Shown one piece after another: positions 1-38,857 of a DNA stretch of 38,857 nt (positions are counted from its first letter, which is position 1; each line of letters opens with the position of its first letter). The notes below the pieces were generated by a model, which did not search any database, was not told where the DNA came from, and was given only the letters and a program-made list of their open reading frames with translations. Source of the stretch: Aurantimonadaceae bacterium (GTDB lineage: Bacteria; Pseudomonadota; Alphaproteobacteria; Rhizobiales; Rhizobiaceae). The position numbers and the translations under genes were made by a program. The stretch is from assembly GCA_003232595.1 (NCBI GenBank), contig QIIJ01000298.1, forward strand, positions 1 to 38,857, read 5' to 3'.

Positions 1-2802
1 GCTTTTGACGCCCTGCACAATGATCTTGATGAACTTCGTCACTCATTGGGATCAACACCGCAAAGAGAAGAAATCGGAAACGGATTTACCGAAGTAAACA
101 TGCGGCTCGACAAGATTTCCGATGATATGCCGGAATATTCATCTCAAACACTTGCGGAAATCAGGAACAGCCTGGGCACAGTCGTCAATAATACATCGCC
201 CCAGAGATCAGAAATGGTAGCTGAGCGGCTTGATTCACTTGGTCAGGCAGTCGGTACTCTTTCGCAATCGATGGAGCTTTCAAATCTTGATCAACGCCTT
301 CAAACGCTAATTGAATCGGTAGAGCAATTATCAAGCAATCCAAATGTTACAAGCGCATCGCAGCCTGACCTCACATTGATCGAAAACCGGCTGGATGAAA
401 TCACAAGAGCAATTGTGGCGGTGTCGGTCAACGAACGCACTGCACTGAGTGCTGATTCAGATGCCATAGACAGGCTTGAACAGCAACTTGCAAATCTGGC
501 TCGCGGCGTGGAATTGCTTGCGCAAAGAGATGGCGAACAACATCTCGCAGACCTGGCTGCGCGTATTGACAACAATAATATTCAAAATAACCCAACCCAA
601 CAACAAGCTGCTGCAACCGATTCATCTCTGCTTGAAGGTCGCCTGCAGGAATTGGCCAACAGAATTGATTCTGCATTGAAACCAGGTACAAGCGATGATC
701 AGCTAAAAAGCCTGGAAGTGCAGATCGCAGGCATTGCCAAAAAACTTTCCGACGATGATGCGGACGCAAGCACCGATTTCTCGGAACTGGAAAGCCGGCT
801 TGGTCAAATTGAGCAAACGCTTTCTGAAAATCGCGATCAGACACTTGAGGCAATTTCCCAGGCAGCGCGCTCGGCTATTGACAAAATGGAAAATGATGGC
901 CTTTCCGGTGAGCTGATAGCTGCCCTTTCGCAGGACCTCAAAGCGCTCAGAAACGCTGCAAACCAAACGGAAAACAGCTCTGCTGAAACACTGCAAATAG
1001 TTCAAAATACACTTTCAGGTGTTGCCAACCGTCTCGAAGCGATTGAATCGCGCCTCAAACCGGAAATTTTGGCAAACAGCAATTCCGGGACACTCGCAAA
1101 GGCGGCATTTGTTGGCACCAAACCACAATCGTCAGTATTGGAAGCCGGTCTACTTGCGCCAAAAACCGCAATAGCCTCTGAATTGCTCAGGGACGCTCCC
1201 TCCATTGATCCATCGGCTGATCTGCCGCCCCTGCCCTTGAACCCTGCAAGCAGCATTAATCCGTCACAAAGTGAGCCGGATGAATTCAGAATAGCTTCGC
1301 CTGCAAAGCGTGCAGCCAGGAAAACAGACCAACCGGTTTCAAAATCTGATCCGTATCTTGATAAAACTGATTTTGTGGCAGTTGCCAGACGTGCAGCGCA
1401 ATTGGCTGCTGCCGATGTTCAGGCTGTTAAACTGGATGAAGCGCGAAACGCGGGGAATACAAAAAAACCATCAATGACTGCCGGTATCCCAAGGAGACCG
1501 ATAATCATTGCTGCGGCTGCAATCCTGATGGCCGTTTTCGCATTTACCGGCTCAAGAATGTATTTTTCCAACAGTGACAACAAAAGCGCAGCCGTGGTTG
1601 AAATACCATCTGAATCCGATACCGAAAAGAATATTGCTGAAGTGGCCGGCCCTGAAGAATTATCACCTGAAGCTCAAATTCCCGAGGTGCGAAAAGCTGT
1701 ACCAAGCATGACACCCGATGAAAATATCAAAGCAGCAGGGGAAATTGTGCCTGAGGTTTCGCCCCCGCAAGGATTTGATGCGGACGCAGAACCTATTCCG
1801 TCGAACAGCTTTATTGCCAATACCAATCCCGGCCAGGAAAACACCGGTATTTCCAGCCCTGGAAGCAGCAGCCAATCTGGCGAAACAATGGCCGTTGTTC
1901 CGGCAGAACAGGGAACAAATAACAAGATCACCGCTGAAGGCAACAACACCGCAAGAACAGATATACCCGGACCGGCATCATTGCGCGATGCTGCAGCCAA
2001 AGGCGATGTCAGAGCGGAATATGAAATTGGCTTGCGATATACAAATGGCGATGGTGTCAATCGCGATTTGAAGGAAGCTGCCAAATGGTATGAGCGGGCC
2101 GCAGCTCAGGAATTTGCTCCAGCCCAATACCGCCTTGGCAGCCTCTACGAAAAAGGACTTGGTGTTGAACGGGATTTACCAACCGCATCCAGCTGGTATC
2201 AACGTGCTGCAGATCAAGGCAACGCCCGAGCCATGCATAACCTTGCTGTAATCAGCGCAATGGGTGCGAGTGGTCAGCCAAATATGGAATTGGCTCTGAA
2301 CTGGTTCCAGCGTGCTGCAAATCTTGGTGTGAAGGACAGCCAGTTTAATCTCGGCATATTGTTTGGCCAGGGCATGGGCGTTAGCCAAAACCTCGGAGAT
2401 TCCTACAAGTGGTTTGCTATCGCTGCAAAAACCGGAGACACAGATGCCGCAAAAAAGCGTGACGAGGTGGCCAATGTCATGGATACCAAAGCGCTTGAAG
2501 CCGCGCGATTGATCGTACGTAACTGGAAACCACAAAAACTCATTGACAGCGCAAACAGGGTTGTCATTCCCGAACAATGGCGCAAGTCTTCGGCAAGCAG
2601 TGCAGCACTTGACGGTAAGTCTGCCATCTATCAGGTGCAGACTGCATTGAACAAGCTTGGCTTCAATGTAGGAACACCGGATGGTATTTCCGGTCCAAAA
2701 ACCCGCCGTGCTATAATCGGATTTCAAAAAAAGGCCGGGCTTCCGGTGTCGGGGAAAATTGATGCGCAACTGGTCAAGGCGCTCAAGGGCCTGAGTATCT
2801 GA
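1..2802 (+). CDS. podJ: PodJ-like polar organelle development / localisation factor (5' end lies outside the window)
   Basis: Frame 1 is open from nt 1. The ORF-track start at 46 is only the first TTG, so the gene is 5'-truncated. It has a long N-terminal coiled-coil-like region (recurring xRLxxIxxxL heptads) and a Pro/Ser-rich linker. One TM helix follows (PIIIAAAAILMAVFAFTG). Then come at least four Sel1/TPR-like repeats (AAKWYERAA, ASSWYQRAA, ALNWFQRAA, SYKWFAIAA). The C-terminus is a PG_binding_1-like module (IYQVQTALNKLGFNVGTPDGISGPKTRRAIIGFQKKAGLPVSG). This domain order matches PodJ of Caulobacter, Sinorhizobium and Agrobacterium as I recall it. Confidence 0.55.
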   Translation, partial: AFDALHNDLDELRHSLGSTPQREEIGNGFTEVNMRLDKISDDMPEYSSQTLAEIRNSLGTVVNNTSPQRSEMVAERLDSLGQAVGTLSQSMELSNLDQRLQTLIESVEQLSSNPNVTSASQPDLTLIENRLDEITRAIVAVSVNERTALSADSDAIDRLEQQLANLARGVELLAQRDGEQHLADLAARIDNNNIQNNPTQQQAAATDSSLLEGRLQELANRIDSALKPGTSDDQLKSLEVQIAGIAKKLSDDDADASTDFSELESRLGQIEQTLSENRDQTLEAISQAARSAIDKMENDGLSGELIAALSQDLKALRNAANQTENSSAETLQIVQNTLSGVANRLEAIESRLKPEILANSNSGTLAKAAFVGTKPQSSVLEAGLLAPKTAIASELLRDAPSIDPSADLPPLPLNPASSINPSQSEPDEFRIASPAKRAARKTDQPVSKSDPYLDKTDFVAVARRAAQLAAADVQAVKLDEARNAGNTKKPSMTAGIPRRPIIIAAAAILMAVFAFTGSRMYFSNSDNKSAAVVEIPSESDTEKNIAEVAGPEELSPEAQIPEVRKAVPSMTPDENIKAAGEIVPEVSPPQGFDADAEPIPSNSFIANTNPGQENTGISSPGSSSQSGETMAVVPAEQGTNNKITAEGNNTARTDIPGPASLRDAAAKGDVRAEYEIGLRYTNGDGVNRDLKEAAKWYERAAAQEFAPAQYRLGSLYEKGLGVERDLPTASSWYQRAADQGNARAMHNLAVISAMGASGQPNMELALNWFQRAANLGVKDSQFNLGILFGQGMGVSQNLGDSYKWFAIAAKTGDTDAAKKRDEVANVMDTKALEAARLIVRNWKPQKLIDSANRVVIPEQWRKSSASSAALDGKSAIYQVQTALNKLGFNVGTPDGISGPKTRRAIIGFQKKAGLPVSGKIDAQLVKALKGLSI

Positions 2803-2805
2803 TTG

Positions 2806-3282
2806 ATGCCGAACGGCACGAGATTACCTCATTCTGACAACACATCCCCGCCGCTTCTGGTTCTGATTTTGGGCGCGCTTGGTCTATTGCCCATTGTTTT
2901 ATTGACACTATTGCTGGTTTCTCTCGGCGATCAATCCAATTTTTGGGTGCCGCTGGTTGATGCGATTAAAACCTATTCAGCTATTGTCATCTCCTTCGTT
3001 GGCGGCATTCACTGGGCAACAATTCTGGGCGGGTTGAAAACCAGCACCGCTCACCGGGGGATCTCTATCTCAATGGTTGCTCCGTTTTTCGGGTGGCTTG
3101 CGATATTTCTAAACGAGCCTATGAGTTTTGCGCTTTTGATTGTTTGCTTGCTGGCCCAGGGCGCCTGGGAAAACCTTTCCGTTATCAACAATCACCTTCC
3201 GCCATGGCATTCCAAAGTCCGCCAGATTCTGACGATGTTTTCGGTTGTATCTTTGGCGGTAGCAATGTTTGCTACGGCATGA
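2806..3282 (+). CDS. small polytopic membrane protein, DUF3429-like
   Basis: 158 aa from ATG 2806 (TTG 2803 is also possible), abutting the podJ-like stop. It has about 4 predicted TM helices. The motif YSAIVISFVGGIHWA resembles the DUF3429 signature (xxILSFLGxxHWG), recalled from memory. Confidence 0.45.
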   Translation: MPNGTRLPHSDNTSPPLLVLILGALGLLPIVLLTLLLVSLGDQSNFWVPLVDAIKTYSAIVISFVGGIHWATILGGLKTSTAHRGISISMVAPFFGWLAIFLNEPMSFALLIVCLLAQGAWENLSVINNHLPPWHSKVRQILTMFSVVSLAVAMFATA

Positions 3283-3355
3283 GCCGGTTTTTCGGCTGCT
3301 GATTCGATATCCGCTGACCATTTCATCGTAAATTACACTATTCAGGCAGTGCCCA

Positions 3356-4705
3356 ATGGAGTCATCCAACAGTTCGGACGCAAAAGGTTCTGCCCGTCCT
3401 TTTGCGGTAACTTTTGCCTCGGTTTTCGCCATCGCCTGGCCGATGACAATCGCCTATATGACCACGCCGCTTCTGGGATTGGTCGATACGGCTGTTATCG
3501 GCCAATTGGGCAGTATTGCAGCCCTTGGCGGGCTGGCAATCGGGGCCATCCTGTTCGATGTTATTCTTGGCACTTTCAATTTTCTGCGCTCTTCCACCAC
3601 AGGCCTTAATGCCCAGGCATTGGGAAGTGATGATAAAGAAGAACAACGCGCCGTCTTTATCCGCGCTTTTGTGTTGGCCGTTGGCTGCGGGGTTGGCCTG
3701 CTTGTGGCGGGTCCACTGGTGCTTGAATTCGGCCTTTGGTGGATGGAGACAACACCAGCGGTTGCCGATGCCACGCGCGACTATTTCCTTGTGCGCATTT
3801 ATTCAACGCCCTTTGCCATGGCCAATTACGCCATACTTGGCTGGTTGTTGGGGCTTGGCCGCGCCGGACAGGGGCTTGCTATCCAAGTTGTATTGAATGG
3901 GATCAATATTGTCTTCTCAATATATCTTGGGCTGATGCTTGAACTTGGTATTGCCGGTGTCGCCTGGGCAACGGTGATTGGTGAAGGCGTTGCGCTGGTG
4001 CTTGGTATTTTTATTGTTGGTCGCCACATAGATTTGCGCAGTCTTCCGATAGTTTCTGCGCTCCGGAACCGCCACAAGATAATTGCATTGATGTCAGTCA
4101 ACGGCGATATCATGATCCGCTCTTTTTGCCTTATTCTGGCTTTTGCCTGGTTCACGGCGGAAGGAGCCAGACTGGGCGAGACGACACTGGCGACTAATGC
4201 GATATTGATGCATTTCTTTTTTTTGGCCGGTTATTTCCTCGACGGTTTTGCCACGGCCGCCGAACAACTTGTAGGCCGTGCCATCGGTGCCAATTATCGC
4301 CCGGCCTTTGACCGCTCTGTTCGTTATGCCACAATGAGCGGGTTTATTCTGGCCGGTTTTCTGACAACTGTGTTCCTTCTGTTTGGACCATTATTAATCG
4401 ATATTCTGACGGTTAACGAGATTATTCGCCAGCAGGCCCGGATTTACCTTCCATGGGCTGCCATCACTGCATTGACCGGTGTTGTTGCTTTCCAGATGGA
4501 CGGTGTTTTTATTGGTGCCACATGGTCTGCGGATATGCGCAACATGATGCTGTTTTCTCTTGGTGCCTATCTGCTGGTTATCTGGCTTGTGGTTCCGTCC
4601 TTTGACAATCATGGTCTATGGTTTGCATTACAGGTGTTTCTCGGCCTTCGCGGCGTTACGCTGTGGTGGAGAATGAAGGTGAATTTGCGCAGGCAATTCG
4701 GTTAA
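3356..4705 (+). CDS. MATE family efflux transporter (DinF-like subfamily)
   Basis: 449 aa with about 12 TM helices. The N-terminus FASVFAIAWPMTIAYMTTPLLGLVDTAVIGQLGS is typical of MATE/DinF proteins, and the two halves show internal similarity. Confidence 0.8.
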   Translation: MESSNSSDAKGSARPFAVTFASVFAIAWPMTIAYMTTPLLGLVDTAVIGQLGSIAALGGLAIGAILFDVILGTFNFLRSSTTGLNAQALGSDDKEEQRAVFIRAFVLAVGCGVGLLVAGPLVLEFGLWWMETTPAVADATRDYFLVRIYSTPFAMANYAILGWLLGLGRAGQGLAIQVVLNGINIVFSIYLGLMLELGIAGVAWATVIGEGVALVLGIFIVGRHIDLRSLPIVSALRNRHKIIALMSVNGDIMIRSFCLILAFAWFTAEGARLGETTLATNAILMHFFFLAGYFLDGFATAAEQLVGRAIGANYRPAFDRSVRYATMSGFILAGFLTTVFLLFGPLLIDILTVNEIIRQQARIYLPWAAITALTGVVAFQMDGVFIGATWSADMRNMMLFSLGAYLLVIWLVVPSFDNHGLWFALQVFLGLRGVTLWWRMKVNLRRQFG

Positions 4706-4797
4706 AACAGAAGTGGTTCGGTTTATCTGAACAGTTTCGCAAAAGTTTTTACCTGTACTTTTCTGAATTGTCAGAAACTCGAACTATCGGTCATACA

Positions 4798-5202
4798 ATG
4801 CAAATTAATTCGATAAACGGGCAAGGCGGCATCATTTCTGGAATATCCAGCGAAGTGAGCAAACCAAACTCCCAAAGTTCAACTGATACATTAAATGGGT
4901 TTCAGGCAGTGGTTCAATCACTTGACGTGGCAAGCAGTAATCCGGCGGCAATAAAAACTGCCGTCTTGGATAACCTTCGGGCTGATGGTGCCGGGATCAA
5001 CTCCAACCTGGACAAAACTGCGGTTTCCAAGGCCTTTGAAACCATGCTTGTTGCCCAGTTTCTTAGCCCTCTGTTTGCCGGGTCCGGTGCAAGCATGTTT
5101 GGTAGCGGTGTTCAGGGAGACATCACCAAATCGTTGTTAACTGATGCTATCGCTGAGGCTATCACAGAACGCGGTGGGATTGGCCTGGGTAAATTTATCT
5201 GA
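4798..5202 (+). CDS. flgJ: flagellar rod-assembly protein FlgJ, rod-binding domain only (no muramidase domain)
   Basis: 134 aa from ATG 4798; the ORF-track start at 4618 lies inside the MATE gene. The Rod_binding-type segment is KAFETMLVAQFLSPLFAG...MFGSGVQGDITKSLLTDAIAEAITERGGIGLGKFI. The stop overlaps the next start (TGATG). Confidence 0.75.
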   Translation: MQINSINGQGGIISGISSEVSKPNSQSSTDTLNGFQAVVQSLDVASSNPAAIKTAVLDNLRADGAGINSNLDKTAVSKAFETMLVAQFLSPLFAGSGASMFGSGVQGDITKSLLTDAIAEAITERGGIGLGKFI

Positions 5203-5651
5203 TGTCCGAGCTTGTCAATACGGGGGACAATTTGGCAACTGTTATCGATAGACAGAACCTGGAAACCCTAAAACCAGACAACAAAAACATCTCGGGTGGG
5301 GAGTTGCTACGGGAAACCATTGCAAATTTGCGTGTGGTCCTCGACAATGAAAGGGCTCATCTGGGTTCAAACCGCAAGGATTTGCTCGAGTCATTTGCCC
5401 GCGAAAAACTTCAGATCTTTGCAAATCTCGACCGGGTTTCGCGCGACCAAAACATGACAGACAATCTCCAATTCAGCCAACAGGAGATTGCGCAGCTAAA
5501 CAAGGCTTTAAAAGAAAACATAGCGGCTTTGAAATTCAGAATGGACGCAATCGGAGAAATCGCCACAACAATCAAGGACGCGGTCGTTGAAGCGGAAAGC
5601 GATGGAACATACAGAGCATGCAATATTGGCGACGGATTTGATCCATGGTAA
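5202..5651 (+). CDS. hypothetical flagellar-cluster protein, FlgN-like export chaperone candidate
   Basis: 149 aa, soluble and predicted helical/coiled-coil. The segment LRVVLDNERAHLGSNRKDLLESFAREKLQIFANLDRV resembles the FlgN pattern (LLxxExxaLxxxdxxxLxxlxxxKxxL). It is translationally coupled to flgJ upstream (TGATG) and to the next gene downstream (8-nt overlap). Confidence 0.4.
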   Translation: MSELVNTGDNLATVIDRQNLETLKPDNKNISGGELLRETIANLRVVLDNERAHLGSNRKDLLESFAREKLQIFANLDRVSRDQNMTDNLQFSQQEIAQLNKALKENIAALKFRMDAIGEIATTIKDAVVEAESDGTYRACNIGDGFDPW

Positions 5652-6112
5652 AAACTCTGCTGCTTGGAATCTGGGTTAGCGCCATCCTGTCCGGCTCGGT
5701 ATACTATTTCGCCCTAAACAATTTCGAAAAACCCGCAGGAAAATCAGAAGGCTATTTTGGCGGTCTCGACTATGTCAAACTCGAACCGATTACTGTTGCA
5801 ATAATAGATGAACGGCAAATCAAGGGATACATTATTTTTGAGGCCGTCTACACCATCAAACAAAGTGAGAAAGACAAACTGTCCGTGCCGATCGATTATC
5901 TGTTCCGCGATTTGGTCATAGGTTCCATACATGGAAATCCGGATATTGATATATACAGAATGGAGAAATTTGACCTTGAGGCCTTTCAGGATCTGATACT
6001 GCAGAATATCAACAAAAAGCTCAGAAAAAAAACAATCTATGATGTTCTTGTCCAAAGAATCGACTTCATCAGCAAAGATGATATCCGGGATCTACAGTTG
6101 CGGCGAAGTTGA
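5645..6112 (+). CDS. FliL-like single-pass membrane protein (second FliL paralogue candidate)
   Basis: 155 aa with an N-terminal TM helix (LLLGIWVSAILSGSVYYFAL). The following domain has FliL-like spacing (YVKLEPITVAIID...GYIIFEAVYTI ... IYDVLVQRIDFIS). It is the last gene of the flgJ unit. It is AT-rich: 22 of 60 GC in the line I hand-counted. Confidence 0.4.
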   Translation: MVKTLLLGIWVSAILSGSVYYFALNNFEKPAGKSEGYFGGLDYVKLEPITVAIIDERQIKGYIIFEAVYTIKQSEKDKLSVPIDYLFRDLVIGSIHGNPDIDIYRMEKFDLEAFQDLILQNINKKLRKKTIYDVLVQRIDFISKDDIRDLQLRRS

Positions 6113-6176
6113 CACTTGAAAATCAATTACAGCCGCCCGAAGCTCGGGGTCAGGGTTTCATATACTTGAACAAATG

Positions 6177-6200
6177 TATCAGCTTCAATGTAAGCTGATA
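6177..6200. terminator. hairpin between convergent fliL-like gene and fliR (candidate terminator)
   Basis: tatcagctt-caatgt-aagctgata forms a perfect 9-bp stem with a 6-nt loop. It ends 4 nt beyond the fliR stop (6205-6207). On the minus strand it is followed by catttgtt, which is only a modest T tract. Confidence 0.4.
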
Positions 6201-6204
6201 GACA

Positions 6205-6957
6205 CTAACGCGACTGCTGCATGAAATAATTCACCTCCCGGATGAACAATGACAAGATATCATCACCAATCCAGGTCAACAAAATCAATCCCCCGGTTAT
6301 CAAAAATGGCGTGGAAACAAAATATATCGGCACTTGTGGCGTCAGTTTGTTTACCAGTCCGGCGATCAAGTTGAGTATGACCGCATAAATAATCACCGGT
6401 GCGCCGAGACGGACAACGGTATTGAAATACGCATCAAGATTGATGCTGATGGTTTCCACGAAACTTGAAATCGACAGCAATTCGCCGGGTGGATATATCA
6501 AAAAGGAATTTGCCAGAGCCAGGATAAAACTCAAATGCAGCCCGGTTGAGAAAAACAAGACCACTGCTGTGACATTAAACAATCCCGATAACACGGTTGA
6601 AGACTGATCGTCTCCCAGTGGTATGCCGGGAATTGGGCTGAGGCCAATAAACTGGGTTATCACCTCGCCCAAAAAGGATAGAGCTAAAAACATGAAGCGA
6701 ATCGGGATAACCAGCACCAGTGCGATAAACAGCTCGTTCAGTGACAAAATTACAAGCTGTCCAACTCCGGGCAAGCTGTTGATGCCAAGTTTTCCCTGCA
6801 CCAGCATAAATATGGAAAAGCTGATACCTATTGCAGCGAAAAGCCGAATACGAACAGCCACCTGGGCTGCAGAAAAGCCCGGTAAGATCATAAAACATGC
6901 TGATACCCGCATGAAAACCAGAAAGTATTCGATCAGAATAGGGCTTTGGATGATCAT
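6205..6957 (-). CDS. fliR: flagellar type III export apparatus protein FliR
   Basis: 250 aa polytopic membrane protein. The N-terminus IEYFLVFMRVSACFMILPGF is typical of FliR/SctT. Its start overlaps the flhA stop by 4 nt. Confidence 0.92.
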   Translation of the reverse strand: MIIQSPILIEYFLVFMRVSACFMILPGFSAAQVAVRIRLFAAIGISFSIFMLVQGKLGINSLPGVGQLVILSLNELFIALVLVIPIRFMFLALSFLGEVITQFIGLSPIPGIPLGDDQSSTVLSGLFNVTAVVLFFSTGLHLSFILALANSFLIYPPGELLSISSFVETISINLDAYFNTVVRLGAPVIIYAVILNLIAGLVNKLTPQVPIYFVSTPFLITGGLILLTWIGDDILSLFIREVNYFMQQSR

Positions 6958-9047
6958 TCGGCAATTGATCCAAGTATCTGCACCTCCAATCCGCGCGCAA
7001 TTTCCAGGTTGGACAGAACGGGCAGCGTCGGAAAAATCCTTTCAATGATCATGCGAATATAAGTTCGGCTTTCGGGAGACGTGGTTATGGCGAACATGTC
7101 ACCGCGGTCAATAAATTCCTGGATTTTTTCCCGAGCCAGATTTCCAAATTCCTCCAGCTCGACCGGCGCCATTTGAAACTCCGATATTTCACCACGGGCA
7201 TCCCGCTTGATGGCATCGGTGAAGGCCTTGTCCCATCGGCTTCCAAGCCGCAGAAGCTTCAGTTGACCGTCCTGTACAATTTCCCCGCATATTTGCTGCG
7301 ACAGGCGTGAACGAACATGTTCGACTATCTGTTCGCTGCGTTTCGAAAAGGGTGCAAATTCAGCGATCGCTTCCAGCAGAAGATTTAAATTGCGGATGGA
7401 GACCCTCTCCGCCAGCAGCAGCTTGAATACCGCCTGCAATCCGGAGAAAGTGAGATGGGTCGGACATATTTCCTCAACTAAACGTGTATATTCCTTGTCC
7501 AGGCCATCAATCAGTATCCTCATGTCTTTGTATGAAAACAACTGCGACAGATTGTTTCTGATCACCTCACTCATGTGGGTCAATATCTGTGACATTGGGT
7601 CTATTGTTTGATAGCCTTGGTGCTTGAGTTCAGTGACATATATATCAGCAATCAGCCATGCTTTGGCTCCGAAGGCGGGCTCGGTGATTTGTTCATATGG
7701 CACCGGAGGCGGTTGATCGCTGTTGGCGATCACAATCACATTCGTCAATGACACGGTTTCCGATGCACAAGTGGTTCCAAAAATCTTTACCTGATACCCT
7801 CTCGGGTCAATGGAAAGATCGTCAGAAACCTTGATCTCAGGGATAACGAATCCATATTGCTTGGCGAATTTTTTTCGCATACGGCTTACGCGGTATTCCA
7901 TTTCACCTTTCTCAAGAAGCAGTTTAGCTCCCAGTTGTTTGCCAAAAACCAGCTCAATCTCCGGCACTGTCAAAGTGTTCTTGATAGAATCCTGATGTTT
8001 CTCGCTCTGCTTTTCCTTTTCCTTCAATTCTTGATTTTGTTTTATCTCGGCTAATTCAAAACGTTTTTTGGGAATTATGTACGAGGTGGCACCCAACAAA
8101 CTTGCCAGAAGGAAAAAGGGGAAAAAGGGGAGACCAGGCGTGAGTGCAAAAATGGCCAGCAGCCCAGACGATACCATCAGTGCCTTTGGATAGTTGGCCA
8201 ATTGGTCCAGCACCGCCTGATCGGCCGAGCCCTTGTTGCCACCCTTTGAAACAAGCAAGCCAGCGGCCAGGGAAACTACCAGGGCAGGAATTTGGGACAC
8301 CAGGCCATCACCAACCGACAGTTTGGTGAAAACATCGGCGGCTTCACCAAGTTCCATATCGTGACGCAATACACCAATGATAATACCGCCAAAAATATTG
8401 ATTGCCGTAATTATCAGACCGGCAATCGCATCACCGCGAACGAATTTTGATGCGCCATCCATCGACCCAAAAAAGGAGCTTTCCTGCTCAAGTTCTTTCC
8501 GCCGGATCTGGGCTTCTTTTTCATCAAGCAGGCCCGCTGACAGATCCGCATCGATTGCCATCTGTTTGCCAGGAATAGCGTCAAGTGTGAACCGTGCGCC
8601 AACTTCTGCTATGCGGCCGGCACCTTTGGTTATCACCATGAAATTCACGGTTACCAGAATAATAAAAACGATCACGCCGATAACAAAGTCCCCGCCCATA
8701 ACGAACTCTGCAAAACCTTTGATAATGCCGCCTGCCGCATATTCTCCCTGATTGCCGTTCGACAAAATCAACCTGGTTGTTGAGATGTTAAGCGATAACC
8801 TCAGCATGGTCGCAATCAGCAAAACGGTAGGAAATGAGGAAAAATCAAGCGGCTTTTGTATCCATAGTGCAACCATCAATATCAAAACAGAAAGAGCGAT
8901 TGAAAAAGCAAGGCCAAGATCGATCAATATTGGTGGTATTGGTAAAAACAAAACGGCAAGAATGAACAGAATGCAAATCGCAAACATAACATCGCGATTA
9001 CCGTTTCCATAATCCAGTGCCGTCAGTGGTGATGTCTGCTCTGCCAT
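6954..9047 (-). CDS. flhA: flagellar export gate protein FlhA
   Basis: FHIPEP family with an N-terminal 8-TM domain (GAGRIAEVGARFTLDAIPGKQMAIDADL, FVRGDAIAG) and a large cytoplasmic domain. I start it at ATG 9047 (MAEQTSPL..., 697 aa), not at the GTG-initiated extension to 9110. Confidence 0.95.
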   Translation of the reverse strand: MAEQTSPLTALDYGNGNRDVMFAICILFILAVLFLPIPPILIDLGLAFSIALSVLILMVALWIQKPLDFSSFPTVLLIATMLRLSLNISTTRLILSNGNQGEYAAGGIIKGFAEFVMGGDFVIGVIVFIILVTVNFMVITKGAGRIAEVGARFTLDAIPGKQMAIDADLSAGLLDEKEAQIRRKELEQESSFFGSMDGASKFVRGDAIAGLIITAINIFGGIIIGVLRHDMELGEAADVFTKLSVGDGLVSQIPALVVSLAAGLLVSKGGNKGSADQAVLDQLANYPKALMVSSGLLAIFALTPGLPFFPFFLLASLLGATSYIIPKKRFELAEIKQNQELKEKEKQSEKHQDSIKNTLTVPEIELVFGKQLGAKLLLEKGEMEYRVSRMRKKFAKQYGFVIPEIKVSDDLSIDPRGYQVKIFGTTCASETVSLTNVIVIANSDQPPPVPYEQITEPAFGAKAWLIADIYVTELKHQGYQTIDPMSQILTHMSEVIRNNLSQLFSYKDMRILIDGLDKEYTRLVEEICPTHLTFSGLQAVFKLLLAERVSIRNLNLLLEAIAEFAPFSKRSEQIVEHVRSRLSQQICGEIVQDGQLKLLRLGSRWDKAFTDAIKRDARGEISEFQMAPVELEEFGNLAREKIQEFIDRGDMFAITTSPESRTYIRMIIERIFPTLPVLSNLEIARGLEVQILGSIAE

Positions 9048-9216
9048 CAATTTCTCTCTACATAATTTAAGTGGACCGGTGCCGATGAGATTAGCGGTCG
9101 AACCTTGCACGAACTTGCGGGAGCATCAGAAAGGATCTGTTCGAAAGTCACTTCTCAGCCATATCCCCGGGTTTTCATTCCGACACAGGGATTTTCTGCT
9201 GCTGGTCACGGATTGA

Positions 9217-9483
9217 TCAAAATCCGGTTGATATTCTTGAAAACGACAATGTGGACAGGATGTTGATTTGTGATGCCATGAATGGTGCTGCGATTGATGC
9301 CACGACAAGCACGGCCACGATTTTTGGAATGAATGTCAAGGTGAGTTCCTGGATTTGCGTCAAAGCCTGGAGCAGAGCAATAAGAGTTCCAATCAGCATC
9401 GCTGTAATGATGATCGGCGCCGAGACCTTCAGCAACGTCTGGAATGCAAACTGAATGAGTTCAAGCGCGTCTGCTTCATTCAT
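9217..9483 (-). CDS. fliQ: flagellar export apparatus protein FliQ
   Basis: 88 aa with two TM helices. MNEADALELIQFAFQTLLKVSAPIIITAMLIGTLIALLQALTQIQE is the FliQ/SctS signature. Confidence 0.92.
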   Translation of the reverse strand: MNEADALELIQFAFQTLLKVSAPIIITAMLIGTLIALLQALTQIQELTLTFIPKIVAVLVVASIAAPFMASQINILSTLSFSRISTGF

Positions 9484-9528
9484 AGAACTGACACCAAGGG
9501 AGTTACCTTCCTGCGGGTTGTTGATTGA

Positions 9529-9942
9529 TCATCGCTCGATTACGACCCCGTCGCCGATGGTCAGGCTGCTTCCATCATTCAGCTTTGCGACAAGACCGTT
9601 GTCAGTAAGAGTAACGGAACTAACGATACCTCTTTGGTTACCATCAGCGGATGATACAGTAAGCCCGATTACATTGGCCGCCTGATTCAGAAGATTTACC
9701 TGGATGAGTTCAGTCAACTTCAAATTGGTCTGGAGTTGCTGCTCAACACTGGAAAATGTCGCCAGCTGTGCAATGAATTCGCCCGGGTCAGAAGGCGCAG
9801 TTGGATCCTGGTTTTTCAGTTGTGTGACCAAAAGCGACAGGAATGCGTCGTAGTCCGCAGTTTTCGCAGATGAACCGGCATTTGTTTCACTTGCAGTTCC
9901 TGAGGTCTGTCCCGCCAGTGAGATCGCATCTACATTTGCCAT
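9529..9942 (-). CDS. flgD: flagellar hook capping/assembly protein FlgD (short form)
   Basis: 137 aa. The N-terminal FlgD motif is DYDAFLSLLVTQLKNQDPTAPSDPGEFIAQLATFSSVEQ. Its start overlaps the flbT stop (TAATG). Confidence 0.88.
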   Translation of the reverse strand: MANVDAISLAGQTSGTASETNAGSSAKTADYDAFLSLLVTQLKNQDPTAPSDPGEFIAQLATFSSVEQQLQTNLKLTELIQVNLLNQAANVIGLTVSSADGNQRGIVSSVTLTDNGLVAKLNDGSSLTIGDGVVIER

Positions 9943-10379
9943 TATACAAATTCCTCTTTTATTGGCACTTGTGCCGCCTCAGCGTCAGGTCGCTCGTTCA
10001 AAATCATTTCTTCAAGTGGGAACAGCTCGCGGATCATTTTTAAGGCGGCAAAGGCCTTGCCGGATGAAACCTCCACATCCACCTCTTTTACACGTTGTAT
10101 CAATTCCTGGTTTTCAAGATTGCCCAGAATGTCAGACACAATCCTTCTGAAAAGCTCAATCGAGTTTTCCAGGCTTGCCGGATCTATCAAAAGCAATTGC
10201 ACTGCAAAATACAATTGTTTCAGCGGTGTTGTAGCGTCTTCTTTTTGCAGAACGTGATTTTCCAGCAGAAAGGTTGCATTATTCAGCAACTCAAATGACA
10301 CTTTGCGATCTGTGCGCAACACAGCCCCATTAATAAACAGACGATCGTTTGCACGTAGAAACAGTCGAATATTACCCAT
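9942..10379 (-). CDS. flbT: flagellin synthesis regulator FlbT
   Basis: 145 aa from ATG 10379, which overlaps the flaF stop (TGATG). MGNIRLFLRANDRLFINGAVLRTDRKVSFELLN is the FlbT-family N-terminus. The flaF-flbT pairing is conserved. Confidence 0.85.
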   Translation of the reverse strand: MGNIRLFLRANDRLFINGAVLRTDRKVSFELLNNATFLLENHVLQKEDATTPLKQLYFAVQLLLIDPASLENSIELFRRIVSDILGNLENQELIQRVKEVDVEVSSGKAFAALKMIRELFPLEEMILNERPDAEAAQVPIKEEFV

Positions 10380-10726
10380 CACTTCAACCCTGCATGTATT
10401 ATTTCGGATATCTCTCTGACCGGCTTGAAGGCGATGGCGGGATTTGTTCGCATTTTATCCATATGCTTCATGATGAATATGCCGATGGATATCAGTGTTG
10501 CCTTGAACTCCTGATTACTGTGGTTTTCTTCTGATGCCAGGTCGTTGAGGAGGTAGTTCCACACCCTTGTGACATAGTTGATTGTCTCAATCCGCCCGTT
10601 CGCATTGTCAGGGTTGTCATCGCTCAACAGCATTTGTTCAATTGACGTGCCGATGACTTCCCTCTCGCCCGCACGCGCATCTTGTTGCCCGTCTTCAATT
10701 ATCTCCAAATAAGCTTGGTTTTTCAT
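10379..10726 (-). CDS. flaF: flagellin synthesis regulator FlaF
   Basis: 115 aa. It sits between flgL and flbT, the conserved position in Rhizobiales and Caulobacter. The segment VTRVWNYLLNDLAS...N is FlaF-like. Confidence 0.75.
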   Translation of the reverse strand: MKNQAYLEIIEDGQQDARAGEREVIGTSIEQMLLSDDNPDNANGRIETINYVTRVWNYLLNDLASEENHSNQEFKATLISIGIFIMKHMDKMRTNPAIAFKPVREISEIIHAGLK

Positions 10727-10749
10727 GGTTTATGTACTTTCAATGACAA

Positions 10750-11799
10750 TTATAAATAGTTCAGAATTGACAACGACTGAATTCTTGCGGTAACGGCGTA
10801 GGAGGCCTCGAGGCTCACAACAATCTGGTTAAGCCGGGTGGCGGCTTCATAGGAATCTACATCGGTTAAACTGGCAAGTTGTTGGTCCAGAATACTCTTC
10901 TGGTATTCCATTCTGTCATTGGCATTTTGAATACGTTTCTCAACAGTACCAATCTTTGCCTGCTCTGCCCCCAGTTCAATGACGTTTTCTGCCATTAACT
11001 GCAAAGCAGAGTTTGTAAGTTGATCGATGGTCGATGGCTTTAATTGCCCGTTGGCAAATTCGTTGATCAATACGGAAGCTGCGGTAATCTTGCGGAAGGC
11101 TTCTGCATTTGCAGTCGTTGGTGTTTCAACCAGTTCACGGGTTGAAATCTTCGACCGCATTCCGCGCTCCGAAGCACCGCTCCACATCGACTGCCAGTTT
11201 GTATCATTGAACAGGTCCATGAAAGGCCCGTCGATAAAAGCCTTGAGTGCAGCAGGCGTTATTGATTGCGCTGCCGGGTCTCCTGCCCAAAATCCAAATG
11301 CAGTGGTAAATGCATCCTGCACCGCAGTTATTGCAGGCGCTCCTGAAGCCGACTGATAATCGACCAGCGCCGCATTGTCGGTATTGATCCCGGAAAATAC
11401 ATATTCACCGTTAATCGTAGTGTTAACAGCCGAGGTCAATTCCTCCAACGCCGACTGACCGATCGTTTGCAACAAACTCTTGTCCAGCGATCCGTTGAGT
11501 TCCGCCGTAAGCTGCCCGATAAAATTATTAGCGCTCTCGATCATAGAACCCATAGCGACCTGCATGGTCGAAAGGCGGTTTTCTGCAAACGAGTTTGTGA
11601 TCTCAATTTGACTGATATATTGAACCTGCCTTTCCAGGGTTACGACCGATGATGTAAAATACCCGTATTTTTTCCCGATATCGGCGTAACGGCCGGTAAC
11701 TGCCTCCTTTTGCGCATCAATCAATTCACGTTGCAGATTGGCGGTATTCAATCTAAGATTGTTGCTCAGGGCATAGGTGGATATGCTGTCTAGTTTCAT
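10750..11799 (-). CDS. flgL: hook-filament junction protein FlgL (HAP3)
   Basis: 349 aa. The N-terminus (STYALSNNLRLNTANLQRELIDAQKEAVTGR) and C-terminus (ATRLNQIVVSLEASYAVTARIQSLSILNYL) are flagellin-like. It lies directly downstream of flgK. Confidence 0.88.
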   Translation of the reverse strand: MKLDSISTYALSNNLRLNTANLQRELIDAQKEAVTGRYADIGKKYGYFTSSVVTLERQVQYISQIEITNSFAENRLSTMQVAMGSMIESANNFIGQLTAELNGSLDKSLLQTIGQSALEELTSAVNTTINGEYVFSGINTDNAALVDYQSASGAPAITAVQDAFTTAFGFWAGDPAAQSITPAALKAFIDGPFMDLFNDTNWQSMWSGASERGMRSKISTRELVETPTTANAEAFRKITAASVLINEFANGQLKPSTIDQLTNSALQLMAENVIELGAEQAKIGTVEKRIQNANDRMEYQKSILDQQLASLTDVDSYEAATRLNQIVVSLEASYAVTARIQSLSILNYL

Positions 11800-11801
11800 A
11801 A

Positions 11802-13271
11802 TTACCCCGTAGCGTTTAAAAGCACAGTAAACATCTCATCAATCGCCGATATCAGCTTGGCAGAAGCCTGATAAGATCGTTCCACCTCCAGCAGTCGCGA
11901 CATTTCAATGTCAAGATTAGGTCCCGTTTCGTTCAGCAGCGTCTCCTTGTAGCGGATCGCCAACTCACTACTATAGCTTTTTGCGCCATGGGCGCTCTGC
12001 CTGCCGCCATTCAACCAATCCAGCGATGAAGAAGCAAAATCCAGAAGGCTCTGGCTTGCCGGCAGCCCGGCCTGCGGGTCAAAGCCAGACAAGGAGGAGA
12101 AAGCCGCCGAAAGATTGAGAAGCCGGTCGCCAAATCCTGCACCACCTGCTGAATTGTAGACATAATCGGCATCCCCGTTAATCCCGCCATCCCTTACCAA
12201 TTCAGGATCGCCACCCTGTTGAGGGTCAACCAGCGGATTAATCCGGATTGACATCGATATACCGGTTTCCAACATTGCGGACGTCGGAACTCCAGGTCCA
12301 CCGCTCCAGGTGAACAAACCTGCGGAGGTCGGCTTGGTTCCGGCGGGTGATTGATCATTTTCGGCAAATAATTCAATCAGTGACCGGGAAATTTCATCCA
12401 ACTGCTTTTGCTGCCGAACGAGAATATCGTCCCGCAGTTCCAGATTTCCGGCAATTCGCCCGGCGTCGATTGCCAAAGAGGCATTGCTGCCGTTTGCCGG
12501 AACGCCATCAATAAACAGCGTGCCACCGGTGGTTGCCGGACCATAGGAAGGCGTCGACTGAAATGACACCAGTCTTGGAACTTTTTCAAATAACAACAAT
12601 CCGTTGCTTGCCATGACCATGATGTCATTGTTTCCCCGTGGAACGACCTTCAACCCGATATCGTCAGAGAGTTCCGCCAGAATTTCGTCACGAACATCAA
12701 GACTGTCGAAAACATCATCGCCCATTCTTGTACCGTTGACAATTTGGTTATTTACAGTTTCCAGTTGGCCCAGCAGCCGGTTGATTGATGATACACTATC
12801 GCTGATTTGTCTGTCGGCCGTAGCACGCATGGAAAGTGTATCTTGGTAGAACTGGTTTAAGGATGTTGCGGTTGTTCTGGCCTGCTCGACCAGTGAAGAC
12901 AACACTGCGCTGTTTGACGGCGAAGCGGCAGCCAGCTCTGTTGCCTGCATCAGATCATTCAGCAAACCTGCCGGTGAGTATGAAAAGTTGTCGCCGCCCT
13001 GAAGGTCCACCAGGCGATCGAATCCGGCGGCAATAACATTGGCCCCGGCCGAATTGGCGGAAGCGAGAATTGATGCATCATAGACAGACCGATTGACATA
13101 TCGCTGGGTATCAACGCGGATTGTTCCATAAATGCCGGTTGAAACAACGGCTTCCCTGCGCACATAATTTTCATTACCCACGCCGGAGATATTTCTGGAC
13201 AGGATGGAAACCTGTTTTGCGTTGACAGCAATCGCATTGGTTGCCGTACGAAGGGCGTTAGTGAGCGTCAC
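11802..13271 (-). CDS. flgK: hook-associated protein FlgK (HAP1)
   Basis: 489 aa with a GTG start at 13271. The N-terminus is ALRTATNAIAVNAKQVSILSRNISGVGNENYVRR. The C-terminus is MSRLLEVERSYQASAKLISAIDEMFTVLLN, the rod/hook-family terminal heptads. Confidence 0.92.
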   Translation of the reverse strand: MTLTNALRTATNAIAVNAKQVSILSRNISGVGNENYVRREAVVSTGIYGTIRVDTQRYVNRSVYDASILASANSAGANVIAAGFDRLVDLQGGDNFSYSPAGLLNDLMQATELAAASPSNSAVLSSLVEQARTTATSLNQFYQDTLSMRATADRQISDSVSSINRLLGQLETVNNQIVNGTRMGDDVFDSLDVRDEILAELSDDIGLKVVPRGNNDIMVMASNGLLLFEKVPRLVSFQSTPSYGPATTGGTLFIDGVPANGSNASLAIDAGRIAGNLELRDDILVRQQKQLDEISRSLIELFAENDQSPAGTKPTSAGLFTWSGGPGVPTSAMLETGISMSIRINPLVDPQQGGDPELVRDGGINGDADYVYNSAGGAGFGDRLLNLSAAFSSLSGFDPQAGLPASQSLLDFASSSLDWLNGGRQSAHGAKSYSSELAIRYKETLLNETGPNLDIEMSRLLEVERSYQASAKLISAIDEMFTVLLNATG

Positions 13272-13273
13272 CT

Positions 13274-13560
13274 AGACCCTTTCTTGCTTACACGGAAGCA
13301 TTTGGCCGAATTTCCGCGTTTGCTGGCAAGGCGTATTTTCTGCCGTGGTCTGGATGACCACAAATGAAGCACTACAAAGCCCAGAAAGCGAGGAAAACCG
13401 TCCTCCGATGACCCGGATCAGTCCATCAGCTCGCCTGCCCTCGGGCTTGTCCCGGGGGTTGCGAAATTTGAACGATGAACCACATCGCCCTGAGCTTCGC
13501 GCCTTGCTGAATGAACTGATCTGGGTCATCAAATGATTCCGTGTAAGCAAGAAAGGGTCT
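13274..13560. repeat. 287-bp MITE-like element bounded by 24-bp perfect terminal inverted repeats
   Basis: agaccctttcttgcttacacggaa (13274-13297) is the exact reverse complement of ttccgtgtaagcaagaaagggtct (13537-13560). The pairing extends inward to 31 bp with one mismatch (13274-13304 vs 13530-13560). I see no convincing CDS inside. The element fills the flgE-flgK spacer. Confidence 0.7.
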
Positions 13561-13591
13561 GGGTTTATCACCGACCTGAGTTCGAGCACTT

Positions 13592-14848
13592 TTATCGCTT
13601 CAGATTGACCAATACGTCCATTAGTTCCGATCCGGTCTGAAATACCTTTGAATTGGCCGTGTAGCTCCGTTGCGACTCGATCATGATCGTTAGTTCCGTG
13701 GCCATATCAACATTGGATTCCTCCAGGGCATTGGCGATAATGCTGCCAAATCCAGAGGCTTCCGCGGTCCCGACCAGCACATCACCAGAATCCACCGTTA
13801 CCGAAAACGCGTTGCCCGGCAGTGCCTGAAGATTGTCCGGGCTTGGAACATTTGCCAAAGCTAATTGATAGATCGGCCTGGCATAGCCATTTTGGTATAT
13901 GCCGTATACCGTACCATCGCCGTTGACCTCAACCCGGTCAATGCTGGCTGGAGAACTGCCATTGGCCTGGGCAGACAGCACCTGATAATCTGTTCCAAGC
14001 TGACTGATACCGCTGATATCCAGTGACATTGTAGCGCCGCCGGGGACCGGAATACTTAAACTCGTCGAACCACCACCAGCTACATACCCGGTTGCCGGAT
14101 CAAAAATTATAGTCTCCAGAGCAGTCGGTCCACCGGAATAGGGAAAGGAACCATTGGTTGCGCCCAATGCATCGTAAGTCGCGACCTGCCAGGTATCAGC
14201 GGCTGTTTTGGCAAAATAAATATCGATGATCTTCTCGTTTCCCAAAGTATCGTAAGTCACTAAAGAAGTTTTTCCGGCATATTCGGAAGAAGCCACATTA
14301 TCTGAAGGTAAAGAACCAGCCGCTGCCACCGGCGCATTGGATGGCAGGTTGGGCAACAACACCCCTTCAGTAGTTGCTGCAGCCTTCAATGTTTGTAATC
14401 CGGTATTGATTGGCACAAGCCCGCCAAACCCTCCCACCACCGGCACCGCAGATGCGGTTGTGAGATCATATCCCATCAAGCTATGGCCAGCAGAATTGAC
14501 AAGATTGCCGATGTTATTTACCAGGAAAGAGCCAGCGCGCGTCAGGAAAGTATCACCCGCCCCGTCACGTACGATAAAAAGTCCGTCACCACTAATGGCA
14601 AGGTCTGAAGGCGAAGTTGTCGATTTGATAGCACCCTGATTGCTGATATCCAGACGTGTCGTGGTGCTGACGCTGCCTGATCGGTAAGAGCCGGCGTTGG
14701 TATCAAGAACCTGCGTATTGAATTCGACTTGCGAACGCTTGTATCCAATCGTGCCGGAATTTGCAATATTGTCAGCGACGGTTGCAAGCCTGCCTGCCTG
14801 TGCTGCCATTCCAGAAACGCTTGTTCTCATAATTCCAAACAGACTCAT
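13592..14848 (-). CDS. flgE: flagellar hook protein FlgE
   Basis: 418 aa. The N-terminus is MSLFGIMRTSVSGMAAQAGRLATVADNIANSGTIGYKR. The C-terminus is ESNVDMATELTIMIESQRSYTANSKVFQTGSELMDVLVNLKR. Confidence 0.95.
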   Translation of the reverse strand: MSLFGIMRTSVSGMAAQAGRLATVADNIANSGTIGYKRSQVEFNTQVLDTNAGSYRSGSVSTTTRLDISNQGAIKSTTSPSDLAISGDGLFIVRDGAGDTFLTRAGSFLVNNIGNLVNSAGHSLMGYDLTTASAVPVVGGFGGLVPINTGLQTLKAAATTEGVLLPNLPSNAPVAAAGSLPSDNVASSEYAGKTSLVTYDTLGNEKIIDIYFAKTAADTWQVATYDALGATNGSFPYSGGPTALETIIFDPATGYVAGGGSTSLSIPVPGGATMSLDISGISQLGTDYQVLSAQANGSSPASIDRVEVNGDGTVYGIYQNGYARPIYQLALANVPSPDNLQALPGNAFSVTVDSGDVLVGTAEASGFGSIIANALEESNVDMATELTIMIESQRSYTANSKVFQTGSELMDVLVNLKR

Positions 14849-14955
14849 TCTGTATTCCCTCGCTTATTGGGGCTAGATTTCCCTTTGAGATGCAGTCAAT
14901 TGGACAATGTTGCCACAGGTTTCTTGTGTGAACCTATCGCGCCGATGGCTGGAAA

Positions 14956-15669
14956 TTATGCGATCAGGCGTTGGAGCGTTCTTTTTTCCACCGTCACAAC
15001 CTGCGGATCCAGTCGGTAACCAAGATAACGTTTGGAATTTATCGGATCAAACCCGAGATATGACCGCAGCTTTTTCCTCAGCTTGCTGATGTGGCTCTCG
15101 ATCACGTTTTCCTCGATATGCTCGTCGAACAGGCCGTACACTGCGCCAAATATCTGCGCCTTTGTAACACGCCGTCCATTTATGCTGGCAAGATATTCCA
15201 GAATTCGACGCTCACGCCTTGGCAACAACATCTGTTTTCCCATCAGTTCAGGATCGCGTCCATCAAAATAAATGACGATCGGCTCTTTTGCGCGTTGGCG
15301 GGTCTTTTGTACCATACGCTTCTTTATCGTCGCAATTCGAATAAGCAGCTCTTCAAAGTGAACCGGCTTGACAACAACATCGTCGACACCAAGATGATAG
15401 TAGCTGGTTAATTGTTCCAGGGAACGCCTTTCAAGCAAAGCAATAACGGGAATATCCAGTTTGTCGCGTATTACCTTGATCGAACGACCAGCATCGACAC
15501 ATTCGCCAACCAGAACCGCTTCCACAGAGGCCAGATCAAGAACGCTGCTGGTGTTTATCCAGTCAATCAAATCCAACGCAGTCAGCCGGACCAGAATCTC
15601 GCCGGCTTTTTGAAAACGATTTTTATACCCGTCAACAACCAACTGCCTGTCTTCGATAAATATGATCAT
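14956..15669 (-). CDS. ftcR: OmpR-family flagellar master regulator (FtcR/Rem type) with atypical receiver domain
   Basis: 237 aa with an N-terminal CheY-like fold and a C-terminal winged helix (RRILEYLASINGRRVTKAQIFGAVYG...HISKLRKKL...GYRL). Its position between fliK(motD) and flgE is the same as Brucella ftcR and Sinorhizobium/Agrobacterium rem. Confidence 0.8.
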   Translation of the reverse strand: MIIFIEDRQLVVDGYKNRFQKAGEILVRLTALDLIDWINTSSVLDLASVEAVLVGECVDAGRSIKVIRDKLDIPVIALLERRSLEQLTSYYHLGVDDVVVKPVHFEELLIRIATIKKRMVQKTRQRAKEPIVIYFDGRDPELMGKQMLLPRRERRILEYLASINGRRVTKAQIFGAVYGLFDEHIEENVIESHISKLRKKLRSYLGFDPINSKRYLGYRLDPQVVTVEKRTLQRLIA

Positions 15670-15697
15670 ATTGGCTCCGCGAATCAGGTAAATTTCT

Positions 15698-15714
15698 GTT
15701 ATTGAATCAATAAC
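15698..15714. promoter_or_regulatory. perfect 17-bp palindrome (8-1-8) in the ftcR upstream region, candidate operator
   Basis: GTTATTGA-A-TCAATAAC lies 29-45 nt upstream of the ftcR ATG (15669), within a 94-bp AT-rich spacer. The ftcR SD (GGAG) sits between the palindrome and the ATG. Confidence 0.45.
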
Positions 15715-15763
15715 CTATAAGTTGATTACCTGCAAATTCTTAAACTTTTAGTTGTAGGTCAAT

Positions 15764-17062
15764 TCACCAATAAGTCCCGCTACGGTGTTCAATATCACTT
15801 GAAACCCGCGTGGTTAAGTCAGAAATTCTTTTCGAGTTTTGGGGCTGAAAACTCGATTTTCTCTCCAACTCTGTTGCCAATTGCTGTTTTTTCGCACCGT
15901 TGAAATTGTCTAAACCGGAATTATCCGTCTGCGTGCCGATAATTCTGGCTTCTCTAGGATCAATTTGCTCAAGCCGCGGATTGTGTTTTAGGATGATTTC
16001 ATTGGTGGTCAATCCAGACGCTGTCAGTGTATTGGATATTGAGGTTAATTCGGTGCGAAGCAGAGATTCAGCACCTCGCGTCTTTGTTTCAATTACAATC
16101 TCCAGACGACCTCTGCTGCGACTTATCTTCACCTCAACAACACCAAGATTTTTTGGCACCAACTGTATTTCAATTGTCTGTACAGTGTTGGATAAACCCT
16201 GGGGCACAACAGTCAGACTGTTTGAGACAGCAGCAGGGGTGGGCGGCGAATAGATATTCTGGATGATGGCTTTGGTAATGTTCAAAGCAGCCGGTGCCAA
16301 AACGGGTTTTTGTTCCATTGTCCGAATAGCAGTGGCATTGTCCCGGTCTCTTTCGACCCGCAAATTTTGATATTGCTCTTTTGGCGCAGCTTCCTTTTGC
16401 ATCTGATCGTCCACCAGGCGACCGGATGTGAGGACGGCCTTTGTTGACTCAAATGCCAAACCCGGCACAGGATTGACTGCAGGAGACCTGCTGCTGCCAC
16501 GAGGTCGATCCGGCGCAGCAACTGCCTTGATTTGTGGTTCAATAGCTTTTTGTACCAACAGCGATCCGTCAGCCCCATCCTTTGCGGCCGGATTTTGCGA
16601 TTGAACTGCACTCCACTTGTCCCTCGGACTATTGCCAGGGGTGGTACCCGTGTGTGCGCGTCTTTCCTGCAGCACTTCAGAACCGGTAGCAGCGCCAGAA
16701 ACCGGCCGGGAAGAACCATATTTTACAGTTAACTGAATGGCCGTGGAGTATGATGGCTGGAAATTCCGGACTTGCCTGCCATTGTCTGCTTCTGTCCCGT
16801 TAATCCCGTCCTCCTGCTGCCCAACAGTGTCTCCGGATTTGGTTGAATCAATTTCCGGGTTAAGATTTTCGTTTTGGCGCGTTTCTGTATGGAATACCTT
16901 TGTCCATTTTTCCTGGAAATGCTCCGGTTCCTGCCTGGCGCGAATTAAGGAATGAAATTCGGAGATATCTGAATCATACCTGGTTTTTGAACCCGGTGTC
17001 GTGTCGGTCTGCCTGCTAATTGCATTGACAATGGTCTGAACAATGTTTCCGGTTAATTTCAT
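15764..17062 (-). CDS. fliK: flagellar hook-length control protein FliK (formerly MotD)
   Basis: 432 aa. The N-terminal two-thirds are low-complexity and Pro/Gln/Ser-rich. The C-terminus is Flg_hook-like (IEIQLVPKNLGVVEVKISRSRGRLEIVIETKTRGAESLLRTELTSISNTLTASGL). It is the last gene of the motB-motC-motD unit, with a 4-nt overlap with motC. Confidence 0.8.
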   Translation of the reverse strand: MKLTGNIVQTIVNAISRQTDTTPGSKTRYDSDISEFHSLIRARQEPEHFQEKWTKVFHTETRQNENLNPEIDSTKSGDTVGQQEDGINGTEADNGRQVRNFQPSYSTAIQLTVKYGSSRPVSGAATGSEVLQERRAHTGTTPGNSPRDKWSAVQSQNPAAKDGADGSLLVQKAIEPQIKAVAAPDRPRGSSRSPAVNPVPGLAFESTKAVLTSGRLVDDQMQKEAAPKEQYQNLRVERDRDNATAIRTMEQKPVLAPAALNITKAIIQNIYSPPTPAAVSNSLTVVPQGLSNTVQTIEIQLVPKNLGVVEVKISRSRGRLEIVIETKTRGAESLLRTELTSISNTLTASGLTTNEIILKHNPRLEQIDPREARIIGTQTDNSGLDNFNGAKKQQLATELERKSSFQPQNSKRISDLTTRVSSDIEHRSGTYW

Positions 17063-18393
17063 TTTTGTTGCTCCGGCATAATTTTTTCAAGTTCGGCAAA
17101 CAGTTCTTGTGCACGAATTGCGATCTTGTTGCTATTGAGGATGGAAGCCTCTTTTTCCGGTGTGAATGCCATTTTGGGCTCATCACCGGGGTAGGTTTGC
17201 TGGCGGCTGCGCAATATCGACTTCAATTCAGCAATATCAATTGGGTCGCTTCGCAGACGCCCGACAAGAGCATCAACTGCGTCAAAGAGTTTTTGATCAT
17301 TCTTATCAAGTATAGACCGGTTGATTTTATTGAATTCCATAAATGATGCATCAAACATATCGGGCTGCACGATGCCGGATGCTGCAAAATAGAGGCTCAT
17401 TCGTGCGTGAAGCTTGTCGTTTTGGCCCATAATATCCAGAGCGCGCCGACTGCTCCAATTGGCGGTTTTTATCCGCCCGGACACTGTCGCACTGCGCGCT
17501 GTGTAAATCAGCACCCTCAATTGTTCGTTTTTATTAAGCTCCTCAGAAAATGACTGCAAATATTTCAGCACTTCCTTTTCTCTTTCCCGGGGCATGCGCA
17601 TCAGGCCAAAAGCAAAGTTCTTCAAAAAGTCCGCAAAATACAGTGATTTTCGAAAGTTACGAAGATAGCTGGATGCGTCACCGCGAAACTTCTCAAAGTT
17701 ACTGTTGTTACCGACTATTCGAAAAGATCTCCTCAGCGCAGCTTCCTCAATCAATGTACCAGGAGCCAATCTCCGGGCTTCATTGAGATACATGCTCGCA
17801 AGTTTGAGATCGGTGGACGCGGTCACCATCGACTTTGCCAACGCAAACTGCGCTGCAGCCGATGGTTGAATCAACCGGTGATCGAGAGCCAGCATGAGTT
17901 GGCGGGCTTCTGCAAAGTTGCGTTCAGCATAGGCAATTGCGGCAATTAACGGTCGCTTCGCCAGATCATCAAGCGTGCTGACCTCGACCGCCTTTATACC
18001 AACGGCCGGATTTCCACCGATCAGAACATAAATCGCCGCTGCATTCAGGTTTTTTTGCGATGACCAGACGTCTGCTTTTTGACCCAGCATCAAGCCTGAA
18101 TACTTGACTAACAGCTTGCGATAGATATTCAGCGATCCCGGTATTCCCGCGACAATCGCATCCTGCAAATGTTGCAGCTTCCGAATTAGTTGCCAGGGCT
18201 GTATCCTTTCTCCTGCTGGAGGTTTTTCCTCTGGCCGTGGTGGTATTCTTTCACCTTGCACATTTGGCGCGCCATTGTTGTGAGGAATGCCCCCAATCTC
18301 GTTTGATGAGGCAGGCGGCGTTTGAATGACAAGGAATACTGCCGCCAACGCTATTTGGGCGACAACAGTCAGCTTGCAGCGAGCGCTTTTCAT
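17059..18393 (-). CDS. motC: periplasmic motility protein MotC
   Basis: 444 aa with a signal peptide (MKSARCKLTVVAQIALAAVFLVIQTPPASS). Its position downstream of motB, overlapping it by 4 nt, is as in Sinorhizobium, Agrobacterium and Brucella. Confidence 0.75.
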   Translation of the reverse strand: MKSARCKLTVVAQIALAAVFLVIQTPPASSNEIGGIPHNNGAPNVQGERIPPRPEEKPPAGERIQPWQLIRKLQHLQDAIVAGIPGSLNIYRKLLVKYSGLMLGQKADVWSSQKNLNAAAIYVLIGGNPAVGIKAVEVSTLDDLAKRPLIAAIAYAERNFAEARQLMLALDHRLIQPSAAAQFALAKSMVTASTDLKLASMYLNEARRLAPGTLIEEAALRRSFRIVGNNSNFEKFRGDASSYLRNFRKSLYFADFLKNFAFGLMRMPREREKEVLKYLQSFSEELNKNEQLRVLIYTARSATVSGRIKTANWSSRRALDIMGQNDKLHARMSLYFAASGIVQPDMFDASFMEFNKINRSILDKNDQKLFDAVDALVGRLRSDPIDIAELKSILRSRQQTYPGDEPKMAFTPEKEASILNSNKIAIRAQELFAELEKIMPEQQK

Positions 18394-19598
18394 TGGAGGC
18401 TGAGATACAGTTCGATTCTGCGGTTTACTGCGGCATAAGGTTCATCAGGCTTGACCAGTTTGCCCGCAGCATATCCTTCTATTTTCTCAACCCTCTCCTC
18501 CTGTAGCCCGCCATTTACAAGCATGTAATAAGCCATGTGAGCTCTGGCCGTAGAAAGCCGCCAGTTGTCGTAGTGTTTTGAGCGGTACTTTCTGCCGTCG
18601 GTATGACCGGCGATAGTAACCTGTCCTTCCTGTTTGGAAAGAATCTTGCCAATGCCAGACATAATCCTGACAAGCTCAGCTGTGGGGCGTGCGGAGCCGA
18701 CGTTGAACATCCCGGTTTTGCTGTAATCTGACAAGGTTACCAATACACCTTTATCCTGTAGCTGGATTTCGACTTTTGGCGCTTCTACTCCAGATGAGTT
18801 CAATACACGCAGTGTGGCTTTTCGAATTCCATCAACAATTTCTTTGTTTTTGGCGTCTTCTTTTTCTTCGGCGGTTTCCGGTTTATCATCGGGCTTAATT
18901 CCCGCTTTGTATTTTTCTCCCTCTTTTATTACTTCATTGTCCTTGATGTTATCATCAGATTTTTGGATCTGCTGGTTCGCCATTGCGGTATTTTTGTCTG
19001 CCAGTTCGGGATTATTTGCTTTGTCCTCCCGGGCACTGAAGTTCAAATTCCAAGCTGACGGGTCGAACGGATCCTGGAATGCAATACCTCCAGATAAACC
19101 CATGCCGACGCTTCTTTGCGCATCGCGAGATACCACTTTATCTGTTCCGTTTTCCTGCGTATTAATGCCTGCTGCAATTTCCGCCAGAAGAGCATAGGGG
19201 TCAGTAAAAAGCGCCTTTTCTTCAAAAGTTTCGGCAACGCCCTCTTTCCTGACTATTGTGTTCGATGGTCCGGTAACTACAGTGCTGGTATTTTCCGGCT
19301 CGTCCTTTACATTGGTATTTGATCCATATTTGGGGCTGCGTACTCCCTTTGGGTTGGACGTGCGGTCCATAAGCTTAATTGGGTTGAAATAGCTGGCAAC
19401 AGCTTTTTTGGTCTCTTCATTTGACGCATTGATCAGCCACATCACCAGGAAAAAGGCCATCATGGCAGTCATGAAGTCTGCAAAGGCAATTTTCCAAACA
19501 CCGCCGTGGTGTTCATCATGATCATTCAAGCTGCGTCGAACAATAATAATTTCATTATGGGAGTGGTTATTTGCATCCACGAATTCCGGCTTCTCCAA
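18390..19598 (-). CDS. motB: flagellar stator protein MotB (long form)
   Basis: 402 aa. The TM helix carries the conserved Asp (WKIAFADFMTAMMAFFLVMWL). A long Lys/Glu/Asp-rich linker follows. The C-terminus is OmpA-like (VTIAGHTDGRKY...NWRLSTARAHMAYYML...NRRIEL). The start codon is TTG at 19598, immediately after an in-frame stop, so the exact start is uncertain. Confidence 0.9.
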   Translation of the reverse strand: MEKPEFVDANNHSHNEIIIVRRSLNDHDEHHGGVWKIAFADFMTAMMAFFLVMWLINASNEETKKAVASYFNPIKLMDRTSNPKGVRSPKYGSNTNVKDEPENTSTVVTGPSNTIVRKEGVAETFEEKALFTDPYALLAEIAAGINTQENGTDKVVSRDAQRSVGMGLSGGIAFQDPFDPSAWNLNFSAREDKANNPELADKNTAMANQQIQKSDDNIKDNEVIKEGEKYKAGIKPDDKPETAEEKEDAKNKEIVDGIRKATLRVLNSSGVEAPKVEIQLQDKGVLVTLSDYSKTGMFNVGSARPTAELVRIMSGIGKILSKQEGQVTIAGHTDGRKYRSKHYDNWRLSTARAHMAYYMLVNGGLQEERVEKIEGYAAGKLVKPDEPYAAVNRRIELYLSLQ

Positions 19599-19657
19599 TT
19601 ATGACGTCCACTTGCTGGCTTTTCACCCAAAGGAAGTTAATATTGACTCATTTGGTA

Positions 19658-21346
19658 TTACACTTTCGATTGTTCCTGAAGGTCGACTTTAAGCCAATGT
19701 TTTATTGCCAGGGCCGCCCGTTCTTCGCTTTGTGAAATCATCTTTTCAAGCTGCTCCCTGATTTTCAGATCACGTAAATTGGCCTCATCCAGATTGAATT
19801 TCAGCGTGTCAGCAAGATCTGGTTCCGCAGAGCCAGAATGCTCAATCGCAGTCAAATCGCCCTGATCGCGGGTATTTACTCCATCGGTATTCTCATTGTT
19901 CAGGGGTAACGAAAGTGGTGGCATTGCGGGAGTATCAAGCGGTTGGCGTTGAAGAAACGCGATCAATGGTTTAATGCCGAGCAATGCCAAAACAAGTGCG
20001 CCAATTATCAATCCGGCAGCGTTTATAATTGAGCCGAAATGAGTGTTCAGGAAAACCATTATCCCGTCGGGTGCGGGCTCGCTGCCAGCAATCTCGTCCG
20101 GGAGAAATTCTACAAAACTGACCTTAATCTGATCGTTTCTCTCTTCAGATAAAGAAAGAGATGATCGAACAATGTCTTCGATCTCCCTTGTCTTTTCATC
20201 AATAGCATTTTGATCAGCACCGCTTCCCAGCAATTCCGTTATTCGGGCTTTGTTTACGACAAGGGCAACCGAAAGCCGTTTAATTTGATACCCATCGCTT
20301 ATTTGAGATATTTTTTTCGTATTGATTTCGTAGTTGGTTGTTTCTTCTCGTCGATCTTTGTTTTCCTGCGATGTTTGCCCCGATCCTGCTGATTGCGCCT
20401 CATCCGGCAAGTTCTGCACCACAGTGGTCGGCTGGCTTGTAGCCTTGTTTTCAGAAGTACCGCTCTCGCGGATTGTTTGAATGGAACGTTCAACGCGTGA
20501 GTCTGGATCATAGACTGTTTCATCGATGCGGCGTTTGTCGCCGCTCAGCTTGGCCGTAACTGAAATCCTGAAATTAGAACTGCCCAAATGAGCGCCCAGA
20601 GCTGTAACAACCTTTCTCTCGGCCATTTGCTCAAAGTTTTGTTCCAATTCCACCAGCCGGGTAATCCCGCCACCATCTCCCTCTCCTCTGGCTGTCAACA
20701 AAGTACCGTCCGCACCGACAATGGTCACATTGCCCGTTTCCAGCCCTGGAACAGCTGCTGCCACCAAATGGCTAATTGCCTGTATCGTTTTGGAAGGAAG
20801 CCGCCCGAAAGATTTAATGACCAGAGAGGCGGTTGGAGGTCGATTTTTGTCTCTTCGAAAAACATTTTTCTCGGCTGTAACCAAATGCACCCTTGCGGAT
20901 TTTACTCCAGAAATCATCTGAATGGTTCTGGCCAGTTCTCCCTGGATCGCCCGCTTGTTTGTCACATCCTGCATGAACGACGTGAGGCCGAGAGTATTTA
21001 CCTTGTCAAAAAGCTCGTATCCACTTTTTGAACTGGATGGCAATCCAAATTCCGCAAGCGACATACGTGCTTTGGCAACCATACCCGGACCTACAGCAAT
21101 CGATCCGTTGTCGCTTGAAACGACAAAGTTGATCCCCCCTTCCGAGAGGATGCGACTCATATTGTTGATATCTTGCTGGGAAAGGTTGGAATACAACGAT
21201 ACTGTGGCTGGTTTGTTCAAGTAGGCTGTAAGCGCGAAAACGCCTATTACGAGTAGAGACAACACCAACCCCAGCCCGATCTGTTTGCGACGGTCCAGTG
21301 CAACAAGATTGCTTAGCAGGTCTTCAAATTGTTGAGTGAGTTTCAT
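19658..21346 (-). CDS. fliF: flagellar MS-ring protein FliF
   Basis: 562 aa. It has an N-terminal TM helix, a YscJ/FliF periplasmic domain (GLPSSSKSGYELFDK...GLTSFMQDVTNKRAIQGELARTI...SARVHL) and a second TM helix near the C-terminus. Confidence 0.95.
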   Translation of the reverse strand: MKLTQQFEDLLSNLVALDRRKQIGLGLVLSLLVIGVFALTAYLNKPATVSLYSNLSQQDINNMSRILSEGGINFVVSSDNGSIAVGPGMVAKARMSLAEFGLPSSSKSGYELFDKVNTLGLTSFMQDVTNKRAIQGELARTIQMISGVKSARVHLVTAEKNVFRRDKNRPPTASLVIKSFGRLPSKTIQAISHLVAAAVPGLETGNVTIVGADGTLLTARGEGDGGGITRLVELEQNFEQMAERKVVTALGAHLGSSNFRISVTAKLSGDKRRIDETVYDPDSRVERSIQTIRESGTSENKATSQPTTVVQNLPDEAQSAGSGQTSQENKDRREETTNYEINTKKISQISDGYQIKRLSVALVVNKARITELLGSGADQNAIDEKTREIEDIVRSSLSLSEERNDQIKVSFVEFLPDEIAGSEPAPDGIMVFLNTHFGSIINAAGLIIGALVLALLGIKPLIAFLQRQPLDTPAMPPLSLPLNNENTDGVNTRDQGDLTAIEHSGSAEPDLADTLKFNLDEANLRDLKIREQLEKMISQSEERAALAIKHWLKVDLQEQSKV

Positions 21347-21421
21347 TGAAATTTCGCCATCAGCCAGCCCATTTAATCAGGGCCAGAATTTGGACCCGAA
21401 AGCTTGCCTGAATATTGCGGC

Positions 21422-21458
21422 ACAAAAAAAGCTGCCGTCAGGGGGTCGACGGCAGCTT
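21422..21458 (-). terminator. rho-independent terminator of the flagellin gene
   Basis: The minus-strand RNA reads AAGCUGCCGUC-GACCCCCU-GACGGCAGCUU followed by UUUUUGUG. That is a GC-rich 9-11 bp stem with an 8-nt loop and a U tract, starting about 23 nt after the flagellin stop. Confidence 0.8.
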
Positions 21459-21480
21459 CCAGGATTGTTCTGATTAAACG

Positions 21481-22398
21481 CTATCTGAACAATGCCAGGA
21501 TATTCTGGCTGTTGCCATTGGCAATTGACAGAGCCTGAATTCCAAGTTGTTGCTGCACTTGAAGTGCCTGCAATTTGGTCGATTCCTCGTTCATGTCTGC
21601 GTCGACAAGCTGGCCAATACCACGCTCAATGGCATTCATCAGATTGCTTATAAAGTCTTTCTGCAAGTCAACCCGGGATTGAACAGCACCGAGGTTTGTA
21701 GCAGCCGTGGTCATTTCTGTGATTGCGGTGTCGACGCCGGAAATATATTCTTCCAATGTCGTCAGATCTGCTGCGGCATCGGTGAGCGCAGAAATATCAA
21801 TCGTTGATACTTTGAAAGTTGAGCCACCCACCGTACGGTCCTGGTCAACGATACCGGACTGGTCGTCGGCGTCATAAAGTTCGGTAGCCGTAATATCGAT
21901 AGATATCGTGCCGACAGATACTCCGCTAGATGTGCGGTTAAAGGATGAAACAATCGACTTGGTTGCATTATAACCGGCATCTCCAGAGTCCACTGACAAC
22001 CAGTTTTCGCCAGAAAATGCGGCGGAATCGGCAATTGACTGTAACTGGTTCTGCAATTCAGTTATTTCCGACTGAACCTTGACACGATCAATACCGGGTT
22101 CACGGGCGGCGACAAGTTTCTTTTTGATCTCGTCGGTAACTTCGATTGCAGACACGATTGCCGTTGAAGCGACATCAATTGTTGCTGCCCCCAGTCCCAA
22201 AGCATCCTGAACTGTGGAAAGTGCCTTGTTGTCCGATCTCATTGTCGTTGCAATCGACCAATAAGCGGCATTGTCTTTTGCGGAGTTAACACGAAAACCG
22301 GTCGAAATGGCGTTCTGTGTAGCGTCCATTTTTTTGTTTGTTGCATTCAATGCCATAAGTGCTGTCATTGCGGAAGTATTTGTATTTATGCTGGCCAT
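21481..22398 (-). CDS. fliC: flagellin (single copy in this window)
   Basis: 305 aa. The N-terminus is MASINTNTSAMTALMALNATNKKMDATQNAISTGFRVNSAKDNAAYWSIATTMRSD. The C-terminus is LQALQVQQQLGIQALSIANGNSQNILALFR. These are alphaproteobacterial-type flagellin termini. The SD is AAGAGGGA. Confidence 0.95.
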   Translation of the reverse strand: MASINTNTSAMTALMALNATNKKMDATQNAISTGFRVNSAKDNAAYWSIATTMRSDNKALSTVQDALGLGAATIDVASTAIVSAIEVTDEIKKKLVAAREPGIDRVKVQSEITELQNQLQSIADSAAFSGENWLSVDSGDAGYNATKSIVSSFNRTSSGVSVGTISIDITATELYDADDQSGIVDQDRTVGGSTFKVSTIDISALTDAAADLTTLEEYISGVDTAITEMTTAATNLGAVQSRVDLQKDFISNLMNAIERGIGQLVDADMNEESTKLQALQVQQQLGIQALSIANGNSQNILALFR

Positions 22399-22566
22399 GA
22401 TTAGTCCCTCTTAATCTCTGTTACTGATTACTCGAACATTCCGGATCGCCCGGTAAGACATCATGGCTTCATGCCGACAAACCTGTTCTTGTTTCAGGTT
22501 TGGTGCCTTGTGAATACCCCAAGTTAGGTTGAAATAGTAAATAAACTATCTACCTATGAGTGTATT

Positions 22567-23304
22567 TTAGAAATCAACAGAATTAAGCAACTGGCCGACG
22601 ATTATGTTCCATCCATCGATCAAAACAAAAAACAGAACCTTGAAAGGCAGCGAAACCACCGTTGGAGGAAGCATTAACATGCCCATGGCCATAGTTACGG
22701 TTGCAACCACCAAATCTATTACAAGGAAAGGCAGCAAAATTAAAAAACCTATTTCAAATCCGCGCCTTAGCTCTGAAATCATAAAGGCTGGGATGACGAT
22801 TCTCATGCCTGGTTCGCTCTCTTCCGTATCCCCCAGTTCATTTCGTTTGCTGAAATCTGAAAATAGCGCAATATCTTTGTCTCGAACGTGTCGCAGCATG
22901 AATTTTTTTAAAGGTGCAGAAATTTTTTCCAGGGCTTCTTCCTGTGAGATTTTATTTTCTATCAAAGGCTGAACCCCGTCATTCCATGATTTTTCGAAAA
23001 CCGGCGCCATTACAAAATAGGTCATAAATATAGACAGCGATATGACAATCAAATTGGAAGGTGTAGACTGCAGGCCCAGACCGCTGCGTAGAAAGGAAAA
23101 GGCAATAACAAACCGTGTAAAGGAGGTTGTGGTTACGAGAAGGCCCGGTGCAATTGACAAAACTGTCAACAACACCATGCCCTGGATAATTCGTCCCGAC
23201 AAAGTACCGCCACCATCTGGTATGATATCTGAAAGGTTCAGCCCCTGCGCTTGAACCACATCAGCAGTCGTCAGCGAGATTATAGCAAAAATCAAAAGCC
23301 TCAT
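22567..23304 (-). CDS. fliP: flagellar export apparatus protein FliP
   Basis: 245 aa with a signal-like N-terminus. FliP motifs are TSFTRFVIAFSFLRSGLGLQSTPSN and FMISELRRGFEIGFLILLPFLVIDLVVATVTMAMGMLMLPP. It overlaps fliL by ATGA. Confidence 0.95.
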   Translation of the reverse strand: MRLLIFAIISLTTADVVQAQGLNLSDIIPDGGGTLSGRIIQGMVLLTVLSIAPGLLVTTTSFTRFVIAFSFLRSGLGLQSTPSNLIVISLSIFMTYFVMAPVFEKSWNDGVQPLIENKISQEEALEKISAPLKKFMLRHVRDKDIALFSDFSKRNELGDTEESEPGMRIVIPAFMISELRRGFEIGFLILLPFLVIDLVVATVTMAMGMLMLPPTVVSLPFKVLFFVLIDGWNIIVGQLLNSVDF

Positions 23305-23816
23305 TCTACCACCAGTGTCGAGATCATCACATCATCGACCTTGCCATCGGTTGAAAGCCGGGCACGATCCAACAGGTCATCTTTCAGGTGCAGGAATCCG
23401 CTGGGGCCAGATATCTGGCTGAGCGTGATGTTTCTTAGAAAGGCTGCAATATCACTTGCAATTCTACCTTTCACTACCGGATCTTTCAGATCGGCATCAC
23501 CGTCTGCAACCACGGCCATTTCAATGCGAAGCCACGTGTTCTGGCTACCACTCAATCCAACGATAATTGGGCCCAATGCAACAATGGTCTTTCCAGCAGG
23601 CACATTTTCTGCTTCCTCCTTAGTATCGCCTGCTTTGGTTTCAGTGCCGGTTTTTTCCTCAATTTTCAAATCGGCATTCCTTGGCGGCAACAGTTTTGCA
23701 CCGACAAACCAACCAGCGCCAACAGCCAGAACAGATACCAGAGCCAAGGCTATGATAAATGTCATCATGGATTGTGAATCTGCCGGTTTGTCTTGTTTAA
23801 CCACAGCTGCTGCCAT
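23301..23816 (-). CDS. fliL: flagellar basal-body-associated protein FliL
   Basis: 171 aa with one TM helix (MMTFIIALALVSVLAVGAGWFVG). The FliL domain is IVALGPIIVGLSGSQNTWLRIEMAVVAD...LKDDLLDRARL...VDDVMISTLVVE. It sits upstream of fliP. Confidence 0.88.
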   Translation of the reverse strand: MAAAVVKQDKPADSQSMMTFIIALALVSVLAVGAGWFVGAKLLPPRNADLKIEEKTGTETKAGDTKEEAENVPAGKTIVALGPIIVGLSGSQNTWLRIEMAVVADGDADLKDPVVKGRIASDIAAFLRNITLSQISGPSGFLHLKDDLLDRARLSTDGKVDDVMISTLVVE

Positions 23817-23819
23817 GCG

Positions 23820-24599
23820 CTAATACTCCCGCCTGTAGGGCATTGGCGTCGGCGATTGCGATGGCAACCACTGTGATGTACGACGTGGTCTTGTATTGTT
23901 ACCGCCATATGAAATTCTCGCCTCTGCCACCTTTTCGTAAGGAATTGTGTTGTTCGGCAGGATATCTTTTGAACGAACGATTCCTTCAACGGTCAATATC
24001 CGCAACTCGCGATTGACCCGAACTTCCTGTGATCCGGATATTTTGAGATTTCCGTTTGCAGATGCGGCAACAACGATCGCAGCAACTTGCAAGCGAATAT
24101 TTTCAGATCGATTGACGGTGCCACTCTTTTCAGCACCCAGTTTGCCATTGAGCGATGCATCAATTGAGGCATCTGGATTAAAGCCTGAGGGAAGAGTAAA
24201 GGTGCCTGAACCACCAAGCGCACCCGATATAGACCCGTCCCTTTTTGACCTGTTATCAAACTTTGCACTGTCATTCATAGTGATGCTGACAGTCAATATA
24301 TCACCAATTTCGTAAGCCCGAGTGTCGCGAAAATATATGCTGTCCCGTTTATTCCACAGCGCATTGTCGGTCATAACTGTTCTTTGTGGTGCCAAAGCTG
24401 CATTCGGTTTCCGCACCATTGCCAAACCTGGAACAGCAATTTGAGCACTGATCCTGGAAAGGGCTGGAGGCTTGCCTATATCCGTCAGGAGCAGATTGCA
24501 TCCTGTGAGGACAAGCGCCATCAAAGACAGCGCCACAATTTTACCAATGCTATTTGAAATCGAGCGAAATAGCTGTTTGGCGGGAAGAATGTGAAGCAT
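23820..24599 (-). CDS. flgH: flagellar L-ring lipoprotein FlgH
   Basis: FlgH core motifs are ALWNKRDSIYFRDTRAYEIGDILTV and ISGSQEVRVNRELRILTVEGIVRSKDI. A lipobox LVLTGC follows the signal peptide. I start it at ATG 24599 (259 aa). The TTG 24743 start would add 48 non-signal residues and overlap motE. Confidence 0.88.
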   Translation of the reverse strand: MLHILPAKQLFRSISNSIGKIVALSLMALVLTGCNLLLTDIGKPPALSRISAQIAVPGLAMVRKPNAALAPQRTVMTDNALWNKRDSIYFRDTRAYEIGDILTVSITMNDSAKFDNRSKRDGSISGALGGSGTFTLPSGFNPDASIDASLNGKLGAEKSGTVNRSENIRLQVAAIVVAASANGNLKISGSQEVRVNRELRILTVEGIVRSKDILPNNTIPYEKVAEARISYGGNNTRPRRTSQWLPSQSPTPMPYRREY

Positions 24600-24714
24600 C
24601 GCCAGCTCGCTGCAGTTCAGCGTTTGCAAAAGGGTTTGGTCCAACGGGCAATGCTGGATTTGCCAAAAGACAGGTAGTCCGATGACATTTACATTTTTGA
24701 ATTTGTGCGGGGCT

Positions 24715-25275
24715 TTATTTGGAATTAGTGTCATCTGTTTCAACAGCGCTGGTCAATACAGTTGCGATCTTTGCCGCATCTGCCGGTTTCATTTCAGTGA
24801 GAATTGAACTTGATATCTTGGGTTCAAGTTTGAAGATTATCGAAGCCGCGAGTACGGGCCCAAGCTCTGTCAGTTGCAGCGCTGCCGCATCGGCTCGCAT
24901 TGACTGGAAAATGCTGACCAGTGATTCATTACCGGTTTTCAGAAATTGTTCTCTTCTCAATGTCCAGCTTCGAAGTTCCTCTATCCGAACAGCAAGCTTT
25001 TTGAGCTTTCCTTCAACTCTGATTTCTATGGAATTCAGATTCTTGCTTAATATTGAATTTCTCGTTTCGGTTGCGGCATCGGATATATTGATGCAATAGC
25101 TGAGCATTTTATTGTCTCGCATAATTGAGCCGGTGATCAGGTCACTATCAACTCCGTCCATTTGCAGCACATCAATTTTTTCTGGTACTTTCTCACCGTG
25201 CTCTTGTGCCTGAGACACAAATCCACCAGCCGCAGCCACAAATATCAACGCGTATGTCAAAGGTGCTTTTTTCAC
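24715..25275 (-). CDS. motE: MotE-family periplasmic protein (MotC chaperone type)
   Basis: 186 aa with a signal peptide (MKKAPLTYALIFVAAAGGFVSQA). It has a single Cys (SYCINIS) in the N-terminal third, a coiled coil, and a C-terminal MgtE_N-like segment (IFQSMRADAAALQLTELGPVLAASIIFKLEPKISSSILTEMKPADAAKIATVL). It lies between flgI and flgH, where I recall this gene class sitting in other Rhizobiales. Confidence 0.65.
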   Translation of the reverse strand: MKKAPLTYALIFVAAAGGFVSQAQEHGEKVPEKIDVLQMDGVDSDLITGSIMRDNKMLSYCINISDAATETRNSILSKNLNSIEIRVEGKLKKLAVRIEELRSWTLRREQFLKTGNESLVSIFQSMRADAAALQLTELGPVLAASIIFKLEPKISSSILTEMKPADAAKIATVLTSAVETDDTNSK

Positions 25276-25297
25276 TTTTTTTCTCCCAATATATTAC

Positions 25298-26413
25298 CTA
25301 TTGAACGACCAAATCAGCCTGCAAAGCTCCAACCGACTTGATACCCTGCAGAATCGCGATGATCCCTGCTGGTTTTGCTCCCATTCTATTGAGTCCCTTG
25401 ACCAATTGCTGAAGATCAGGTCCCTCAACGATGGCAACGGAGGATCCACCCTCCGCAATGCCGATAAAAGTACTTGGCTCAACGACCGTTTCTCCATTCG
25501 AAAACGGTGAAGGCTGGGATGTTTGCGGGACCTCGGTTACACTGATGGTTAAACCGCCATGTGTAATGGCCACTCTGGAAATTTTGACTTTTGATCCGAT
25601 GATGACCGTCCCGGTACGTTCATCAACCACAATTCTTGCCGGCATGTCAGGCTCGATCATTAGCCTGCCGATGAGTGCAAAAAAACGCGTTGGAGAAACT
25701 GATTCAGGAACCCTGACAACAACGTTTTGGAGATCGCTTTCGGATGCCAGCTTCATGCGGAACCTGTTGACCGTAAATTGATTAATACGATCAGCAATGG
25801 CAACGGCGGTATCAAAATCGGGGTTTTTCAACTGCAATACCAGCTTTTTTTCCTTGTTCAGATTCCCGGGCGCTGGTGTCTCAACCATGCCACCATTGGG
25901 GATACGGGCCGCCGTCGGGTTGTTGCTGATTATATCGGCGGCATCTCCTCCGGCAGCGAAACCGCTGACAATCAATCTGCCCTGGGCGGATGCATATATC
26001 CTTGCATCTCCACCAAGTAATGGTGTAAAAATCAATGTCCCGCCGCGTAACGAAGTTGCGTCACCCATTGATGATATATTGACATCAATCTTAGTGCCCT
26101 TGTTGGCGAATGCCGGCAGTTTGGCGGTAACCAGCACTGCCGCAACATTCTTGGTACGCAAACTGTTTGTTGTTCTGCCGATGCCCAGTTTGTCGAGCAT
26201 CGACTTTATTGAAGCTTCGGTGAACGGGGAGTTGCGCAGGGAATCGCCGGTAGCATTGAGTCCTATAACCAGGCCGTAGCCCAATAGCTGGTTCTCCCTC
26301 GCCCCCTGCAATTCCACGATATCCTTGATGCGAACTTCGCCTGCCGCTGAAATAATCATCATCGACAAACAGCAAAAACCCGCGACAACTCGATTGGTTA
26401 TTGCCGACATCAT
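25298..26413 (-). CDS. flgI: flagellar P-ring protein FlgI
   Basis: 371 aa with a signal peptide. FlgI motifs are RIKDIVELQGARENQLLGYGLVIGLNATGD and LVKGLNRMGAKPAGIIAILQGIKSVGALQADLVV. Confidence 0.95.
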   Translation of the reverse strand: MMSAITNRVVAGFCCLSMMIISAAGEVRIKDIVELQGARENQLLGYGLVIGLNATGDSLRNSPFTEASIKSMLDKLGIGRTTNSLRTKNVAAVLVTAKLPAFANKGTKIDVNISSMGDATSLRGGTLIFTPLLGGDARIYASAQGRLIVSGFAAGGDAADIISNNPTAARIPNGGMVETPAPGNLNKEKKLVLQLKNPDFDTAVAIADRINQFTVNRFRMKLASESDLQNVVVRVPESVSPTRFFALIGRLMIEPDMPARIVVDERTGTVIIGSKVKISRVAITHGGLTISVTEVPQTSQPSPFSNGETVVEPSTFIGIAEGGSSVAIVEGPDLQQLVKGLNRMGAKPAGIIAILQGIKSVGALQADLVVQ

Positions 26414-26916
26414 CTGCTTGCGCCAGTCACAATGAAACCGCTACTCACGGCCGTACCGGAAACGATCACACCGGACTGGATATTGCGAGCCCGAACAAAT
26501 TCCCCTTTTTTTGCAGAGTTAAGCGGCATTACTTCAGCGGTAATCGTGAGCAAACCTGTTGAATATTCCATGATTGCCGGTTTGTTGATTTTGATGACAT
26601 CAGGTTCACTCACATAGTTGGTTGAAATCGGTTGATTGGGCATCAATGTTGTACGGGCAATTTTCCCGACAACCTCCAACCGGTTTGTTACAACGCTAAC
26701 CCGTTTGAGGTATTGGACCGGAACCTGCCGACTTCTCAATAACTCCTCACGAATAACCTGCCCGGCATAAATGATGTTCCTTGGAACCGGTATTGTTGTC
26801 ACTTCCGCAGCCGAAAGACGGCGCCCCTGATCAACGAATGCCAGAAGAAATGCGGCAACAAACCAACAAGCTGTCCGCAATACGGCTCCGTTTTTGCTCG
26901 ATTTCCAAAAACCCAT
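26410..26916 (-). CDS. flgA: flagellar P-ring assembly chaperone FlgA
   Basis: 168 aa with an N-terminal signal/anchor and a SAF-like domain (IIYAGQVIREELL). The C-terminus is GEFVRARNIQSGVIVSGTAV. It overlaps flgI by 4 nt and its start abuts the flgG stop. Confidence 0.8.
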   Translation of the reverse strand: MGFWKSSKNGAVLRTACWFVAAFLLAFVDQGRRLSAAEVTTIPVPRNIIYAGQVIREELLRSRQVPVQYLKRVSVVTNRLEVVGKIARTTLMPNQPISTNYVSEPDVIKINKPAIMEYSTGLLTITAEVMPLNSAKKGEFVRARNIQSGVIVSGTAVSSGFIVTGASR

Positions 26917-27710
26917 CAGCGAATTCCTTTAGTTACAACACTGGACATTTCATCTGAGGCCTGAATGACTTTAGAATTCATTTCATAAGCCCGCTGAGCC
27001 GCGATCATCTGGGTGATTTCCTTGATTGCATCCACATTGGAAGCCTCAAGGTATCCCTGGCTGATTTTTCCGAAACTGGGTGCGCCCGGAACACCTTGAA
27101 CGGCGGCACCAGAAGCATCGGATACGGCAAAGAGATTATCGCCAAGCGGTTCAAGTCCGGCTTCATTAACAAAGTTACTGAGTGTAATCTGCCCAAGTTC
27201 GGTTGGCGTTTCCTCGCCATCAAGAAAAGCGAATACCTGACCTGATGATGTAATTGTAATCTTGCGGGCATTCTCCGGCACTGTAATTTGCGGCTCAACA
27301 AGATTCCCGTTTAAATTGACCAGTTGGCCATTTTGGTTAAGATTAAACGCACCAGCCCTGGTATACAACGTTTCGCCGTTTGGTCCGATAACCTGAAACC
27401 AGCCCTTGCCATTGATTGCCAGATCGAGTGAATTGCCCGTTTCGTTAAGGGCACCCTGAATATGGACGTCCCTTATTGCAGCCAGTTTTACACCGAGGCC
27501 AAGTTTACCACCTTCAGGTACAACGCCAACGCCCGCGTTTTGCGAAAGGCCCTGGCTCTTTACAGTTTCATAAAGAAGGTCGGTAAATTCTGCCCTGGCG
27601 CGCTTGAAACCAGTCGTATTGATATTGGCAATATTGTTGGCGATGACCTCGAGATTGGTTTGTTGCGCGCTCATGCCTGTTGCTGCGATTGACAGTGCCT
27701 TTATGCTCAT
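26916..27710 (-). CDS. flgG: distal rod protein FlgG
   Basis: 264 aa. The N-terminus is MSIKALSIAATGMSAQQTNLEVIANNIANINTTGFKR. The C-terminus is LEASNVDAIKEITQMIAAQRAYEMNSKVIQASDEM. Confidence 0.95.
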   Translation of the reverse strand: MSIKALSIAATGMSAQQTNLEVIANNIANINTTGFKRARAEFTDLLYETVKSQGLSQNAGVGVVPEGGKLGLGVKLAAIRDVHIQGALNETGNSLDLAINGKGWFQVIGPNGETLYTRAGAFNLNQNGQLVNLNGNLVEPQITVPENARKITITSSGQVFAFLDGEETPTELGQITLSNFVNEAGLEPLGDNLFAVSDASGAAVQGVPGAPSFGKISQGYLEASNVDAIKEITQMIAAQRAYEMNSKVIQASDEMSSVVTKGIR

Positions 27711-27725
27711 AAATGTGGCCTTTCC

Positions 27726-28058
27726 CTAAATTTGCATCCTGCTGATTTCGAGGTAAGCGGATATGATTTTATCGCGCACCGAAACGGCCATCCTCAATGA
27801 TTGCTCTGCCTGCATGATTGATGAGACAACTTCATATGTGTCAGCTTCGCCCTTTAGTCCGGCAATCGAAACAGCTTCCGCGTTTTCGATGGTCTGAACC
27901 ATCTTGGTGCCAGCCTCTTTCAGGGTTGTTGCAAAGTCGGTTTGTGCCGCATCGCTGGCGGTTGGCACAACAGAATGTTGCGGAATTCCACTGTATTCAG
28001 AGTTGGCGAACGGTTTTAAATCATTGGCCAACGGAACAATATCAAAACCACCACTCAT
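27726..28058 (-). CDS. fliE: hook-basal body complex protein FliE
   Basis: 110 aa from ATG 28058, 1 nt after the flgC TGA stop; an alternative TTG start is at 28070. The C-terminus VVSSIMQAEQSLRMAVSVRDKIISAYLEISRMQI is the FliE signature. Confidence 0.88.
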   Translation of the reverse strand: MSGGFDIVPLANDLKPFANSEYSGIPQHSVVPTASDAAQTDFATTLKEAGTKMVQTIENAEAVSIAGLKGEADTYEVVSSIMQAEQSLRMAVSVRDKIISAYLEISRMQI

Positions 28059-28059
28059 C

Positions 28060-28476
28060 TCAATTTCCAATCATGCCAATGGTCATGGATATCAACCTGC
28101 GAGCCTGCTTGACCGCTTGCATGTTTGCCTCATAGGAGCGAATGGTTTCGCGCATGTCAGCCATTTCCAGAAGTATGTCGACATTCGGCATTTTTACCAT
28201 GCCGTCTTTGTCTGCTGCGACATTGCCAGGATCGTAATTCAATGAAAACGGCGCGGTATCGACACCAACCCTGTCTACTCTTACGCTGGAAACCCCGGCT
28301 TCCCTGTCCAGCGCAGCCACAAAAGAGATGGTTTTGCGTTGATAAGGCTCACTGCCCGGTGTTCTGCCGGTGCTGTTAGAGTTGGCCATGTTCTCCGATA
28401 CGATGCGCATACGTTGAGATTGAGCTGCAAGCCCGGCACTGGATATTGTCAAGGAAGTTTGCAGGGCATCGGCCAT
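28060..28476 (-). CDS. flgC: proximal rod protein FlgC
   Basis: 138 aa. It contains SAGLAAQSQRMRIVSENMANSNSTGRTPGSEPYQRK and LLEMADMRETIRSYEANMQAVKQARRL. Confidence 0.95.
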   Translation of the reverse strand: MADALQTSLTISSAGLAAQSQRMRIVSENMANSNSTGRTPGSEPYQRKTISFVAALDREAGVSSVRVDRVGVDTAPFSLNYDPGNVAADKDGMVKMPNVDILLEMADMRETIRSYEANMQAVKQARRLISMTIGMIGN

Positions 28477-28511
28477 TTGTTTCGTTCAATCGGTTGTTGG
28501 TTAAAGAGGCT

Positions 28512-28889
28512 CTAGGTTCCAAAAACAGAAACCACCATGCGATGAAACGATTTCATCACTGACGTGTTTAGCTGGAATGCGGTCGAAACCTCGCTTGATT
28601 TCAGTATTTCCTGGGGCAAGCTGACATTACCGCCAGAATAATAGACCTCCCAGGGAGTGCCATTTTCAATTGCCACACCTGCGGTATTGCCGGTACTGGT
28701 CGAGATGTGTTTTACATTGGTTGCGACCAGATTGGAAAAACGCTGACCGGTAGAATCCATGCTCTTCACGTCCAGGGTTTTAAAGCCCGGTGTGTTGGCA
28801 TTTGCAATATTACCTGCAACCAGCAATTGCCTGACCGACAACCAATTGGCGTTCTCGGCTGCTAATTTGTTGATATAGATATCGGTCAT
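28512..28889 (-). CDS. flgB: proximal rod protein FlgB
   Basis: 125 aa from ATG 28889. The TTG 28913 start would add 8 aa. WLSVRQLLVAGNIANANTPGFK is the FlgB motif, and its spacing from the N-terminus matches the ATG start. Confidence 0.9.
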   Translation of the reverse strand: MTDIYINKLAAENANWLSVRQLLVAGNIANANTPGFKTLDVKSMDSTGQRFSNLVATNVKHISTSTGNTAGVAIENGTPWEVYYSGGNVSLPQEILKSSEVSTAFQLNTSVMKSFHRMVVSVFGT

Positions 28890-28968
28890 TATCGGTAGCG
28901 TTCTTTCAAACAATACGAGATCATTTGAAGCTAACGGGATTATCTTGTGCGAAACTTACAATGGCGAT

Positions 28969-29385
28969 CTATGCAAAACGACGTACTTGACTGATGGCCT
29001 CTGCCAGACGCCAGGTGTTCATCTTCGGGTCATCTGAAGTTTCCTCGAAGGAAATGTGGTGTAGCTCCACATTGGTATCGCCACTGCCGAGCTTAAGACG
29101 AAAGAAGGCGAATATCCCTGCGTGATTAAACTCCAGATCAAGATAGATTGTAGCTGGCCCTGACCAGGATATGGAACTGTCGCCAGTGCAGGAAAAATTC
29201 ATGGTATTATTTAGAAAGTGATTATCCAGGGTTGCCATGACCTGATCGTAAACGCCCAATAATTGCCCCAAATGAAGGAAATTATCGTAACAGGTAGGTT
29301 CAATGAGTTTGAGATCTTCAGCCAATTTGCGACACGCATCGCGCAACAGTCTTTCCCGCTCGGAGATTGCCATATCAGCAATCAT
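28969..29385 (-). CDS. hypothetical cytoplasmic protein translationally coupled to flhB
   Basis: 138 aa with no TM helix or signal peptide. The ATG overlaps the flhB stop (ATGA). I recognise no family. The position is equivalent to the uncharacterised ORF after flhB in Agrobacterium and Sinorhizobium clusters, from memory. Confidence 0.55.
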   Translation of the reverse strand: MIADMAISERERLLRDACRKLAEDLKLIEPTCYDNFLHLGQLLGVYDQVMATLDNHFLNNTMNFSCTGDSSISWSGPATIYLDLEFNHAGIFAFFRLKLGSGDTNVELHHISFEETSDDPKMNTWRLAEAISQVRRFA

Positions 29386-30458
29386 TTCCGGGTCGCAATC
29401 TCAGATTCTGACAATGCTCTGATTATCCTGGCAATTGGCAAATAGAAATCGATCGGAATTTCCATATCCACCTGCACCGCCTTGTACAGTGCACGCGCCA
29501 ATGGCGGATCTTCAGTTATCGATATCTCGTTGTTTTCTGCAACCTCACGAATTTTCAGGGCAATTCGATCTTGTCCCTTTGCCAGGACAAAAGGCACCTT
29601 ATCGATTTTGGGATCGTAACGCATCGCCACTGCAAAATGAGTTGGATTGGCAACAACCAGGGTTGCACCTGCAACATCGGAGATCATGCGACGGCGTGCC
29701 CTGTCCTGGGCAACGGATCGGGTTCGCAGCTTTATCATCGGATCCCCTTCCGTTTGTTTTCGCTCATCTTTCACCTCCTGGTGGGACATTTTCAGATTAT
29801 TGAACCATTCTCTTCTCACCAGAATAAAATCTGCAGCACCCAGCAAAAACATCAGCATTGTCAGGCCTGTTAAAATCTGTAGAAACAAATCGTTAATCAC
29901 CACCGGAATTTCGGCCGTATCGACCATGATCATGGAGATAACAAACTCAGTTTGTGACATGATTATAATTGTGGCGATAAAACCGGCGGCTGAAAATTTA
30001 AACACCGTTTTGCCAAATTCACGGAGCCCTTGTGGTCCCAGGAGGCGTTTTAAACCTTTCCCAATGGAAACCTTCTCAAGCTTTGGCTTAATTCTGTTCC
30101 CTACCAGTCTCGGGGTGTTCTGCGCCAACGCGGAAACAAACCCAAACAACATCAATGGCAGGATCACCGGTGCCAGATTGACAAGAATTCTCGCGCCCAG
30201 AAGATTGGAAAGATTTCCGGCGTCCACCGGGCTGTCCAGAGGCCAATTGTCCACGTTTGCGAAAATACCCTTCAACACACTGCTCAATTCTACGGTTATT
30301 GTTGGTACATAAAGATATCCAACAATGACCAGTGCGGCCAACGAAGAAGCGTTGGTGACTTCACGCGAAAAAGGTACGTTGCCTTTTTCCAGGGCATCGC
30401 CAATCTTTTTTTCGGTAGGCAGTTCAGTTTTGCTGTCCTTTTCAGTTTCTTCCTGCAT
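29382..30458 (-). CDS. flhB: flagellar export switch protein FlhB
   Basis: 358 aa with 4 TM helices and a cytoplasmic domain carrying the autocleavage motif NPTH (TLVVANPTHFAVAMRY). Confidence 0.95.
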   Translation of the reverse strand: MQEETEKDSKTELPTEKKIGDALEKGNVPFSREVTNASSLAALVIVGYLYVPTITVELSSVLKGIFANVDNWPLDSPVDAGNLSNLLGARILVNLAPVILPLMLFGFVSALAQNTPRLVGNRIKPKLEKVSIGKGLKRLLGPQGLREFGKTVFKFSAAGFIATIIIMSQTEFVISMIMVDTAEIPVVINDLFLQILTGLTMLMFLLGAADFILVRREWFNNLKMSHQEVKDERKQTEGDPMIKLRTRSVAQDRARRRMISDVAGATLVVANPTHFAVAMRYDPKIDKVPFVLAKGQDRIALKIREVAENNEISITEDPPLARALYKAVQVDMEIPIDFYLPIARIIRALSESEIATRK

Positions 30459-30469
30459 GGATGTTCTTT

Positions 30470-31423
30470 CTAGTCAACTTCCGGCAAATTTATCTTGCCA
30501 TCCTTGGCAAGCTTAAGGGCGCGAACAGCAATGGCTTTTTGTGCTTTTTCAGCCTCATCTTCCGGCGTTGCCATGCGCGTCAAGTCTGATTCCACCATCC
30601 TGCGGTTTCTGGGGCTCAGCACTTCCAGAACCGCTTCCCGATTGGATTCACCAGTAGTTGAAAGCGCCTTTACAATCTCGTCAGCCTGAACACCATCAAA
30701 CAGAGCATTTCTGTCTTCCTTGCTGAGTAATTCAACCGTCGAAAACTTGAACAACGATTTTTTAATAGCCGTGGCAAGGTCAGGGCTGTTTCCTTGCAGA
30801 AATCCGATAATTTGATCAGAGGCTTCTGAAGAAAATTGATTGATCAGACTTGCTGCCTTGGCTACCTCGCGCACATTTCCATCATCGGGCTTGGTATCTT
30901 CCATGAGTTCAATCAGATCGGTTTCGAACATGTTTTGCAGAGTGGGCTCAATTCTGTTGCCGGTCAGGTAGGCTTGAAAAATTTCGTTTCGGAGGATCGG
31001 ATCCAGATCGGCAAACACGCTTACGATCAGTTCATCGCCAAGGCGATCCAGCAGCAAGGCACCGATTTGAGGCGCTTCCGATTCGAGAAATATCCTGACC
31101 ACCTCTGAATCAAGGTTCGGTTCATTGCTGCTCAGAGGTTCGGATTTGCTTTTGAGGCTTGGCTCAGCATCGTCTTCAAACAGCATGGACAGGTCTTCAG
31201 AACCCGCCATTATTCCATAAATCTGATAGTTGTCGCCAAACTCCTCAATCAAACTGTCGGCGTTGCTGCTGCTTAATCCCGACATGCGGCGGGCGGCCTC
31301 AACCACCATGTTTAATTCACCTTTGGAAAAAAATTCAGCCAGCCGGACCGCTGAGTCCTTTCCCATGATCAAAAACAGTGCTGCGGCCTTTTCAGTTCCG
31401 GTAAGTTCAGAAATTCCTTTCAT
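30470..31423 (-). CDS. fliG: flagellar rotor/switch protein FliG
   Basis: 317 aa. The N-terminus is LTGTEKAAALFLIMGKDSAVRLAEFFSKGEL. The C-terminal torque-helix region is LEVLSPRNRRMVESDL. It is a divergent Rhizobiales-type FliG. Confidence 0.88.
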   Translation of the reverse strand: MKGISELTGTEKAAALFLIMGKDSAVRLAEFFSKGELNMVVEAARRMSGLSSSNADSLIEEFGDNYQIYGIMAGSEDLSMLFEDDAEPSLKSKSEPLSSNEPNLDSEVVRIFLESEAPQIGALLLDRLGDELIVSVFADLDPILRNEIFQAYLTGNRIEPTLQNMFETDLIELMEDTKPDDGNVREVAKAASLINQFSSEASDQIIGFLQGNSPDLATAIKKSLFKFSTVELLSKEDRNALFDGVQADEIVKALSTTGESNREAVLEVLSPRNRRMVESDLTRMATPEDEAEKAQKAIAVRALKLAKDGKINLPEVD

Positions 31424-31476
31424 TTTCGGTTCTCAAATTTCCGGATTGCCAATGCATACCGCAAGAGGGGAGGCAT

Positions 31477-32025
31477 TTATGTGATTTCGGTGAGCGTTAT
31501 TCCAAACCTTGGCACGCCCTCTTCTATTACAACGATTTCACCACGGGCGATCAATTGGCCATTTGCAACAATATCAATTGCCTCTCCTATATTTGAGTCC
31601 AGGGAAATGAGCTCTCCCTGTTTAAGTTCGGCCAGTTGTGAAACCGGCATGTGGATGCCGCCGAGAATGGCCTGCACATGCACTTTGATGTTTGCAATAG
31701 TCTGCATTGCCATAATATCAGTTTTTAGCGGACCTCTTATTCGGGCACCTTTGCTCGCGGGTGATCGCGCATCCGGAACTGGTCTGTCGGCATTGTCCGT
31801 TGAGTTTACTGGCCGGGCCAAATTCACAGAATTATCGTTTTGTTCCGTAACATCAAGCTCGGCACCGTCAACCGAAGCATTCTTGTTGTTTTCTGCGTTC
31901 GGTTCGGCGCTGTCACTTCCAGGCGCAATTTCTTCTTTTGTTGTTGAAGGTTTCAGTTTGGGTATTTCTGTCTGGTCATCCAGCCCAAGGTGATCGCTCA
32001 GGGTCGGTGTAGCCGTTTCAGCCAT
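31477..32025 (-). CDS. fliN: flagellar switch protein FliN (long N-terminal extension)
   Basis: 182 aa. The C-terminal SpoA domain is IKVHVQAILGGIHMPVSQLAELKQGELISLDSNIGEAIDIVANGQLIARGEIVVIEE, preceded by about 100 low-complexity residues. The SD is GGAGGG. Confidence 0.9.
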   Translation of the reverse strand: MAETATPTLSDHLGLDDQTEIPKLKPSTTKEEIAPGSDSAEPNAENNKNASVDGAELDVTEQNDNSVNLARPVNSTDNADRPVPDARSPASKGARIRGPLKTDIMAMQTIANIKVHVQAILGGIHMPVSQLAELKQGELISLDSNIGEAIDIVANGQLIARGEIVVIEEGVPRFGITLTEIT

Positions 32026-32656
32026 TGGATACCCTCCGCGCGGTTGACCCCAAGTTGTCGATATCGCCAGGGTCTGCCTGCCTGAATATAGTGGATAACT
32101 TGGCTATTTTGTCGTCTTCATTCCGGTTTTTGACGGATAGGGTTCTTTTCTCCACCAGAAGCTGGTTGAGAAGGGTCACACTGTTTTTGACTGAAGAGTT
32201 GCGGTTTGCAGTTTCCTCGAGCCTTGACGGAATTCCCTGTTGAATTTTTGTGTGCGGCTTTATTTGTCTGCTGCCGCCAAGTGCCGGATTTCTGGAAGAG
32301 GGACTGCTTTCCAGAAATGTAGACTTGTTACCGGAGTGAGCCAATTGCTTGCTGTCAGACAAAATTGCATCAAGGTTCCGCAATTGCCGGTTGAGAGAAT
32401 TGATCAGCACATTTTGGTAATCAAAAGCCTTGCTTTGATAAGAAATTATTTTTTGGCTGTCTGATTTAATGCTGTTGAGCCTGCCACCGTAGCTTTTAAG
32501 GGTCTTGAGATTGTGACTCATTACCTTCAATGCCAGCAGAATTCTATTGTCTATAGTCTTCAGCAATCTAATAACAAAATAGGTAAATACTCCAACCACT
32601 ATGGTGACCAGTCCAACGAGCACTACTGCTGCCAGCAAAAATGAAAGTTGACCCAT
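32018..32656 (-). CDS. uncharacterised single-pass membrane protein inserted between fliM and fliN
   Basis: 212 aa from ATG 32656. A perfect SD (AAAGGAG) lies 6 nt upstream, and the ATG lies 1 nt after the fliM TGA. Its stop overlaps the fliN ATG (ATGGCTGA). It has an N-terminal TM helix (LSFLLAAVVLVGLVTIVVGVFTYFVI), then a short helical segment, then a Ser/Asn/Lys/Arg-rich tail. Confidence 0.7.
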   Translation of the reverse strand: MGQLSFLLAAVVLVGLVTIVVGVFTYFVIRLLKTIDNRILLALKVMSHNLKTLKSYGGRLNSIKSDSQKIISYQSKAFDYQNVLINSLNRQLRNLDAILSDSKQLAHSGNKSTFLESSPSSRNPALGGSRQIKPHTKIQQGIPSRLEETANRNSSVKNSVTLLNQLLVEKRTLSVKNRNEDDKIAKLSTIFRQADPGDIDNLGSTARRVSNG

Positions 32657-32657
32657 T

Positions 32658-33605
32658 TCAAACTCCTTTAGATTTCGAGGCCCGGGCAATCCGAAGCTGT
32701 GTGCTGTTTTTCCCTAATTCAATATCTGACAGGAATGTGCAATTCTCGTCGCCATCAATTATCATGACATTTGTCAGGTCAAACCGTACGTCAAGCATGT
32801 CTCCAGGAGCAAAACCCGCCACATCAACAAGAGACATTTCCATCGAGACAATCTGGGCTCTGAGTGGAATTGACAATTCGTCAATTCTTCCCTGTAATTT
32901 CGCTTTCCATACCCGCTCCTCGCGTTGCTTTATGCTCGCCACATCACTTTCAGACGCCGCCAGATTGCCTGGCTCCAGCACTTCTAGGGGCGTTAGAATT
33001 TTGATTTGTTGTATCGCGCCGTCAATGGAAATCTCGAATGTGATTGATACAAGTTCTGTTTTATCCGATTCCGCCATCAAGTGTTTTGTATCTATGCCCG
33101 CAACTTCAAGTCCGGCACTATTGGCATGATTAAAGTTCAATGCATTGAGCAGGGCGGCCCCGGTTTGATGAACGAATCGTAAAAACAGCTTGCACTCGGC
33201 AGCGGACAAATCTGTTTGGCGTTGTTCCGATTGCTGCCAGCTGTAACCACCCAGCAAGACACCAAGAATGCTGCGAAAAACCGTGCTTTCGATGCTGATA
33301 AAACTCACCAGTTGTTCATTGTGGTCATTAATTCTGGCAAGGACAGGACCTTCTTCCTCATTTGCCGTATCCTCAATGCCGGGAAATAGGACGACCTCAA
33401 TCAGTTCCAATTCGATTTCCTTGCCAACAAACCCGCCAATCTGCCGAATTAATTCCTCTTCCATATTTTTAAGGATATCATCAAGGCTGCCATAGCGTTC
33501 TATCGAGAGGCCTTTCTTCTCGCGCAATGTATCCAGCAGATTGGTGTTTATTGGGGAACCTTCAACCGCAATGTTCACGTCTACTGGTTTTTCGCTCTCA
33601 CTCAT
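32658..33605 (-). CDS. fliM: flagellar switch protein FliM
   Basis: 315 aa with a FliM middle domain and a C-terminal SpoA-like domain (LSIPLRAQIVSMEMSLVDVAGFAPGDMLDV). Its start overlaps the motA stop (TAATG). Confidence 0.88.
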   Translation of the reverse strand: MSESEKPVDVNIAVEGSPINTNLLDTLREKKGLSIERYGSLDDILKNMEEELIRQIGGFVGKEIELELIEVVLFPGIEDTANEEEGPVLARINDHNEQLVSFISIESTVFRSILGVLLGGYSWQQSEQRQTDLSAAECKLFLRFVHQTGAALLNALNFNHANSAGLEVAGIDTKHLMAESDKTELVSITFEISIDGAIQQIKILTPLEVLEPGNLAASESDVASIKQREERVWKAKLQGRIDELSIPLRAQIVSMEMSLVDVAGFAPGDMLDVRFDLTNVMIIDGDENCTFLSDIELGKNSTQLRIARASKSKGV

Positions 33606-34477
33606 TATTCGGCCGCAATCGCAGCTGGTGTATTCATTGTCTGCTCTTCGACGGCTTCAATTGTCGGGCGGTCCTTTGCCGATATTGTTTTACGACCGTG
33701 CTCTACGGCAATGTGGGGACTGGCACCGTTCATGAATGCGATGAGTGACTGCTTGATAATGACATATCTTCGGTTTTGCTTTTCCCGCACAGTCTTGATT
33801 TTTGTCGCAATGGGACCAGCCATGCCGTAGGACATGAAAATACCGGCAAACGTGCCGACCAGTGCCGCCCCGATCAGACCTCCCAGAATTTCCGGGGACT
33901 GATCCAGGGCACCCATCGCCTTGATAACCCCCAGAACCGCCGCGACAATGCCTAACGCCGGAAGGCCATCAGCCATCGCCTGCACGGCCTGATAAGGCTT
34001 TAGCCGGTCGCGCGAGATTGTGTGGATCTCTTCTTCCATCAATGCTTCAATCTCGTGCGGGCGGGCATTGCCGATCAGGATCAGGCGGACATAATCGGTA
34101 ATAAAGCTAAGCATGCTCTCATCACTCAGGATTTTCGGGTAATTTTGAAAAATCACTGATTCTTCCGGCGCATCAATATGCCCCTCGATTTCAGCTGTGG
34201 TTTTCGCTCTGATTTCGTTCATCAGGTTAAACAACAGACCAATTATATCGAGGTAATCCTGCTCCTTTGGTCCTGAATCTTTAACCGCTTCCATGGTCGC
34301 TGTACCCGTATCCTTGATCGTTGGCATCGGGTTTGCAACGATGAAAATACCGACCGCGGAACCGCCGATAATCACATATTCCCACGGCTGCACCAGCACC
34401 ATAACGTTGCCGCCCATGGCCATAAAGCCACCCAGCAGGCATCCAAAGGTAATTATGAAACCAATTATAACGGTCAA
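33605..34477 (-). CDS. motA: flagellar stator protein MotA
   Basis: 290 aa with 4 TM helices. The N-terminus is MTVIIGFIITFGCLLGGFMAMGGNVMVLVQPWEYVIIGG. The C-terminal channel region is GLPALGIVAAVLGVIKAMG...LGGLIGAALVGTFAGIFMSYG. Confidence 0.95.
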   Translation of the reverse strand: MTVIIGFIITFGCLLGGFMAMGGNVMVLVQPWEYVIIGGSAVGIFIVANPMPTIKDTGTATMEAVKDSGPKEQDYLDIIGLLFNLMNEIRAKTTAEIEGHIDAPEESVIFQNYPKILSDESMLSFITDYVRLILIGNARPHEIEALMEEEIHTISRDRLKPYQAVQAMADGLPALGIVAAVLGVIKAMGALDQSPEILGGLIGAALVGTFAGIFMSYGMAGPIATKIKTVREKQNRRYVIIKQSLIAFMNGASPHIAVEHGRKTISAKDRPTIEAVEEQTMNTPAAIAAE

Positions 34478-34591
34478 GATTAATTCCCCAAAATTGCGAA
34501 CAGACTACAAACTATTGTTGCTTGCTTGCGTGAAACTGGAAATCATTTGCCAAGCTTCGCGCAAGCATTGCGGGTGCAGAGTGTCTGGAAT

Positions 34592-35365
34592 ATGGATGCT
34601 TTGACCACATTTAGACTTTTTGCCGCTGACCCGCTGGTGGCCCGCTCGAATATCTCACGAAAACCGGAAATTTCGAGAGAGGTTCAGTATTATTCGGAAA
34701 ATATCGGGTCTATTAAAAGCATTGATGATCTGATGGCCAACCAGCGTATTTATTCGTTTGTCATGCGGGCATACGGTCTTGAAGACATGACCTATGCCAA
34801 AGCTTTTATCCGCACAATTCTGGAAGAAGGGATCGATGATACCAGTTCCCTGGCAAACAGGCTTTCAGACTCGCGCTATAGTGATATGGCAGAGGATTTC
34901 AACTTCAACCGATACGAATCGACCACAACAACATTTGAGCGCGTTAATACCGGTACTATTGATAGGTTCTACCAGCAGCAGGTTGAACTTGAAGCTGGTA
35001 GCCAAAACAACGGTGCCAGACTGGCGATATATTTTCAGCGTAAAAGCGAAGAAATTGAAGATGCATTTTCGATATTGGCGGATTCAGCATTGTTGAAATT
35101 TGTGCAAACCAGTTTTGGACTGCCGGTGCAAATGAGCTTCCAGTCGCTGGACAAACAAGCTGAAATGATCAATCAGCGATTGGATATAGAGGATCTGTCG
35201 GACCCCGAATTTATGGATGGCCTTTTGAACCGGTTTCTGGTTTCGTGGGATGTCGCCAACCCCGATACGGTCAATATTCCTCCGCTGATACTGGCTCCAC
35301 GTGGTGTACAGGGGATTTCTCAGGATCTGCTGATGTCTCTGCAAAACCTGAAATCCACAAGATAG
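34592..35365 (+). CDS. DUF1217-like flagellar-cluster protein
   Basis: 257 aa from ATG 34592. EVQYYSENIGSIKSIDDLMANQRIYSFVMRAYGLEDM matches the DUF1217 pattern as I recall it. It is divergent from motA and upstream of flgF, the same slot as the uncharacterised gene in Agrobacterium. Confidence 0.6.
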   Translation: MDALTTFRLFAADPLVARSNISRKPEISREVQYYSENIGSIKSIDDLMANQRIYSFVMRAYGLEDMTYAKAFIRTILEEGIDDTSSLANRLSDSRYSDMAEDFNFNRYESTTTTFERVNTGTIDRFYQQQVELEAGSQNNGARLAIYFQRKSEEIEDAFSILADSALLKFVQTSFGLPVQMSFQSLDKQAEMINQRLDIEDLSDPEFMDGLLNRFLVSWDVANPDTVNIPPLILAPRGVQGISQDLLMSLQNLKSTR

Positions 35366-35392
35366 TCGATTCGATTACACAAGGTCATCACC

Positions 35393-36115
35393 ATGGACGC
35401 TTCACTTTATGTCGCAACTGCCGGTCAGAGGGTCTTGAAAAAACAGCTGGCCATTGTTGCCAACAATATTGCAAACAGCAACACGGTTGGCTTTCGTGCG
35501 GAGAGCGTAGAATTTCGCAGCCTTGTGTCCAGTAAAGCAAGCCAGTCGACCAGTTTTCCTGCAATCGGTGGGCTTCAGCCCTCTCTTGATCAAGGGGCGG
35601 TTACGGAAACCGGCAATCCATTGGATATTGCCTTGTCGGGCAAAGGATGGTTTGGCATATCAACCCCTAATGGGGTCGCCTATACGAGAGATGGACGAAT
35701 GCAGATAAGTCCCTTTGGTGAACTGCAATCTCTTGAAGGTTTTTCGGTGCTGGATGCAAGCGAGGCACCGATATTGCTCAACACAAGTGCCGGTCCGCCA
35801 GAAATTCAAAAAGACGGACGGATTGTCATGAACGGCAGAATTGTCGGTAATATTGGTGTTTTCGACATCGACAAGCAAAACCTCATGAGCAGGTACACAA
35901 ACTCAGCGTTTCTTGCGACAACTCCAGGTGTTCCGATTCCAATTGGTGACCAAACTATTATCAGCCAGGGCTATCTTGAATCTTCCAATGTAAATCCGAT
36001 GAAGGAACTGACCAGATTAATTGCCATCACAAGAAACTTTGAGAGTGTTTCAGCGGTAATTGATCGCGCCGATAAAACTATTTCGAAGTCTGTTAATGAA
36101 CTGGCTGGCAATTGA
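35393..36115 (+). CDS. flgF: proximal rod protein FlgF
   Basis: 240 aa. The N-terminus is MDASLYVATAGQRVLKKQLAIVANNIANSNTVGFR. The C-terminus is LESSNVNPMKELTRLIAITRNFESVSAVIDRADK. Confidence 0.92.
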   Translation: MDASLYVATAGQRVLKKQLAIVANNIANSNTVGFRAESVEFRSLVSSKASQSTSFPAIGGLQPSLDQGAVTETGNPLDIALSGKGWFGISTPNGVAYTRDGRMQISPFGELQSLEGFSVLDASEAPILLNTSAGPPEIQKDGRIVMNGRIVGNIGVFDIDKQNLMSRYTNSAFLATTPGVPIPIGDQTIISQGYLESSNVNPMKELTRLIAITRNFESVSAVIDRADKTISKSVNELAGN

Positions 36116-36235
36116 GGTTTATTGCAGACTAACGCTTGTGGTTTCACATACTCATATGAGTGAACGCCGATCAAATGAGGATTGGCCTCTCAACGGGCAT
36201 CTGCCAGTTTCATATCAGGGTGTCTGTCGTAAATT

Positions 36236-36937
36236 TTATGATAGTGGTAAAACGCGTTGCCGTGAGCCTGTGTTGGGCGACTTGTCAGTCCGCGGTTTGA
36301 GATTGATCATTAAATGGTGAAACTTCTCTCCCTGCACGGCCACATGATCACGAAGAGCAGCAGCAGCCTGATCGGGTTTGCTATCATTTAAAGCTTGAAC
36401 GATTGCCCTATGCTCAGCCAATGATTGTTTCATTCGCCCGCGAAGATGGAGTTGAATGCGACGAAACGGTTTTAGTCGCCTGTGCACCCGCAAGGCTTCC
36501 TGCTCCAAAAACCCATTTCCCGACTGTTTGTAAATCAGATGATGGAACTGCTCGTTTTTACGGTAATACTCATCAACATCGTCTTTTTCTACGGCATCCT
36601 GGCATTTTGCATTGGCTTTGCGCAATAAATCGAGCGCCGCCTCAGAAATTCGCTTTGCCGCCAAACGCCCGCATACAGCCTCTATCTCGGCCATGTATTC
36701 AAACATCTCCAGCAATTCCACCGGGCCCGGCTGGCGGACAAAAATCCCGCGCCTGGGAAGCTGTTCGACAAGCCCAGATACCGTAAGCATCTGGAAGGCC
36801 TCACGAACGGGGGTTCGCGAAACACCAAACTGTTCCGCCAGTTTGACTTCATCCAATCGTAAACCATCTGCATATTCACCCGTCAGGATGAATTGTTCCA
36901 GTTCCCTTGCAATAATTTCAGCGCGTCGAATATCCAT
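36236..36937 (-). CDS. GntR/FadR-family transcriptional regulator
   Basis: 233 aa from ATG 36937. The N-terminal winged HTH is LDEVKLAEQFGVSRTPVREAFQMLTVSGLVEQLPRRGIFV, followed by an all-helical FCD-type C-terminal domain. It is divergent from the TRAP operon. Confidence 0.85.
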   Translation of the reverse strand: MDIRRAEIIARELEQFILTGEYADGLRLDEVKLAEQFGVSRTPVREAFQMLTVSGLVEQLPRRGIFVRQPGPVELLEMFEYMAEIEAVCGRLAAKRISEAALDLLRKANAKCQDAVEKDDVDEYYRKNEQFHHLIYKQSGNGFLEQEALRVHRRLKPFRRIQLHLRGRMKQSLAEHRAIVQALNDSKPDQAAAALRDHVAVQGEKFHHLMINLKPRTDKSPNTGSRQRVLPLS

Positions 36938-36982
36938 AACAAACCATAACTTACGGCAACCTTTGGTGCAAGATAGATAGTA

Positions 36983-36992
36983 TTGTATACAA
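36983..36992. promoter_or_regulatory. candidate GntR/FadR operator (perfect palindrome TTGTATACAA)
   Basis: TTGTATACAA fits the FadR-subfamily core t.GT.n.AC.a. It lies in the 139-bp divergent spacer between the regulator and dctP, 5 nt upstream of a -35-like TTGACA (36998-37003, plus strand). Confidence 0.5.
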
Positions 36993-37076
36993 AAAGATTG
37001 ACATAGCATGCAAACTGACGATGATAAGCGTTGTTCCCCCTAGTTGCTTGGGGATATGTCAAAACGGGAGGAAATC

Positions 37077-38066
37077 ATGAAAAATAAACTATTGGCTATT
37101 GCTGCTGCTGGCGCGCTCTTTGCGGCAAGCACTGGCGCATTCGCCCAGGAAGTGCTTCGTTTGTCTCACCAGTGGTCAAACAAGGATATTCGCCACAAGG
37201 TAGCCCAGATTGTTGCAGATGAAGTCGCTGCTGCCGGCGTTGATCTGGAAATCAAGATCTTCGGTTCAAAGTCGCTATTCAAACCACGTGAGCAATACAA
37301 GCCGCTCAGCCGAGGATTGCTGGATATGACGGTCTTTCCGCTTTCTTATGCTGGCGGCCAGCAGCCAGCCTATAACTTAACTCTGATGCCGGGCCTGGTA
37401 AAAAACCACGAACATGCTGCGCGCCTTTCCAATTCTCCTTTTATGAAATCACTTGAGGAGATCATGGAAAAAGATGATGTGATGGTTTTGGTTCACGGTT
37501 ATCTTGCCGGGGGGTTTGCAGGCAAAGACAAATGTATCACCAAACCGGATGATGTCGCCGGACTGCAAACGCGGGCAGCTGGAAAGGCCTTTGAACAAAT
37601 GCTGGCTGGTGCCGGCGCATCCATCGCCTCAATGGCCTCATCTGAGATTTATAGCGCAATGCAGACCGGAGTGCTGAATGCCGCAAACACATCGTCATCG
37701 TCGTTTGTGTCATATCGCATCTATGAGCAGGTATCCTGCTATACACCTGCAGGAGATGTGGCGTTGTGGTTCATGTACCAGCCTCTATTAATGAACAAAT
37801 CAAAATTTGATGGTCTCAAACCGGATCAGCAGGCAGCCTTGCTTGCAGCATCAAAAAAGGCCGAAGCCTTTTATCTTGAAGAAGCCAAAAAGCAGGATGC
37901 CAAATCCGCTGAAGTGTTTCGCAAGGCTGGTGTAGAGATTGCCGAAATGACCCCTGAAGATTTTGCCGCCTGGCGCGCATTGGCGCAAAATACATCTTAT
38001 AAAACTTTCGTCGAAAGCGTTCCAAACGGTCAGGCACTGCTTGACATGGCTCTCGCTGTAGAGTGA
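37077..38066 (+). CDS. dctP: TRAP transporter substrate-binding protein (DctP family)
   Basis: 329 aa from ATG 37077 with SD GGGAGG. The signal peptide is MKNKLLAIAAAGALFAASTGAFAQE. It is followed by small and large TRAP membrane subunits. The ligand cannot be determined from sequence. Confidence 0.8.
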   Translation: MKNKLLAIAAAGALFAASTGAFAQEVLRLSHQWSNKDIRHKVAQIVADEVAAAGVDLEIKIFGSKSLFKPREQYKPLSRGLLDMTVFPLSYAGGQQPAYNLTLMPGLVKNHEHAARLSNSPFMKSLEEIMEKDDVMVLVHGYLAGGFAGKDKCITKPDDVAGLQTRAAGKAFEQMLAGAGASIASMASSEIYSAMQTGVLNAANTSSSSFVSYRIYEQVSCYTPAGDVALWFMYQPLLMNKSKFDGLKPDQQAALLAASKKAEAFYLEEAKKQDAKSAEVFRKAGVEIAEMTPEDFAAWRALAQNTSYKTFVESVPNGQALLDMALAVE

Positions 38067-38139
38067 ACGCAGTCAGGGTGGCAGTTGCAAATATTGCAGT
38101 TGCCGCCCGGGATTTTACAGGCGATAGAAAGGGCGACCA

Positions 38140-38688
38140 GTGGCGGGGCACAGTTCTGCAATAACAGCGCGCACGGGCAAAAACCCGTTTCTTAAATTCG
38201 TTGCAGCAACATCAACTCTTGCCGGCTGGGCTTCCGCCGCAATGATTTTTTTAGCTGTAGTAATAACGTGTCAGATGATTTTCGTGCGCTTTGTTTTGAA
38301 CCAGTCCACAATCTGGCAGACCGAAGCGGTGGTCTATCTGGCAGTTGCGGCAACATTAATTGGCCTGTCCTATGTGCAACGTGTGAGGGGACATGTAAAT
38401 GTCGACCTGATCCCGCTGGCACTGGGTAGACGAACGCGATTTTTTCTTGCCATTCTTACCCTGACACTGTCCTCAACCATTGTTGCCGTTATGCTTTGGT
38501 ATGGGTTTGAATATTGGTATCTGGCCTGGGACAAGGGATGGCGGTCAGATACAATTTGGGGTGTGAGGTTGTGGATTCCATATTTGGCGCTGCCTGTGGG
38601 ATTTGCCTTGTTTCTCCTTCAACTGATTGCAGACCTTGTTGCTGTAATTCTGAAAATTGACAAGCCTTTTGGGTTGGAGGACACCTGA
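38140..38688 (+). CDS. dctQ: TRAP transporter small permease (DctQ family)
   Basis: 182 aa with a GTG start and 4 TM helices. The stop overlaps the next ATG (TGATG). Confidence 0.75.
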   Translation: MAGHSSAITARTGKNPFLKFVAATSTLAGWASAAMIFLAVVITCQMIFVRFVLNQSTIWQTEAVVYLAVAATLIGLSYVQRVRGHVNVDLIPLALGRRTRFFLAILTLTLSSTIVAVMLWYGFEYWYLAWDKGWRSDTIWGVRLWIPYLALPVGFALFLLQLIADLVAVILKIDKPFGLEDT

Positions 38689-38857
38689 TGGACCCTCTGT
38701 TGCTCAGCGGCGTTGTTGCATTTTTCACAATTCTTGTCCTTTTTTCCGGTGTGTCCGTAGCGCTCGGTCTGCTGATTGTGTCTGCAGGCTTCCTGATTAT
38801 CTTTGATGGCATGCGGTCGCTGGAGCTAATACCGGAAATCCTGTTTGGCAAGCTGGA
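38688..38857 (+). CDS. dctM: TRAP transporter large permease (DctM family), 3' end outside the window
   Basis: The open frame from ATG 38688 runs to the window end: MDPLLLSGVVAFFTILVLFSGVSVALGLLIVSAGFLIIFDGMRSLELIPEILFGKL. It is hydrophobic and DctM-like at the N-terminus. It is absent from the ORF track because there is no stop. Confidence 0.7.
   Translation, partial: MDPLLLSGVVAFFTILVLFSGVSVALGLLIVSAGFLIIFDGMRSLELIPEILFGKL

Follow-up and report, generated by a model that had tools for sequence, protein, structure and literature searches.

The Correia elements of Neisseria (CREE/NEMIS) are short, non-coding sequences of 100-200 bp that are bounded by long terminal inverted repeats (about 26 bp or more) and by TA target duplications, occur in many copies, carry IHF sites and outward promoters, and lie directly upstream of genes, where their repeats pair in the mRNA. 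The duplex that the terminal repeats form in the mRNA is a substrate of RNase III, and it alters the expression of neighbouring genes (PMC10969869; PMC2649163). A second group, the Rickettsia palindromic elements (RPEs), consists of mobile palindromes whose open frame is in register with that of the host genes they insert into (PMC10969869). RPEs lie within coding sequences, join the encoded protein, and are without long terminal inverted repeats. From another angle, structured start sites are known to open by upstream translation or by RNase III, as in coupled operon genes and in phage T7/lambda and adhE processing, and adjacent stop and start codons such as TAG-GTG are typical of re-initiation. 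Finally, Rhizobiales genomes harbour RIMEs, Sm-repeats and AB/C palindromes, which are palindromic repeats of mosaic build that lie between genes, also within operons. All three are mentioned in PMC2573895.

Here, we describe a palindrome that separates the flagellar genes flgE and flgK in a stretch of DNA of 38,857 nucleotides (the whole analysed stretch of 38.9 kb, hereafter the window). We read it as a non-autonomous, MITE-like element, about 295 bp long and bounded by terminal inverted repeats of 35 bp, that was inserted in the flgE-flgK spacer in such a way that its stem would bury the flgK start, a reading to which we assign a probability of roughly 0.6. Like the Correia elements, it appears short and non-coding, has long terminal inverted repeats and stands directly upstream of a gene, with repeats that would pair in an mRNA in which we infer the element to be co-transcribed. 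It shares no sequence similarity with Correia elements, however, shows neither a clear target duplication nor a sigma-70-like promoter, and, unlike theirs, its repeat would also provide a Shine-Dalgarno (SD) motif and part of the start codon. An RPE-like trait can be seen in an open frame of 105 codons (ORF105) that is in frame with flgK, with a single TAG between the two; yet the window element is intergenic, this stop keeps it out of FlgK, and it has no sequence relation to RPEs. As in translational coupling systems, the start would be locked in a structure until an upstream ribosome or a nuclease removes it, but here the structure would come from an inserted element, the "leader" ORF would be 105 codons of element sequence, and the relay is predicted from sequence. 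With the rhizobial repeats the element shares the character of an intergenic palindrome, and it has no match in PLSDB, in Rfam or, for the exact arm, in representative genomes, evidence that is indirect with respect to RIMEs.

The host genes are confirmed by Pfam as flgE (13592-14848), flgK (11802-13271, with a GTG start) and flgL (10750-11799), all on the minus strand, with FlaF, FlbT, FlgD and FlhA downstream of flgEKL and a regulator of the FtcR/Rem type and FliK upstream. The genes flgE, flgK, flgL, flaF, flbT and flgD are intact and have the lengths of their orthologues, and flgK starts at the conserved codon position (MTLTNALR…), with GTG here versus TTG or ATG elsewhere. The features on which the following paragraphs rely are, in the direction of the operon:

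13592-13594, minus strand: stop codon of flgE, TAA, as read from the sequence.
13565-13591, minus strand: what probably remains of the ancestral flgE-flgK spacer, AAGTGCTCGAACTCAGGTCGGTGATAA; the homologous stretch of the sister clade reads …CATGTCGGTGGTAAT….
13272-13589, minus strand: ORF105, which opens with a GTG 2 nt past the flgE TAA and closes with a TAG that abuts the flgK GTG, in frame.
13270-13564, minus strand: the candidate inserted element (295 bp), with bounds set by the extended inverted repeat; missing from six orthologous loci.
13530-13564, minus strand: 5′ arm on the operon strand, ACCCAGACCCTTTCTTGCTTACACGGAATCATTTG, with its exact 24-nt core at 13537-13560.
13407-13530, minus strand: inner branch of the predicted fold, closed by a 20-bp, 90% stem (13407-13426 / 13511-13530).
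13417-13461, no strand assigned: GC-rich hairpin core, …GCCTGCCCTCGGGCTTGTCCCGGGGGTTG, with 15 aa identical at the peptide level to P0127, an ORF of another contig.
13289-13476, plus strand: stretch collinear with P0127 in two reading frames (13289-13372 at 54%, 13381-13476 at 69%).
13270-13304, minus strand: 3′ arm on the operon strand, CAAATGCTTCCGTGTAAGCAAGAAAGGGTCTAGGT, with its exact core at 13274-13297.
13269-13271, minus strand: start codon of flgK, GTG; the same codon is TTG or ATG in orthologues.

Some observations concern the surroundings of these features. Within the first part of flgK, at 13139-13168 on the plus strand, stands a sigma-70-like promoter match (TTGAAA-18-CATAAT, 10/12), oriented antisense so that it would read over the start codon of this gene and into the element; the resemblance is one of consensus only, with 3 such matches versus 2.1 expected in shuffles. 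The longest FlhA ORF (6954-9110, minus strand) has 718 aa versus the 697 aa called in relatives, and its true start is probably internal, so that the 718 aa most likely reflect the choice of start codon and not a real extension. A MatE transporter ORF (3356-4705, plus strand) overlaps a Rod-binding-domain ORF (4618-5202, plus strand) by 88 nt in the mechanical ORF list, where the second probably starts later. At the edge of the flagellar cluster stand a Sel1-repeat/peptidoglycan-binding protein (46-2802) and a DUF3429 protein.

The arms of the palindrome form, by a wide margin, the strongest inverted repeat of the 38.9-kb window. Within this window the 24-mer AGACCCTTTCTTGCTTACACGGAA has two exact sites, 13274-13297 on the plus strand and 13537-13560 on the minus strand, and the earlier note, which had described these stretches as exact reverse complements of each other, was right on all 24 of the 24 positions; no third site of AGACCCTTTCTTGCTTACACGGAA is present in the window even when 3 mismatches are allowed, and none of 100 dinucleotide-preserving shuffles contains a match. 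The inward pairing, which the same note had put at 31 bp with one mismatch, was recovered at exactly that length (13274-13304 / 13530-13560, 96.8%), and a repeat finder extends the arms outward to 35 nt at 94% (33/35; 13270-13304 / 13530-13564), other inverted repeats of the window being at most 31 nt long at 74%, or shorter. This 35-nt repeat is well above chance expectation. Measured by its exact cores the element spans 287 bp, and by its extended arms 295 bp, with termini that read ACCYAGACCCTTTCTTGCTTACACGGAA.

The 3′ arm is the part that meets flgK. On the minus strand its exact core ends at 13274, 2 nt before the flgK GTG (13271), and it contains an SD-like AAAGGG (13277-13282) at a distance of 5 nt from this GTG, two placements that had been noticed before and that we confirm. 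The same arm also holds the TAG of ORF105 (13272-13274) and, as the last 2 nt of its extended form, the GT with which the flgK start codon begins. The earlier claim that AAAGGG is the sole SD of flgK did not stand, since an apparently ancestral SD-like GGTGAT (13567-13572, in the spacer remnant) persists directly 5′ of the hairpin.

To place the palindrome in its evolutionary context, we compared six related loci, whose FlgK proteins are 80, 79, 77, 69, 66 and 62% identical to that of the window. Gene order is the same in 6/6 (regulator, flgE, flgK, flgL, flaF, flbT, flgD), and the flgE-flgK spacer, 320 bp long in the window, has lengths of 35, 35 and 36 bp in the nearest three lineages and of 17, 18 and 18 bp in the remaining, more distant three. 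Six orthologous spacers of 17-36 bp without the element thus face one filled site. The window FlgK is 77-80% identical to the sister clade, and both are 61-69% identical to three outgroups; since it groups with the 77-80% clade and the other three are outgroup to both, a gain in the window lineage is the parsimonious reading. Taken together, the spacers and the FlgK identities bear out the earlier view of the 320-bp spacer as the product of an insertion, and they indicate that the element is a lineage-specific insertion that followed the split from the nearest sampled relatives.

The comparison also suggests where the element landed. From the flgE stop to the 5′ arm there are 27 nt (…CAGGTCGGTGATAA), which can be aligned with …CATGTCGGTGGTAATATAAA, followed by TTG, in the sister clade; the flgE-side flank that joins the element reads …GGTGATAA. 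This alignment puts the element into the AT-rich 3′ portion of the old spacer (…GGTAATATAAA in relatives), with its insertion point between the old SD-like GGTGAT/GGTGGT and the flgK start codon. With regard to the empty sites themselves, the sister-clade spacers (L001:3415-3452, L003:4966-5003, L005:4965-5003) consist of 35-36 nt with a mini-ORF of 10-12 codons, whose start coincides with the flgE stop or closely follows it (TAA followed by TTG or by ATG) and whose TGA overlaps the flgK TTG (aaaTTGAcc). This mini-ORF hints weakly at an ancestral flgE-flgK coupling, three homologous spacers being worth about one observation. As a side observation on the FlgK family, the 90%-identity cluster to which the window FlgK belongs also counts P0121 among its members, a Logan protein of 54 aa that is unrelated to this FlgK in sequence and whose contigs (loci L008-L017) have nothing in common with the window; the protein collection seems to have clustered it in error.

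When set against the criteria for MITEs given in PMC10969869, the element has a length of 287-295 bp, below the limit of about 500 bp, terminal inverted repeats of 35 nt, long in comparison with the usual 4-30 bp, and an interior that appears non-coding and without a transposase. The 38.9-kb window as a whole encodes no transposase, and no parent insertion sequence (IS) was seen. As to composition, MITEs are typically AT-rich, whereas the element has 53% GC versus 48% in the window; it is the target that is AT-rich. No direct repeat that could represent a target-site duplication adjoins the 35-nt arms. A 5-bp direct repeat, GGTGA (13568-13572 / 13268-13272, minus strand), is separated from one arm by 3 nt and runs into the other, and its right-hand copy contains the flgK GTG, which conflicts with the ends of the 35-nt repeat. 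It could be the remnant of a decayed target-site duplication or a product of chance, and both readings need a coincidence at the 1-5% level. If GGTGA were the target-site duplication, the true ends of the element would be different ones and the ancestral spacer would have measured 20 nt, close to the 17-18 nt seen in the outgroups; the direct repeats that flank MITEs are described to decay with age (PMC10969869). Target-site models of the Tn3 type, of the TA type (IS630) and of the TAA type were considered as well and rejected, as the termini do not fit them.

Folding of the element yields on both strands a Y-shaped nested palindrome with further hairpins, and its interior is a unique sequence with nested palindromes, in which neither an intrinsic terminator nor a sigma-70-like promoter was found and in which inspection by eye revealed no sigma-54-like motif. 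Within the interior, the GC-rich core hairpin (13428-13460) recurs at 13370-13395 in inverted and degenerate form (ACAAAGCCCAGAAAGCGAGG at 13370-13395 versus ACAAGCCCGAGGGCAGGCGAG on the other strand), and a better copy of this inverted hairpin is apparently kept in P0127 (NPRFKPEGR, residues 58-66). On this basis, the family may consist of a duplicated, inverted hairpin module.

Further copies were sought in the window (the covered part of the host genome), in nine related loci, in GTDB representatives, in JGI metagenomes, in IMG/VR and in PLSDB. Low-stringency blastn over the window and the nine related loci returned only the element itself, the 21-mer of the arm had 0 exact matches in the 185,579 GTDB representative genomes, and the 20-mer of the arm had 0 in the JGI metagenomes. 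A core pattern degenerate at third positions gave 6 matches in JGI metagenomes, all of them attributed to chance and without blastn similarity, and 0 in IMG/VR; a single IMG/VR match to the 18-mer of the arm, which proved to be a lone 19-mer with neither a partner arm nor flanking similarity, was likewise discarded as chance, and a search of IMG/VR for loci related to P0127 gave none. Among the plasmids of PLSDB, which presumably include the S. meliloti megaplasmids and their RIMEs, neither the element (blastn) nor P0127 (tblastn) found a match.

A diverged relative came to light through the plus-strand ORF of the element (60/63 aa; ORF63), which IMG calls as a gene (P0125). Against 1.84 billion representative proteins, phmmer with ORF63 gave three matches: P0125, which is its own ORF; P0126, a tandem repeat of a Vespula wasp that we rejected as spurious; and P0127 (E = 2e-4), an unnamed 110-aa ORF on a different JGI/IMG contig of 7152 bp. 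In tblastn, residues 30-57 of P0127 correspond to 13289-13372 (54%), where the window frame has a stop codon, and residues 69-100 to 13381-13476 (69%), including 15 identical residues at 13417-13461, the hairpin core that is the best-conserved portion of the element family when the window element is compared with P0127. ORF63 and P0127 share 32 aa, beyond which the homology continues in another frame, and their N- and C-termini are unrelated; the N-terminus of P0127, which falls outside the element, has no relation to flgK sequence. The match reaches into the terminal arm, where P0127 is compatible with …ACACGGAATCA…, the variant present in the other arm of the window element, and the nucleotide identity of the P0127 copy to the element has a ceiling of about 80-85%. 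Since the collinear match crosses reading frames, what is conserved is the DNA and not a protein, and conservation of this kind would place the element in a dispersed family of at least two members. The match thus points to a second, diverged copy of the element in the P0127 contig.

Overall, the element is most probably a prokaryotic MITE, and the MITE/RIME-like label of the earlier note can be kept in part: size, terminal repeats, non-coding interior and one diverged copy elsewhere argue for it and the empty sites argue for an insertion, whereas the searches of the window, the nine loci, GTDB representatives, JGI metagenomes, IMG/VR and PLSDB yielded no further copy, the target-site duplication is not a clear one, and no parent IS was found.

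What the insertion might do to flgK was approached by folding, and here the idea that a long-range stem buries the flgK initiation region, raised before on inspection of the arms, is borne out in silico. The minus-strand RNA of 13200-13620 has a folding energy of -182.6 kcal/mol (z = -8.6 versus shuffles), and the two arms alone pair at -53.5 kcal/mol. The opening energy, that is, the cost of unpairing positions -15 to +13 of a start region, amounts to 31.2 kcal/mol for flgK in the window, versus 4.1-13.7 kcal/mol for flgK of the six orthologues, 4.5-11.7 kcal/mol for five neighbouring genes and 10.0 kcal/mol for the window flgK after deletion of the element in silico; that of the ORF105 start region is 7.4 kcal/mol. 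In the predicted ensemble the SD-like AAAGGG is unpaired with a probability of about 0.001, and the ancestral GGTGAT is mostly paired as well (probability unpaired about 0.2). The flgK initiation region is predicted, in other words, to be buried in a very stable stem. The two strands fold equally (-150.4 versus -153.1 kcal/mol), which gives no sign of selection at the RNA level and is expected of a palindrome at the DNA level.

From these observations a scenario can be proposed in which the MITE-like element would have landed between the ancestral GGTGAT and the flgK start and would be co-transcribed in the flgE-flgK-flgL message, where its stem would enclose the new SD-like AAAGGG and reach into the GTG, such that FlgK would be made only once the stem opens. 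The most likely opener would be a ribosome that ends at the flgE TAA, re-initiates 2 nt downstream at the GTG of ORF105 and translates this frame, melting the stem on its way, before it stops at the TAG and re-initiates at the adjoining flgK GTG, with AAAGGG correctly placed. Read-through of this kind and re-initiation at flgK are possible because ORF105 starts 2 nt past the flgE stop and its TAG abuts the flgK GTG. The relay is plausible, if not statistically compelling: dinucleotide shuffles yield an open frame across the spacer in 16% of cases, or in about 5% when a single frame is specified. The TAG of ORF105 arises from the outer mismatch of the repeat (CTAGG versus CTGGG), and a perfect repeat would yield TGG, fusing 106 residues to FlgK.

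Two other routes may be considered next to the relay. RNase III could cut the stem, a 24-35-bp duplex being a classic type of substrate for which the Correia elements offer a precedent, and this second route would not exclude the first. Alternatively, the ribosome-binding site could be a split one, in which the helix would bring together GGTGAT, which precedes it by 2 nt, and the GTG, which stands at its 3′ base; we rank this route lowest of the three, since GGTGAT is itself mostly paired. Mobility by transposition, the relay and any effect on the level of FlgK are what we infer from this picture, and an equally possible outcome is plain under-expression of FlgK, with the insertion as a tolerated passenger.

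This last thought leads to the alternative that survives best, according to which the element is a recent selfish insertion, tolerated or mildly harmful and with no adapted role, FlgK is under-expressed or flagellar function relaxed, and both ORF105 and the SD-like motif are coincidental. An open frame that 16% of shuffles equal, a fold without strand bias, the absence of the element from all relatives examined and a predicted opening energy of 31 kcal/mol, far in excess of that of expressed neighbouring genes, are all in keeping with such a passenger. However, flgE, flgK, flgL, flaF, flbT and flgD are intact and of orthologous lengths, so that the system does not look decayed, the start codon of flgK has remained at its conserved position, and the succession of flgE stop, 2 nt, ORF105 GTG, and TAG abutting the flgK GTG, which an SD precedes by 5 nt, is the arrangement that an insertion would require in order to be tolerated. 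On balance, we place this explanation on the unlikely side.

Decidedly less probable is that the palindrome has been co-opted as a translational gate, which would make FlgK strictly dependent on flgE translation via the ORF105 relay and TAG-GTG re-initiation, with the terminus of the element giving the SD and the start codon and with RNase III cleavage as a possible contributor. If this were true, the MITE would act as a built-in coupling device between the synthesis of the hook and that of the hook-associated proteins.

We give little credence to a native cis-regulatory RNA, or sRNA gene, that would have evolved in place to time flgK after hook completion and would not be mobile. The great stability of the structure (z = -8.6) and its position exactly at the flgK translation start are what such an RNA would predict, but the palindrome is missing from the sister clade and from all outgroups, a homologous copy seems to exist in a different sequence context, both strands fold equally, and the covariance models of Rfam 15 find no family in it, with no match at E <= 1 over 12800-14000 and none at the gathering score in the whole window.

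Still less credible is a small protein-coding gene flanked by repeats, be it the operon-strand ORF105 or, on the other strand, the ORF of 60/63 aa. In its favour, ORF105 is open across the whole spacer, the plus-strand ORF is called by IMG as P0125, and the codon-usage score of ORF63, at 0.17 per codon, reaches the low edge of real genes. Yet ORF105 has no homologue among 5.8 billion proteins, neither ORF matches a Pfam family, and ORF105 scores -0.12 per codon, whereas the real genes of the window, read in frame in stretches of 105 codons, never fall under 0.11; as for ORF63, P0127 is its sole relative, shares 32 aa with it and then shifts frame at a place where the window has a stop. The open frame of ORF105 may be due to chance given the 16% of equally open shuffles, and we rejected its significance as standalone evidence. 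ORF105 is probably not a gene, then, and possibly a relay for ribosomes across the hairpin, and the interior of the element reads as non-coding. The earlier note, which saw no convincing gene between the arms, is upheld here by the missing Pfam matches and ORF105 homologues and by a P0127 homology that crosses frames; its description of the 105-aa ORF as a mere filler of the gap holds in that it is not a gene, and falls short in that the frame connects the flgE stop to the flgK start, a suggestive trait at 16% of shuffles. Finally, a local inverted duplication that arose by chance, or else an artefact of assembly, which the single copy in the window might recall, is very improbable in view of the 0 matches in shuffles, the unique interior with its nested palindromes, the independent relative in another contig and the mid-contig position with intact genes on both sides.

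Returning to the MITE-like element with a stem that would bury the flgK start as the preferred reading, the event itself is of an ordinary kind, the insertion of a MITE-like element at a slightly unusual site. Its notable feature is a terminal repeat that appears to supply both the ribosome-binding site and the start codon, in combination with a read-through ORF that joins flgE to flgK. If the in-silico picture is right, a mobile palindrome has come to lie between the ribosome-binding site and the start codon of a structural flagellar gene, has replaced both with its own terminus and has locked them in a 35-bp stem. The effects of MITEs on expression are listed as promoters, IHF sites, RNase cleavage, gene disruption, sRNAs and terminators (PMC10969869), a list that the locus would extend by the capture and sequestration of a ribosome-binding site. 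Otherwise, it would represent another lineage-specific MITE-like insertion, here in an uncultured member of the Hyphomicrobiales. Under the first of these prospects, the locus would be a compact system for how bacteria tolerate such insertions, be it by a ribosome relay, by RNase III processing or by a split ribosome-binding site.

Follow-up and report, generated by a model that had tools for sequence, protein, structure and literature searches.

Here we have characterised gene X, as we call an open reading frame that sits between fliM and fliN in a 38,857-nucleotide stretch of DNA from an Aurantimonadaceae bacterium (the window, taken at its full length). Gene X is a real, translationally coupled protein gene. 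By sequence comparison, its product belongs to a new, unnamed family (the window protein and proteins P0002-P0030), whose members we found only in uncultured, marine-type Hyphomicrobiales.

A coupled gene between fliM and fliN

The gene lies in an operon of the order motA-fliM-X-fliN-fliG-flhB within a Rhizobiales-type ('lateral') flagellar cluster, with the following genes and coupling signals.

33605..34477, minus strand: motA (TIGR03818, E=2e-108), leading the operon
32658..33605, minus strand: fliM (TIGR01397, E=4e-14; Pfam FliM, E=0.019), directly 5' of gene X
32663..32669, minus strand: Shine-Dalgarno sequence AAAGGAG of gene X, within the final fliM codons, read directly from the sequence
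32018..32656, minus strand: gene X ORF, 639 nt including the stop, 212 aa, occupying the fliM-fliN gap
32018..32038, minus strand: dual-coded 3' end of gene X, whose R-R-V-S-N-G-stop codons hold the fliN ribosome-binding site (RBS) CGGAGG and the fliN ATG (AATGGCTGA)
31477..32025, minus strand: fliN (FliMN_C, E=7e-16; TIGR02480, E=5e-21), directly 3' of gene X
30470-31423, minus strand: fliG (Pfam and NCBIfam matches), in the distal part of the operon
29382-30458, minus strand: flhB (Pfam and NCBIfam matches), in the distal part of the operon

The fliM of the window is divergent and scores under the Pfam gathering thresholds; the flhB counterpart in related loci matches Bac_export_2. Away from gene X, fliL (23301-23816) overlaps fliP (22567-23304). 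No FliO was found among the window ORFs of at least 100 aa, no FliH was recognised within the window, and fliI is absent from both the operon and the window. A scan for promoters and terminators inside the operon returned site counts, terminator-like sites included, that fell inside the shuffled-control range.

The sequence-only reading that had drawn attention to this ORF placed it in the fliM-fliN gap, with its Shine-Dalgarno sequence in the last fliM codons and its ATG one nucleotide past the fliM stop, and all of this is borne out: the fliM stop TGA (32658-32660) is followed by a single A and then by the gene X ATG (32656-32654), and the close relatives L001, L003 and L005 retain the AGGAG of the Shine-Dalgarno sequence. 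The same reading had the gene X stop overlapping the fliN ATG, which was right as to the overlap and slightly off as to its register: gene X ends in ATGGCTGA, with the fliN ATG at 32025-32023 and the gene X TGA at 32020-32018, an 8-nt overlap in which the stop falls just past the ATG rather than on it. This overlap recurs at 11 of 12 3' junctions (11 nt in the remaining one), and 10 of the 12 retain the string AATGG(C/T)T(G/A)A; the L005 junction reads CATGGTTAA, preserving both ATG and overlap. Furthermore, the Arg codon lying over the fliN RBS is CGG in 9/12 sequences (7 independent lineages), whereas elsewhere CGG makes up 16% of Arg codons in the same genes. The conserved C-terminal R-x-x-S-N-G of X is thus largely the fliN RBS and ATG in another frame, a clean case of a peptide 'motif' that is an RBS and start codon read out of frame, and a caution for motif-based annotation. 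X is made together with FliM and FliN, because translation of gene X starts in coupling with the fliM stop, and the RBS and ATG of fliN lie within the final codons of gene X.

A homologue search among 1.8 billion representatives returned about 25 X family clusters, and the homologue sits between fliM and fliN in each of the 13 distinct contexts that were read, at identities down to ~20%. Pattern scans located two loci in GTDB genomes and two in JGI metagenomes, and word-index searches with two profiles, one of 23 sequences and one of the trimmed core, yielded almost no additional members. With X and with FliM as queries, tblastn against PLSDB plasmids gave no match, and MotA served as the handle instead. 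A 517-aa 'FliM-X fusion' (P0011) was rejected as an artefact of a 2x-coverage long-read contig on which motA and flgF are split as well; its residues ~250-330 resemble out-of-frame sequence.

In each relative read, X is intact, syntenic and of the same length class, and its dN/dS of 0.12-0.31 indicates purifying selection; the earlier judgement that the gene was very likely real is upheld, and the degraded junctions it had named as a possible objection were not seen. A spurious or decaying ORF in an intergenic spacer might be suspected from the missing database name or domain, the low-complexity stretches and the slightly lower GC content; however, the conserved length and junctions, a dN/dS far under 1, and a core motif that is invariant despite saturated synonymous divergence already refute this idea, to which we assign practically no probability.

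The lower GC content has a simple source. Gene X had been described as AT-richer than its neighbours, and it is, modestly (0.448 vs 0.465-0.511), with the deficit confined to its 5' half; its GC3 (0.507) is not lower and falls among the neighbours' values (0.448-0.577). What lowers the GC content is a protein rich in K/N/S/I, with a GC1 of 0.46, and a foreign origin by horizontal acquisition is rejected on the matching GC3. Identities to the window proteins are, for FliM and X respectively, 57/51% in L001, 34/26% in L006 and 29/27% in L007, against 73-94% for MotA in the same comparison. Judged by these values, X evolves in step with FliM and at about equal rate.

Predicted anatomy of the X protein

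The predicted parts of the protein map onto the gene as follows.

32570..32644, minus strand: N-terminal transmembrane (TM) helix (~aa 5-29), predicted N-out/C-in
32336..32569, minus strand: cytoplasmic stalk helix (aa 30-107) with heptad repeat
32342..32431, minus strand: core motif at the membrane-distal stalk end (aa 76-105), K-[AS]-F-[DE]-[HY]-Q-[RN]-V-L-x-x-S-L-N-R-Q-L-x-x-L-[DE]
32180..32335, minus strand: disordered Ser/Asn/Lys/Pro-rich linker (aa 108-159), pLDDT <50, its length varying widely in the family
32078..32179, minus strand: two short conserved amphipathic helices, G-V-x-L-L-x-x-L-[FL] (~aa 158-170) and K-I-x-K-L-S-x-I-F (~aa 183-193)

The single N-terminal TM helix proposed from sequence holds up well (mean Kyte-Doolittle 2.99), and a hydrophobic 19-mer is present in all 20 full-length members, in which the N side of the segment carries 0-1 K/R (zero in 19/20) and the C side +2 to +6. 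By prediction, X spans the inner membrane once, as a bitopic protein whose first 3-10 residues are periplasmic and whose body is cytoplasmic. What had been described as a short helical stretch is, in the AF2 model, a single unbroken helix spanning residues 2-107 (pLDDT >90; block pLDDT 88-97). In the stalk, the dominant hydrophobicity period is 3.5 residues and the a/d register is clear; these ~75 residues probably form a coiled coil ~10-11 nm long, probably parallel, that is predicted to project ~10 nm from the membrane and to end in a strongly conserved surface, partly polar and partly hydrophobic.

Conservation is concentrated at the far end of this stalk. Residues 76-96 are invariant in four X proteins with an overall identity of only ~50%, codons 76-106 show pN of 0.00-0.06 vs pS of 0.39-0.85, with pN of about 0.03 and pS of about 0.8 for the core motif, and across 23 members Q91 never varies and K76, L84 and S87 hardly do; the X family is characterised by a TM helix at the N-terminus that leads into a long helix bearing K-x-F-[DE]-H-Q-R-V-L-x-x-S-L-N-R-Q. 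With F78, I85, L88, L92, L95 and L99 in core positions, residues K76, D79, H/Y80, R82, S87, N89, R90 and Q91 would point outwards, a predicted signature of a partner-binding site. The tail had been read as disordered, which stands for residues 108-159, where pN and pS are similar (both ~0.5) and evolution is neutral, but not for residues 163-192, which AF2 weakly predicts as helices; in the two amphipathic helices pN (0.10-0.30) lies under pS (0.48-0.86).

The search for a characterised family, as recommended by the sequence-only reading, produced no match in Pfam, NCBIfam or the PDB. When the window protein and 23 members were scanned against Pfam and NCBIfam, only chance-level matches came up (Med11, TrbJ, DUF948), Pfam scans returned no FliL (PF03748), FliH, FliJ or ATP-synt_B match, and the best E in a sequence-profile search of the PDB was no lower than 0.36. 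Since the AF2 model consists of one helix, a Foldseek comparison with the PDB was uninformative. Membership of DUF6468, a label put forward in the sequence-only reading, is not supported: its profile matches neither the window protein (E<=1), nor the 23 members (E<=0.1), nor the Phyllobacterium analogue described below (E<=1). Our literature search returned no paper on DUF6468 and no study of a gene intervening between fliM and fliN, except listings as hypothetical.

The same slot in other Hyphomicrobiales

In Sinorhizobium meliloti and Shinella, fliM and fliN adjoin and gene X is absent. The adjacency stated in the earlier reading was seen directly for S. meliloti; for Agrobacterium it is supported indirectly, atu0561 being fliM and the ORF after flhB belonging to the Pfam family named Atu0565. 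Given that Rhizobiaceae are without gene X, any role it has is dispensable or replaced there. The description of the gene as lineage-specific is apt for the X sequence family and not for the slot, because a Phyllobacterium gene and bll6880 of Bradyrhizobium occupy it too. Azospirillum loci show another synteny, motA-motB, and the fliM of Methylobacterium bullatum is interrupted.

In Phyllobacterium, a 'hypothetical protein' of 152-160 aa (e.g., WP_262292158.1) is encoded between fliM and fliN. It is built like X: a TM helix at the N-terminus, positively charged on its C flank, leads into a long helix that is conserved, then a variable linker (Pro/Ala) and a conserved C-terminal motif. Its gene, too, is packed tightly against fliM, with a 20-nt overlap. 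Unlike X, it is shorter, has a different C-terminal motif (LPVFVNRIVRSADVASAVL), and is encoded by a gene that does not overlap fliN; the FliN that goes with it has just 117 aa. Comparison of X with this protein by hhalign gave a probability of 2-4%, which is a weak negative, because between these lineages BLAST does not detect even FliM.

In Bradyrhizobium diazoefficiens USDA 110 the gene order is flhB (bll6877), fliG (bll6878), fliN (bll6879), bll6880, fliM (bll6881) and motA (bll6882); bll6880 is annotated as hypothetical and belongs to a set of 35 CDSs that 66 Bradyrhizobium genomes conserve in their lateral cluster (PMC6406911). It is furthermore co-regulated with flagellar genes (PMC5017801). 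A search with a four-sequence profile matched unnamed metagenome and MAG proteins throughout, bll6880 not being among them as far as can be told. The Phyllobacterium protein thus agrees with X in both slot and TM/long-helix build, and bll6880 in the slot; on position and architecture, the two genes are probably diverged counterparts of gene X.

Possible roles in the flagellar motor

The reading that we tentatively favour is that X may tether the C-ring and export gate to the membrane or stabilise their assembly. X would be located in the membrane beside the MS ring, with its conserved stalk tip and its tail helices binding FliM and/or FliN in the switch complex, or the adjacent export apparatus. 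Its part would be accessory rather than core, since Rhizobiaceae, which lack it, assemble flagella of the same type. The place of the gene in the operon would also suit other partners, such as MotA, FliG or FlhB, and a new rotor- or stator-associated factor, as the sequence-only reading had suggested, is plausible.

Known flagellar proteins offer partial likenesses. SwrB of Bacillus subtilis, whose gene accompanies flagellar genes, crosses the membrane once and is accessory, not essential; genetics has tied it to polymerisation of the C-ring/FliG and to an activation of export that depends on FliP (PMC4526659). SwrB comes from another phylum and another gene position, and the likeness may serve only as a precedent for how X could work. 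FliL and MotF, also accessory motor parts encoded in flagellar operons, share with X a single N-terminal TM helix, but their bodies are periplasmic where that of X is predicted to be cytoplasmic. FliO is, like X, a small bitopic flagellar protein of the same predicted topology. It is encoded beside fliN in the enterobacterial fliLMNOPQR operon, downstream of fliN, whereas gene X lies upstream of fliN and does not adjoin fliP.

The sequence-only reading had considered that X could be a FliO-like scaffold. Such a scaffold would chaperone assembly of the FliP/FliQ/FliR core of the export gate in place of the missing FliO. Apart from an N-out, C-in prediction that equals FliO's topology, this idea could appeal to the lack of a FliO among the window ORFs of at least 100 aa, to the direct overlap of fliL with fliP, and to SwrB as a single-pass protein acting via FliP. 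It fared poorly all the same, and we consider it improbable: FliO profiles (Pfam, NCBIfam) match neither the window protein (E<=1) nor the 23 members (E<=0.1), the cytoplasmic part of X is a long helix plus disorder with no compact domain, gene X is linked in all contexts to fliM and fliN and is nowhere the gene directly upstream of fliP, and Rhizobiaceae, which are flagellated, have loci with neither X nor an annotated FliO. Unlikely as well, though less so, is a stator or torque accessory or regulator beside MotA/MotB, brake-like, clutch-like or stabilising, with the stalk touching the MotA cytoplasmic domain or FliG. The operon does begin with motA and include fliG, a membrane-proximal helix could extend to the MotA-FliG interface, and motors of the S. 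meliloti type control speed rather than direction; the conserved motif, however, is membrane-distal, by the AF2 model some 7-10 nm out and below the expected MotA-FliG interface, gene X is coupled to fliM and fliN rather than to motA, and the strong conservation of MotA beside a fast-evolving X does not suggest a tightly co-evolving pair.

A TM helix running straight into a long helix also recalls the ATP synthase b subunit, in which an N-terminal TM helix is continued by a long dimeric helix, and X might accordingly be pictured as a membrane-anchored peripheral stalk, an analogue of FliH or F-ATPase b holding FliI/FliJ under the export gate. That no FliH was recognised in the window, and that no fliH is annotated in S. 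meliloti, where fliI comes after flgF, would agree with such a stalk; the missing ATP-synt_B, FliH and FliJ matches, the position of fliI outside the operon and the window, and the lack of a FliH-like C-terminal globular domain in X make it distinctly improbable. Very little probability attaches to a periplasmic X (an N-in/C-out signal anchor acting around the stator or rod as FliL or MotF do). The topology of X is a prediction, and its lone N-terminal hydrophobic segment resembles that of FliL; but the positive-inside rule points the opposite way in 20/20 full-length members, X has no FliL profile match, its C-terminal part is predicted to be cytoplasmic, and the window carries a separate fliL.

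The tether reading can be carried further, to a picture that is conceivable but doubtful: X, the Phyllobacterium protein and bll6880 might be fast-diverged orthologues of one ancestral, hitherto unrecognised structural part of the Rhizobiales-type motor, a membrane-anchored coiled-coil strut that would link the inner membrane with the C-ring (FliM/FliN) or with the export apparatus and would have been lost in Rhizobiaceae. If so, cryo-ET of carriers would reveal extra cytoplasmic density by the C-ring that is missing from Sinorhizobium and Agrobacterium motors. Rhizobiaceae without X and the carriers make up a natural presence/absence comparison, and the like-positioned genes of culturable, tractable bacteria (Phyllobacterium, and Bradyrhizobium with its lateral flagella) make the idea directly testable. 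The switch complex is usually regarded as FliG, FliM and FliN only; if X joins the rotor or the export platform, it would be an additional, lineage-restricted part, akin to SwrB, FliL and the accessory rings seen by cryo-ET.

The gene between fliM and fliN and its relatives

The unnamed 212-codon ORF, here gene X, lies within a switch operon of the order motA-fliM-X-fliN-fliG-flhB:

33605-34477, minus strand: motA
32658-33605, minus strand: fliM
32018-32656, minus strand: X, unnamed ORF of 212 codons between fliM and fliN
31477-32025, minus strand: fliN
30470-31423, minus strand: fliG
29382-30458, minus strand: flhB

The X ATG (32656-32654) begins one base past the fliM TGA (32660-32658) and is preceded by AAAGGAG (32669-32663) within the final fliM codons; the 3' end reads ATGGCTGA, placing the fliN ATG (32025-32023) 8 nt inside X. 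X is co-transcribed with fliM and fliN, and its translation is coupled to theirs. The description given by an earlier, sequence-only reading holds overall once amended to the minus strand, a very long helix and slight AT-richness.

Searching 5.8 billion proteins by word index returned three close relatives, each exactly 212 aa and 50-53% identical, on contigs with the identical flgF / DUF1217 / motA-fliM-X-fliN-fliG order and identical junctions. Exhaustive HMMER searching of 1.84 billion cluster representatives with a four-sequence profile yielded 25 family proteins (E<=1e-3), all unnamed, from metagenomes or MAGs and in clusters of 1-4 members; one metagenome match is marine, and two loci belong to GTDB genomes labelled merely 'Hyphomicrobiales bacterium'. 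A homologue lies between fliM and fliN in 13/13 distinct readable loci, at identities down to ~20%, and the junction with fliM is always tight (15-nt gap to 20-nt overlap). Since MotA of X-carrying loci is 73-94% identical to the window MotA, versus 59-67% for Phyllobacterium, Shinella and Sinorhizobium MotA, the carriers seem to form a single clade within the uncultured Hyphomicrobiales. The window FliM is unusually divergent, below Pfam gathering scores (FliM E=0.019, FliMN_C E=0.054); among window-clade loci (L001, L006-L010) FliM is 24-57% identical versus 73-94% for MotA, and tblastn matched window-clade FliM to no Phyllobacterium, Sinorhizobium or Shinella FliM. One family protein, the 517-aa P0011 (locus L011, 8001-9554), resembles a FliM-X fusion; because its long-read contig has 2x coverage and motA and flgF are likewise split on it, we regard it as a frameshift artefact and not a natural fusion.

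X was said to be AT-richer than its neighbours, which holds but slightly (GC 0.448 versus 0.465-0.511) and in the 5' half of the gene only. GC3 (0.507) falls inside the neighbours' range (0.448-0.577) and GC1 is low (0.46), so amino-acid composition accounts for the difference; GC, GC1 and GC3 compared with the neighbours give no compositional sign of foreign origin.

Protein anatomy and selection

A 23-member alignment and the AlphaFold2 model derived from it agree on a five-part anatomy. The protein opens with a hydrophobic N-terminal helix (20/20 full-length members), preceded by no Lys/Arg in all but one of these 20 and followed by 15 residues carrying +2 to +6; under the positive-inside rule, these flanks predict that the body is cytoplasmic, with the N-terminal TM helix as its anchor. 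Rather than the 'short helical stretch' previously proposed, AlphaFold2 continues the TM helix unbroken as a single, very long helix (residues 2-107, block pLDDT 88-97). Hydrophobic periodicity in its cytoplasmic 75 residues is strongest at 3.5 residues, and the a/d register is clear, fitting a predicted coiled coil roughly 10-11 nm long. At its membrane-distal end lies the core motif K-[AS]-F-[DE]-[HY]-Q-[RN]-V-L-x-x-S-L-N-R-Q-L-x-x-L-[DE], in which F78, I85, L88, L92, L95 and L99 occupy core positions and the conserved polar residues K76, D79, H/Y80, R82, S87, N89, R90 and Q91 face outward, as would be expected of a partner-binding surface. A disordered linker of variable length (residues 108-159, pLDDT <50) leads to two short amphipathic helices, G-V-x-L-L-x-x-L-F and K-I-x-K-L-S-x-I-F, and a C-terminal R-[RKS]-x-S-N-G.

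Selection along X is very uneven. Pairwise Nei-Gojobori dN/dS is 0.12-0.31, with pN 0.00-0.06 against pS 0.39-0.85 in codons 76-106; in codons 107-156 pN ~ pS, and that stretch of the linker therefore evolves neutrally. Purifying selection is centred on the helix-surface motif and the two tail helices. Beside such constraint, it is barely credible that this family, unnamed as all its matches are, stems from a spurious ORF, and we are confident that X is a genuine flagellar accessory protein.

The C-terminal motif calls for caution against reading it as a functional peptide. Across 12 X-fliN 3' junctions, the Arg at -6 is encoded by CGG in 9/12 sequences (seven independent lineages), a codon that accounts for just 16% of Arg in the rest of the genes compared; with the next codon it forms CGGA(G/A), the core of a Shine-Dalgarno sequence lying 8-9 nt ahead of the fliN ATG. 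The 'N-G-stop' is AATGG(C/T)T(G/A)A, containing that ATG, in 10/12. Locus L005 instead ends in CATGGTTAA ('H-G-stop') and keeps the ATG and 8-nt overlap; L027, the sole member without the motif, has an 11-nt overlap with fliN all the same, following AAAGG. The motif thus arises, for the most part at least, from dual coding imposed by translational coupling.

Candidate roles within the flagellar cluster

Apart from X, the window holds a typical Rhizobiales-type flagellar cluster. As noted before, it has no recognisable FliO and fliL abuts fliP; nor did we recognise a FliH in it. Downstream of flgF (35393-36115), 36116-38857 differs from S. meliloti (L015), where fliI follows flgF; fliI is absent from the whole window, and the stretch holds instead:

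36236-37009, minus strand: GntR/FCD regulator, next after flgF
37044-38066: TRAP transporter DctP
38140-38688: TRAP transporter DctQ

Several other ORFs of the window merit mention:

46-2802, plus strand: 918-aa Sel1-repeat protein with a C-terminal peptidoglycan-binding domain, at the cluster edge
5202-5651 and 5645-6112, plus strand: overlapping ORFs without Pfam matches, adjoining a rod-binding (FlgJ-like) gene; the latter product (155 aa, N-terminal TM helix, body FliL-like by eye) is perhaps another FliL-type protein, so far unrecognised
9217-9483, minus strand: 88-aa ORF between flhA and flgD, resembling fliQ in appearance and position; too short for the first ORF survey, which took ORFs from 100 aa
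13272-13589, minus strand: 105-codon GTG ORF filling the flgK-flgE spacer (only ~20 nt in locus L024), without Pfam match and of odd Arg/Ser/Cys-rich composition; probably no gene
17059-18393, minus strand: 444-aa secreted-looking protein without Pfam match, between motB and fliK; MotC by position only
23820-24743, minus strand: FlgH, 307 aa, its domain starting only at residue 126, from either a ~120-residue N-terminal extension or an over-long TTG start call
24715-25275, minus strand: 186-aa protein with a weak MgtE_N match, between flgI and flgH; MotE by position only

We tentatively propose, at somewhat less than even confidence for the mechanism as a whole, that X would be anchored in the membrane beside the MS ring. 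Its stalk tip, reaching 7-10 nm below the membrane, and its flexible tail would grip the FliM/FliN switch complex or the adjacent export apparatus, so that X would tether this machinery or stabilise its assembly. The nearest parallel in mechanism is B. subtilis SwrB, which crosses the membrane once and helps basal bodies become secretion-competent via FliG/C-ring polymerisation and FliP (PMC4526659).

Other roles can be weighed against this tether. Pfam and NCBIfam gave no match at E<=1 for the window protein or E<=0.1 for 23 members, bar scattered chance matches, so X is not a recognisable FliO, FliL, FliH, FliJ, ATP-synt_B or DUF6468. The DUF6468 label suggested earlier is accordingly unsupported; a FliO-like scaffold, also suggested, would supply what the window lacks, and is distinctly unlikely given the absence of a FliO match. 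A stalk for the export ATPase, comparable to FliH or the F-ATPase b subunit, to which a long anchored helix might lend itself, is very unlikely beside the same negatives. A stator or torque accessory, with motA in the operon, is unlikely too. An orientation with the body in the periplasm shares the TM helix but runs against its charge flanks, and is highly improbable. No solved structure related to X by sequence was found, and a fold search with the model was uninformative.

The fliM-fliN slot in other Hyphomicrobiales

Sinorhizobium meliloti and Shinella have no X: their fliM and fliN are direct neighbours, 55-63 nt apart, and FliN is 191-198 aa; the adjacency stated earlier for Sinorhizobium is borne out. 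Agrobacterium atu0561 is fliM (PMC8225110) and a Pfam family named Atu0565 contains the ORF that follows flhB, so the Agrobacterium numbering fits fliN, fliG and flhB alone. By contrast, five Phyllobacterium replicons classed as plasmids (L014, L018-L021; 0.2-1.6 Mb), with complete Rhizobiales-type motA-fliM-X'-fliN-fliG-flhB operons, encode a 152-160-aa 'hypothetical protein', X', ahead of a short fliN (117 aa versus 182-198 aa in the window and Rhizobiaceae). X' is built like X, its N-terminal TM helix (C flank positive) leading through a long conserved helix and a variable Pro/Ala linker to a C-terminal motif that is conserved as well. Profile-profile comparison of the two families gave a probability of 2-4%, a weak test because FliM too goes unmatched by tblastn between these lineages, and X and FliM evolve at similar rates. 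In Bradyrhizobium diazoefficiens the same slot holds bll6880, which we liken to X by position from the literature: it belongs to a set of 35 CDSs that are conserved across 66 Bradyrhizobium genomes (PMC6406911), and is a 'hypothetical protein' whose array signal goes up and down together with that of the flagellar genes (PMC5017801); our literature search found no functional study of it. In Methylobacterium bullatum (L016, NZ_LR743510.1, 5876-7405), the fliM frame enters unrelated, transposase-like sequence after ~260 residues, probably an insertion disrupting the switch operon in that record.

The slot is thus occupied in several families of Hyphomicrobiales and empty in Rhizobiaceae, and the X sequence family is one, so far unnamed, occupant. 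'Lineage-specific', as X was first called, fits this unnamed and uncharacterised sequence family but not the slot, already documented with 'hypothetical' genes in Bradyrhizobium and Phyllobacterium, and X is less singular than that reading supposed. The family is one of uncharacterised accessory flagellar proteins, among the small bitopic motor/export accessories, and with culturable bacteria that carry a slot occupant and others that naturally lack one, the role proposed for X is readily testable.
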